From assembly GCA_964187785.1 (NCBI GenBank), contig OZ076414.1, positions 18,724,001 through 18,788,000 of the forward strand: 64,000 nt of DNA, given 5' to 3'. Made by a program: the position numbers and the translations under genes. The DNA comes from Amphiscolops sp. MND2022. Lineage: Eukaryota. Below are positions 1 through 64,000 of the stretch, piece after piece. The first letter of the stretch is position 1. Every line of letters begins with the position of its first letter. The notes beneath the pieces were generated by a model, which saw only the letters and a program-made list of their open reading frames with translations, was not told the origin of the DNA and ran no database searches.

Positions 1-805
1 TGTACAATGAAAAATGAGTGATTAGCAAGTTCCACTAAACACATTGAAAACAGAGATAACGAAATTGCCTGATTGACTAGCAGAGTCACAACTTCTGAAC
101 AAAATCCGAGACAAAAAGTAAATCTCGGTAAAAACACTAATCGGGCAAAATCCCCCCTGGGTTTCTCTGAAACAAGTCAGAACCAGTCTAAAATACAAGC
201 AGTAAAAAGTCTCCTAATCGATTTATCAACCTTCAACTTCATAAGCAAAGAAATGTTTCCCATGAACCTAAAACAATTTTCCAGATATAGCACGCAGCGC
301 TTCAACTATGGAACATGAATCATTTTTTTTCGCTGAAGCGGAATACTACAAAACTGCCCACAAATTGAAAAACAATGTGAATCAAATTACTTCCCCAGAT
401 GAACAGATTGAAAGTTTCGTTTGACGCACAGATTTGTAACATGTAAGATGAAACATTTTGTTGAAGTTCAAACGTTGTTTGTATTCATAAATAAAATCTG
501 AAAATTACAATCTAAAGTCCAAAAAAACCTTCTGATTTGCTCAATTGGAAAGACCTGACATCATGAAACGTCTAGAAAGCGAAAGCGTCGCGGAACTATT
601 GCCTGAAAGCTGGTATTTTCAACGGCTAGGGCAAAATGAATATAAAACTGTCCTAATGCATTCATTTGAAGGATAATTAATGTATTTCAGGACGTGATGT
701 TTCCGGAATGAATTTTTTAACACACTCTGTTGAATTGTTATGAAATCGCCTCTGAGGTGAAGTCAAGATAATCTTGCATCAAGGATCTCATCAAAAATAT
801 ACATA

Positions 806-1795
806 CCCGGGTTGAACCTCTTACTATCATCTTGGCTGTCTTGGCAAAATCTTACCAAATTCTGACTCCATCTTGGTAACTATGGATCCCATGGCAAGAT
901 TTTTATTAGGATCTTACTAATATAATACATTATTCCAAGATCGTATATTATCACGACGGACAAAATTCTAAGATTATAAAAAACAATATACATTCGGTAC
1001 AAGCAGACGAGACTCAATCTGAAGGCTCATTTCACCCAACAATGACTATTTCTACTGGTTTTCATTATCAAAATGCTTCAACCTGCTGAAACAAATTTGC
1101 ATGCAAAAATGCGTTAAAAATTACCATAACGTATTCTGGCTTCCGAAATTCTGACGAGAATCCTAATAACTGCTCACCTGTTTAAGACTAAGAAATGCGA
1201 ATGATTCCAAATGAAAGTTCATTTCACGGGCTTTTGGAAACTTGTAACTTATCACTCCTGTCGATTCCAGAGACGGAGAAAAATGCAACAAAACTAAAAT
1301 GCAACAGTTACTCAGTGAACACTACGACATCCGGTTGTAATTATGTCGAATAATATCTCCAGCATTTTAGGAGCCTGTTTCAGCAGCCGTATTACTGCTG
1401 GTAACGGTGATCATAGCCACTTTTGAGTGATTATTCAGATCGAAGATTTCCGACGCCGTTGTTAGCGACGGATTTGTAATTACCAAAAAAAAACAATTTT
1501 ATCAGAGCCTATTAGCATAATGATTCTTCAATCAATTTTTATACCTTGGTAACAGAAAATTGTCATGTGTAACAGTGTACGTCTGGATAGATGTTGATTT
1601 TTGATGACTTCCTTTGAGATTTTTTTCTAGCCAAACAGGATTCTACAAAATTTTTCTTGCGAACATGGGTCTCTTGATAATCGATAAAAAATTTGTCTAT
1701 GGCAAAATGAATACCATGGCAATATCTTGTCAAGATCTTAGCCAAGATTGTTCCAAGACTTTGCCAAGATCCTACTAAGGTATCCACGGAGGGTC
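806..1795 (+). mobile_element. Non-autonomous TIR element, family A (CCCGGGTTGA terminus); right end lacks the last few bases
   Basis: Begins CCCGGGTTGAACC at 806 and is colinear with 58326-59365 over several hundred bases. Internal (C)TTGGC/GCAAGATCTT repeats. Ends ...ATCCACGGAGGGTC, whereas the complete copy ends ...GGAGGGTCGACCCGGG. Confidence 0.8.
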
Positions 1796-2269
1796 TGTCA
1801 TGCCAGCATGATCACCTACTAAATATCTGTAATGTGAATACTATATCGTATTCGTATGTTCTTATCTATGGGCAATATGAAGTCATATAATATGGCCTAT
1901 GGTTGTGAGCAACCCTACGTTACCTGTACCTAATCCCATTTCACTCTCTGAGCTTTGAGTTGTTTATTAATTACTTTTAAGCTCTCTAGTTCCGGTGTAC
2001 GCAATATATGATTATGCTAACCAGCAAAAATTGCTTTTCATACTTGTCGTTTGTTGAGAGAAAGGAGCAAGTAGTTTTCGATCAAACTGGACCGTCGGAT
2101 GAAAAAGAGACAGAATCGATACTTGTTTGATGAGCTCCTGCCTCAGAGCGAACTAATGCGACAAACCAGCATGCTAAAACAATGAAGTTTACATGTAACC
2201 ACAAACATGACTGCTGTGACTTGAATTTCGAAGTACATTCGCCTTGATGCGCCATTTTGTGAGCTTTAC

Positions 2270-3010
2270 AAAAAACGATGAAAAAACGATGAAAGAACGA
2301 TGAAGTTTTGACATCATCTGTTCATCGCCCAGGGCTGTCAGTTAAACACTGACGCTATACTATGGAACGATGCGGAAACGATGAGCATTTCACATCGTTT
2401 ACGCATCGGTGAACAATACCCGCTTGTTTGCATTTGTAACGGTGCTGAAATGATGAAAATCATACTATGATTACTAGATGTTTCTTATTACCCCACTTCA
2501 TGTGAATTATATTGCCTATGCACGCGATCCATCGATATTTTGAGGAAACGATGAAAAAACAATGGGAATTTTACATCGTCCGTTAATCGCCTCGGAGCTA
2601 CTATTTTAATGATAATGCTAAACACCAGAGAGAAATAAAAACCGAAGAACAGTTTTCATCGTTTGAACATCGCTTGGGAAATCTCACTTTCCCAACGCTT
2701 ATAACGATGCTAGAACGATGAAGTTTATATTTTACTGCAATTGCGCTCGAAACTGCTAAATTTCATCTGTTTTACATCGTCTAACCACCCTGACCAAAGA
2801 TTATCGAGATTAAAGAGTAATACTACCCTGAACAATGGCAAATAGATGAAATTGACCATTCATTGTACCATGTTCCCTAATACATCAGTTTCGCATCCAT
2901 AACTTGTTTTAGTCATATCTAATGCTACACCATAGTAGGGTCATTACTTTTACATCAGTAAATCGATCTTGGCATATTTCAACGCTACTGGCTACAAAAA
3001 CACATCGCGT
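2270..3010. repeat. Dispersed AACGATG/CATCG(TT) motif array, probably subterminal repeats of a decayed TIR element
   Basis: About 15 or more copies of AACGATG or CATCG(T) in both orientations within about 750 bp; termini not identified. Confidence 0.5.
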
Positions 3011-3473
3011 TTTCATCACTCATCCTAGAATGATGTATTTTGATCTCTGAATGGCTTAATACTTTATCGCTTTCATATCCATTGTGTAATTTCAGTGTTC
3101 TACGATGATTCAGAGGTGATAACTGCGCAATGTAGATTAACCCCGTTATACATTCATGTTAACTAATTTGAATTGAAATTGGCGGGCAAATTACGGTTGG
3201 TAGCCCCCTCACACCATAGACAGAACCTGGTCATTTGGCCAAGTAATGATTAGCACCTCGTTGATAACCAATGAGAGTGCTCAGATGGTAAGAATTGCGT
3301 CTTACCACTTACCAAGAGAGAAGGCTACCAAAAATCATTCAACGTGATTAGAAACATTACCCTCAGTACGTACTGCAGCAATTGTAAATCTACATTCTAG
3401 TTGATGTAACTTCCCCATCGGTCTCACCATCAGTTCAACTCTTATCTTACAATATTCATCTCTTCCTCATCGT

Positions 3474-3740
3474 ATGAGTAGCATTTCCCCTAGAAAACTC
3501 AGAAACGGGAAAGCACTGATTCCAGCTTCTTCAGGCCTAGTATTTAATCACTCTCAAAATAATTCAAATTCAGAAACGGAAAACACTGAAAACATAACAA
3601 ATGAACAGAGGCTCAGTCAAGATCACCTGATCCTCAACAAGCTAACGAAGAAAGACTTAATCACATCCAAAATGAGATGACCGACGTCTCCGCTACACGT
3701 CGTCGTTTGGCGTGCGGGCGTCTAACAGGGTCAACCCGGG
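3474..3740 (+). pseudogene. Possible frameshifted gag-like N-terminal remnant, ending at a family-A-type terminus (GGTCAACCCGGG)
   Basis: ORF MSSISPRKLRNG... with a low-complexity N/S/E tract continues by frameshift into ...EERLNHIQNEMTD. No diagnostic domain. Confidence 0.25.
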
Positions 3741-5666
3741 TAAGTATGCACAAGTATACGACAGTCATTTGATTTACATTTTGTAATTCATAATCAAATG
3801 AATGTCGAGTCCGTGTTTCCTTTTTGGAGAAAAAAATTACTAGGTGGACTTTCCGACTTTACATATGAAATTAAGCAATTTTAAATCACATATGGACTTT
3901 TTTAGTGACCAGTGAGCTAATTACTCTGTATTATAACTTACGTGAGCATTTTTCTGTGTTTAGTTTCCAAGTATACCTTCTCATGTTCTTCGATGTACAT
4001 TAAGGTGCAGCAATAATAACAGAGGGCAGCCAAAAACATAAACTTGAAGCAAGTTTCGGAACACATAATGACGAATGATTGATCAAGAAAAGTGTCTTCA
4101 GATTAGCGGTCTGTTTTGCAAGAAATGACGGAGAAATTTTGAAGTTATTGTGGATTCATCTTTTCATTGGGCGCTATACAAATTTTGTTGCTTGAATACT
4201 GACGATGCGAGAGAAATTTGTATTACATTTTTCAATCTTTTTTGACGGGGTATCTTCTTGAATACTATGCGAAGTTTTGCTTTATTCAAGATTTCCACCG
4301 GCTGAAAAACCTGCGTTGTGAAAAGAATATTTTTAGCTCATATTTCACTTGGCAAAACAAAGGTGAAAGCTCTGAGTGAAATCTCTAATCTAATATTCGC
4401 AATTTTGATGCCAAGCACAAAAGTTTTGTAAAAACATTCAAAATTCAGCTGTGGCATGCCTATTATTTTCGGCACCTTGTTGTCTCAACTTCACACTGCT
4501 TTTCTTAGATTTTTCCTTCTAGCAACTGTCACTCATGCGAGATAGACCGACGGAAGGTTCAAACAAAAATCAGTTGCTACAACACCGGATAAACTTCAAA
4601 TTCAAAAACTTCCAGAAAAAAGATATAGCTGCATTTTGTACTTAGACTAACGACACTCGTATAGTTCTCGTGTGTCGTGTGAAGAAATCAAAACCATTCT
4701 GAAAAGAAAGAATCACGAGGTCCCGAGTTGAAAAACTTGTTTTATCTTAACTTTGATTGGCTCCGACAACATGTCTTTGTGAGAATCCAAACTATTTCAT
4801 ACCTTTTTCTAATTGATGCAACGGCTGCTGAGACTTTCTGCGACCAGCTCTAACGACCAAAAAACAAAAAATTAGAAAGTTTTTTTCCATTGACAAAATG
4901 GAGACTCTACACCTGGCAATTTTCCAAATCAGTCTCATTTTTCCAGCTGAGGTCCTTTTATTACCTCAGTGCTTCATCTGGACTTCCAAAAGATTGATTT
5001 TTGCACGTTTTTAACGTTTTTAAATGCACTAACTTCATTTTTCAGAAAAACTATATTCTAAAAAATTGATAAACGAGCCAAAAATTCTATTAAATTTGGA
5101 TGATAGGATCTGAAAAATCACAAACCAAATATAGAGAGTTACATATGAACAAGTAGAGAAACATTTATGGCGTTACATGAGACGAATACAGTCCGCGAGG
5201 TCCAAAATTTCGACGTTATATCCGAATTTAAACTGATTTTTCCTACATACTGCGATTTGAAAAAAAAAGTTTGGACAGGAATCGCCCCACGATTAAAAGC
5301 CTATGCTACTATGCAATTGACCGATGATCAAGCATTTTCGACAGAAGTCCAACACTTCGCTAAAAATTAACTTCTTGCAAAGTTAAGAATATAATCAAGA
5401 AATTCATGCCACCGAAACGAGTTTTTTCAGTTTGTTCAGAAATCCGAAAATAGTAAAGGTGATTTTTCTTGAACCATTTTTGATAGACATTTGAGTTCCA
5501 TCGTCGTCATTGCTTTTGGTTTTAAGTGACATGCCTCAATGCCTAACAGAAACGCTTATTCAACCGTTTTATAGTTTAACGTTTTAACGTTCGATCTGTA
5601 ATGGCGCATTTCGTACGTTTGATTAGGCTCATTTTAAGTGAAAGTTGAAAGATGTAGTACCAAATT

Positions 5667-6236
5667 ATTTTTAGTCGGCGCATTTTATCAAAATGAGCCC
5701 GACTATTACAGTGGCAAGGTTTTTTTTAAATTTTTTTTGTTTGTCAGACAACAGAATGTATGCGTAATGGACACTTTTTCTACAGAACTACTAAACTACT
5801 GGATCGGCAAGCGGAAACGCATCTAAGTTAGTGCAAAGGGACCCCCCTTTCGTGTATTCAATTTTAAACGAAAGATACAAAGCCGGACGGGACTACAGGG
5901 ACCCCCTTTGAATTTTTTTCGGCACTGTGCGACTTTTTTTCGAATTTTTTTGTCCCCCTTCAAGTTTTTTTGATATTTTTCAGCAAACTGAAGTTTCAAA
6001 AAGCCCAAAGGGTCCCCCATTTCTAGTTTTTCGGCACTATGAGACTGTTTCAAAACTCGTTTATTTTTTCGAATTTTTATAAATGTCTCCAAAGGGTCTC
6101 CTTCAATTTTTTTTGATATTTTGCAACAAGCTGGATTTTCAAAAAGTCGAAAGGGTCCCCTTTTATAATTTTTAAAAACTTTGCGCTTTTTTGAGCCTTA
6201 GATGTAGCGCCAACTTTAGACGTTCCCGTCCTGTTT
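5667..6236 (+). mobile_element. HINE/DINE-1-like non-autonomous Helentron, copy 1
   Basis: 5' T-run, subTIR AGTCGGCGC and nearby inverted copy GCCCGACTA; internal AAAGGGTCCCC repeats; 3' subTIR-like GCGCCAACT, hairpin AGACG-TTCC-CGTC and TGTTT. Similar copies at 18510, 34402, 37503 and 57111. Confidence 0.7.
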
Positions 6237-6559
6237 CTAATTCCCATATTAAATGGTTTAGACAGTGATTTTGAAAAGCAATTTGATAACTCGAAGAAAT
6301 CACTAAATCTTTGTAAATTTTTGACATAGAAATGCTTCTCTTTGTGCGAATGAATTGTTAGCGATTTGTGCGTCTGGTCACAAATGACAAACACAGTTTC
6401 AGTTATTCCACCAATCTTTATTCACGCTTTCATTTTTACATTTTGTACAAATATGCTGCTGACCATCAAAATATTTGAACTGCCAAAAATGGTTTAAACG
6501 TACGTTTTGTATCTATTTCAATGCTTTATGTTCACAGCCATAGAAACTTCTCAATTTGC

Positions 6560-6772
6560 AGCAGAATTTTTGTCTACATAGTGATGTAAATCTTGCAAGA
6601 TATTTTTCTTGGTGATGCAAGTCTTTCAAGAGTCTTGCAAGGTTCTTGCAAGATATGACTTTTCTGTCAGATTGTAGCAAGACTTGCCTTTTCTGCCCGA
6701 ATCTTGCAAGCTTTACATTTCTCATGATTCTCTTGCACGATTCTTGCAATATGTTTTTTTTCTCGAACAGGG
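6560..6772. mobile_element. Family B TIR element fragment (CTTGCAAG repeats, right end ...CTCGAACAGGG)
   Basis: Dense TCTTGCAAG repeats and a terminus resembling that of 28894-29641. Confidence 0.6.
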
Positions 6773-6817
6773 GTCGTTGGTATTATGTCTTCTAATGAGA
6801 ACGCGGATTCAACTACC

Positions 6818-6933
6818 CCTCCTATTTGACCTTCCTACTAGTCTCTTGGCTGTCTTGGCAAGATCTTGCCAAATTTTTTTATTACATCGTCGCAACCATG
6901 GATCCCATAGCAAGATTCTTATCAAGATCCTAC
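6818..6933 (+). mobile_element. 5' fragment of a family A element
   Basis: CTTGGCTGTCTTGGCAAGATCTTGCC...GGATCCCATAGCAAGATT matches 58340-58430. Confidence 0.65.
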
Positions 6934-7088
6934 TGTCACGACCCGCTCCCGGCCGGTGTTTCAGCTGCCACGAGGGAATACACAAGTTTGCCAGAGGACT
7001 CGGCCACGGGAGGAATTATTAAAACGTAAGACATTTAAATTTTACTCGAAGTACAAATAGATAACTAGCAGGATTTTCTCGTATGACA
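6934..7088. repeat. Possible short solo LTR (TGTCACGAC...CGTATGACA) abutting the family A fragment
   Basis: TG...CA termini with an imperfect terminal inverted repeat; no TSD found. Confidence 0.3.
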
Positions 7089-8504
7089 AAAATTGACGTA
7101 AGGACGACGTAACGTTCCGCATGGCAATTTGTGAATTAACGGAACTACCGGTCTATCATTTTTTACGTGTGACCATTTTTACTTCCAAGTTTGTCCTCTG
7201 AAAATTCACATTCTAATCTAAAACAGAGACCAAATAAACAACAAAAAATTGGTTCTTTGATTCTTCATCCTTTAATGAAACATCGAAAAAAGTATTTAGT
7301 TCCGTTGTCTTAACGAAATTCATGCGATCTAAAATGAAAAGTACATACAAAATAGTATAGCTGATTGTACTGAAATGGTTGTCAAAATCAACTTAATTAC
7401 ATTCAAAATGATTTACATTCAAAATGAATTACATTCAAGTAGTTTAAGCAAAAAGTCACAACGTTAGGACAGCGGCACTGAGCGAAGCCTATAGGAGGTG
7501 TTTCTATTTAACGAGCCAATAGCAACACCCAACAGCAAAACAAGCTTTCCGTACCGCCTGTTTAGAAAACCAATAACACCGCTAATTGGCTGATATTTCA
7601 ACGCTCAGAATAGAATGAACGATTCGGCGACGTCACAGCTAAGCTTCTTTGAAAGAAATCTATCAACGCTTAACGTACCGGCTACGTCGCACTGCTGGTC
7701 AGCTATAGCTAACTATAATACATATGTCACTACTACTTCACGTTTGAAGGTTGTGAATAAGTGCTAGATTATCTTGTTCGGAATAGAATGAAAACATTTT
7801 CAGTACTCTTGTACGTTTTGGGCAAATCAAAGAAAGCTGTTCTGTGAGGTAGAAAATAAAGTGATCTAAAATCTCTTTAAGTGTTGAAAATTCTTTTGGT
7901 TCATGATAAGATTGAAAGGAATGAAATGTTTGGAATGATATTTTGGAAATTACTTTGACCAAGAAGCATAATAATCCCTTTCAGAAAATATTCATTTCAA
8001 TGGATTTTATCTAACTTTTCCTCGTTATACTATTATAGAGTGACGTAAGGTCAACGTGACTTCCGGAATGAGGTGCTTGAAGTTGGTATTGATTTAATGA
8101 AACTACATGTGGTGAAAGCTGTTTCCTTTTGCAATTTTGTATTCAAGTTTTCTTACTACTATGGAATTATGTTTGTTTGTATTAGTAGGAGCCAAATAAT
8201 TTGGCAAAGGTTTGTTCATGAAAGTGTTTTAGTATTACGAATGACATTCGTCAAATTATGTATGAACGTTTGAGTTTCGAATACGTATATCGCAAGACAC
8301 TTAGCATCATTTTTTCCTCTGTATTTCCATAATCTCAATTGCCAAATCGATACATTTTTCCTCTCAATGGCAAGGCAAATTTTTGACTGTCATACTTTTA
8401 CTCAGAAAATGTCAGTTTCTAAATCTGACTAGTTGAAATGATTATTCATGCCAGCGTGCCTTCGTCACCAATATCTCAACTTGAATTTTATTTTCATTAG
8501 AGTG

Positions 8505-9305
8505 CACAGGCAAGCCTTATTTGCTCAAAGCGCAACATAGTGCTTTCAATATCTCGGATTCCACGACCATACCTTTAACCGTGCAAAATTGGCAAATTAC
8601 GTCATTTATCCCGGATTCCACGGATTTAGTCGTAGATTCCAGTAACAAATGCTTAGCTGTACGAACGGTCGGCACGCAGCGGTGTCCCGGATTCCACAAA
8701 AACGTAGGTTTTGCGAAATGAACAAATCAGATTGCAGAAATCATAAAGTTCCTGGATTCCACAACTTTTTGCTTGACGCGATACGCGGCATCTCTTCTTG
8801 AATTAAATTCAAGTGGAAGGCTGAACAAACATAATATTATGCACTACTTTTCGTATATTAATTCAAAATGATTCAGACAATCACACCAATATCACACAAA
8901 ATTTTTAGATTTTTCAGTTTAGTACCAGTTTTGAACAAACTGCCAGATCATCACAATCTGCCATTATTTGATGACACGCTTTAATTTTGGTACCAGTCAT
9001 GAGTATCTCTATTCGTACTTCTTGGATTTTTCGTGTCAATCAAAACAAGTTCCATTGATATAAAATTGAAATAATTTAAATTTTTCTACCTTTCCAAAAA
9101 TGATTACTCAAAATCAGCGGACCAATCAGAGAGCAGCGGCAAAATTGTCATTATAGCAGCAGTATTGGCGTGGAATCCAGGACAAGCACTGTCGTGGAAT
9201 CCAAGACACGCTTAACATCAAAGAGAAATTTTGTCCTGGATTCAACGACTTTTCTCAATTTTCGTGTCCCGGATTCCACGAAAAGCAGCAAAAAGCTTGC
9301 CTGTG
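8505..9305. mobile_element. Non-autonomous TIR element with CACAGGCAAGC termini and GGATTCCAC subterminal repeats (CMC/Transib-like)
   Basis: CACAGGCAAGC at 8505 and GCTTGCCTGTG ending 9305; multiple GGATTCCAC/GTGGAATCC copies; flanks GAGTG/CACTG are not a clean TSD. Confidence 0.65.
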
Positions 9306-9559
9306 CACTGTAATGTTGGCGTCATTTTAACACTCAAACAGGAAACGCGTATGAATGAACAAAAATGTTTTCAACAACGACAACGTAAGTGTGACGCATC
9401 TAGGAATTTGGATACCTGATTCGCCATCTCCGTTCCCGCTAGGTCTTTGCTCCTGTTCGACCTCGCTTAGCAAGATGGGAACATAAGCGGCCCCAAGGGG
9501 CTGCGGTGCAGTAGATGAAATGGGGAAATATCGGAGGCACGTTTTATACTTAGTTCAAA

Positions 9560-9655
9560 ATTCGAACACAGTGATTCGAACTTATTCCGGTTTTTGGAAA
9601 ATTCGAACTTAGTCCATTCGAAATTAAACTTCGAACTTATGCGTTCGAACTTATT
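9560..9655. repeat. TTCGAA(CTTA) motif cluster
   Basis: About six TTCGAA copies in about 95 bp. Confidence 0.55.
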
Positions 9656-9669
9656 ACCGTGCCCCGTTG

Positions 9670-9859
9670 ATTTTTGTAGACTTCTTTCCAGATTTTTTTC
9701 TGGCCCAAAAGGATTTTACAATTGATTTCTGCTTGCGAACATGGCTCTCTTGATAAGATCCTACCATGTCAAAATGAATACCATAGCAAAATCGTGACAA
9801 GATTTTAGCCAAGATTGTTCCAAGATCTTACTAAGACATCCATGGAAGGTCAACTCGGG
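9670..9859 (+). mobile_element. 3' end of a family A element
   Basis: Matches 1610-1795 and 59200-59365; ends GGTCAACTCGGG. Confidence 0.7.
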
Positions 9860-10404
9860 TAATCATTCTGCTGCATGATTGATTATAGCGATTCAGTTCG
9901 AATAATGTTCCCCTGGTCGATTTGACAACCATTCAAGTAGCCAATTAATCAGCTGTTACTGAAACGCTTTTGGTTGAATCAGTCAGCTTTGCTCGGTGCT
10001 GACTTTGACCTCGGTGCTCACTTTGACCGGCAATTGTCCGACCTCTCAATCGACAGTGCATTCAATCGACTTAATCGAACATTATTGGTCATTATTGCCC
10101 AAAATCTGTTTTGTTATGTGTGACATGCTATTACCGCGACTTTCATGCATACCGTAACATACGGATCTAGACAGAGAGACTTGGGCTTGTTTGCCAACAA
10201 AACTCCAATTAGTGCCAATTCATGTTGTTCTGTTTTTACCATAGAGTTCGAGATTGTAACATTAAGCTTTAATTTTATAATCTTTAATTCGCATACAATC
10301 AAAAATTTGATCTGTACAAAATTCATGTGATCGGTGAATATTGAGCAGATCACACAATGTTTCTTCAAAAAATATGCTGAAAAAGTTATCCAATTTTTGG
10401 ATGA

Positions 10405-10900
10405 CCCAGGTTTTCGATCTTTGCGAATCTGTGCAGATCTGCAGGATTTTTCTGCAGGGTTCTGCAAAGATCGTTGCACTGAATCTTGAAGATCATTACA
10501 GATCTGCAAGATCTTTACAGAAGTGTGCAGATATTCCTAAAAGATTTTTGCAGAAATACGTTTTTCTGCAGCTTCTAAGGAACCAATGACTGCATTTTTG
10601 GACTTCTTTAACTACTTCATCAACTCCTTTAGTTGACCAAGGCTCAGTCAGTTGATCACTCAAAAGTCTCGAGAAGAAAAACTTGTCCCCATCACGGTAG
10701 TTATGGTGACTGGAGATTGAGCCGTATTGGTTATTAACATTTTTATTATTCGTTTGACATCGCTGTTTGGTTTTTAGTGTGTTTCTGATAAGGTCATTTT
10801 TCTTCGAATCTGCACATATCTGCAAAGATCTGCAAAAATCCTGCAGATCTGCACATATCTGCAAAGATCTGCACAATTTCGCAAAGATCGAAAACCTGGG
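10405..10900. mobile_element. Complete family C TIR element (CCCAGGTTTTCGATCTTTGCGAA TIR) with 2-bp TSD GA
   Basis: GA|CCCAGGTTTTCGATCTTTGCGAA ... TTCGCAAAGATCGAAAACCTGGG|GA; ATCTGCA subterminal repeats at both ends. Confidence 0.85.
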
Positions 10901-11355
10901 GAGCTCACTTTTTGAATTTTATCAAATTTGTTCGTAACGAATAAATACCATTTTTAATTCGTTACGGTCGGACAATTGCACAGTTAGCGATTTCTCTAGC
11001 CCCGCGCAGCTCATGAGTCCGTCTGAAAATGAGAGGGATCATGTATTTTTACGGCTGAATCAAAGCAAAACTTTAGAAACTATGGCGAACTGAATGTGGT
11101 CATTTACGTAATGAGAACTACGATAAGAGCCGGTCTTACTAGGTTTAGGTTTCAATTGTTCTAGGGAAGCAACTTTGGACTAAAATCGAAACTCTGTTTT
11201 CTTTTGCACACATCTTGTGATAGAATGTCCTCAATTGAGCTAGCACCCTAAACACACTTGAACCACAGAGCAAAAAATGGGCCGCCCCAGAAATTTTTCA
11301 CTTTTTTCGATAAAAATGAAAACATTTCGTTCGAGCGCGGAAAAGTTCTAACCAG

Positions 11356-11598
11356 TGTTATATTCTAAAGCTAGGTGATCTAAGAGTTGGAGAAAAGGAT
11401 ATAAAAGAGTAGTATTTCAATTTTGAAGCTTCATTCCAGTTAATATAAATCTAGAATGTATGTATAAATGTATATATGTAATCTAAACTTTTTTCTTTTC
11501 TGAGTTTGTTTACTAACAACTCGTAATATCTGTATTTTCAGACTATGTTGGTAACCCGAAGTGTGGTAGAGGTCACTAGACGGATGAACCGTATTACA
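11356..11598 (-). repeat. 3' LTR of the Mag-like element
   Basis: Direct repeat of 16858-17102; preceded on the minus strand by polypurine tract GAGAAGGAGACAGAGGGGGAAA. Confidence 0.93.
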
Positions 11599-12599
11599 TT
11601 TCCCCCTCTGTCTCCTTCTCAATTCTCTTTGCATCTAGTCGAAGAGGGTTTTAGATGCTGAAGTAGTTGGTGGTCCCTTTGGTGTTAGTTCCGGGTCACT
11701 CTGGATAAAGTCTGCCGGTTTCTGCACATTCTCCGGTTGTGGAATTCCCTTGTGTCGGTTCCACGACGATCCTGTAACAAACATAGTTTTCTTTACATTT
11801 ATCCCCAGAAATTTCCTGTATATTGTATACTGCCATATCTATTCGGTTTGTTTACATTTCGGTTAGAGCGTCGAATTATATATTTGTTATTCTTACCCGG
11901 TATCTCTCCGTCGGTATGGAGTTGTAATGCGTCGTCTTCCGGATTGGTCTGTATCGGGACATATCGGCCATTGCGTTCCGATGTATCGTATGTTTGTCTT
12001 CCGATTGTTTCTGGCATTTCTTCGACATCCTCATCATTTTCTTCTGTATCGGTTTCCGTCTTTTTCGGTTTTGTACTATCTTTACCTTGCCGTTGAGTAT
12101 ATCCCGTAGGATTTCGTCCCAGCGGCCATACTTTCCGTCCAGCCACCGTAGACAGTGTCTGTTCTTCGGCTGGATTTCACTGTCAGTTAGCAGTATCTGT
12201 TCCCGCGTTATTTTCTTCTCGGTCTGAAACTATGGACCCGAAAGTATTTTTCGGCTTATTGATTTTCCCGTGTCTGTTTTCACAGTACTTCTGATTCCGC
12301 TTATTGTGGTTTGAATTTTGTTTTGAAATTTTCCTTCTAGGGATCTCTTATTATGGTTCTTTTCTACCAACTGAAAAAGATAGCTGACCGAGTTTTTCAT
12401 TTCCGGTGATTTCAGTCCTTCTGCTACCTGCTTCGCTTCTGTTTTTGTCCGTGCCATCACGATGTGATTCGTGATTTCAACATGCGCGTCGCGGCCAACA
12501 TATATCAGTATCTTCGGCCGTGTTGGTGCTGAAATGGAAAAGTTCTGACCAATCGGATAAATGTGTTTTACCGTCTTTAATGATATTTGTTAATTCAGT

Positions 12600-13382
12600 T
12601 CTCGGTTTCCTTCCGTGATGTATATCGAAGGGTGTTTTCTTTAGTCCCGTGGGTACGGTAAATCAAATTACTCGTAAAGCTCGGTTTATACTTTCGGTTA
12701 GATTTTTTCCGTCTTCCATATTTGCAATTACTAGACTTTTCAGTGTCTGGATTGCTCGTTCTACTGTTCCGTTTCCCGTATGTATTCGGGGTATACAGTA
12801 TTCAATTTCTATATTGGCACCCCCTTTATCGGATTTGATTTTTTCCGGTATTCCTTACAGAAAAAAGTTGCTTGATAAAAATTGTATTACTTCTTTTGTC
12901 TCCAAAGTTTTGCAAGTTTTTACGATTGGCCATTTACTAAATCTATCTACAGCGATTAGTTTTTGGATACCTCCGTGGATGTTTTTTTATTGTAAATTTC
13001 CCGTGAAATCAATTTGTATTTTTTGTCCGGGTTCGGTTAATTTTTCTAATTTTCCGTAGTGTTTTCGCGGTAAATGGTATTTTAAATTTTTACCTGAAGC
13101 AAGGCAGACGGTGCAGTCTTTCACTATTGTTGTCTCAAGGTCATTCTTTTTCTCCGGCCACCAGAAAATTTTGGCTTCGGTTTCCATCTTCGTCAATCCG
13201 GAATGGCCGAAGTGCAATATGTCAAGCAGTCTCCTTCTTAGGTCGATTGGCACGACTATTTGACGTTCGACGAACACAAAGCCCCACCGGATAGATTCCG
13301 GTTTCATAGCGGTTTTGGTGATAAATGTTTTTATATCCAGCATAAATTCAAATACCGCCTTTTCGATATTGTCTTCGGTCAC
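12600..13382 (-). pseudogene. Integrase (HHCC zinc finger and DDE core), disrupted
   Basis: LHFGHSG...CTVC, IQIDFTG, AVDRFSKWP, KIKSDKG and TVERAIQT motifs; internal stops. Confidence 0.88.
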
Positions 13383-14166
13383 TTTCTTGTTCGTTGTCAG
13401 ATTTCACACGATATGATTTTTATGGATGTACTTCGCCTCTTTCCCTTGTGTGTTGTATTTGCTTAGATTGACAACTGGTAGATTGTCTCCACGCATGATG
13501 ATACTGTCTTCTTCCGCATCTTCCGGTTTTTGCTCAATATCTTCTTCCGGATTTTCCTCGGTCTCTTCTTGTATTGGCTGGTATCCTCCGCCTAGCCTGT
13601 TTGATCTTCTCATTGACTCCGCATCAATTTCTGCGATTTCTTCTGGGCTCTTTTTGTTTGGCCGGGATGGTGCGAATATCGTTCTTTGGCTCTGGTGATC
13701 GTACCGGCGTCTCAGGGTACCCTGTCTAGATAGTGCGTTTCTTTGTTCTACTAGTCTTCTCGTGTCCGGACTGTCTGATAAATTCCATGATTTCACGGAT
13801 TGCACCCCAGTGATAGAAGTTTTCTCGGTCCATCTTTTCGTTAATTTCAACAGCTGAATTTTGACTGGTTTTCAAAGTGCTAATATCGGACTGCCCGGAT
13901 TTAGTTGTTTCATTCTGTTCGGTTTTGTTCAAGTTGTTTTTGTTCTCGAATATTCCATTCGTTTGTGACTGGTTCTTTTCATGCTCATTTTGTGTCTCGG
14001 TATTGTTGTTGCGTCATTTTGTTCTGTTTTCGGTGCGTTTTGATTAGTCGGCGAATATTGGTCCGTATTTCAAGTTCAATTCAGCTTGTTCGGTTAATAT
14101 GGTAATTACGTAATCTTCATCGTAATTTTCTTCCGGCGTGGCTCCCCCTACCGGATTTCTTCTCAA

Positions 14167-15340
14167 TTAATATGTAAATTTCAAAAAACTAACGGCAATA
14201 TGTTGTAATGATATATCAAAAGGTGGTAATGGGTCCAACCACTGTGTTAACCTCGCACTATATTGTTTATTCCACCGGTTCCGTTTAATTATTGGTTCTA
14301 AAGCTTGATGATCTGTATATAGAAGTACATTCTTTCCGTAAAGGTTAAATCGGAGCTTTCCTAATCCCCACACGACTGCTAATAGTTCTGAGTCACCGAT
14401 GGATTATTTCTTTTTGGTTTCGTTTGAGTGTCTGCTACCGAATGCTATCTGTTTGGTGTTTCCGTCGTGTTGTTTTACCATAGTGTTATTCCGAGTCCGG
14501 TTGTACTAGCGTCCGTTGTAACTATGTTATCTTTTTTTTTGCATAGTGTGCTAGGCATGGTCCTCCGGTCAACATTTGTTTTATTTTTCCGAAATCTTTT
14601 TGTTGTTCTTCTCCCCATATCCATGGTTCAATTTTTTTCAATAGTTTTCTCAGTCGGTCTGTCCGTTCCGAACGTTTCGATAGAAAGTTCGCCATATATT
14701 GTGTCGCTCCGAGAAAGAATTTCAATTGTTTTGTGTTCTCCGGTGGTTTCAACCGTAGTATTGCTTCGACTTTTTCTTCGTTCGGTTCGCTTCCGTTTTC
14801 ATCAATTCCGTGTCCCAGCCATTTTGTTTGATTCATAAAGAATTCGGACTTTTTTACTTGCCCGGTATCCCGCATTTTCTAATTTGCTAAAGATATCGAA
14901 TAATTTTTTCTAATGATCATGTCTGCTCCCTCGGGTTACACCAATTATATCATCTAACCAGGTGTACTGTAATCAAGTGTTCGGTCAATTTTTTTGAGTA
15001 TTGAGGGTATATCGGCGAGACCGTAAAACCGTTTTTTGAAACTGTAATTTTCGCTGACATTTCCTCCGGTTATTGCAAATACGCATTGTCGGCTTGTTTC
15101 TTCCAACAGTTTCATTTGGCCGTAAGCGTAATCCAGATCCATTTTGGAAATGAATAATTGCATTGTTCGGTCACGAGTAATTTCTACCGATATTTGGTTT
15201 AATAGTTCTTCCATGTTCGGCATGTGGGGTCTCTTTTTATTGCAACTGTCTTTCAGTTTTCGGGAATCTAGTGCTATTTTCACTGATTTATCGCTTTTTC
15301 CTGTTATGACTACTGGTGATACAAAGCAATCTTCATCCAC
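14167..15340 (-). pseudogene. Reverse transcriptase and RNase H, frameshifted
   Basis: SPVVITGKSDKSVKIALDSRKL, KMDLDYAYGQ, FYGLADIP, WLDDII (14949-14960), KWLGH and LLYTDHQAL...RLTQW motifs. Confidence 0.9.
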
Positions 15341-15619
15341 ATCTTTTTGTTATTTATAGATGTCCTGACTTTATTAGTCTTTCTATTCCACGTCCCTCAT
15401 CTTCTTGTACATGTAGGGGTACTGGTCTGGCTTTTTGTTTTACCGGATAATATCCCAGTTTTTGTTGAATGTTTTTTTCGGCGTCTTTTACCGTCTCATT
15501 ATTTTCGAACAGTTCCGGAACTTTATTGAATACTTTCTCGCTTTCTGATTATTTGTTTTCGGCCAATTGTATTCTGCCAATTGTTAATTTGTATTTCTTA
15601 ATCCCATCCATTCCGAGTA

Positions 15620-15870
15620 GAGGTGTTATGTCTAGTCTTTCGGTTATCAATATTTCCATTTTTTGTTTGTTGTTTTCGTATTATAGGTTTACCGGGATTT
15701 TTTCCCGGAATTTCACTTCATTTTATTTACATCTTGATATCTGTTTGTGATTTTCTGTATTCGTCCGACTTTTCCTCTGGTGGCATTATTGTTATCGGTG
15801 ACCCGGTATCAATTATGAATTCTTTCTTTATTCCGTTTACTTTCACTGTTTCCGTGTAGTGTTTGTTCTT
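15620..15870 (-). pseudogene. Retropepsin protease
   Basis: Minus-strand ATTGATACCGGGTCACCG reads IDTGSPITI; downstream TPLLGMDG-like motif. Confidence 0.75.
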
Positions 15871-15961
15871 TTCTTCGATTTTCTTTATTTTTTATGTGGT
15901 GTATGCTTTCGTCAAATTCGCTTGATGTCTAGTTCGGTCCTCCATTACTTCTTCGGTAAGT

Positions 15962-16816
15962 TTATTCACTGTTCGGTAGTTGGTGTATTTTTGTCTGCAC
16001 ACTTTCGCGTAGTGTCTTTTTTTCACAATTATTGCAATTTGTTTTAGTCGCTGGACACTTGTGCATTGGTGTCCAGTTTTGTGCTCCGCAATATCTGCTT
16101 GGTCTATTTACTGTTGTTCTGTTTTTCGGTCTTGTACCGAATCTCTCCATTCTCTGTATTGGTTGTTCTTTTATCACCTGTTTTTCTTTTGCGGAAATCA
16201 GTGTTTCCGGAATTGTAATTTTCTTGTTCTTTTTCTCAGGTGTTCTGTTTGATCAATTCAATCGTTTTTTATTCAATTCCAATGTTTTTTTCATCAGTTT
16301 GTCTCATAATTTTTTATCGGTGATCGCTGTCATGTATTTGGATATCAGTAATTCTTCAGCTGTGTATGCACTGCTGTGTATGCACTTGAAAATGCACTCT
16401 TCTTCTATTTCAATTAGTCTTCTCCAGATTTCTTCGGGAGATTCTTCTGTCTGTTTTGCCCAGAAGAAGTCTCCGCGGTTGTGGTAGGTTTTTCGTTTCG
16501 GTAAGTAGTATTCAAGGAATAACCGAATCAACTTTTTGATGTTAATGCTATCCGGATCTGTTTTATATTCGGCTCGGGTGATTTGACATAATGTTTCGGG
16601 TCCCACTCCCCAAATAAAATCTTCTTGGATGAGTTTCTCTTTCTCTGTCCATCCGGTTTCGGTGACGTTTTCTCCTTTTCTCAGTGGTGTGATCTCATTT
16701 TGTGTTCCCGTTTCGTGAACTGTCGGAATCGTTCTAACCACTGTTTTGGTGTGAACACCGAGTTTCCGTCTGCGGCCTTTGCTTGTAGATTCGGTACTGT
16801 AATTTTTTTCAGCCAT
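15962..16816 (-). pseudogene. gag with Cys/His knuckle region, frameshifted
   Basis: ORF 16304-16816 (YHNRGDFFWAKQ...WRRLIEIE..C) and CGAQNWTPMHKCPATKTNCNNC. Confidence 0.8.
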
Positions 16817-16840
16817 AAAAATTTCTGTATTATTTTAAAA

Positions 16841-16857
16841 TTCGGCTGACTGTGCCA
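16841..16857 (-). other. Primer-binding site TGGCACAGTCAGCCGAA (tRNA-Ser-like, degenerate)
   Basis: TGG-starting sequence directly after the 5' LTR on the minus strand; tRNA identity inferred. Confidence 0.55.
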
Positions 16858-17102
16858 TGTTATACTCTAAAGCTAGGTGATCTAAGAGTTGTAGAAAAGG
16901 ATATAAAAGAGTAGTACTTCAATTATGCAGCTTCAATCCAGTTAATATAAATCTAGAAAACATGTATAAATGTATATACGTAATCCAAACTGTTTTCTTT
17001 TTTGAGTTTGTTTACTAACAACTCGTAATGTCTGTTTTTTTTCAGACTATGTTGGTAAACCGAAGTGCAGTAGAGGTCACTAGACGAATGATTCGTATTA
17101 CA
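16858..17102 (-). repeat. 5' LTR of the Mag-like element
   Basis: Direct repeat of 11356-11598 with TG...CA ends. Confidence 0.93.
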
Positions 17103-17798
17103 ACCATGATTCGAATTCGACATTAAAAAACTCACCAATACGCTGGAAGAACCGAAAGAAACGGAACCCTTTTTGAGCAATCTTGCAACCCTAGTGTTAG
17201 TCGCCGCCTTTTTGTTGATTCAATTAAACGAAAACCTTGCGGTGGTGAAAGTTGTTGAATCTGTTCGACTTACTAGAAAATAAATGACTACAAATGTTTT
17301 CATGAGTGAATTGCATTGAGAACCGTATTTTATCTTTTTTGGGAGAAACGTCCTGACTTACATCTGTTTCCTACTGTCTTTGAATACCAAATATGGGTAC
17401 CATTTGGGTACGAATAGTGCCAGCTGTATTGTTTCGAAAGAAAACTTATCGAGTCTTTAGCTTATGGGCCATAGACGTTATGACAAAGCTCAACATCTAA
17501 AACACCACTTTGGCTAGCTTAAATTGAAAAATGTTTGGGATTCTGTTAGTTTGTTAAATCGAAACATGTTGAACCTGTACAAATTAAGATCTGTCAAAAA
17601 TAGTATTCAATATAAACCATGTCGAACTATTAAATTTTGTTCCACTGATTTCCGTGATCTTGTTTGTAATCACTAAACATATCATTCTTCCATCAATAAA
17701 AAATGGTACTTTCATTCTATATACAGGGTATATCTTGGTTCTTGATAACCTCAGTTTTCGAAAACCAGTTGATTCTAGAAGAATCTTTCTTGCAACTG

Positions 17799-17998
17799 TC
17801 AGGAACAGTTTCCGTTGTTGTAGCAGTCCAGTGTTGGAACGGACATGTGGTTCCTGAACAAGTTCCCAGGGTCGTATTTACTTTTCACTCGCATCACCCG
17901 CTGCTTGTTTTCCTCAGAATAGTGCAAGTTCATCAGACCTTTCACTCCTTGACCTCCGTCCCATTGACCTTCAACAGAAATTTGAGTAGGAGTACTTA
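17799..17998 (-). CDS. BBE-like oxidase exon 9 (terminal, BBE domain)
   Basis: Acceptor TTTCACAG; ...HYSEENKQRVMRVKSKYDPGNLFRNHMSVP...NCS*. Confidence 0.9.
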
Positions 17999-20900
17999 CT
18001 GTGAAATATACACTTGATTTCATTTCCATAGACATGTATGCGATTTCTACATGATGCTAAAAAAAACAAAAAATCTGATGCTAATGTTTTTTATCGGATG
18101 ATTTTTGTGGCAAATGTGTTGATTTTTCCTCTGAATACTTACCGAAAAACATAATTTCAATCAATTCAGATAACTAAGATAAATTCTTATAATTATAATT
18201 CCTATTCTTACAACATTTTTCACATTCCCCCTTTACAAGTAACAGCAGGAAAGATCCCAATTTTTTCAAGGAGACGGAATAATTTTACTTGAGCAGTGAG
18301 AAATCAGCAATTTTTTAAAATAGAGATAAAAAGTTTCCTTGGGTGAGTGAATTAAAACATTCAGTTACTAGGGTGTCTTTCCAATCGTTATTGAACCATG
18401 AAGATTTGCAGGTTTTTCAAATCAAAAAACGTCCAAGCCTGTTTGTCTGCAGCTTTCACAGACTACCTCTTGTATTTACTTGGATGGTATGCCCTGATAT
18501 TTTTTCATGTTTTTAGTCGGCGCATTCTTACAAAATGAGCCCGACTATTACAGTGGCAAGTTTTTTTTTCGTCAGATAACAGAATGTATGCGTAGTGGAC
18601 ACTTTTTACAGAACTACTAAACTACTGGACCGGCAAACGGAAACGCATCTAAGTTTAGTGCAAAGGGTCCCTTTCATTTACTCCCTTTTTAACGTAAGTT
18701 ACAAAACCGGACGAGACTATAGGGGTTTTAGTTTTTTAGACTATTTAGTTTTTTCGGCACTGTGCGACTTTTTTTCGATGTTTTTTGTCGCCAAAGGGTC
18801 CCCCCTTCAAGTGTTTTGATGTTTTCCAGCAAACTGAAGTTTCAAAAAGCCCAAAGGGTCGCCCCTTTCAAGTTTTTCGGCACTATTTCAAAGTTCTCAT
18901 TTTTCGTTTTTTTTTTCGAAAATTGTTTCAATTTTTTTCTCAAAATGTCTCCAAAGGGTCCCCCTTCATTTTTTTGATATTTTGCAACAAACTGGACTTT
19001 CCAAAAGCCCAAAGGGTCCCCCTTTTACAATTTTAAAAACTTTGCGCTTTTTGAGCCTTAGATATAGCGCCGACTTTAGACGTTCCCGTTTTGTTTCTTG
19101 TTGATACCCCGTACCTTCGGAGAGGTCTTCGTATCCCCTGTAGGAGTAGTTGGTGTGTGGTCTGATGATATTCCAGAAACCCCTCTGGAACTCCCTTATG
19201 TGTTCGAGCTTCTCGGGGTCTTCGTGATTTGCCGGGAACGTAGTTATGATGGCCCGACATCCCTTGCCACTGTATACTCCGAAATACTCGTCTGCCAAGC
19301 CGAGTTGACTATGCGTCAAAATTTCGAAAATCAAGTAAGCTACGAACGTGTCATGAATTTGTACGACGCGTCTTCAACTCAATCTCGACCGTGATTTGGT
19401 ACTCAATCGAAAATCGAAGCACCAGCTGAACGCGACTTTCATCACTTTTTTGTATCTTTCTGAAAGATCCCGTAGCATGTATTCTAATTTTAAAAACTGC
19501 AAATCGATTTGGGATCGGACTGATAGTCGATGAGAAAAGTTCCGATAGTTTTGATTTACGCTAACTGGATAAATTCTCAGAAAATAACCTTAGGAAGAAC
19601 AATCGGAAATCCATTAACAACAGAGAATTTGAAATCTTGCAAACTTCAGGCAACAGGCATCTTTTTTTTAAAAAAAAATAACTACGTATGCTATGAGAAT
19701 CACTTTTTGTCTGATCTGGAGAAGCTCTACGAATAGTTCCAGAAATAGTAGAATTTATAGCAAAAAAGTCGAATATTTCCAACGTTGACGTTTTTGTGCA
19801 AGTTTCCGGTCTTTTTGTTGATATAAGTTTATGAGCTACGTTTAAGCCTTAGAAAACTATTCCAGGGCGTAGAATATCCCGATGTTTATTGGGGACGTCT
19901 TTTCCAGCTTTTTGCTACTTGATAAATGGTTGTGAATACAAGTCAACCCGGGAAGCTTCGGCCTCCAAACAACTCGATGTTGACTCCGAAGTCGGAATCT
20001 TCAAGGTCAGGGTAGCTGATAAAATGGTCTTCCAATTCCTCAAGAGCCTCTATGGGAATATTCTCGCCGCATACATAACCACTCATCATTCCGCTGTAAT
20101 GAGAATTTCCACTCACTCGGAAATCCCTCGCTTTGGTTGATTTGTAGCCTGCAGAAAAAAAAACAAAAACTGAATAAAACATGAGTCTTTCAATTCGCTC
20201 AGGGCCCATTTTTGTGAAATTGTAAATGAGTAGCACAGTGTCAAATCAATAAACAGGCGGGAGACTCTGGAAGTTTTTGACGTGCAAAATTTTTTGAAGT
20301 GCAAAATATTGAAGCATTTAAAGGGGTCTTTAAATTAAGGGTTCTGAGTATCTTTTTGGCACAAGGGAAAAAAATAAGAAGAATCTCACATGGTTTAAAC
20401 AAATTTGAAAGAAGGACTCTGTTGTCCATTCTAGTTTACCACAAAATGGGAACAAAATTAGATAGCCTAAAGGCAGACACTTGGCATTCCTTCAAGAAAT
20501 GAGGTTATTTATAAGTTTTTTTACCATTGAGGACAAAAATTACGCAGCTTCAGGAAAACTATTTTCTTCTCTGAAATGCTACGGTCTCGTCTCGTAATTC
20601 TGAAAATTTCCCGAAAATGCAGTCTTCTGAATTCTATTTTGCGTGAAAAAGCGCGGCCCGAACTGTCTAAATAGTTGATGAAAAATGTAATTCCTGAGAG
20701 AAAATGTTTCCATTTTGTGAATATAAGTAGAGCCACTTTTTGCAATTGTTAATATAAAACTTTTCTGCATGACTTAGATTTTTTTGCGTTCGCAACTTTA
20801 CAAGGCCGCCTGATTCTATTCTGAAAACTTCGCACAGTTTTTTGAGCTCCCAGGTTTTTGATCTTTATGAATCCGTGTAAACATGCAGGGTTCTGCAAAG

Positions 20901-23900
20901 ATCGTTGCCCTGAATTTTGAAGAATTTTACAGTTGGGCAGAATCTTTACAGAAGTGTGCTAATTTTCGTTAAAGATTTTTGCAGTTATGATTTTCGGCAG
21001 CTTCTGGGGGGAACAAATGTACTGCATTTATGGACTTCTCCAACTACATTTAGCTCAAGTATTTTAGCTCAGTCAGCCGAAACTTTCTATAACTCAAACT
21101 TCTCGAGCAGGAACGTTTGTCTCCACCACCGTAATTTCGGTGACTGAAAAATATTCGGTATTGGTTTTGCCAATACGGTTTACGTTTTAATTTGTCTATT
21201 TCACTTGATCTTTCCAAGAAGTAGTTGTTGAACTTAGATAGGCTCGTTTGCAATATTAACTTCGTTTTGGCTCATGGAAATAGACGAGTGGCGATCGTCT
21301 GGGTTGGTAGACGCGGTGACAAAGTGTTGTTGTTGTTGTAATGTTTCGGTAACATGGTTTTGTTGTAATTTTGATAATTGATGGTAACTCGGAATACGTT
21401 ATAATTTTTTAAAGGCATTTTTTGGCTCTGTAAAGATCAGTACATTTGATAGATCTGCTGAGTTCTGTAAAGTTCTCTACAGATCTACACAGATTGCTGC
21501 AGAAAAATTTTTCATTTTTTGGACAAAAATTAGATTCCTCACCAGTTCTAAACATTTTAGTTATTCAAATGACATCTCTGTGAGATTTTTATCGTGTTTC
21601 TGATCAGGTAATTTTTTTCTTCCAATCTGCACATATCTGCAAAGTTCTGCAAAAATCTTTCGCAAAGGTGGTGAACTTGAATAGTTTTATATCACTTTGA
21701 AAGAAATTGTTTCACGTTTTGAAAACTTTACAATTGGTTTTTTCTATAATCGTTCCCAGAAAAGTTTTCAAGTCAATATTTTAAGTTATAAGTTTTTAAG
21801 TAATGATATATAATTTACAATTTAGTGATTATATCAAAGCAAACGTAACATTATAACTACAAATTTTCACCCGTTTTGACATTCAATAAAAATACGCCTG
21901 AGAAGATTTAGCCAATTGTTCCTAATCCATTCTCGAAGCTTCTTTAAGTTTTGTGCTTCCAGCTTCAAAAACATAAATCTGCCTTGAGGCTTTGTTAGTT
22001 TCTCTCGATGATATTTCCTGTCAAAAAAATCTGCAATTTCAAGGATATCTAGTACTGACAATCATGTATAATATATATATATATATATATGTATATATAT
22101 GTATATAATGATGATTATAGCCTATCCGGGGCGTTCAATGGAATCCCAAAATACTTCAAAATTTAATTCCATGCATTAACCATGCCAGGTCACCGGTAAA
22201 ACGACCTGAATTTTCACTTTCCGACTACCTACTCTAGTCAAGACTGCTGCAACTTTCTACAGGCCTGCATACAGGGTAATTTTTTATAAAAGCTAAAAAA
22301 CTCAGTAAAAACTGCAGTTTCGTTTCCACTATTGAAATTAGCAGATAAAATCAATGGAAATTTCCGCACCTGTGGCGTTCTGAAGTGAGCCTTCCCCGTA
22401 AGTGAACTTGTACAGGTTTTGATACAGGGTTTGATACAACTTGTGGCTGACCACGTTCACGTTTCTCTTCTTTGCCTCTTCCACTAAGTGGTCCATGATG
22501 TTTAAGCCTTTGGTGGGCGAGTTGAGAATTTTACCTGGAAATGACACATGATTTTCTATGAAATGTTTTTATCAAAGAACCGCGATTTGGAATTATCGAT
22601 GACGGGGTGATTATCAAATACCGACCAGTTATTGAGCTATCATAGTTCTGAATTTCTTTACATTTTTCATCTTCGAGATTTGATTTTTATCCAACATTGG
22701 GACTTTTGGGACTTTCTGAGGAATCGATAGAAACTAGTATGTTCGTCTCAGATCTAGGAAACATGTTTTTATTGTTAAAAAAGTCCAGTTTTTGCGGTTT
22801 CAATTTAGCTCTTTTTTCCGTAACCTTTTCAACCAAAATGATACCAAATTGCTCTTTCATTTTGACTTGTTTCAAAACACATTACTAAACTAGTATTTCC
22901 GTGTTTCGAAAAACCTTAAATAGACCAAAAAAGCCTTGAATAGGTCAAACTTTCAAATATTCCCAAAATATGTCGAATCTGTTGGCATACGCTTTTTGTG
23001 AACAATAAAACATCGATAAAAATCAAACATTAAAACATATCGTTGGTTAAAAAAATTTTTGACGTTTTAAAACATCACGGTGCTCAGGTGACGTCTTCGT
23101 GATTTTGTGGAACGTCGCAAGTTACACTCAAGATTCATCGTTCAAAGCACCAGTTTGTTTTTCATGAAAATAAAGATACATTGGTGGACCTGATATATTA
23201 CGGATCGTTCAAGTTGAAAAGATTCTAAAATGGTTTATTTCGTTCACATGTTTCTCAATTCTTACCTGTGAGTGCCCCTTGGATGAGGAGGCCCTCCTGA
23301 GTCAAGTAGGTGTACAGGTACATAACGTCCTCTGTCAGGGTATGAGCCACACTGAAGAAGTAGTGCAGCCATTCTGCCATGGAAGACTTGGCAACTTCGA
23401 ACCGCAAGAACCCGTAATGGGGGTCCAGTGTTTCTACCTATAAAACGGTATGAGGAAAACTTGCAGAAAACAATTCGTTGGAATTAAAACTGGTCGAAAA
23501 CTAACTACCGTATATTCCGGCGTATTAGCTCCCCCTCCGTATAAGCCCCTCCCCAAACTTTTGACTACTAAAAATTCGAAAAAATGGGGGGGGCTTATAC
23601 GCCGGAAGATACGGTAGTCTAGTAATTATTATTTTATCTCATTCTTTTCATAGAACTTCGGCGAAAGAAGTGGGCTTTTGTACTTTGTTTTCCTGATGCA
23701 ACCACATTCAATGAGCTTCTGATTTTGTCATTTCGCTCAGTCATTGTGATGAGTATATAAAAACAGTAGATATGCCCGTCGAAAAGTGTTCAGTTGCAAC
23801 CAGAAAGCAGTTACTTTTCGACGTTTTTTCGGAAACAGTCTCTTGAAATTTGGTGTTTCTCACAAATTGATCAAATTTCTTTTTTTCTAAATATGCAAAG

Positions 23901-26900
23901 TGTTTCTTTCTTCAACTTACCTTGAAAGTGACGTGTGTGATGACCCCAAATGAAGATCCCCCAGACCCTCTGAGGGCGTCGAACAGGTCCGTGTTCTCCT
24001 TGAAGGATGCATTCACTGCTTTCCCGGAGGCAGTCACGATCTCGTAGTTCCTCACAGTGTTGATCATCAGGCCGTACTTGCGGGTCGAGAACCCAGTTCC
24101 CCCTGTGGATGAGAGACCCCCAATTCCCACATCCGGACAATCACCTGAAAAAAAAACAGGCTTAGTTGGAAATGCCGTGAAATTTTTGTAAGCACATGTA
24201 TAAAATGCAGTCTAATTTTTGAAAAAAAAAACAGAAAAATCAGGGACCCTGCATGGAAAATATTCTGAAACTTCCCTGCATCTTGGAAAATCTAGGAAAA
24301 GTTCCCTGCATACCGATGGATACCGATGTCACTGGCATATGCTGTCCGTGATTTAAATTGTTGTTTGAATATTCTTCTACATCATTGTTCAAAAATGGAT
24401 CATCATGAAAGGCAACGTAAACGGAAGTCATAATCTTGCACGAATATCCTTACAATGCGTTAAACACGGGAATTCAAAAACCGAATGGTATGTTGAAGCG
24501 AAGAAAAATCACGAAAAAAACATTGAATAATTGAAACGTATGTCAGATACAGAACATAATATTGAATATTTATGAGGATGGCATGAATTAAGCCTGCAAT
24601 TTCAAACGAACAGGCTGAACTTTTTTTGATGATTTCCCAATCCAAGTGCCTTGTAAATTTGAGAGCTTGAAGCATCCGCCATAACTTATAAGCTTATAAC
24701 TTATCTTCTAAAATAGGTTATAAGTATATAGGTTATAAGTTCAGAAATAATAATTGTTTTTTAAAAACTTATAACCCATAAACCTATAACTTTTAAGGAT
24801 CTATACATATATGAAAGAGTTTTTCATGCTCTCAGAAACTTTCCCCGGTTGCCCCCCCCACTAACCCCCAATAAGAAGAAAGTTATGCTTCTTAAGGGCT
24901 TGGAACACTTCGCCGACCCTGTTGCCTACCCCCAGCACCACCTGTTGACTGCCCTTCATCACAGATATGCGCCTCATCCTCTTCATGTCCACGATGAACC
25001 CCCTCTCCACAAACGAAGACCCACTGAAGCTGTGTGCCCCGGACCTCACCCTGAAGGCAACGTCTGGGTTGTCCGCCAGACATTTCACTACCTGTTAAAA
25101 CAAGCGTATTCATATTTATATTGATATACAGTAGTGATTCTGGAAGAAGCCACATAGCACACGGAAAGAAAGCAAATAAGCACATATCATTGGCTGATCA
25201 AGGGCTCACGCGCCCATTTCATTGTTCGAGAGCGATTTCCAAAAACATCATTTTTCAGATTTTTGAATTTTTGACCCACTTACAATTTTTTGATTTCAAA
25301 TTTCTCCAAACATTTCAAATCTGACAATATAATTTTTACTCGAGAATATTCTAAATTGCATTAGTATGAGCTTGTTTGAAGTTGTTAAACTTCGAAATCG
25401 TATCTTAATACATGTATTGACGAAAAAGTCCAAATTTACAGCGTATTTTTCTACCATTTTAGGATGATTTCTAAATCAAAACATATCAAGGGCTTCAGTT
25501 AAATCAGGGGAGTCGATTGAACATAAAATTTATCCAAAATTCCAAGCAAAAGTTGGCTAAAAGTGAGAAAAACATCAATTTTGACCTAAATTTGGTTTAA
25601 AATGGCCTATCGTAACTTCTACAATTTTCATTGCATAACCTTCAATTGAATATATTTGTAAACTACATAAAAATCTAAGAAATTTTCACTTTTATTATTT
25701 TTGAAAAATCGCTGCTGTCTCAGAGATATTCGGATATTCGATTTTGAGATTTGCCTTTTGATGCTTTTAGAAATATCACTACTGTACAGTACAGTGAATA
25801 AGAAATCGTCCCTATGGCGTTCTCAGCCAGTTAAAATTGTTCATTTGCTCTCACTTTCAGTTTTGATTGGTGCATCGAGACAAATTCATGTAATTTGAGT
25901 TTGAGGAAATTTTACCTTTTGAGCTTGATATCTCGGAAAGAGTTGATCATTTTTGAAATCAAAATATATCAATCAATTCAAAAGATTTGTGGGAGTTAAT
26001 TGAGCATAAAGTTTGTCAAAAAACTGCGGATAAAGAGGTCAAAAATTAGAAAAAACGGCAAAAAGTCCCAAATTTGCTCAAAATCAGCTATTTGTAACTT
26101 TCTCAATTTTCGTTCAGGAATTTTTAAAAAATACTGATGTAAACCAGATGAAATTCTAAAAAAAACTTTTATATCTGATATTTTTCAAAATTTCCAAACT
26201 GATTTCAAGAAAATCGAGCCTAAAATCGCCCGTGGGACGTTTTCTTAATCACAGTACTGTATCGTAAATTTACAATGAAGTTATTGTTACATTGAACTCT
26301 TCGGGAAGCATGTATCAACTAGAGCTTCTAGTTTTCATCATTCATCATATACAATTTGTTCACAACAAGGAGGTGAATTTTTGGTCTTTTAGTCCTGATA
26401 AAGCTCATGAGAAAATTTTTTGAAATAGGTTTTTGAGAGACTTCATTGGCGATATGTGGACCAATTTTGCAAACATTTTGTGTTTCTAGTGAAAGTACCT
26501 TTTTATGGTCCTCAGTTGAAACTGCTTGAATTTTTTCAAGTTTTTGTAAGTCTGCATGCAAATGCATCGTGATTTGATAGAAATCTGGCAGAAACATCCA
26601 AGAACAAAAACTTCACTGAACCGTTGCAGTCTTGAACGCCTGTCTGTTTTTCTGTTAATAATTGAAACGCATACATCCTTACTTTGTATTTGTCAAGTTT
26701 TCTAAAAGAGATTTCTAAAATGGGCGACAATTCCAAGGCACGAAATTTTCCAAAATTTCAGAACTATTTTTCAATTCAGCTGAGACCTTATCAATGTTAC
26801 CGCCATCTTAATGCAAAACACTTCAGTCTCTTTATAGATTTCAAAGCAGTCATGCAATTTCACTAACGGTGATTAAATAATCATACTATTTGAGAAAATC

Positions 26901-28242
26901 AAGTCTGAAAACAAATTGATCGAAACTATGAAAGAGTAGAAGTGATCTCAGTTATTACAGAAATAGCGGAGACTGCATTGTAATTCCACAAAATTTCTGC
27001 AGGTAAACCCCTCCAGGTAAACTTTTCCATTCTTTGAACAATTTGGTAGCTTTTTATGCATGAAAGCAACTTGAAACTTTTTTCAGCAGATTCAACTAAG
27101 GGTTGCAAAAATTACAATCAAAATGCCACATTTTGTTGAAGCGGTTTGGAACTTTCTGCAAGCTGCTTTTAGGCAAATGATGCACATTTGTTCAACGTAG
27201 GAGTGCAATGCAGTTTTCACTATTTCAATCGAAACTGAAACAATTTCTACTTCTTCACCGTCTTGTCTGTCCATTTCGTCGCACAGTTTCGTAATAATTT
27301 TTAATACTCTTAGCATGAGAACATTATTGGCTAACTTACAAAAATAATGAATTTGACTCACGGCAGAGGTTTCCTCGGTGGACGTTGGGAAAACGAATCC
27401 GGGCGTGAACTCACAATGATCACAAGACCCATTGGTCCTGTAGTAATAGACATAGATGTTGCTGCTGTGGAAACAGCCAATCACAGACTCGTATTCCAGC
27501 GGCAGCTCACATGGTTTCTGAAACATCAAAAATTGACATGCTTAGAAAATATGTCACCAAATATGGAAACTTCTATGGGCTGAAACTTTTTTGAAAAAAG
27601 TTTTGAAAATACTAGATTTTGAAAGAAATGATGAAGCTTGAGTTTTATTAGGCGATATCATTGAGCTTAGTAAGCCTTACGAAACAGGGTTGCTTTTGAA
27701 CCCTAAGGATTTAATAGTTTTTCAATGATAGATGATGTTTTTCAAAGATGATTTTCCAATAATTATGATCTATATAAATAAAATTAGTTTTCAATTTGTC
27801 ACGCTGTGAAGTGGGTCGCTGACTTAAGCTAATAAAGGCCTTTTAACTGAAATTTTTTATATATGGCTTGATTATAACCAAAGTTGACTTCAGACTCTAA
27901 GTAAAAAAGACTCCAGGACAAAGTTTTGATGTTAAAAGCAAACTTGAAAAATGAATGGAAAACTAGGAAATTAATGTAGACTAATCTTACTTTCCCGAGG
28001 AGACAAATTGTGTCGTCAATCTTGGAGTAATCGTCGGGTGATTGTTCCGGCTGCAGATTCGAAGTCTTCTCTTTCTTGTTTTCAATTTTGGTGTGAGAAG
28101 CACGTTTGGAAAACTTGGGAAACTTAACATCGCTTAACGTCCACCAAAGTACAAGGCCAATGATTATCGCCAAAACCGGGTAAAAGGAAAAGAATAGAGA
28201 CGAACTCTTTTTCGAACTTTTTCCCGAACGCCATGACGCCAT
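17799..28242 (-). CDS. BBE-like FAD-linked oxidase (FAD_binding_4 and BBE domains), 9 exons, 590 aa: join 28242-27991, 27517-27362, 25091-24866, 24144-23921, 23437-23266, 22534-22370, 20148-19948, 19291-19115, 17998-17799
   Basis: All introns GT-AG with matching phases (0,0,1,0,1,1,1,1); exon sum 1773 nt open to TGA. Motifs P-x-S-x-EE, RVRSGAHS, GDCPDVGIGG, GGTGFSTRKYGL, LFDALRGSGGSSFGVIT, SYRGYEDL and RVKSKYDPGNLFR. Confidence 0.9.
18510..19096 (+). mobile_element. HINE-like element copy 2, in intron 8
   Basis: Same subTIR, hairpin and core as 5667-6236. Confidence 0.75.
19115..19291 (-). CDS. BBE-like oxidase exon 8
   Basis: Acceptor GGCAG, donor G|GTACGG; DEYFGVYSGKGCRAII...SYRGYEDLSE. 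Confidence 0.8.
19948..20148 (-). CDS. BBE-like oxidase exon 7
   Basis: Acceptor TTCTGCAG, weak donor G|GTTGAC; ...IPIEALEELE...VNIELFGG. Confidence 0.75.
20234..20832. mobile_element. Possible decayed TIR element beginning CACAGTG (Transib/CMC-like)
   Basis: Left CACAGTGTCAAATCAATAAACAGGCGG; degenerate inverted CCGCCTGATTCTATTCTGAAAACTTCG at the right. Confidence 0.3.
20849..21678. mobile_element. Family C TIR element, older and longer copy in intron 6
   Basis: CCCAGGTTTTTGATCTTT start; both ends colinear with 10405-10900; right TIR degraded. Confidence 0.7.
22066..22107. repeat. (TA)n microsatellite
   Basis: Run of TA with GTA interruptions. Confidence 0.9.
22370..22534 (-). CDS. BBE-like oxidase exon 6
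   Basis: Acceptor TTTCCAG, donor G|GTGCGG; KILNSPTKGLNIMDHLVEE...LQNAT. Confidence 0.8.
23266..23437 (-). CDS. BBE-like oxidase exon 5 (absent from the ORF track)
   Basis: Acceptor TTTTATAG, donor G|GTAAGA; VETLDPHYGFLRFEVAKSSMAEWLHYFF...LLIQGALT, open throughout. Confidence 0.85.
23508..23614. mobile_element. 107-bp Tc1/mariner (pogo/Tigger-type) MITE with TA TSD, in intron 4
   Basis: TA|CCGTATATTCCGGCGTATTAG ... CTTATACGCCGGAAGATACGG|TA. Confidence 0.85.
23921..24144 (-). CDS. BBE-like oxidase exon 4 (Cys FAD-attachment motif)
   Basis: Acceptor TTTTTCAG, donor AAG|GTAAGT; GDCPDVGIGG...RKYGL...LRGSGGSSFGVITHVTFK. Confidence 0.93.
24866..25091 (-). CDS. BBE-like oxidase exon 3 (His FAD-attachment motif)
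   Basis: Acceptor TTAACAG, donor G|GTTAGT; VVKCLADNPDVAFRVRSGAHSFSGSS...IVDMKRMR. Confidence 0.93.
25129..25784. mobile_element. TA-flanked MITE 1 (TIR CAGTAGTGAT), intron 2
   Basis: TA|CAGTAGTGAT ... ATCACTACTG|TA. Confidence 0.7.
25787..26259. mobile_element. TA-flanked MITE 2 (TIR CAGTACAGTGAATAAGAAATCGTCCC), intron 2
   Basis: TA|CAGTACAGTGAATAAGAAATCGTCCC ... GGGACGTTTTCTTAATCACAGTACTG|TA. Confidence 0.8.
26330..27340 (-). pseudogene. Highly decayed hAT-type transposase remnant in intron 2
   Basis: Frameshifted ...IFATL.(V)ESAEKSFKLLSCIKSY resembles the hAT dimerisation motif (TLPvs.aSAERSFS.LK.IK.Y). Confidence 0.45.
27362..27517 (-). CDS. BBE-like oxidase exon 2
   Basis: Acceptor GTTTCAG, donor GCC|GTGAGT; KPCELPLEY...FTPGFVFPTSTEETSA. 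Confidence 0.85.
27991..28242 (-). CDS. BBE-like oxidase exon 1 (basic N-tail, TM/signal anchor, stem)
   Basis: ATG at 28242; MASWRSGKSSKK..FFSFYPVLAIIIGLVLWWTLS; donor AAA|GTAAGA in phase 0. Confidence 0.8.
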
Positions 28243-28893
28243 ATTTTTATTATAAACTGCTGGTTACGAATGTCAAGTTGATGAATGTTTTACTTAGTAA
28301 CCAGAGCAAAGTATTCGAAAACAAGTTGCAATTACTAAATAGATAATGATAAAAGAGATTGCTCATTTTAGTTTCAGTGAGTAATTATATCTTGAATAAG
28401 TCAACCGAAGTTATTAAAAAATGATTACAAGCACCGCATATAACCAGAGTTCAGTAATTATAAAATTGTGTTGCCAGTGGCCATATCTCTAAAATTTTAT
28501 AATTGATTGAAATCACAATCATTTTGTTTCTCAAATTTTAGAGGTTGAAAAATCGAGTTGAATTCGACAGATGAACCATGAAAACTTGTGAGAAAGTGCA
28601 ACGTGAGATTTTTAGAGCTTTGCATATTTTTGCAGAGAACAAGCCATCACAACATAAGCTAATACGACGAAGTCTATATGAGTGGATTTTTATAAAATTA
28701 CTTTCAAGTTGTTGATTTATGTCAGACGTTTTTTTAAAGATTTAAGCTTGGTTACTAAGACAACCATTCAGCAGAAACGATAAAACTGCTGATTTAAAAT
28801 CGAAAAAAAAGGTGAATAATGTACAATATTTTTTCAGGGCACAAGTTGTTTGGAAAACAGCTGTTGTATACTAAAGCTAAGGTTAAAAAACAG

Positions 28894-29641
28894 CCCTGGT
28901 CGAGAAAAAATGCGTTCCTTGCAAGGATCTTGCAAGATCCTTGTAAAAATGCAATTACTTGTAAGATCTTGCAAGGAAATTTGTTCCTTGCAAGATCTTG
29001 CAAGGAATTGTTTTCCTTGAAAGATCTTGCAAGGAAACTTTTTCCTTGAACGATCTTGCAAGGAAATGCTTTCCTTGCAAGATTCTTGAGTTCAATGTAC
29101 TTCATACTGAGAAATTATGTTAACGTAGTCGTGATTTGAGAATAATGTCAAAAACGTTAATAACTATTATTTCAGAAGGGTAATTTAACAAATTGAAAAA
29201 TAATTCCAATCAAAATATTATGCACAGTCTAATTTCAAATCAATAACTGGTACATAACACAATTGGTTGGAAAAAATTTTCAGAATACTCTGAATTATTT
29301 TAAATGTTGCGTCACTGAAAAGTACTACTACTTTTCAAATAACTTCACTAAGGTCACACTTTTAGAGATATTTTCTAGAGTTTGCATCTTTTTGGTGGTT
29401 GAATCCTCTAGTAAATAAACCCCGTTCTGTGACAGAATCTAATAGTCACGATGCAGTAGTCAACTTGAAGTCAAAAACAATGAATATTAAAAATTTAAAA
29501 AAATGTCGAGAACCTTCCACGAAATTTTTCTCCTTGGAAGAATCTTGCAAGATGTCTTGCAGAAAAATGCATTATCTTGCAAGACCTTGAAAGAAAGTCT
29601 TGCAAGATCCTTGCAAGGAACGCATTTTTTTTCAACCAGGG
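28894..29641. mobile_element. Complete family B TIR element with 2-bp TSD AG
   Basis: AG|CCCTGGTCGAGAAAAAATGCGTTCCTTGCAAGGATCTTGCAAG ... CTTGCAAGATCCTTGCAAGGAACGCATTTTTTTTCAACCAGGG|AG. Confidence 0.85.
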
Positions 29642-30665
29642 AGGATTACTGAAAGTTGCTATATGCAACTGTATCTCAACTAAACAAACTTGTTATATTA
29701 TCAGTTTCTGTATCTGAGTTTAAAATTTATCTACAGTGAGCAGGTGAAACCGAAGGTAGGGGTCATGAAGGATGAACCGGATAACATTCCCCTTTGTCTC
29801 TCCGGATCGTTTGTTGGAAGGTTTACGTTCCGGGTGAGGTTATATCTCCCTGCAGAAAGTCGGCGGGATTCTGTACAGTCTCCAGCTTTGGCGTTCCCTT
29901 CGTTCAGTTCCATTTAGGGCTTGTAACAAATTAAATAAATTAATCATTCACCAAAAGTCTCCCTTATGTGGATTCGGTATGAGGGTTTCCCTGCCGTATC
30001 GATTCGACTCATTCACTTTTCGGCGTGACTGCCTATATTTCAGTCAGTCATATTGAGGACATTTTGCTCTCGTTTAGAATTGTCATTGACGTAAAAGTTT
30101 TAGAAGATTCCATTCAGGACCGTTGATTCCCTTCGGATCCTAGGTTGAAAGTCTTCACAAAGAGAACCATTCAGAAAGAGATCTGTGATCTGACAAATAA
30201 ACTCACGCTTTTAATACTCTGGAGCGTTTCTCTACTTGATCCAAACTGAATGAAAGTTTTACTTTTGACAATTGACATGGGCAAAAAATGAAAAACACAC
30301 AAAAATTGTCGAAAACATTTGAATACTGTAAGTTTCAAAACGTTGGTTACACTTTGAAACATTTTGTCAGTATGCTTATTGATTTTCATCTTGAATTCTC
30401 ATTTAAAGTGACTGCATGCTTTTTGCAAATTGCAAGAAAAAATCAGCTGTTTTACATAAAACGGATATTGACGAGATATAAGCCGAACAATTTTCGAGTA
30501 CACATATGCAGATATACATATGAACGGTGGAAACAGGACCGCCGAAGATCATAAATCTACAAAGATCAAAATGCTTTCATTATTGTACACATACAGAAGC
30601 ATGCTTTAATTTGAAACGGTAAATAAAACGACCACAGTCACTAATTTCTGCTTCCGAAGCTGCTT

Positions 30666-30754
30666 TTCTGAGAGACAATTTCTTCGTTGTTGGCATTGAA
30701 GTTGCAAAATTTCTGAGAGACAATTCTTCGTTGTTGGCATTGGAGTTGCAGAAT
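30666..30754. repeat. Tandem duplication of a 44-45-bp unit
   Basis: TTCTGAGAGACAAT(T)TCTTCGTTGTTGGCATTG(A/G)AGTTGCA(A/G)AAT twice. Confidence 0.9.
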
Positions 30755-33074
30755 TCTGCAAAAACGGCGAATTGAAACCACCAGACCATCAGTTTGTCTT
30801 TTGAAGAACTTGTGGTATCACTGTACTGAACACTTGGACCCAATTTTACAACATCGACAAAGCAAAAGTTTTATTTGCTTCATCTTTCATCGGGAATTGA
30901 ACTGCAAAAAGAGAACTTTATTAACCATCTATTGACCTAAATAAACAACTGAGGGTAATAAAAATCTCCCTTGTTTCTTCATTTATGTCATGCGACGGTT
31001 TTAACACATTAAACATTAACCTCAAAAAAAGGTGGTTAGGGGTGCGTGACGTAGTAGTTGGAGCCATCGGTCGGAACTGGGTCTGAACTGGAGTATCTTG
31101 TTCGAATCATTTTCACCTCATCATTGTTGGGTCTCAAAACAAGTCACCTAGAGCAATTCAAGAGCGCCTAGATCAGAAAGAGCCCAAGCGAAAGGTTCCC
31201 TAACTGCTATAGAAAGCAACGTCTTGCAGTTACCCAATTCTCCAACATGGTTCTCATAAACCCTCAAAATACGTGAACTAAAATGGCGAGTCCAGAAATA
31301 CAAGTTTCAGTCGCCTATACAAAAGTTTGTCAGAGTTGTGACATCGAAAACTGACTTTGACGCTGGTTAAACTGAACTTTTGAGAGCTATTACCTCTTAC
31401 TTTGTTCTATGAAAAATTAGTGCGCTGTTTTCATTACAAATTTGTATGACTTTAATTTTTGACATTGTCAACAGCCTCAATATAATTCAGTTTCTCTCGA
31501 ATTTCTGAGCTTTGACAGCTCCCAAAATTCAATGCTTCTCAAAATTCCGGAAGTGATATTTTTACAGAACTGGTTTTCCAATGTCTGTAATTACATTGAA
31601 CCCAAGTCAGAAACTGAACTCGACCTAAAAGGCGTTTCTCTCGGCGTAGACTTCACCACTGGCGTAATTTCATTGGTGATCGAATGTTCAGGAACACTTG
31701 TCTTCGATACCGTAATGCATAGGGAGTAGCTTTGGTAGACACCACTGATGACCTTCACCGCATTTCGAAACGGTGTTATTAGGTGTTAAAGGTTTCTTGA
31801 TGATGATGTCCGTGGTCAAAACTTAGCAGCACCGTCCTTCAAAATTGATTAGTTTTATATACGTGTCCCTTCAGGCACTTAATTGCTTTCTTTACTTCTT
31901 ACTCAGATGCTGAATTAATCATTTGCTTGTTTGAGATTACTGGGCGAACCAAAAAAAACGGAACGCACAAAAATTTCATTCTTCAAAATTGTAATTTTTG
32001 TTAAAATTCCACAGAAAATCACTCACTTTTCTGTCAAACTTGAGCTATCATCACGTAACCAATTTTTCAACCAAGTTCAGTTGGTAACCGTGATCTTGAC
32101 CGAACAGGATTATAGCCGCTTGATATTGCAACCGAATTTATATGCAATAACTTTTCTTCTGACTGCAACTTAATTTTACAGTATAGTTACGAAATCGAAG
32201 TTTCTTTGTCAGGTGGTTTGACCAATTACAATGGAGAATTCAATCGCATTATGCTATAAAAATATTCGCCTAACTTGGCCACTGTGACGAATTCGGCACA
32301 TTTAGTTTCTGCAAAATCTAAAAGCACCAGCTGATTGTATGCGAAAGAAAACTCTTGAATAAGATTTTCAGACGATATTGCATAGCATTCGGTGCCTTTT
32401 CGCGGAATAAAGGCATGATGTCTCCGAAACCCAGAATATGAGATCAAAAAAACTTTTAAAAATCAGTGCAGATATTCCGTTTTTCCAGTTTTTGTTTGTG
32501 ATCCTTTTATCCCACTGATATCGACATTGGGTCAAAGGGGCCCCAGCATGTTTTGAAGCATGCTGAAAAGCAATCAGAGACACGACGCGTGCAAAGTTAT
32601 GGCGCAAATTCCGGAGTCAGTGCGGCGCAGCCACACCCCAGTGGATGACTTCGCGCAAAAAACATTGCGCGCCAGGGGCCTGTGCTAGCGGGCCTCCAGC
32701 TCAGCAGTTTAAAAATTGATTTCAAAGCCCTGATGCTCCTCTTTCGAACGCTGTATAAATCGTTTGTCGGACTTGAATAGTTTAGGAGATATTGCGGTTC
32801 AAAGTTTAAGCAGCAACCGATTTTTGGATGGATCCAGAAATTTACTGGTCAACTTAAGGTTAATCCTGTTTCGCTATAATCCATAGCACCAGGTTGGTTG
32901 AAACATTCTGAAAACTTTTGTTTACAAATATTTGAAATTTTGAATGCTCAAAATTTTTTTGCCGTTGTTTCGGTTCACCTAGTACTCCTTTTATGGAATT
33001 TTTCGGTGAGTTCTTTCACGTCTCCTAAGTTCTTCCTTTCAATCGGGATATATTTTTCCAGTATGCTCAGGTTC

Positions 33075-33560
33075 AATGAATGAATGAATGAATAATTTAT
33101 TAATTTGTTGCCCGAGGGCGTACAAATTACAAACAATAAAGAGAATGATAATTAGCTAGTACTAGATGTATAAGCTTTACAGATGATACCGCATAGGGCG
33201 GAAAGTTTTTTGAGTAATTCAAAATTCACGATTTCATCAGCTGGTCAAATTTCACCATATTCGTATACGAGTAATAAAAATCCGGAATAAGTTCTCTATC
33301 TCTAAAATATTCACATACCATAATCATGTGATTATCATCCGCTTTACAATGCTTACAGCAAAACGGACAATTTTGATTATAGTTGTCAGTGATTCTCTCT
33401 GTCACTCTCGGTGAGGTGTACGGAGCGCAGCGAAATAAGTAGCTACCTTGATGGCGACATCAATGCTCAGTAAACACTGGCGTATTAGTGATGCAATTTT
33501 TCAAACGACTAAAGCTAAACTCAAAACTACAATTTGTTGGGTTAGTTGTCTTCCAACTTT
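33075..33560 (-). mobile_element. 5'-truncated LINE 3' end (L2/CR1-group-like) with (TTCA)n tail
   Basis: Minus-strand CPFCCKHCKADDNHMIMVCEYFRDRELIPDFYYSYTNMVKFDQLMKS resembles the C..C...DE.H....C..F...R C-terminus of LINE ORF2; followed by AATAAA and TTCATTCATTCATTCA. Confidence 0.7.
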
Positions 33561-34401
33561 ACAAGCTGTCAACAATGTAGTGAAATAGAATAATTAATGA
33601 AAGATGTGAAAATACAGCATTTGTGCTCGTTACACAAAACGCGGCTGATGGATATGTCTATCAGCACCCAAAAAGTGACATTCATAACAAGTTTTACAAG
33701 GTCGGCGATTTTTTGAAGTGTTTTTACCTCACTTAACATTTAAATTTGACTTTTAAAATATTGATCTCGAACCTCGCCAATTATTGAAGCATTTCAAACA
33801 ATTCGAAAAAAAACTAGATGATCATAAACTTGCGTTTCTGAAAATGAACACGGAAATGAAAATATTGAAATTTGCGACATCTTTCAGCAACCTCTGCAAT
33901 ATTGAAAATGCAGAAAAATTTAATGTTCAATGCGTGAAAGTATTGTGTTCTTAAGTGTGACAAAAATAGTGAGAAAGTTACGAACTGCACAGATTTTGTT
34001 TCTTGCTGAGATGAAAGAAGTTGAAGGAATCTGACAGGCGCTGCTCTCATCTTTTCACAGAGGATGCCTGCAACATTGATGTTTGTTTTGAGTCTCCAGT
34101 TACTTGCTAGAATTGATTTTGCCTTTTAATCTCTTTACTCTTACCTTTTCTCCCAACTTGCACTAATCACACAATCAAAACTTGTCACAATTATCCCTTT
34201 TCTAATTTATTCAATCTGCAGCTCGCACGTCATCTATTTCATTAAAAATCGACAGAAAAGTTTACCAGGTAACTTTTTCAGCTAGCTTGAAATTATTGTC
34301 TTTTCCATAAATTTTCCTATGCTTGTTATTAGGTTGTGAAATGAAAAACAATTTTGATTTTTTGATACCCTATCGAGGCCATTTGGCTTTCGAGCATAAA
34401 T

Positions 34402-34683
34402 AAACAAGACAGGAACGTCTAAAGTCGGCGCTATTTCCAAGGCTCAAATAGCGCAAAGTCTTTGAAATTGTAAGAGGGGGACCCTTTGGGCTCTTCGAAA
34501 ATCCAATTTGTTGCAAAATTTGTTATTAGGCCTATCTCCGATATCGAGAAGTAATTTGCAGCGGTATTGTTTTCCCGAGTAAACGTCACAAGCATAGCAT
34601 AAGATAGGAGGAAGTAATTAACTCTAAAAAACGCGTTCTGATTTTTAATGTCTGTCAGAAAAAAGACTGGTTTGGGTATGCAC
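34402..34683 (-). mobile_element. HINE-like element, 3' portion with extra segment
   Basis: AAACAAGACAGGAACGTCTAAAGTCGGCGCTA terminus; shares an extra segment with the copy at 37503. Confidence 0.7.
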
Positions 34684-34993
34684 AAACTATGTGGGCAAAG
34701 TCCTTAAATGTGAAAAAATATAGTTGATATGTGAACACGTGAAAAAATTGGAGATGTTTGCTACTTGAGCGTATGAGTTTTCACTCAGGTATGACTTTCA
34801 TTTGGATCGTGATCAACGATTGCTGTGTACCACGCAGCCGTGCAGCAAAACTGGCATGTGCCATTAGTGAAGTTGTGTGTTTGGACGCAGTTGTTCCAAT
34901 GCTAGTTCATTTGTTGGTTTCGTCAAACTGCTATATAATTTTTTCTAAATTCTGTCATTTTCTGACTTTTGAAAAAATAAAAATAGAGTCTCT

Positions 34994-35000
<7 letters not shown>

Positions 35001-35074
<74 letters not shown>
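35001..35074. repeat. (CT)n microsatellite
   Basis: About 74 bp of pure CT repeat. Confidence 0.97.
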
Positions 35075-35077
<3 letters not shown>

Positions 35078-36008
35078 TGCCTTTCTCTCTGAGGTAAGTG
35101 CGTTTGGTATGAAATACAATCGTTACAATATATTACTAATATTCATACAATAGTTGATAAGCTGGAGAACTTCAACAGTTAACACAGAGGAAGAATGATA
35201 CGATTTGATTAAATTTGATAGGATTCTGAAATTTGACGAGGCTAGAGTGACGTAAATGTTCAATAGTTATAAAAAAATTAACCAAACGATTTATTGCAGC
35301 AAAAAAAGGGTCGTGAAAATTTTTTAAATCAGCTTTAACAGATTGGAATTTTTCCTGGTGTGCCTTTTTTGTTTAGTCGTCTTTGGTGTTAGTGAATTAT
35401 TGGTTGCATACGCTGGCGGCAAAGTGCGACAATTAGGATTCAAGTTTGATTTAAAAAATTTTGAAACATCGGGATTCGAACCCAATAATCTGATTCTAAA
35501 GACGAATAAATGAACTAAATTTAAGCTACTGAAGCAAAACAACTAGTCTGAAGTAGTGAACAAAAGTGTCGCTTGAAAACTTGAACTTTTAAAATAAAAA
35601 TGGACGACAGAAAAATAGACAATAATCATCATTTGTTTCGTCAATGCAAAACCCATAGCTAATTTGTTCATTCTTTTATTAAAATTCCTCTGTTGCTTCG
35701 ACAGACAACACCATTATCGGCAAAAATTCGATATTTCTCACTTCCGGCATGATTCGTTGAATGGCTTCCTCCTATTAATTACTCTTCTATCTAACAATAT
35801 AATCTAAAAATTTGTATGACTAAAGTAAGCGAAGTGAGATTTAGGTGACAAAATCACAAGATTACAGAAAATGATTTGAAACGAAGGTTGAATTTGAGGT
35901 AATTTATCTTAATTTGTTTCTTATCTATACTCGTAACAGCCTCTTATTAGCTCCTTTCAAGGAAAATCCTTCTTTTCCTTGACAAATTTTCCCTGCGTTA
36001 GAGGTCAA

Positions 36009-36039
36009 TTAGTTCTGCAGCTTCTTAGCCTGTTCAAAC
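36009..36039 (-). CDS. Candidate terminal exon of an unidentified gene (...FEQAKKLQN*)
   Basis: Perfect branch point TACTAAC (36065-36071), TTTCAG acceptor, stop at 36009; AATAAA about 330 nt downstream. Confidence 0.4.
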
Positions 36040-36349
36040 CTGAAACCGTCACCGAAACGGCAACGTTAGTACCTCCAATTTTTATATGAACGAAAATTTC
36101 AGTTTTGTACTACTCATTTTCATTTCATTGTTTAAATTCAATAAGTTTGACTAATTAATCAATTGAAAAATTTTATTTGCTTTGGAAAATTGAAAAAAAA
36201 GTATTAGCAATATTCTTGAAAAAAAATCCGCCAGAATAAAAAACCTGTCAGAAAAAAATTCCCTCATTTCTAGTTGAATGAACTATACTACCTATCAATC
36301 AAAGATATATGCAAAATGGTGGATAAATCGCATCATTTCATATCTGAAC

Positions 36350-36382
36350 CTTAGCCTTTCGCTAGGAGTGGACCTTTTCTCT
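36350..36382 (-). CDS. Candidate 33-nt phase-2 microexon (EKRSTPSERL)
   Basis: TTTCAG acceptor, AG|GTTCAG donor; frame-compatible with 56036-56102 and 36009-36039. Confidence 0.25.
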
Positions 36383-37081
36383 CTGAAATATTTCATCTTT
36401 TACAGCTGGGAAAAAGTAGAAAAATCGTTTGTAAATAACATCAAAAGTCTAATTAATATAAATCATCAACATTAGGAATGTTAAATATTGGTATGAGTTA
36501 CAAAAGTAGTTCCATCTTGAACAAGTTTCAAGATCCATCGAAATTTAATCTTCATCACATTAAATCCTTATTATTCAGTTTTCTTTGGCCAATTGAGAAA
36601 TAGTCGATTCTGCCTACGAACTAGCCGTCCAAATTCAAATCTCTTGAGAAGAGCAAAAAGTCTAAAACAAAAAAAAAGACAAACACGAATGCCGGATCGG
36701 CTTTGAGATCCATCTAAAAACTATCACGGGCTCAAAAATTCCAATTTTTCAATCTGCTCTGCTAGTTGAGGAAACGATCAACTTTGACATGGCTAGCCTA
36801 CAGAAATGCATGCGGGAAACGCATGGTGAGAAGGAAGAAAATACAGTAAAAGATTGAAATGAAGGTTAGATCAGTTTGTGCTGAGAAAAAAGTCAAAACA
36901 AAAACTCAACTCATATGAAACCCATTTTTTCAGTCTGCGATGGCCACGACATTAGCAACAACACAAACTAGCAGCACTAACGAGCATTTGTAGCAAAAAT
37001 CCTTCACAGAAACATAAAAAAAAACGAAGGAAACAGTAACATAAAAGAAGCTCGATCTGATCTGAGATCCACCAAAAAACT

Positions 37082-37243
37082 TCTCCTTCAGGACACGGGG
37101 TGCCAAAATAATTCTAAATGCTACCTGGGCTATTAAAAGAAGTGTGTTAGGGAAAAATCAACGTTGATTTTTCCTTAACACAGTTTTTTTAATAGCCCAG
37201 GTAGCATTCAGAATTATTTTGGCAGCGCGTGTCCTGAAGGAGA
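37082..37243. repeat. 162-bp near-perfect palindrome with no loop
   Basis: Arms TCTCCTTCAGGACAC...GGAAAAATCAAC | GTTGATTTTTCC...GTGTCCTGAAGGAGA, centred at 37162/37163. Confidence 0.92.
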
Positions 37244-37502
37244 CAGTATGCGATTTTTTTCCTGAAGTTATTCAACCGAAGTGTCGCTTTGATTTTTAGG
37301 AGGAACAGCATTTTGCGAGCAGAGGGCCACATTGTTTTTTGGGCACAATGCGACTTACCGAAGAATTTTCGAAGACTGGGTATCTTTTTGGCACTGTAGA
37401 AAAGTAATTTTCGAGTTTTTTGGGTATCCCTTCGGTACTTTCCGGCACTGCAAATGTGATAAAATTTTCCCAATAGTGTCGTTTGCATCTTTATATTACT
37501 TG

Positions 37503-38085
37503 TTTTAAGTCGGCGCATTTTATCAAAATGAGCCCGACTATTACAGTGGCAAGTTTTTTTCCGTCAGACAACAGAATGTATACGTAGTGGACACTTTTCA
37601 CAGAACTACTAAACTACTGGACCGGCAAGCGGAAACGCATCTAAGTTAGTGCAAAGGGTCCCCCTTTCGTGTACTTAATTTTTAACGAAAGATACAAAAC
37701 CGGACGGGACTACAGGGTCCTCCTTTCAATTTTTTGGCACTGTGCGACTTTGTTTTGAATTTTTTGACGCCAAAGGGTCCCCTTCAAGTTTTTCGACATT
37801 CTGCAGGAAACAGAAGTTTCAAAAAGTCCAAAGGGTCTCCCTTTTCTACTTTTTCGGCACTATGAGACACTACCCAAACCAGTCTTTTTTTCTGACAGAC
37901 ATTAAAAATCAGAACGCGTTTACCGCTGCAAATTACTTCTCGATATCGGAGATAAGCCTAATAACAAATTTTGCAATACACTGGATTTTCAAAAAGTCGA
38001 AAGGCCCTCCCTTTTACCTTTTTAAAAACTTTGCGCTTTTTGAGCTTTAGATATAGCGCGGAGTTTAGACGTTCCCATCTTGTTT
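37503..38085 (+). mobile_element. HINE-like element copy 3
   Basis: Same subTIR, core and 3' hairpin as 5667-6236, plus an extra internal segment. Confidence 0.75.
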
Positions 38086-38736
38086 AATCTAGAGCGGGGT
38101 TCCGATTTGGTTGCTGGCTTGATAGTATTGGAAGGACGCAAGGCACATCATTCCTTTCGGCAAGCTAAATGTTCAAATGAAGTCTACAGCAATCTTCAAT
38201 GATCATTATGCAACAAGTTTGTCAAATGCGGGTACAAGAGCAGCGTTCGAATCTTCGGGAAAAATTGAAGAGGAAACTAAGTAAAGTTTCGACATTTATT
38301 TCTCAGCATTTTTAAATGTTCTGGTTCCTCCTGAAAATCTATGCGAAAAGAATATATATAAGAAAATATATATAAGAAATTTTTTCAAATGAATTCTGTG
38401 GAAAAAAGTCAGTTTTATGAGTACAGAAATTGAGCATGGTAAAACCTAAGAAGTCATCACGGCTCAGATGTAAATCAGTGGTAATCGTAAATCTTAATCA
38501 GATGAGCCGACTTTTGCCGAGTTACAGTCACGGATCAAATCCTTACCCGCGAAAAACCCGCTTCATGGCGCTTTTGGATGCTGCATTTTTTTGTAGTTCA
38601 GATCTGAACATGTTAGTACCGAAAGTCATTGTACTCGAAAGGACCACCGCCTAACTAGTTTTTAAAAACAGTAAGAAAAAAGTGATTCTGTTACGGTGGT
38701 TTTTGAAATAAAAATACATATGCAAATTTTTAGATA

Positions 38737-39502
38737 CTCCTGTTGACTCTTGAAAGTGTTGATAAGACCTTGATTAGTGTTATTTCCCACAAATCCTACC
38801 TTTTTTCTTTTTAGAAATCTTGAAGAGTCTTTCTCACTAAGACGAGAGAAACATTTCGTCTACCATTATCTCCAAGGAGCCTCCCAATGTGAAAATTCTT
38901 GAAACTCATGATAAGAATCTTGCAATATTGTGAAACTCTTGATAAGAGTTTTGACAAGATTCTCATCAAGAGCGTCAAGAAAATGTACAATGTTGCAAGG
39001 TCTTGCTAAGAGTTTTAGACGAAATGCTAACAAAAATGATGAAAGCCAGTGATCAAGCTGTGACTTGACCATCGTACCTATTATGCCAAAGGAGTTCACG
39101 CTACTAACCGAACTATCACGTCTGGGATATCAATATTTTGTGTTGTCCCATAACCAACACTTCATATAATGAGAGCGCAGCTGGTAATTCGAACAGAAGC
39201 AAACAAAATTGTTGTTTATTTTGCAAGTTATTCATATTTTCGACGCTCTTGATTAAAATCTCACCAAGATTCCTACAAAAAAACTGAGACCGTTGTGTGA
39301 AGCAAGAACAAACAAACAAACAAGATCTTATCAAGGCTTTCGAGAGTCAAGTGGAATATGTAAGAATATAAATGATCTTTGTATATCTCCTTAAGGTTTT
39401 TCCTAAGCGTTTTTCCTTTGGACGTTTCCCTATAATCGATCGTACATACTTCTTGCACTCTTGATAAGATTCTTGCCATGACTCTCTCCATGACTTGCAG
39501 GG
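38737..39502. mobile_element. Decayed TIR element with (T)CAAGA repeats, related to families A/B
   Basis: Many CAAGA/TCTTG motifs; right end ...TTGCAGGG; left end degenerate. Confidence 0.4.
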
Positions 39503-39529
39503 ATCAAAACCCTTAACTCCTTCAACGCA

Positions 39530-40197
39530 TGTAACGGCATCCTGTTATCAACGAAAGTTTGAAACTTTTTGAAAATTCCGTTCAAACCTGAGGTGGCGCC
39601 CGAACATAACTTTGGCGAAGCACCTGTCAGCAGAACGTGTAAAAAGACGGTGAAAGAAGCCGCCCCGCGAAGGAGAGCGAAACAATCGCGAGTAGTGACA
39701 GTGAAACAAAAACAAGCCAAAACCATGGCAGAAATCCAGGTTTTTTCAGTGCTGAACCCAAAAACATCATGACAGCCTGAGGACTGTATCTGTGCCTAGG
39801 GGTTGTGCCCAGCTCGAGCGCTGGTGCCGTGCCGCCCCATTGTCCACAGTTTTCGCCGAACTGGACTCTGTTATCGTAATTAGTGTGCTTTTTGTGTGTT
39901 TAGATCATAAAATGCTCGAGGGATACTTCATGTTCATGTTGCATTTACCCAAATTCTCACTGTAGAAATTCAGTTTTTTACAACCTTGCCGTTTTTATAA
40001 GCTATCTACGCGGTGGTTTCGAATTTCAGAGCAATACCCGTGATTCGTAGCAATTACAAACTGTTATCAAGCCAGAGAGCGTCCTTAAAGACGGGTCCCC
40101 TCCTTAGGAAGACAAAATGAGCTGATGTCATGGTGGTTTGTCCCGGACCATATCCATGGTACCATTCCTCCACTATCGCACCGCTCTTGCCGTTACA
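39530..40197 (+). repeat. 5' LTR
   Basis: Direct repeat of 54651-55361 with a 9-bp terminal inverted repeat. Confidence 0.92.
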
Positions 40198-43100
40198 TAT
40201 AACCTCATTTTTTGGCGACCACATTGGGATCGTCTTTGGAAGCTTTCTTGCATGGTTTTTAAAAAATCTGGCCTACCGGTGTCCAGCGCTAAGACAGTTC
40301 CGACTCTGTGGAAGAAAGTAGAGATAAAGTTTTGCTTCTTTTTTAACGACAGCATGTATTCTTGGAAGTTGGAACGGTATGGACCCAGAAAAACCCGGAA
40401 AAAGCCCGTTTTCAGGTGTTATAATGGCATTTTTGGGAAAAAACCTGTAAATGCGTGTTTTGTGATGTTAAATGTGTGTTAACCCTTCAGCGGGTATATG
40501 TTTTGCAGGTGGTTCTGACCGTAGCACGTCGCTGTGGGTGTCTAATTGTTTTTAGGCTATTTTCAGCTTTTTGAGCCATGCAAGACATTAGCAGATGGGT
40601 GGAAAGTCATACTCCACCAGAGCGACGAACGGGTGAAATGGAGTGTTGCGGTTCACTAGTTCCCGTTTCTCAAGGAGACAGACGTCCGAGAGGGATGATA
40701 ATTGTTGGCGGAGAGCGAGTGCAAGTGCTGACGGTGCTGATGGTCCAAACCGCATGTCTCTAGCAGGTGTGGATGTGGAGAAATTTGGTGGCGAAGGCAT
40801 CTCACCTTTCACCAGAAGTGTGGTTCAGATGGGCCATGGTCCGCAAAAACTTTGAGTTTGCAACTTTTTTTGTGGGGAATTGTCGGTAGAGGTCATTTAC
40901 GTTTCTCTGCAATTTAACGAAACCCTATGGAAGACCTTTGAGCGGAGAAAACAGGTTTTTTTCGTGTTCTTTGGTGTTTTCTTTGGTTGGAGCACGAGTG
41001 CTCCGTAAGTCCAACGTAGCTTTGAAAAAAGTGGGGCAAAAGTAGCCTCGAGCCCTGAGCGAGCCGACAAAAATCAGTATTGACCGTTGTCGTGGCTCTT
41101 TAAGGCAGGAAATTGTGAATTTTGTAATTAAAAGTGCGAAACGTGGAAAAAAGGCGGAATAGTCACCTAAAAGTAAAGGTGCAATCAAGTATAGAAGCCT
41201 GAAAAACGAATTTGCTGTAGTTTCTCGAGTACTGGAGTTTCCCAGGGTACTCTGGATTAGTTGATAGGTACAAAACCTGAACATTTGGCTGTTTTTGATC
41301 AGTGCGGAGAGCATTGACCAAATCTCTACGGTGCAAACCTTTTTCGTCATGGCGGGGAAGCCTGCGCGCTCTCGTTTTCTGTTTTAGTGGAGAAAAAAAT
41401 AACGTGTGGAAATGCAAACCGCATGTAAAAATTTCTTTTCAGTGCTGAGAAAAGTGAAAAAACGCACTGAAAACCACTTCTTGTGACCAAAACCGGACTG
41501 TCCATTGGTTAGGATCGAGTCATCGATTCCCAAACCCTAGCTAAGAAGTGTTTGCATTTTTGTCATTACCGCTAAAAAAACGTTAGTGCCGAAAATTTCG
41601 TAAGTCTAACGCTTACCAAACTCGAGAAAAGCACTTTGACGTTTTGACATCAAAAAGAGCTAAAATTGCCAAAAAAACGAAAACTGTAGGACTGATAGTG
41701 TCTTGTACTTAACGGGCACGGCTAATTGAGGGCTTGTGACAGTGCTGTGACTAGTTAAACAACAAATTGACACTGTTCTGCCTGCCGTAATATTTGTAGT
41801 GGTAACCCTCTTCGCCAATTTGTGAAAAATAGTACCAAAAAACACTGTTTTTGCGAAAATAACGCCAGTACCCACTCGAAATCCCAGGTAAACTCTCGGG
41901 CTTCCGTTAGACCGTCGAACCCACATTGTGGGTGTCCACCGGCAACGTCTACTGAGTTTCGTTCCGATCGATGCAGTATTTGTTGAGAAATTGACGAAAA
42001 CGTACTGCGCAAAAAGAAGTGCAAAAAGGCAAATTTTTGGAAGTGCTTGAACACCTTAACCTAAAAGTGGGGCAAATTGCAGCGCACTAACGCTTTTGGC
42101 GCTAGTTAGTGCACTGTTAGCAAAAAACCGAACAGCTAATTTTACTTGATGCGTAAAAAACGCGTGACAAGCGTGCATTTTGACCCCTACTGATACATAG
42201 GAGTACCGCACGTCTGTACCGAGGTGAAACAGTGCAGAAGCCTCGGAGCACAAATCAGTGCTCGGTTCCGTGTACCTACGTGTGTGTAGGATCATCTGGA
42301 CTTTTTCAAGCCATATCCGACATTTGGGTGACAAATACAATCCACTTGTGTTTTTTTGCACTCTACGAGAAAATTCAAAAGTTGTTGTAAACGTCTCATG
42401 CTTGTCTCCACGAAAGTGTAGCTCCGATCTAAGCTCTTTTTCTACGTTTGTAGGTTGTAACAATTGCGTGGGTGAGTTTAAACCCGATACGACCCATAGA
42501 AGTGATTTCGACCCACTGGAGACGTGTATAACGTGTTTTTTTTTAGACTTGAGTTTTCACCGAAACGACCGGAGGTCGCGTATCCTCTGGAGGACCCCAG
42601 TGACACTGTAGGTTATCCCAGGTCATCCAGAACGTGTTAGTGAGCATTGACTAGTAGTACCGACCAACTGGCTGTTGAAAGCGACGGTCTTGGTGCTGAA
42701 TTCAACTTGTCAGTACTATCGGTAACGACATCTTGCGTGGTAAATTCGTGTATAACTGCGAAACAACCACAAGACGATGTTCTGGGCCGGTGCAGTGGCC
42801 ATAGCCAAACTGCTTGCGCGTGATTCGACCGACAGCGTTGAATTGGTTGAATCCAACACGTCCGCAGCGACTGGAACCAGTGAAACTTGCAAACTGAGTT
42901 CAACGCAACGCGAGAGCTCAGGGAGTAATGGCAATCTGAGTTTGCAGGAATGGACTCATGTAAAGTCGTTGGTGATCAGCTCGTCCTTTTCAAAAACTAT
43001 GTCTGACAGTGTCTGCTGAACAGCAGCGAAAGGAGGAACAGGATTATAGCTCCTGCTCGAGAGCTCCTCGCCGGTCTCAAAAGAACTAATCCGAACCGGA

Positions 43101-43273
43101 CAATGGATCCAAGACACGCGTGGTGGGTTTACGATGTCACCTCGTACGGAAGGGTTCTGGCCCCATTCCAATACAACGGCTGTCAATGCTACGCCTGGAT
43201 ATGAGGGTGCTCGACGGCACCCGACGACGTCAGCAGTCACGGCAGCAAAGCTACAGACGCCATCCTGGAAAGC

Positions 43274-45300
43274 ATGACGAATGTGGGCGGATTGAACTAC
43301 GCCAAGTATCGCCTGGAGGCTAGTCAATCCGAAGCTTTTGGGAAGCACAAAAAAGTGCGACCACCGACGTTATGCATGCAAAACGAGTTGAGCGGCGATA
43401 ACGCACCTTCAGTGCGTGACGGTGCTGCTTCCGTTGCATCCTCGCGAAAGTCTTCGGCCTATCGAACCGTGAAAGAGGCGGCGGCAGTCACAACCGTCAT
43501 GCTGTAGGCCGAGGCAAAGTGAGCCCTGGTGCGGTTGGCTGATACTCGTGCTGAGTGTAGTGAGCAGCATAAGATCATAACTGCCGAGCTCGAAGCTATG
43601 GAGTGCTCGGTAAAGGAGAGCTTATGGGCTAACAACCAACAACAAACTGTGCAGTCAGCCAAAGTGGACACCATGGGTTATCGCTTGGAAGAAATAAAGG
43701 ATTTATTCTTAAGCGTAAACTGCTTATGGAAGTTAAAATGGCTGAGATGAACACCCGCATGTTCACAATGGGTGCCGCAGCCAAGAAAGAGAAACCGAAG
43801 CCCGACACACCCACTTCGTCAAATGTGAAGGTGGTGCCTGCGCGCATCCACCCCTGACCCTCCTCTAGCTCTAAAGGCTAGTCATACGACGGTGCCCAGA
43901 GCCCAAAACCTACGGAACCACCGAAGAAGTTCACGCGGGTACATGTCTGTGCACACAACTCGCTAAGCACTGTCCCGCTACATACAAGCACAATTCTGTC
44001 GCTGAATCGAACGCAGGACAGGGGTTGGACCCTATGACGACAACTTCTTCCACCTTGGACGTAACTGATACGAAGGCAACAGCTTGATCCCAAGCTAGCA
44101 GAGTGGACGACATCACTTACGCTACTGCTAGAGCGCGTGTGACCGGAACTGACTCAATATTTTTATTAGCTAGTGAAGGGGTGCTCGCGGGCAACCCTTG
44201 CGCCAGTAGTACGCGTAAAAAGGATCAGGTGGTGGGAGACCTATTAGTCCAAGCCACTAGAGGAAGCAGAAACAACTCGCCTGTTGTCAGGGATGAGGGC
44301 GAGACCACCTCGCCCGAACACTTGCGATTCAACGCCGCATTCTCTAAAGCGATGTCGAAGGAGTTGGCTCCCCTACTAGCTTGTCGTGACTCATCACTGT
44401 CCAGGCCCAGCGTGTATTGTGGGCACAAGGAAGGCTCAATAGATGGTTGGATACTGGTCATTTGCCGATACTTACAACGAACACAAGCCAAAGCAACTCT
44501 CGATGACAAAGCATGGAGTTTTATTGGCCACCTAGAGGATGAAGCCCGTAATTACATCATCAACAAGGCAGAGTCCGAACGGGACACGCCTGAGAAGGTA
44601 TTAGAACTGTTGGCCATTCAATTTGGTACGGGAAGACGGGAAGCAATCGCATGCAAGTACGACAGGCCTTCGCATCCCGCTATCAGCTGGAAAAAGAGGA
44701 CTGGATGAAAAATCTGGATGCCTTGGAAGGGCTGCGTAGTCTAGCAGCGCTTCATCGAGGGTGTCCGGGATTCAGCCGAACGGCGTGAACTCTCCATCAT
44801 CTATGCGCCCGAGACTACCAAGACTGTCCCACCCACTGTGGAATCTTTGAGGTTCACTACCCGAAAGTTGCAACGAAACCGTCCCAAGCAATCGCAACCT
44901 TATGACTCTCGGTATGCTATGAGGTCGAGGCCTCATCCTTTTATACCTTTGCAAACTAACAAGATGGTGCTGCAGCAAGGAGTGTTGCCATCTCCTTCAT
45001 CTAGTACCGCCCAGCGAACACGGCAGCCGCACCACCTGCCATGAGAGCTCCACTGGGCGCATCTTTCAACCTTGCTCGTTCGTGACTGTCTTAACCGTCA
45101 TCAGACCCGCAAGCCAACGGTGCTACCTGAACCTGGGGCAGTAAAGACCAAAACAGAAGACATCGTTGAATGTGTTGCAGAAAATTGCCCTGTAGTACGC
45201 TTCTGTGTCAACTGCGGAATGATTGACCATGTGGCGTCACAGTGTGTGGAAAACCCCGTGAGTGATGATTTTGCCTATAGCCGCTGGGCGGAAACGGAAG
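43274..45300 (+). pseudogene. gag (coiled-coil, capsid-like region, CCHC knuckle at 45204-45245)
   Basis: PSVYCGHKEGSIDGWI...HLEDEARNYI...LLAIQFG and CVNCGMIDHVASQC (CX2CX4HX4C). Confidence 0.8.
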
Positions 45301-45389
45301 CAACGGGGATGGCTGCACGTACGGTACCCTTGGAAGACGACCGGGTGTTGATGCTCGAACCAGCTGAGCAACCAGCCTTCTACACACCC

Positions 45390-46100
45390 CTAGTTATCAC
45401 TTGTGGTGCAAAACAGGTTCAAACGTGTTTCGAGACTACAACGTTCGACCTGAAGGGTTGCACCATCATATCCATTCACTTAATGCTGTCAGCCGAGCAA
45501 CAACGTCGCCTAACAATAACCTTGGCGAAACTTAGGTCCGAGTTGGTCATTCTCTACAAGAGAACCGAAGGTCCGCGGCCCAAAGAGTGATACGCTCCCG
45601 GGGATTCGGACACCTTCAATACGTAGTCTCCCGTTCCAATCTGTGCCACCATGGATGGCCTGGACGTGCAGTTCAAAGCATGCGTGGTAGTAGACATATT
45701 TCGCCTTGTAGTTTTTCTTGGCCCACAAGAACTTAAAGGGTACAACATTAGTCGCCTGGAGCCAAACGGCGAAGCCCGGATAGACGAGCGTGCGTCGCTT
45801 GTTGTTTCCTTCGTAGTGCCCCACGCGGCACATATTCCACTGAGAGGCCTGGTGGACATGAGATCTGGAGTGTCGATTTTGATATTCTCCGCCTTCAACT
45901 GTGTCGCCGTCCAAACCAGTGCGATGTTGAAGCCCTAGCAGATTGATTTGTACGCCGCTAATGGCAAAACCATCAAGACCTTTGGGATGGCGGAGTATGT
46001 GCGCTTCCAACTGGGAAGTTACGAACTGGAGACCAAATACGTGGTTGTGGATGACGCAATGGTTGTCGAGGACTTCCTGTTGGGCCGCAACGTCCGTGAG
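45390..46100 (+). pseudogene. Protease region: degenerate retropepsin-like domain followed by a retropepsin
   Basis: ICATMDGLDVQFKACVVVD..VFLG..EL, then RGLVDMRSGVSIL...LYAANGKTI...YVVVDD...FLLGRN in one frame. Confidence 0.7.
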
Positions 46101-46189
46101 GGCGTATCAAGTTCTCATTGACTTAACGTCGATGAGGATCGTGGTGCGCATGCCCATACAACCAGTCTGGCATCACGCACATACTCAGC

Positions 46190-46520
46190 TAGGTGATCCC
46201 ATCTTAGCGGTCCCAGGTGTTTTGGACCAAAATTTAGTATTGCAACCCTTCGAGCGTACGTTGGTAATGGCAAAAGTGGTAACTCCTGACGTGGAACCAC
46301 TGGTGTTTCAAAATGTGGTATTGAATGCAGCTATCGCAGATGCGTCACTGCAAAATGTTGTGTTTTCAGAGGACTGCGTTGCGGCTGCCGGTGGGACAGG
46401 CCATGTCTTCGTCAGCGTGACAAATCTGACTAGCAACCCACATAGCGTCCGTGGAGGCACACACTTGGGTGCCGTGGTACCCGTATCCCTCGTTTATCGT
46501 GCTGTCCCACATCAGCTGGC
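46190..46520 (+). pseudogene. Beta-rich insert between PR and RT (dUTPase-like by inference)
   Basis: LVLQPFERTLVMAKV...VFVSVTNLTSNPHSVRGGTHLGAVVPV pattern. Confidence 0.45.
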
Positions 46521-46759
46521 CGACACCAACCCCAAAACTGAGGTCAATAAAGACCGCGTTGATTTTGTTTGTAAAGTATATGAAACCATGAATCTTTGGA
46601 CTGAATAAAAATTTACTTCTTCATCCGAATTTGAGTTTTTGTCTTCCATCGATCCCACCGAGAAAGGTTTTTCGGACCGCGAAAAAAGGAAGCGTACCGA
46701 CCCGGGCCAAAGGCATCGTGATGGTTAGGAAAAATGGAGAGTTGCGGTTTTGCTGCGAA

Positions 46760-47700
46760 TTCCGTCCGCTAAACGAAGTAACCGTCAAAGATGCGTCCCA
46801 GAGTTGACGAAAGCTTGGCCAAGCGAAAATCTACGCGAGTATTGACCTGGCCTGGGCATTCTGGCAAATCCCGGTGAGGAAGTCTGACCGCCAGAAAACC
46901 GCCTTTGCCTGCGAACTAGATCTCTTCGAGTGGAGACGCATGCCCTTGGGCATTTGCAATGCCTCTTTCGTTGGCAACTTTCGGGAAACCGATAGCTCGA
47001 GCGCTACGCAAGGTTATCAACCAGTTAGGGAGCATGGTAATGGCATACATCGACGACATCGTGATGGCCACTGAGACTATCGAGGACCACATGGTTCACC
47101 TCAGCGAGGTCTTTGAGTGCTTGCGTGAGGGGGGTTTCAAGATCGGGTAGCCAAGTGTGACTTCATGAAGCGAGTGATCAAGTACTTGAGCCGGGTAGTC
47201 TCCGCAAAAGGAATGAAACCTGATCACAAGGCTGTCGCAAAACTACGATATAGGGAAATTCCTCGGAACAAAACCGGGTCTGAACAACAACAGGCCTTCA
47301 ACGAGATCAAAAACGCTTTGATCGAGGCGACTGCTCTCGCGCATCCCGACTCAGAAGGCGACTTCGTACTGGACACTGACGCTGTGGCAATTTCTGGCAT
47401 CTTGCACCAATGACAAGGCCCTCCCGAGGACCGACGCCTCAACCCAATTGACTACGACAGCAAAACGCTGACAACAACACAGGCGAAGAACCGTGCTCCC
47501 AAACTGGAGATTAATGCCGCCTACCATTTTATTGTCAAAAATCACAGCAAGTCTGAGGGTGGACAACCAGCCACTTTAATGGTTGAAAACCTATTCCACC
47601 AATCAAGTCCTCATTGATTGTTGGATCATAGCCCTCGAAAAGTGCCACTTTCGCGTTGAGCATTGTCCGCGAACACAGCATCGCAATGCCGATGGTCTAT
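46760..47700 (+). pseudogene. Reverse transcriptase and RNase H, frameshifted
   Basis: IDLAWAFWQI, KTAF, RMPLGICNAS, YIDD (47046-47057) and LAHPDSEGDFVLDTDA motifs. Confidence 0.92.
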
Positions 47701-48489
47701 CCAAAGAAGCCAATGAGTATCATTGGCGGACCAACAGCTCGAGAAGCTGCCACCCGTCGCCGAACGTTAGAACTTCCTGTCTCAAGAAGAATTTGAACAG
47801 TTGCCCACATCACGGTTGTTCGATATACAAGGTGGGGTCATACCCAATCACGCAGATCTACCTTCGCACTTACGGTATTTGCAATCTGCTCATCCTCCTG
47901 GTGCCGCGCATTGTTTGTCGAACTCAGCGAACCAAAAAGCGGGAACGGCAAAAACAGGCGCTACGTGCTCCTCTACCTTCGCTTTCTCCACCTGTCTTTC
48001 ATGCCCATGAAGACTTTTATGCCGAATAACCTGAAGACGGGATAGACGTGACGGAAAAGCCAGTCACGACTACTTACTGCCCACACACGTCACCAATGTT
48101 GCTTCGCGTACCACCTTCTCGCTGGCTGAGGCCAGCGGCCCGGTATTGCAAAACGCCCCCGACAATGTCAAACAAGCTTTTCTGGCGACTCGTGACCTGA
48201 AAAAAGACCTGCATGAGCACGCCCACACGATCCGTGGCATCAAAGACATAGTCCTAGCCCAAAACCGTGATGTTCTTGTGTTGGCCCTCAAAAAGCTGGT
48301 CCAGCACGAAAACATTGACCAAGATGTTTTTCAGGAGGATGTATTTGCCTTTGCCCATCTCTATTTCAAGCAGAAAAAGGACCTCCTCTTCATTAACGCT
48401 TGTGGTGTTCTCTGCGTGAAGTACCCCCCTCCCAGCGTTTGTTGCTCGAACGATCCTGCATGATCGTGATGCCACAGTTGTACCAACAT

Positions 48490-49430
48490 GAGGTTTTGTT
48501 CCGTATGCTTGTTGCAATGGAATACCAAGGCGTCAGCAAAGTTGTGGCATGAATACAAGAAAGACACGCGTGGCCTGGTATTCGGACAATACGTCAACCA
48601 ATGCCTTACGTGCCAACAAGTGCGTGACAAACCTGGGGACGTTTGCTTCCATCTCAAGGTGTCATGTTTCATCTTCTTGACACCTTGGTCAACATTGACC
48701 ATTTCTCTAAGTTTGCGGAAGCAGTACCTTGCAGCCATGAGGTTTATAATGCGTTTACTACTTCGCGTTTGCACTTGCAAAATTGGTTTGCCCGCCACGG
48801 AACTCCCACGCGTATGCAGTCCAAAAATGCTCACACTCTGACAGCCGAGGTCTTCAACGAGTTCATGAAAGCCTCACAGATCACTAAAATGACCTCCACT
48901 GCTGGTCATCCCCGCACTCAAGGACTGGTAGAGCGGCAGCACCGCACGCTGCTAACTCTGTTGCGCGTGTTCGTCTCACGCCGGATGCGTGACTGGGACC
49001 AACATCTCGACTAGGTGCTAGGTGCATACAACTCCACCCGGCATGCCACCACAGTTTTTTCGCCCTATATGTTGACATGACCGATTGTACGGAAAAGGCA
49101 ACACGACTCACGAACATCTACACATCTACCACGAACTTGCCAAACGATCTTTTAGACTCATGACGGGTACGTCGATCATGTGTTATCTCGCCAACAGGAA
49201 ATCCGCTCAATTTTGTCAAAAACTCAAAAACGATCGGGCTATCAGAGCCAAGGCGTATCGCCCAATGGACTTGGTCTGGGTGTTTTGTCGATATATCCCT
49301 CAAAAAGTTCTCTCTAGTTGATGCGCGCGTGGCGTGGCCTGCATCGGGTAGCTCATGTCCTGCAGAAGGGACGTGTGTTCATCCTAGACACTGGTCAGAA
49401 GGTACATTTTGAGCACCCTAAACCGCACCA
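48490..49430 (+). pseudogene. Integrase with GPY/F-like C-terminal motif, frameshifted
   Basis: CLTCQQ, IDHFSKFAEAVP, HGTP..MQS, GHPRTQGLVERQHRTL and LMRAWRGLHRV motifs. Confidence 0.9.
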
Positions 49431-50245
49431 GAGTGGTCCTAACGAAATTACAACGGCCCCACTTAACACCGGTGAAATATCGGTTGTTATGGACCCGTAG
49501 CCCGATCGAACCGTCGAAGCAGTTGACGACGATCTGTCCCAACCCTCTTATCGATCTGAACAATTACTTTCAGAGGCTTGGAATGTGTCTTTGCCCTTGC
49601 GCGGATGCCATTGGTTGGACACTAGACTCCGTAGTAAATTTCGTGCCGGTTGCTCTCGAATGCATTATCAGCAAGTCGACTATTCCACTTCTCCACAGCT
49701 TCGGATGATGAGCTGTCTGGACCCATGCTCCCTCTTCCCGCTCATCCACAAGGATGAGAACAATCTGAGTTGAATGCTGAACCAAACCCTGAGCCTCAGG
49801 CTCAAGACCTGGTCTCGGATACCTCCGTGGTCGTTCACTGACCATGCTCTGCGTCTCCCCAACTGTCAACCTCCGACTACTCACCACCACAACCTTTGGT
49901 TGGCACGTCTGTGCCCTATTATCGAATCCTTCGGTAATAACCGAATATTTCAGCAACTATCCGATCTGGCCAAACCAGGCCGTGGCATCGGACAACTCTG
50001 TGGCCCGTCTGTCATCAGCTTCAGTTGATGGTAGTTCGCGATCTGCTCCTCAGCTCCCAACCGCTGCTTCTTTTAAAAGAGGAAGGGGGAGGCCCCGTAA
50101 GAACCCACGGAAAACACAGGCTAAAACGGTGGCTCCGCCAGCGATACCGGAGACTCAGACCAGTTGAGGCGAAAACTCCTGCCTCAGTACAAATGTGCAG
50201 CATGTAGATTACGCGATGGTGTCTGTGTCTGTGTCCTGGATGTGA

Positions 50246-51330
50246 ATGAGAATTCGGAGGAGCCCGGGGAGTCCCCCGGAGAGACAACGAAATGAGGACT
50301 CTGTTCATCGTATCACGGTACGAGCAGCAAAAAGAAACATTTCGGGAAATGAACGAATGGAAAGATATTCTATCGAGGTGACTCTGCAGCAGATTGCTGC
50401 GTCTGGGGTCGCGAAAACACCGTGTCCCCGATTCAAGGAGTGGACGAATGATGGTAAAGGCCTGGAGATCAAATTTCTACCGTTATTCCTCCAGTCCCTC
50501 CCAGCATTGTGTTGGCCCTTTTAGGTTTGAACGACAGCCATTGCAGATAGCACGACCTATAACCGCTGCCATGTTGTTCGACCGATAAGGTGTACAGCTC
50601 GATATGGTGGTATTTACAGTCTTGCACTGCATTGGTGGTTGCAAGTCACGGCACCCCGAATGGACACATTGGTAAACTCACAACACCTGCTCAATGCCTG
50701 GAAAGTGTGAGGACTTTCACTAGGGAAGATTTAATCTGATGCTTTCACCTAATCGACTGGTATCGAGGCAATGTAATAATCCGCTGGTGACTAGAACTGA
50801 TCAATACGTGCTTCGTCAGCTATCCGCGGATCCGCTTGTTGGACGAGTGGACACATACCGTTGAAGAGCCGTTGCCTGTCAAGGCAGCGTTGAGAACTTT
50901 GGACACATGGGACCGAGCAAATGCTCATTATCAAGCACTGCCTTTTCTGTGTGGCAGGACTTTGCTACAGTGCAAGGACGCACTCCGCGCAAATGCTTAC
51001 TTCGTGACAATAGACCTGAACGGAATATCGTGTATCCTGGCTGTCTACATCCCAACCTGGTGGCGTATATCTCCGATGGCATGACTGTCTTCCTACAAGC
51101 CGAGGGCGCCATTTCGTTGGCCTGCCCAGCCAATTTGGAAACAAAATCTGATGCGCTACGTTACGTGTTGCACGAGTGTGGCAAGGAGCAAGCAAGTCTT
51201 TTCCTTACGACCGGGGATGAGAGAGGTCTTGACACTGACTCCTTGCATAACCAACAAGACTTCCCATACTATTCATTTGATGACCTTACGACCTAATCAG
51301 CGTGCGCGGCTGATAGCAGACAATTTTTTA
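50246..51330 (+). pseudogene. Accessory ORF A remnant (Cys/His-rich, unknown function)
   Basis: Frameshifted frames including HCIGGCKSRHPEWTHW.THNTCSMPGKCEDFH and LDEWTHTVEEPLPVK...LPFLCGR. Confidence 0.45.
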
Positions 51331-51882
51331 CTCTGTCTAGAAAAATTTATATTATGGCTTGGCGACAAAGAAGCGCCAAGCATTCACATTCCGATACTGA
51401 ACCCTTAACGGACAAATCACTCGTTGTTCAACTTGTACGAGGTCAAAGTGGAACTGGTTGCAGGGACCAACATCAATGTAATTTTACTCAGTCGTGTGTA
51501 TGTGTCGATACTGGGTATCGAGATAAGGGAGTGAAATATGTACTCAGTACTATGCCTCAGTACTCTGTCACTTATGCTTTCTTAGATTCTCATATAACGT
51601 TTGCGTACCCCTTTTGGTTAACCGTAGCTTAGTACCTCTTTTAGTTTGTCAGGAGAGGCGCCCAATGCACCTCCTTTCCTCCTTTGTAAAAGTTTTACAT
51701 GTACATTATAGTTGACGTGCCCTATGCACCTCCCTGAAGCCTACCATTAGTTCATGTAGTGTTAACTTAACTCCACGCATCTGGTCGAGCCCACCTATGG
51801 CTATGGAGCTCATGTTAAGTTTAGTTCCCTGACTGACTACCTCATAAATTGACAGGTCTAATGGCTACCTGTTTTTAGACCT

Positions 51883-54650
51883 ATGCTAAAATGCCCTACA
51901 ATCAAGCGCCAGGACACACCGCCCCCCTCCTTTCAGTGCCTGCTGGCACCACACGTTCGTGTGATGCTGCTCGAGGGCAGCGAATCAATCAGGGCAGTAA
52001 TTGGAAGAAAAGCTGCGGAATGGCATTTCTCCTGCCGCAGTCACCGACGTGACCGGCTTCCTGGTACAAACGGAGGCGCAGCAGACCCTGCCAAGCATGG
52101 CAGTATCAATAGTTGCCGACCTGTCCGGCTACAAGCGCACCATGACATACAGGAATGGTGTATGGGACGGGTATGACCTCACTCTTCAATTCCAGGATGA
52201 TCGGTCAACAGGAACGTATGAGCGGAAACACGTCGTTCGAGCAGGAGGCTACGCTGCGGATGTCTCCGTGCGCGCCTGTACAGCCAGCGGCTCCACAGTT
52301 GTTGCCCGCAGCGCACACGGTGATACAGCGGGAAGCTCAGTCATATCAACCTCATCTTCAGTAGCTGGTGCCTACTCTGACCCAAGCCGCACCGAGCACT
52401 CCAACGCCATATCCAGTGCTCTTTCTCTGCAGGTACCTTACATGGTGCCACAGGCTGCAGCAGCTCATTCATCCAACCCGGAGCTCGCGTCTCCTGTGCA
52501 CGAGTACAATCGACCTCATCTTCGGCTCCACCTTCAACCCGACCGCTGGTAGCACCAAGCATGGTAAATCGAACGCCAAGCGAGCAGGCGATAATTCAAG
52601 CTCTGCAGGCAGTTGCTAACTACCCAGAGTCACGAGACTTCGTAAAAACTGTAACTCGTATCCTGCTGGGCCTGCAAACACTGCTGGACGTTCTTATACA
52701 GCCCGAGGGCTGCATGCTGGCAAGTCAAAGCCCAGGTCCCAGCACAGCTACCTGTGTCTACGCTATCCGACGAGGAACCGTGTATATCCGACGAGGAACC
52801 ATGGCGTAAGACGACCTCGCCCCATGTACTAACTGAAACAATTAGCGCCAATGACAACCCTACCAGTCGTCCTACTCCTGACAAGCGGCAAAACGACAAC
52901 ATGCTGAGGTCGGTCGTAATCCCAGAACTTCCAAAAGTAGGCTTTACGGGCGTGCGTAAGCTGCAAATGTTGATGGACGAGGTACTGGACAGATACACTT
53001 CAAGTCCCTCTTCCGAGCTCGAATGCACGGGCTCTTCCTCATCCCGTATTACAACAACGTCTAAAGCTGTATTCCGCACACCTGCCTACTATCCACCATT
53101 TGAGGACGTGGCCGGATCGTTGGTCATCCGAGATGCCAATCGCATGTGGCAGGTAGCTCTCTTTTTGTCGGAGCCACAGTTTAGGGATCGACAACGGGTT
53201 CCCCCGTCCAAAGCGGGACACGCTCAGTTACAGAAGGTGTCCATTGTGGCCCACTTATCGCGAAACGTGCGTGCGTTCGATGTGGATATTGGCGAACAGG
53301 CCTGGGAGAGACGTGTCCGCAATCGAATGGCACTGACGCATGACAACTATCTTCGGTCAATGCAGAATAACCTGACGAAGCAGTTTCCCGAAAAAACATG
53401 CACTGCGTACAGGGGAAATTTGGGAAACCCATAGTGTGTATGCCCGTAGTCTGCAATCATTTAAGTCCATCCCGAAGAATTTGGTCCAACGGACCCGGTA
53501 TTGCGTCAAAGTAAAGTCGACGATTCCCTGTGACTTGCCATACGACAACATTGTGCCTGATGTGATGGTGATGACAATGACCTTATCCCGTCTACAAGAA
53601 ATGGCGGAAGTGGCAGTAGCAATATTTGCTCCGGAGCTCCAGGGCTCCCTCAAGGAACTACCTCCCAAGAAACTCATCTTTCCGAATTCGATCGATCATC
53701 TGACTTGTGAGGGACTGCTTCAACACCTGCGGCAAACCTTTCGTGATATGGACAATCGCGAGGCGACCAGAACTGAAGTGGCGCGCAAACTGCACCTGGT
53801 GGCAACCACGATGGAGAATATTCTGCCTGTTGCAGTCTACCGAACGAAGTGGTAATGCGCAATTGACCTGGGATGATGCCATTCACTACGATAACGTAAT
53901 GCGAATGGGACAGCTGACATTTGATCAGGAAGAAACCGTCTTCTTCCTGAATCAACACATGCAGAGCGCGAGTACATGCGCAGGTATAACTGGCTAGTGC
54001 GTGAGGGCCACAACGCCACCGTAAAGGCGGACCTGGACGCTGAGTGGGCAAGATTGGTCGCTGGCCAGCGAATCGAGAAGTGGAGCGGACATTACCCCAA
54101 ATGCACTTCGCTGAGTGTGATGAGGCCAACAAGTTTCCCGGGGGTCTACGGCTTGTTGTGGCCCAGAAAACTGTGGTCCTGGAACAAGCCGTGCGAGCTC
54201 ACTTACGGAGGATGGTATCAAACTCAGCTTGCAACGGTGACTTTGCCAACGGCAGCTCGCGCGCTGTCTGTGTCATTCCCAGCCCTGATGACGAGTTTCG
54301 GGCTTGGCTGGAATTTAGACGTCATCGCGGATGAGTTCAAGTTGAATCGAACTCAAGTGAAGCAACTGCACGAGACGTTTGAGATAATGACTATCAATTA
54401 AGTGCTTGCTCTCGCGCTAGCTCTTGGTCCAACCAAGTTTGTGGCCGGTCCTCTGGCCCTTGTGATCGACATGGTCGCCGCCGGGAACCTGATGGAATTT
54501 TACACGTACCTGGTGTTGGCACAGGACAAGGTGAGCGGCCTAATCAATTTGGGCGAGGTGTTGTTCCTGCAGAACATCCAAAGATACACGGAACTCTTGT
54601 TCAAGCTGCGATGCTTGCCAGGGAAGACAAACCAGAAGCCCGGGGAGTGA
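51883..54650 (+). pseudogene. Accessory ORF B remnant (about 900 codons, possible SGNH-like domain), ending at the PPT/3' LTR
   Basis: Chain of overlapping ORFs 52001-52552, 52561-52809, 52754-53434, 53436-53855, 53707-53997, 53976-54401 and 54402-54650 on the sense strand. Confidence 0.65.
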
Positions 54651-55361
54651 TGTAACGGCATCCTGTTGTCAACGAAGTTTTGACACTTTCTGAAAAACTC
54701 GTTCAAATCTGACGTGGCGCCGAAACATGAATTTGGCGAAGTACCTGTCAGCAAAAAGTGTAAAAAGGCGGTAAAAGAAGCCGCCCCGCAAAAGAGAGCG
54801 AAACAATTGCGAGTAGTGACAGTGAAACAAACAACAACACGCGAAAACCACGGTGTTTGACCGCAGAAATCCAAGTTTGTGCAGTGATGAACCCAGAAAC
54901 ATCATAACAGCCTCGAGGTCCGTGCCTGGGGGTTGTGCCCAGCTCGAGCGCTGGTGCCGTGCCACCCCATTATTCACAGCTTTCGCCGAAATGGTCTCTA
55001 ATATCGTAATTTGTGTGCTTTTTGTGTATTTAGATCACAATATCCTCGATGGCTACTTCATGTTCATAGTGCTTTTACTCAGATTCCCACTGGAGAAATT
55101 CAGTTATCTACGACCTTGGCATTTTTATAAGCTGTCTACGCTGTGGTTGCGAATTTCAGAGCAAAACCCGTGATTCCTAGCAATTACAGAGTGGTATCAG
55201 GCCAGAGAGCGCCCTTAAAGACGGGTCCCCCTCCTTAGGACAGGCTATCCTTAGGAGGAGAAAATGAGCTGATGTCATGGTGGTTTGTCCCGGACCACAT
55301 CCATGGTACCAGTTCCTCCACTCTATCGTCACGTCACAAACGCTCAGAGCTTGCCGCTACA
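54651..55361 (+). repeat. 3' LTR
   Basis: Direct repeat of 39530-40197 with small insertions; preceded by GGGGAGTGA. Confidence 0.92.
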
Positions 55362-56035
55362 GTGTATTCTTCGATTTTTCTTCTACTCAAATGGCAAAAA
55401 TCAACGTGACATTATCTGGAACATTAAACTGGATTTCAGGTATTTGTTATACAATGGTAGCTGTATTCTGCTGTTTGTTTTTGATCAGTTGAAATTGATT
55501 TTGTTAGACATTTGTACATATAGTTACCGACACCAGTTGATCTCACTGGCATCTGATGTTTTTCTGCTACCCACAAGCACCGTAAATGCCGCCGATTAAA
55601 TGTTTCATATGTTAAGGAATTAAAACTTTTGATGTGATCTCATTGCTTGATCAATGAAAAAATTTTGTACAGTTCAAACAAATTGTGGGTCTTCATTTTA
55701 GAAAGAACAACAAAAACATTCTCACCGAAATGGAATGCTATTCATAATATAATCACACCAAAAACCAAGTTCTACCGAGGGAGCATTTATATGCGATGAT
55801 AAGTAACCTTAAAGAACAATCATCGTGGTATAGATTTGATACTCCAGTTGACCATTGTCTGTTTTTTCTATCGTCTCACCATTTCGTTAGAAACTATTTT
55901 TATTCAGATTGTCCTGATAGCATTTGACTGTCATGAAAAAACGTTGCAAAAAGAAGACGAAAACTAAAATGAAATGTGTAGCTGTCAAGAAAGGCGGGGG
56001 TGTACCGGATGAAAGTGGGAGTGGCAGGGACTCAC

Positions 56036-56102
56036 CTCGGTCCTCCAATTCCTGGAATCTCATTGGTTCTCTCTCCAAAGGACGTCCCTCGCTCACTGCT
56101 CC
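56036..56102 (-). CDS. Candidate 67-nt internal exon of an unidentified gene (SSERGTSFGERTNEIPGIGGP)
   Basis: Branch point ACTAAC, TTTGGAAG acceptor, GAG|GTGAGT donor; GC-rich island in AT-rich DNA. Confidence 0.4.
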
Positions 56103-56170
56103 CTTCCAAAGTTAGTATAACTTAGTCAATTAGAGAATAAACAGTCTCTACTATGATAGTAGTCATTGGA

Positions 56171-57110
56171 CAGAATGGTGGTCCGTTTTTGAAAACTGAA
56201 TTAAACATTCAGCAACTTTAAATCAAGATAAATTAACCACAGCAGAACTTGATTCGAACATTTTTCGCTTGTCAATACTTCGACAAATGCCCTTTCATGC
56301 GAACTACTCTGTTCCGAACTCCTTTCGAACCTCCATTCGTCGGATTATCGTACAAATTTTCAAGGTTGCGTTTTAAACATGTTTTTTTTTTCGTTTTATA
56401 CAGTTTTTTTTGTTTTTTTCGAAAAATGCATGTTTTTTTTGTTTTTTATTGTTTTTTTCAAAGAAAAGCAAAATATCTGCAGACTCGTCTAATTAAAACA
56501 TACAACAGCCAAATTTTTTTATTTCAGTGAATATAAAATTCACAATTTGCATCAACAAATGTTACACGAGAATTCATTTATTGAGCTGGCGGTACAAGAA
56601 GGACATTTTGCCGGCACGCTCCACTCCAAGCTGTGTACGGAGCGAGCCATACGTGTACCCCATCGTCGAAAACTGTCTTTCTAGTCCTGCCGAACTGCAC
56701 ACAGCCGGTAAAAGAGACAAAGCAAACTGCACAATCCCTTCAGGAAAGCCCATACGTAATCCCAGCTTCCACCATGAGGTTGTAGATGCCTCTTTGAAAT
56801 TTTCAAAAACACTTGGCACAAAGGGATCTTCTTTTGCTAAAAATTTCATGACGTCAGGCATGATATCGGCTTTACAAAGCCGAATATATTCAAGGCCCTT
56901 TACGTTTTCAGATGAAGTAAGAGAAAATTTGAAATTTTTATGGTTTTCTTGGGATATGCGTAGAATATTTCAGCAAACTTTTGAAACCCGCTCAGAATTC
57001 TGTATAGGGTGGGTCTTTTTCATTAGTTCTCGCTCACAATGCAACCATGTGTTATCAACCACCGGTGCTTCAACTGTTTGTTCACGACTTCCGCTGGAAA
57101 TCAGAAAAAT
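56171..57110 (-). mobile_element. 3' end of a hAT transposon with transposase C-terminus
   Basis: ORF 56574-56861 has TSWWK...SSAGLERQFS...RTQLGVERAGKM (hAT dimerisation domain); CAGAATGGTGG terminus at 56171 with TTCGAAC subterminal repeats. Confidence 0.85.
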
Positions 57111-57742
57111 AAACAAGACGGGAACGTCTAAAGTCGGCGCTATATCTAAGGCTCAAAAAGCGCAGAGTTTTCTATTATGCCCAGGATGTATTCATGAAAA
57201 GCTTTGAAAACACTTTCGAGACACCCAAAGTGTGCCTTTCATGCTCGATATGACTGGAAAATCACTTTTCCCGACTGGAAACAAAAAAAAATTGAAAATT
57301 TTATTGAAAAAAAAATTTTTGAAAAATTTTTTTTTTGAAAAAAACTTCGAAAACGTCGCATAGTGCCGAAAAATGAAAAGGGGGGACCCTTTGGGATTCA
57401 TTAACATACTGTCTGTTGCAAAAAACAAAAAAATCCGAAGGTGGGACTCTTTTGAGACATTAAAAATTTTAGAAAAAAAATTCGCACAGTGCCGAAAAAA
57501 ATTGGGAGGGGGACCCTTTGGAGTTTTCCGGTTTTGTAGGTTACGTAAAAAAGGTACAAACGAAAGGGGGACCCTTTGCAGTAAGTTTGCATTGGTCGAA
57601 CTTGGCCTGAGTGAACATATCAGTTTCTGTAAAAAGTGGTACATACGCGATGAGCTCTGTGGTCGGACGAAAAAAAAGAAAAAAAACTAGTCACTGTAAT
57701 AGTCGGGCTTTTTTCCTTAAAGGAAAATGCGCCGACTAAAAA
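57111..57742 (-). mobile_element. HINE-like element abutting and truncating the hAT
   Basis: Perfect 3' end (rc TAGCGCCGACTTTAGACGTTCCCGTCTTGTTT) and 5' end (ATAGTCGGGC...GCGCCGACTAAAA). Confidence 0.75.
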
Positions 57743-57817
57743 TACACCTTTAAAACTATCTTTTTTTGGAACGGGACAGCTATTAGGTCCAATGACTGTG
57801 GTATAGCGTATGATAAA

Positions 57818-58061
57818 TGTAACGTCCAGCACCCAGCATAACACAATTTCGAAGCAATTTTGAAAATGTGCAATAACAAATAGAATAAATCAAGATGGCC
57901 GACCTGGCAGGTACTTGAAAACAGACAGGAAGATAGAAAATGCAGAAAACACCCCCAGTCCGAGAGACATGTCTAGGACTGTAGTAAGACAACGGTCTCA
58001 TGCTTAAGCACCCTAGGCATTATCCTACTTCTATGATGTACGCTGCTAGCTGGACGTTACA
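57818..58061. repeat. Putative solo LTR (or TGT...ACA MITE) with a perfect 13-bp TIR
   Basis: TGTAACGTCCAGC ... GCTGGACGTTACA, 244 bp, internal AATAAA; no clean TSD. Confidence 0.6.
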
Positions 58062-58325
58062 AAAGAACCAAACTTCGTTCAGGAATGGAGAAAAATTAGC
58101 CGAAAGTTTCGATTCAGATTCCAGAAAACTTTGAAAGGGTTTTATGTTTCCTATTTTGAATTAGAATAAGGGAGCTATCTTTATAATATCGGCAACCAAT
58201 GGAATATTAGTCGCATTTAACCAAGTTGCTTATGATTTTCATCAACTTTTTTTCTCCACGTAAACCAGAATCCAACGCAACCTACGATTCCATGTAGTTC
58301 TAGGCATGGAACCATATGGTCACAT

Positions 58326-59365
58326 CCCGGGTTGACCCCCTTACTAGCATCTTGGCTGTCTTGGCAAGATCTTGCCAAATTCTTACTACATCTTGGCAAC
58401 CATGGATCCCATAGCATGATTCTTATTAAGATCTCACTAAGATAATACTCATTCCAAGATCGTATCTTATCACAATGGACAAAGATTATTAAAAAAACAC
58501 TATACCTTCGGTTCAAGCAGCCGAGACCCAATCTAAAGGCTCATTTCACCCAACAACGACTATTTCTACTCGTTTTCATAATCAAAATCCTTAAACCTGC
58601 TGAAAAAATTTTGCATGCAAAAGTTTTGCACGCGATAACGTAGTCTGGCTTCCAAAATTTTGACGAGAATCCTAATAACTGCTCACCCGTTTAGGACTGA
58701 TAAATGCGAATATACCAAATGAAAGGTCATTTCAAGGGCTTTCCAAAACTTGTAATGTATCACTCCTGTCAATTCCAGAGACGGAGAAATATGCTCTCAA
58801 ACGTCCAGACCCACTATCGGAAAATTACAAAGGAAAGAACTTAAAATCCGGAAATTTTTTGTAAAAATCATATTTCCAGCTTTCTTTGAGCCTGTTTCAG
58901 TAGCCTTATTACTGCTAGAAGCGGCGGTCATTGCTCTAATTTGGGTAATGATTCAGCTCAAGGCTTTTCTGACGCCGTTGTTGGCGACAGTTTTGCAATT
59001 GAAAGAACAATATCGATATCGAAATGGTTGTAAAAATCATTCAGTAATTTTGTTTGGAGTGATGTCTAGATTATTTTTCCATAACTCGTAATTTAATGAT
59101 TTTCTGTTTCTACTTTTTCTCGATATCGAGCAGTTCGTAGCAAATTTTTTTCTTGCCATATTCGGCTTCAAAGTTAGATTTTTCTTTCCATATTGGGCTT
59201 CTTAGTAAGATTTTTCTTGGAAACATGGCTCTCTTGATAAGATCTTACCATGGCATCTTGCAATTCTTGGCAATATCTTGTCACAATCTTAGCTAAGATT
59301 TTTCCAAGATCTTGGCAAGATCTTGCCAAGATCTTGCTAAGATATCCATGGAGGGTCGACCCGGG
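58326..59365 (+). mobile_element. Complete family A TIR element with 2-bp TSD AT
   Basis: AT|CCCGGGTTGACC ... GGTCGACCCGGG|AT. Confidence 0.85.
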
Positions 59366-62017
59366 ATAGCATAATTTCATGCCGTTTCCATGCATGGAAC
59401 TGTATGGATTTTTTTATGCTTATGTAGTGTATGGAACTGCATGGAAGTCTTATGATCTCGAATTCACGAGACATAAAAATCACTTCGTTCTTGTTGACAC
59501 CCAACAATTCAGATTCGACACCCTTGTTATCCGGCATGTAGGTTCACAAACAAACAAACTGTCAAACAAAATATTTTCGCCTTCCTTAAAAAATTAAATG
59601 CTCAGTTGTATTGCTGATGGAAATGTGAACAAATTTTAAAAAATTGGAAGTTTCCTTTAAAACTAACTCCCTTAATTGAGTTTTGTTTGACATTTACAAC
59701 AAAATTGAGAAAAGGAAGAAAAGGAAGGAAGAACCGAATGCTAGATTAGATTCAAATAAACCAGATAAAAAGAACAATCACGATTTTCTCACCACATTTT
59801 TTTTCACACATTTTATATGCTATATAGCAGGGTTTAATACGTCATATGACTATACTAATATGTATTCTTCCTCTACTTTTTCAACGACAACCCCCAAACA
59901 CCCCCCCAAAAAAAACAATCCACTACTAATTAAACCCTTCCTCTGTTCCGTTCTTTCCCGTTCTCAACAGGATTGATCCCTCTTCTGTCTCGCACGTACC
60001 ATCGCATGCTAATCCCAGTGTAGAATTCGAGGAGAGGGTACAGTTTAATTGGATTTTAATGGATTTTTAATGGGCTTGACACTTTTTCCGGTTACTTCAC
60101 AACTCGCTCTTTTCCCTCTCTTCCTCTCCCCATTCTTTGTTCTGCTTCTTTTCCTACTTTATTCAATCCTCTGCTTTTTCTTCTACCCTTACTTCCTTTT
60201 CATACCAAGTTTGGTGGTGGGAATAGTCTGGTGGTGTACCAGAAGGAATATCCTTTTAATGATTTTTTGATTTATTTCTACTTTCTCATTCTGCTCGCGT
60301 TTTTCAAAGTTCTTTGTGTGACTCAAAAATACGTTACACAATTCATGTTGAAGATAATTTCTTATTGTGTTCAATTTCATTGAACTCGAGAAGTTGTTAA
60401 ACTTTATCGTTTAATCAGCAGCTTTTTGAGAGCTCCAAAAGTGCTGAATTGTTCAATTTTGTGGGAGTTTTAATTAAAGCCGAGCAAGTAAAGTCTTTCA
60501 ATACTTGCAACGGGCGAGGTTTTCTATTATTCTATAGTTTTCCAGATCGTATTATTTCAAGCTCCAAAAAACTAATGAAGAAACCATGTGGTTTCGAAAC
60601 CTGAAGTTGTTCGAGTTTATACCTTTGACTCTAGTCTCAAGAGGTTTAATGTTGCTCCTTCAGAGTTATACGAATTAGATACTTCGCGAATATGCCATCA
60701 CTGTACGATTTATAAGAGGAGTTGGATTTCAAGATATTCTGCGTCCGTTTCCCAAAGGGAAATTAGAAGGATTTGGAATCATGGAAGTTTTGATGAACTT
60801 TCTTCTAACATCGACAGTGATTTCGTCCTCAAATGAGGACAACGATTTTTTTCGCAATGAATAATAAATTACGACACGCAAAAAGCATAGAGGAAAACGA
60901 AAAATTGTCTTTCTTATCGACAATCTATTGGACTATCTGGTGTGAACTGTTATTTGTGTCAATTAAGACTTTTTTCCGGTCAAAAAAGTAACTGAAAAAA
61001 AATTGAAAAATTGCAAAAAAGTACATTTCAGAAAATTCGTTTTTTTTTCTCAAAAACTGAGCAACTGTTACTGCCCCACACTAGTAACACAGTTTGCCAC
61101 CGTTGAAAACTAATATAGAAGTTTTTTTCAATGAAGCTTCAGTTATGAGTTCAACCGATATTTGAAAGGCGCGGCGCAGCCGGGGTGGCGCACTCACCCC
61201 AACAAGTGACGCCAACTCGCGACCTAACTAGAGTGCAGTTGAAAGCATAGGTAAAAGGCTTTCCGGAACAGAAAACCGATTGGAGCTGCGGCTATTATTT
61301 GTGGAGAAATGAAGATTTGAAAAAAAATGCCAAAATTTTGTCAATTTTTCGTTTTCTCGGTGTACTGTCGAGGCTAAAATGCTCCTAGACTGTCCTTTTT
61401 TTCGCAGAGCATGAAAAGTATCCTTTGCAACGTTCTTCATTGAAGAGACATACTTAGCAACGGAAAATATTGGAAGGTTTCCGTGCCACGTTTTCATACA
61501 ACATACGAAGTCAAATCGTACAGTTAGAAGTTCTTTGAATGTCCAATTGGATATTGTACTTCTTTCAATGAACCCATGGCAGCAGTTTCATTACATTTAT
61601 CAACAGAAAAGAGGGTATTGGGAGCAGTGTATTAATAGCAATATCCTCTTTTCGACTGATAAAGGTGATAAACTTGCTGTCACGGGCTAATTGAAAAAGC
61701 TAACGCTTATCGAACATGATATCTTACGTTTGGACCTTTAATCAATTAATTTGGACCAATTGGGACCAGTTAATTAGTGTAATTAGAATTGAATGTTATT
61801 AAAAGTGTTATTAGAAGTGAATGCGTAATGAAAACTTGCAAATCATTTACAACAAAAAAGCTTCAAAAATACCACATCTTACAACTTTTTGACAATTCTG
61901 CTGGAAATACTCTGTCATTTTTGTGGTAAATGAATGCATTAACCATGATTCATTGATAGTTTCAATGCTTACTTCCTTTTACATCTCAGGCCCATTTAAG
62001 TTATCCATGCTTGTTTG

Positions 62018-62290
62018 ATGGACCCTATCTATGACTCATCATCCTGCAATACCCTCTCAATCCAAAACCAGTGCCCTTACGACGTTAGTTCCAATTCGCC
62101 GGTAGTTGTGAGTTCATCCTTTATAGTTCGCCAGAAGAGACTGATCCCAGCACAGCCTTTACCGAATGCCCGCAAGTTCCACTTCGCTCACCTGGGCTGG
62201 AAAAAGACCCATCTTGTGGCTCTGATTGGCTACTGTTTCTGCATCGCTCTTCTAATTGCGCAATGTTATGTACCCATTGTGTACTTCCAG
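62018..62290 (+). CDS. Candidate coding exon encoding a hydrophobic segment (HLVALIGYCFCIALLIAQCYVPIVYFQ); start may instead be the acceptor at 62128
   Basis: GC-rich block ending exactly at a strong donor CAG|GTAAGG; C/G-ending codons as in the BBE exons; ATG at 62018. Confidence 0.5.
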
Positions 62291-64000
62291 GTAAGGTTGC
62301 AATTTTCACTTTCAACTGCAATATTTCACTGCATTAGGACAGAAAAACATTTACTGGCTTTTACATGCTTTATACAGTTTTGGGGAAAATATAGGAAAAA
62401 CAGAGTTTGGTCGTCAATGTTAGTTGGGCTGCTATCAATTCGTAAGAACAGGTCCCAGCTTAGTGAGACATTATTTGATCTCTAACCTCAATATGAAACT
62501 TAGCCCAATCATTTGTTAAGGCAAAAACTAGAGTTTTAGGACGCTTTCAGTGAAGTCATGTACCATCGTTTCAGGGATCGTATGGTAATTTTTACTATGA
62601 CATAAAATGTTGAAAAAAAAGAAACCATAAAAATTGAAACTTTATTCACTTTGTCACTGCCAGGGCCAGGGCATCCAAAAAGTTGATGGAAAATTCTTTT
62701 TTACAATGTGTCACAACCCCACTGTTGTGCTGGTGCTATTGGGCAATTTTTTTAAAAAACTAGAAACTGCCAAACTCGATTCTCAGAAGAATAAGACCAT
62801 TACATGGTCAACAAGGCCTATAAACTAATTCCCCCAGCTTCCTAATTTGATCATTTAATTTCATATTTGTTAACCTATTTTCAAACTGGGTTCCCTTTTA
62901 TACTTGAAGCACCAGAACCGTAAACTTCATTCATTATTACATACAAATATGATTCATAATACTTGTTCACGGAGTTTGTGAGAGCTAATTTTATGGTATT
63001 ATGTGGAACTTTTGTAAATTATACGTCATCGTGTGGATTGACCACTGACGAGTATGTGGCATCATGAAGTTCATGATCTAACCTATATACGTCAACAAAA
63101 ATTTTTTGCAAAAGCGCCACTAGGCGGTTCGATGCTAAACGAGTATACGTCATTATACGTTTTTACTTGAAACATTTATGACTGATTCGGTGCTCAATAT
63201 TTATACGCTAAGAAATGATTGAAATGATGTTATACATCAACATACGTTATTTTGCAGGGTTCCTCCAAACCCTGTAATTATAATTTAGAAGTCATGCAAT
63301 ATTAATATGTGGGATATAATCAAAATGATGACATCTCGATGTAATCCTGTTCATATCTTTTTTAAACGATGATACCTTGTAAAAAGTATATCATGTTTTT
63401 GGTTTTGGGATCATCAGTGCAGTTGATAACCGAACATTTAAAAACAATCTTTGCTGCAACCTGTAGCGTCTCGAAAAGCATCTCAAACGCCTTGTAAATG
63501 ATATTTTTATTTGTTTCACTCCCAAATTTTGATTTGATATAATTTCACGAAGATGTTTAAATGTTTCGCTGCACTAAAACCTACTTTTCGCTTGAGCAAA
63601 GATGGGGCGATAAAAAACAGGAGGTCTAGAACGCTAGATAGCCGTACACCAGAATGAAGCAAGCAACATAGAAGTAGAAAATCCCAAACAAGAGCTTCTA
63701 CAGTAACGAATCCTAGATCTGATGTAAATGAAATGCAAAATACAAGGTCTTCGGCGTCCAGAACTGAGCAGTTTATAGGAGTTCACGCATCGGATAATGA
63801 AAACTCAGAATCAGAAGATGAAGATTATCTTGATTTTGTTTGGAAACTGTAGCCAAATAATCTTTCTTCAACATACATCTGTGTGAGAGTTTAAGGAAGT
63901 GTGTCTAATATGTTTCAGGTGAACAATCCCTCGTCTGGCACAAGTCAATCTTCTGTACCCCTCAAAAACACTAAAACACGCAATGATGCTCATAAACTGC

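Follow-up and report, generated by a model that had tools for sequence, protein, structure and literature searches.

A predicted membrane-anchored berberine-bridge-enzyme-like flavoprotein of an acoel-type gene family, with a possible ancient origin outside the animals

The 64,000-nucleotide stretch of Amphiscolops sp. MND2022 DNA analysed here (contig OZ076414.1, positions 18,724,001 to 18,788,000), referred to as the window, carries a nine-exon gene whose product, judged from its sequence, is a member of the berberine-bridge-enzyme-like (BBE-like) subfamily of the VAO/PCMH flavoproteins. It is most likely a gene of the host itself, which would be an acoel flatworm or a near relative of one. 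Purifying selection acts on it, and it falls within a small multigene clade that has so far been found only in acoel-type assemblies. The preferred reading, which we regard as probable with considerable room for doubt, is that it is a functional host gene encoding a type II membrane-anchored BBE-like enzyme, and that its lineage obtained it once from a fungus-like, non-animal source. The enzyme class is well known, and there are well-documented cases of genes transferred into animals. The literature searched contained no paper on a BBE-like family in acoels.

The gene is located on the minus strand and runs from 28242 to 17799. Its nine exons and eight introns are listed below in window coordinates.

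Exon 1, 27991..28242, minus strand: start codon, basic N-terminal tail, transmembrane signal-anchor and hydrophilic stalk
Exon 2, 27362..27517, minus strand: cysteine-rich N-terminal cap (C87, C99, C116, C119) and start of the FAD-binding domain
Exon 3, 24866..25091, minus strand: FAD_binding_4 part 1, with RSGAH and His156 (25046-25032)
Exon 4, 23921..24144, minus strand: FAD_binding_4 part 2, with GDCPDVG, Cys214 (24139-24137) and Val217 (24130-24128)
Exon 5, 23266..23437, minus strand: start of the substrate-binding domain; tblastn of P0001, 45.6% identity, E 1e-12
Exon 6, 22370..22534, minus strand: substrate-binding domain, from the alignment to relatives
Exon 7, 19948..20148, minus strand: substrate-binding domain; tblastn, 45% identity, E 5e-14
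Exon 8, 19115..19291, minus strand: end of the substrate domain, RP.TNYSYRGYED with Tyr516; tblastn, 58% identity, E 4e-23
Exon 9, 17799..17968, minus strand: BBE segment, FRN 562-564 (17858-17850), Cys573...Cys579, stop codon 17801-17799
Introns 1-3, interleaved with exons 2-3, 27990-27518, 27361-25092 and 24865-24145, minus strand: common to relatives
Introns 4-8, interleaved with exons 5-8, 23920-23438, 23265-22535, 22369-20149, 19947-19292 and 19114-17969, minus strand: private to the present copy

An earlier note, made from the letters alone, had described nine exons with canonical splice sites at these positions, and this is borne out, as all eight introns have GT-AG borders and the spliced frame is uninterrupted. 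The length of 590 amino acids given there is corrected to 580; use of a different acceptor at one intron, such as 22555 in place of 22534, probably accounts for the difference. The splice sites of the model were picked for gap-free alignment to relatives, and with this choice all eight exon junctions are free of gaps against relatives that lack the respective introns. Exon 5, said to be missed by the open reading frame track, is indeed broken up in that list, and relatives match it at 46-57% identity. At the 5' end, the ATG of exon 1 occupies 28242-28240 and is preceded by an in-frame stop seven codons upstream. The transmembrane signal-anchor was placed at residues 16-36 (28197-28135), with a Kyte-Doolittle maximum of 2.19 at residues 14-32.

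The domain search with Pfam was performed on single exon pieces, which by themselves exceed the cut-offs of 26.4 bits for FAD_binding_4 and 20.6 bits for BBE and thereby confirm the pair of domains first proposed. FAD_binding_4 (PF01565) was detected on exon 3 (41.9 bits, E 9.9e-11) and on exon 4 (32.9 bits, E 5.9e-8), and BBE (PF08031) on exon 9 (31.3 bits, E 2.1e-7). Residues 64-568 of the spliced protein align to a BBE-like protein of Geosiphon with an E value of 1.7e-34, and by such sequence comparison the likeness to BBE-like proteins is far beyond chance. In the FAD-binding domain, RSGAH occupies residues 152-156, and His156 is by alignment the site of the 8-alpha-N1-histidyl FAD link, the covalent bond being predicted. 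The motif GDCPDVGIGG, which starts at residue 212, includes Cys214 as the predicted 6-S-cysteinyl site and Val217 at the O2 gatekeeper position (Cys+3). The YSY of exon 8 (19148-19140), which contains Tyr516, belongs to the invariant RP.TNYSYRGYED segment and lines up with the region of BBE-like oxidases around the tyrosine that acts as catalytic base; for PpBBE1, the function of the corresponding Tyr461 has been described (PMC6001459). The Y/FxN motif of the BBE segment, as defined in the literature (PMC11375781), is present in the form FRN at residues 562-564. The C-terminal Cys573...Cys579 pair is invariant across the family, and C456/C462 are invariant in alignment A2.

Fold prediction and the mapping of motifs onto PDB entries were carried out on the relative P0151 from Symsagittifera roscoffensis, which is 54% identical to the window protein. 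Its AlphaFold model has a pLDDT of 89 and TM scores of 0.76-0.81 to BBE (3fwa), PpBBE1 (6eo4), GOOX (3hsu), ChitO (6y0r) and EncM. The P0151 stretch rvrsgahsfsg, which the window protein matches, aligns to rtrsgghdyeg of MaDS1 and THCA synthase. Likewise, its GDCPDVGIGG, identical residue for residue in the window protein, aligns to GDCPGVGIGG of MaDS1, and its YSYRGYEDL to AYLNYRDL of THCA synthase. The Swiss-Prot fold matches of the model are plant, fungal, Bacillus and Dictyostelium proteins, and no protein labelled as coming from a non-acoel animal is among those listed.

Among the known systems, the carbohydrate oxidases GOOX (1zr6/3hsu), chitooligosaccharide oxidase (6y0r), xylooligosaccharide oxidase (5k8e) and the cellobiose oxidase PpBBE1 (6eo4) have the two-domain VAO/PCMH fold with a BBE segment that is predicted for the acoel family. 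The P0151 model reaches TM scores of 0.79-0.81 to them, with the lowest rmsd of 2.9-3.8 A. They share with the acoel proteins the His and Cys of bicovalent FAD attachment, the catalytic-base tyrosine region and a secretory location, which for the acoel proteins is predicted. However, sequence identity is only about 20-22%, and a transmembrane helix at the N-terminus is predicted to anchor the acoel proteins, whereas the carbohydrate oxidases have a cleaved signal peptide. The acoel proteins also have a family-specific C-terminal Cys...Cys loop and a G in place of the N of the usual YxNY motif.

The plant BBE-like enzymes, comprising the reticuline oxidase EcBBE, THCA synthase, AtBBE-like 15, Phl p 4 and MaDS1, are the strongest hits by sequence to proteins of known structure (E 3e-32 to 1e-23). 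They have the cysteinylation motif GDCP.VG.GG and the C-terminal FxN/YxN motif in common with the acoel family, and the acoel Val at Cys+3 corresponds to that of the oxidase-type plant members; the I153V variant of Phl p 4 is an oxidase according to PDB titles. Nevertheless, full-length identity is about 20-24%, the acoel sequences do not cluster with the one plant sequence in the tree, and the plant enzymes are soluble and either secreted or vacuolar, in contrast to the predicted membrane anchorage of the acoel proteins. The highest identity outside the acoels in the FAD-binding domain, 42% over about 160 amino acids, was obtained with the fungal FAD_binding_4 proteins P0130 (eukaryotic chromosome CP019480.1, assembly GCA_023278565.1) and P0170. 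Here the likeness is confined to the FAD-binding domain, and Pfam finds no BBE domain in either protein. The animal VAO-family enzymes GULO, DHCR24, AGPS and LDHD/D2HGDH have the superfamily fold of FAD_binding_4, as does the acoel protein, but are absent from the best 30 Swiss-Prot fold matches. To our knowledge, none of them has a BBE segment or bicovalent flavinylation. The lowest PDB sequence matches are L-galactono-1,4-lactone dehydrogenase and cytokinin dehydrogenase, with E values of about 5e-8.

The nearest relatives of the window protein, at 49-64% identity, form a small family in S. roscoffensis and in at least two, and up to four, further ENA assemblies. The best-matching member is P0168 with 64% identity to the spliced window protein, as opposed to about 25% for the next-best matches outside the acoel-type family. 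The S. roscoffensis member XP_063713013.1 is located on chromosome OY783236.1 of a chromosome-scale assembly, and BEL/Pao and LINE-type open reading frames flank loci of the family. Exon 2 is kept as a separate exon with 41-53% identity at six loci of relatives (L002, L003 and L005-L008). At L001-L003 and L005-L008, the counterparts of exons 2 and 3 each form an exon of their own, at matching positions in the protein. An equivalent of exon 1 lies upstream in the S. roscoffensis loci L005/L006, where the transmembrane segment and a DYSK.D..IC motif recur ahead of exon 2 (E 0.003); in L002/L003, the only trace is a weak 11-residue match to the exon-1 motif (E 1.5).

The equivalent of exons 4 to 9 is one uninterrupted exon in all six of six relatives. 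Hence, the statement that the gene had gained eight introns needs correction: introns 1-3 are common to the family, and only introns 4-8 are private to the window copy. The latter may be gains in the window copy or losses in the relatives. The branching order inside the acoel clade differs between trees, being a trichotomy in one and having P0168 outermost in another (support 98/78), and a clade of the window protein and P0168 is not rejected by the AU test (p 0.35). A repeat of about 600 bp makes up nucleotides 13-607 of intron 8, with four more copies in other parts of the window, and a further repeat lies in intron 6. Each covers only part of its intron, neither extends to both splice sites, and no whole-intron repeat copy was found in the window. 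An introner origin of introns 4-8 was considered and rejected, as the intron ends show no terminal inverted repeats above shuffled controls. Introns 4, 5 and 8 have short direct repeats of AG|GT, which the splice consensus by itself would produce.

The acoel clade is recovered with full support (100/100) on a stem of 1.6-2.3 substitutions per site, beside fungal or mixed sequences and outside the labelled bacteria. Because of this long stem its placement is fragile. In one tree the acoels were grouped with P0130 and P0170 at 97/95, a join that comes with a long-branch warning and is absent from a larger, quick 85-row tree. The AU test rejects a grouping of the acoels with all labelled bacteria (p 1.6e-62), but little weight is placed on this result, since the constraint also pushes unlabelled sequences out of the bacterial groups. 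A pattern search with the acoel profile returned no confirmed match to labelled prokaryotic relatives, the patterns being too specific, and the broader alignment offered no conserved segment suited to such a pattern. According to the literature searched, BBE-like proteins are distributed over plants, fungi, oomycetes and bacteria, and the sole animal mention is a candidate for horizontal gene transfer in a nematode transcriptome. No protein labelled as a non-acoel animal is among the listed matches of three large searches, including those of 1.84 and 5.8 billion proteins, in which most matches are unlabelled. Since the acoel clade stands beside fungi and not inside the labelled bacteria, a horizontal acquisition long ago would be the most economical reading. 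The foreign origin suggested by the earlier note is supported in so far as labelled matches from other animals are absent from the lists. However, the trees, while giving the acoel clade full support next to fungi, do not nest it inside any donor group.

This absence of an enclosing donor clade is also what would be expected under vertical inheritance, in which a BBE-like gene of the opisthokont ancestor was kept in fungi and, within animals, in acoels or a few poorly sampled lineages and lost many times elsewhere, the long stem reflecting the fast evolution typical of acoels. Fungi are the sister kingdom, Dictyostelium, plants and fungi are among the many eukaryotes that have the family, its members have the old introns 1-3 in common, and accelerated sequence evolution has been reported for acoels (PMC11521371). 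On the other hand, independent losses would be needed in nearly all other animals and in the unicellular holozoans, and both the searches for labelled animal proteins and the published range, with its lone animal mention itself a transfer candidate, speak against it. We consider vertical inheritance a serious but rather unlikely alternative to acquisition from a fungus-like source.

The gene is under purifying selection, with a pN of 0.20 against a pS of 0.75 (saturated) relative to its closest relative and a dN/dS of 0.09-0.22 in the comparisons in which it was measurable. Among the listed exon variants in other individuals, there is neither a stop nor a frameshift; those of exon 6 are two synonymous and two missense changes without a stop. 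In two more DNA samples from this organism, Logan contigs extend over the locus and span its exon-intron borders, so that the introns are not an assembly artefact. The contigs of four sequencing runs over the locus likewise bridge the borders and contain no intron-skipping joint, which identifies the runs as DNA. An improbable alternative is a relic, decaying or without expression, that looks intact by chance and whose extra introns are unspliced insertions. Introns 6 and 8 do contain transposon-like repeats, and members of the family can decay, as the P0151 gene of S. roscoffensis carries an in-frame stop in its exon-2 equivalent. However, removal of the eight GT-AG interruptions restores a colinear, gap-free and stop-free frame of 580 amino acids, pN is much lower than pS, the residues for catalysis and flavinylation are retained, and the listed variants leave the frame open. 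These observations uphold the earlier description of the gene as intact.

With regard to the genomic setting, none of the 10 open reading frames of at least 130 amino acids outside the gene had a Pfam match, and no recognisable host gene was found in the window flanks. Rfam returned nothing over the window, and tblastx and blastn of the window against the loci of eight relatives recovered exons only, without synteny or common repeats. A GC-rich stretch is also present in the window. The flanks, from which the host taxonomy was to be confirmed, are thus uninformative in terms of Pfam matches, but the relatives of the gene point to an animal-type genome. It is scarcely credible that the contig, or the gene on it, derives from a contaminating or symbiotic organism, for example an alga, fungus or bacterium: although the protein family is typical of non-animals and the flanks lack a recognisable animal gene, the gene is physically part of the host genome, having eight spliceosomal introns, a host-like G+C content of 34-38% on both sides, an intron 8 repeat shared with the rest of the window and ordinary depth in the two other DNA samples, and in S. 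roscoffensis an 84.7-Mb chromosome carries one copy in antisense orientation inside the span of a giant EGF-repeat gene (5580 aa). Relatives also lie beside Pao and RVT elements.

For the preferred functional host enzyme, the short basic N-terminus would be cytosolic and the single transmembrane helix would leave the catalytic part of the protein facing the secretory lumen or the cell exterior at its surface, a location that fits the many cysteines and five N-glycosylation sequons. FAD would be attached doubly via His156 and Cys214, and a substrate C-H, most likely at the alcohol or hemiacetal carbon of a sugar, oligosaccharide or small metabolite, would give a hydride to the flavin N5 with the help of the conserved Tyr516 region. 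The reduced flavin would then be reoxidised by O2 with release of H2O2, as suggested by Val217 at the position controlling oxygen access. The motifs fit the earlier reading of an H2O2-generating oxidase, for which carbohydrates or secondary metabolites would be putative substrates. The gene would have been obtained once, long ago, from a non-animal eukaryotic, fungus-like source, followed by introns, the anchor exon and duplication within acoels. A more far-reaching version, which we offer tentatively and consider possible though rather unlikely as a whole, combines an ancient fungus-like or algal transfer with the anchor exon, the family expansion and the gain of five introns in 1.1 kb of coding sequence after the split from the nearest sampled relative. 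In this version, surface or lumenal H2O2 would be produced from sugars or metabolites, which in photosymbiotic acoels may derive from the algal partner, and serve in defence or symbiont control.

BBE-like oxidases are described in the literature searched as enzymes of alkaloid and cannabinoid biosynthesis and of cell-wall sugar oxidation, and a conserved, selected, intron-bearing and membrane-anchored acoel family would extend them to animals. For Xenacoelomorpha, a phylum-level lineage of interest for early bilaterian evolution through its gene content, this would mean one more candidate foreign gene. The nine-exon copy and its four-exon relatives offer a clean case for weighing intron gain against reverse-transcriptase-mediated intron loss. 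For the biology of the acoels themselves, the family would provide a candidate H2O2-producing enzyme for defence or photosymbiosis.

Flavoenzyme sequence was recognisable in stop-free minus-strand pieces at 28.2-17.8 kb of the window, which contains no N runs. Single pieces matched the Pfam domains FAD_binding_4 (41.9 bits on 24864-25094 and 32.9 bits on 23915-24211; cut-off 26.4) and BBE (31.3 bits on 17802-18056; cut-off 20.6). Exon borders were determined with P0001, a close acoel-type relative, as guide: all frame-preserving GT/GC-AG pairs around each homology break were enumerated, and those preserving colinearity were kept. The spliced model contains the following exons:

28242-27991, minus strand, exon 1 (E1)
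27517-27362, minus strand, exon 2 (E2)
25091-24866, minus strand, exon 3 (E3)
24144-23921, minus strand, exon 4 (E4)
23437-23266, minus strand, exon 5 (E5)
22534-22370, minus strand, exon 6 (E6)
20148-19948, minus strand, exon 7 (E7)
19291-19115, minus strand, exon 8 (E8)
17968-17799, minus strand, exon 9 (E9)

The eight introns are all GT-AG and measure 473 to 2270 nt, and the coding sequence of 1743 nt yields 580 aa without internal stops. No exon junction shows a gap in the alignment with four relatives whose equivalent of E4-E9 is a single continuous ORF, so that excising exactly the modelled introns restores the ancestral frame. The nine exons of the earlier note are thus retained, while its length of 590 aa is replaced by 580 aa, the higher figure probably resulting from one alternative acceptor. 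An in-frame stop lies seven codons upstream of the start codon. E1 specifies a basic tail followed by a hydrophobic helix (aa 16-36) and a stalk; it is not an artefact, because the helix and the motif DYSK.D..IC are found again upstream of exon 2 in the Symsagittifera roscoffensis-type loci L005 and L006 (E 0.003), the match in L002/L003, the loci of the XP_063713013.1 gene, being weak (11-residue motif, E 1.5).

Logan contigs from four runs, corresponding to two samples of the same coded organism, cover the locus at 95-99% identity. They cross the exon-intron borders and contain no intron-skipping joints, which identifies the four runs as DNA, and they verify the locus together with its introns. 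Two of the four E6 variants listed from these contigs are synonymous and two are missense. Compared with the gene of the closest relative, pN is 0.20 and pS 0.75 (saturated), and dN/dS was 0.09-0.22 in comparisons with measurable dS.

The protein carries the motifs RSGAH (His156) and GDCPDVGIGG (Cys214, with Val217 at Cys+3), the invariant segment YSYRGYED, which holds Tyr516, and FRN at 562-564, as well as five N-x-S/T sequons and 11 cysteines, including a C-terminal pair invariant across the acoel family. In HMMER alignments of the S. roscoffensis relative P0151, its motifs fall on the sites of histidyl and cysteinyl flavinylation in solved structures, and its tyrosine motif on the tyrosine-bearing AYLNYRDL stretch of MaDS1 and THCA synthase. 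Y/FxN is the hallmark motif of the BBE segment (PMC11375781). For the moss enzyme PpBBE1, the tyrosine corresponding to Tyr516 has been proposed to act, with the aid of an aspartate, as catalytic base when the anomeric carbon is oxidised (PMC6001459). The AlphaFold model of P0151, which is 54% identical to the window protein, has a pLDDT of 89 and resembles berberine bridge enzyme, PpBBE1, gluco-, chito- and xylo-oligosaccharide oxidases and EncM (TM 0.76-0.81); its best 30 fold matches in Swiss-Prot come from plants, fungi, Bacillus and Dictyostelium, and none from an animal. Valine at Cys+3 marks the O2-reactive members of the BBE-like family, and the PDB titles of Phl p 4, "glucose oxidase" for I153V as opposed to "glucose dehydrogenase" for the wild type, are consistent with this rule. 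The motifs, the P0151 fold and Val217 therefore lead us to read the protein as a predicted type-II anchored, lumen- or surface-facing oxidase with bicovalent FAD that releases H2O2. The lowest rmsd to the P0151 model was obtained with carbohydrate oxidases, a hint that the substrate may be a carbohydrate.

When the exon-4 piece was searched with HMMER against 1.84 billion representative proteins, one close relative emerged, P0001 (75% identity), together with about 9,600 remoter family members (E <=0.001). The P0001 cluster includes XP_063713013.1, "uncharacterized protein LOC134841144" of the acoel S. roscoffensis. Word-indexed searches of 5.8 billion proteins with XP_063713013.1 and an acoel profile yielded five close clusters, 49-64% identical to the window protein; the remaining matches were few, remote, and fungal or metagenomic. 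The close clusters derive from NCBI chromosome OY783236.1; from ENA ERZ25878734 and ERZ25071366, two S. roscoffensis-like assemblies with the identical protein in both; from ERZ25071359, with two paralogues; and from ERZ26859043, which holds the closest protein, P0168 (64%). Since synonymous sites are saturated even against P0168, the window species differs from all of these. One S. roscoffensis copy lies antisense inside the span of a 5580-aa EGF-repeat gene, and other copies are flanked by Pao and LINE-type ORFs; the window flanks have no Pfam match and share neither DNA nor synteny with the relatives' loci. The XP_063713013.1 gene itself has an in-frame stop in its exon-2 equivalent (L002 about 9902-10054, L003 665-817) in both the NCBI chromosome and the ENA contig, replacing a cysteine conserved in other copies (YRQLME*LDS versus YRRLVDCFHS). 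This copy may be truncated or decaying, and the stop would account for the downstream start of the NCBI model, which lacks the membrane anchor. In ERZ25071366 the last exon of the P0166 paralogue is tandemly duplicated (L005 7960-9057 and 10001-11098, about 2 kb apart and nearly identical), as opposed to a single copy in the L006 assembly, and hence differs in copy number or haplotype.

Three trees were constructed, with 85 rows, 45 labelled rows and 41 rows without the two closest outsiders, P0130 and P0170. The acoel sequences form one clade in all of them (support 100/100) on a stem of 1.6-2.3 substitutions per site. In the labelled trees this clade adjoins a fungal group (Microthyrium, Melampsora, Hyaloraphidium and two unlabelled proteins) and lies outside the Actinomycetota, Bacillus and Gillisia groups. 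When included, P0130 and P0170 join the acoels at 97/95, with a tool warning that two long branches meet, and the join is absent from the quick tree. P0130 is encoded on a 4.8-Mb chromosome of GCA_023278565.1 by a gene with an intron and a DUF1996 neighbour, a setting that marks it as eukaryotic, probably fungal. Nearest by path length are metagenomic proteins, some of which bear no annotation beyond FAD/FMN-containing dehydrogenase, and a Herbidospora protein. The gene is clearly not a standard animal VAO-family gene, and no match list contained a labelled animal relative. PF08031 is described from plants, fungi, oomycetes and bacteria, the sole animal case in the literature searched being an HGT candidate from a nematode transcriptome. 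No report of the family in acoels was found in this literature. We regard acquisition from a non-animal source as fairly probable, and vertical descent with massive loss elsewhere as rather unlikely. The intact flavin oxidase gene of the earlier note is upheld, and the interpretation given there is upheld in part: the gene adds an animal representative to a well-known enzyme family and is probably of foreign origin.

G+C is 34-38% around the gene, whereas 40000-56000 contains about 14 kb of GC-rich sequence (44-53% versus 34-39% elsewhere). A repeat family of about 600 bp, translating in six frames into reiterated "SPKGPPF"-like units, has five copies or fragments with 69-94% identity (18508-19100 in intron 8, 5668-6238, 37501-38085, 34399-34519, 57105-57742). 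A second dispersed repeat occurs at 20817-21657 in intron 6 and, 10 kb away, at 10373-10886 (72-88% identity). K-mer depths in the DNA runs rise to 10^3-10^4 over short stretches of introns 3, 4 and 6, which thus belong to very high-copy elements. The region 12000-16000 (AT skew -0.37, T-rich on the plus strand) holds a number of 130-150-aa ORFs, in both orientations, without Pfam match or tandem repeats, and probably represents a decayed mobile element in antisense.

The window copy has nine exons and the relatives about four. In each of the six relatives, which come from three or more other assemblies, the equivalents of exons 2 and 3 are separate, so introns 1-3 are old; the gain of eight introns proposed in the earlier note is amended accordingly. 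E4-E9 correspond to one uninterrupted last exon in the same six relatives, and introns 4-8 (17969-23920; single exon at L001 10001-11143, L003 10001-11122 and in L005-L008) are therefore private to the window copy, by gain here or loss elsewhere. Either five gains in the window lineage or wholesale loss with a 3' bias, once or twice, among the relatives is possible; the root within the acoel clade is ambiguous across trees, and a 3-aa deletion common to the window protein and P0168 hints that these two may be sisters. A search for the signature of transposon-made introns was negative: no terminal inverted repeats above shuffled controls were found in the gene's introns, and the repeats in introns 6 and 8 span only part of each. 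Comparison of the window copy with its relatives offers a clean system for telling intron gain from loss with a 3' bias.
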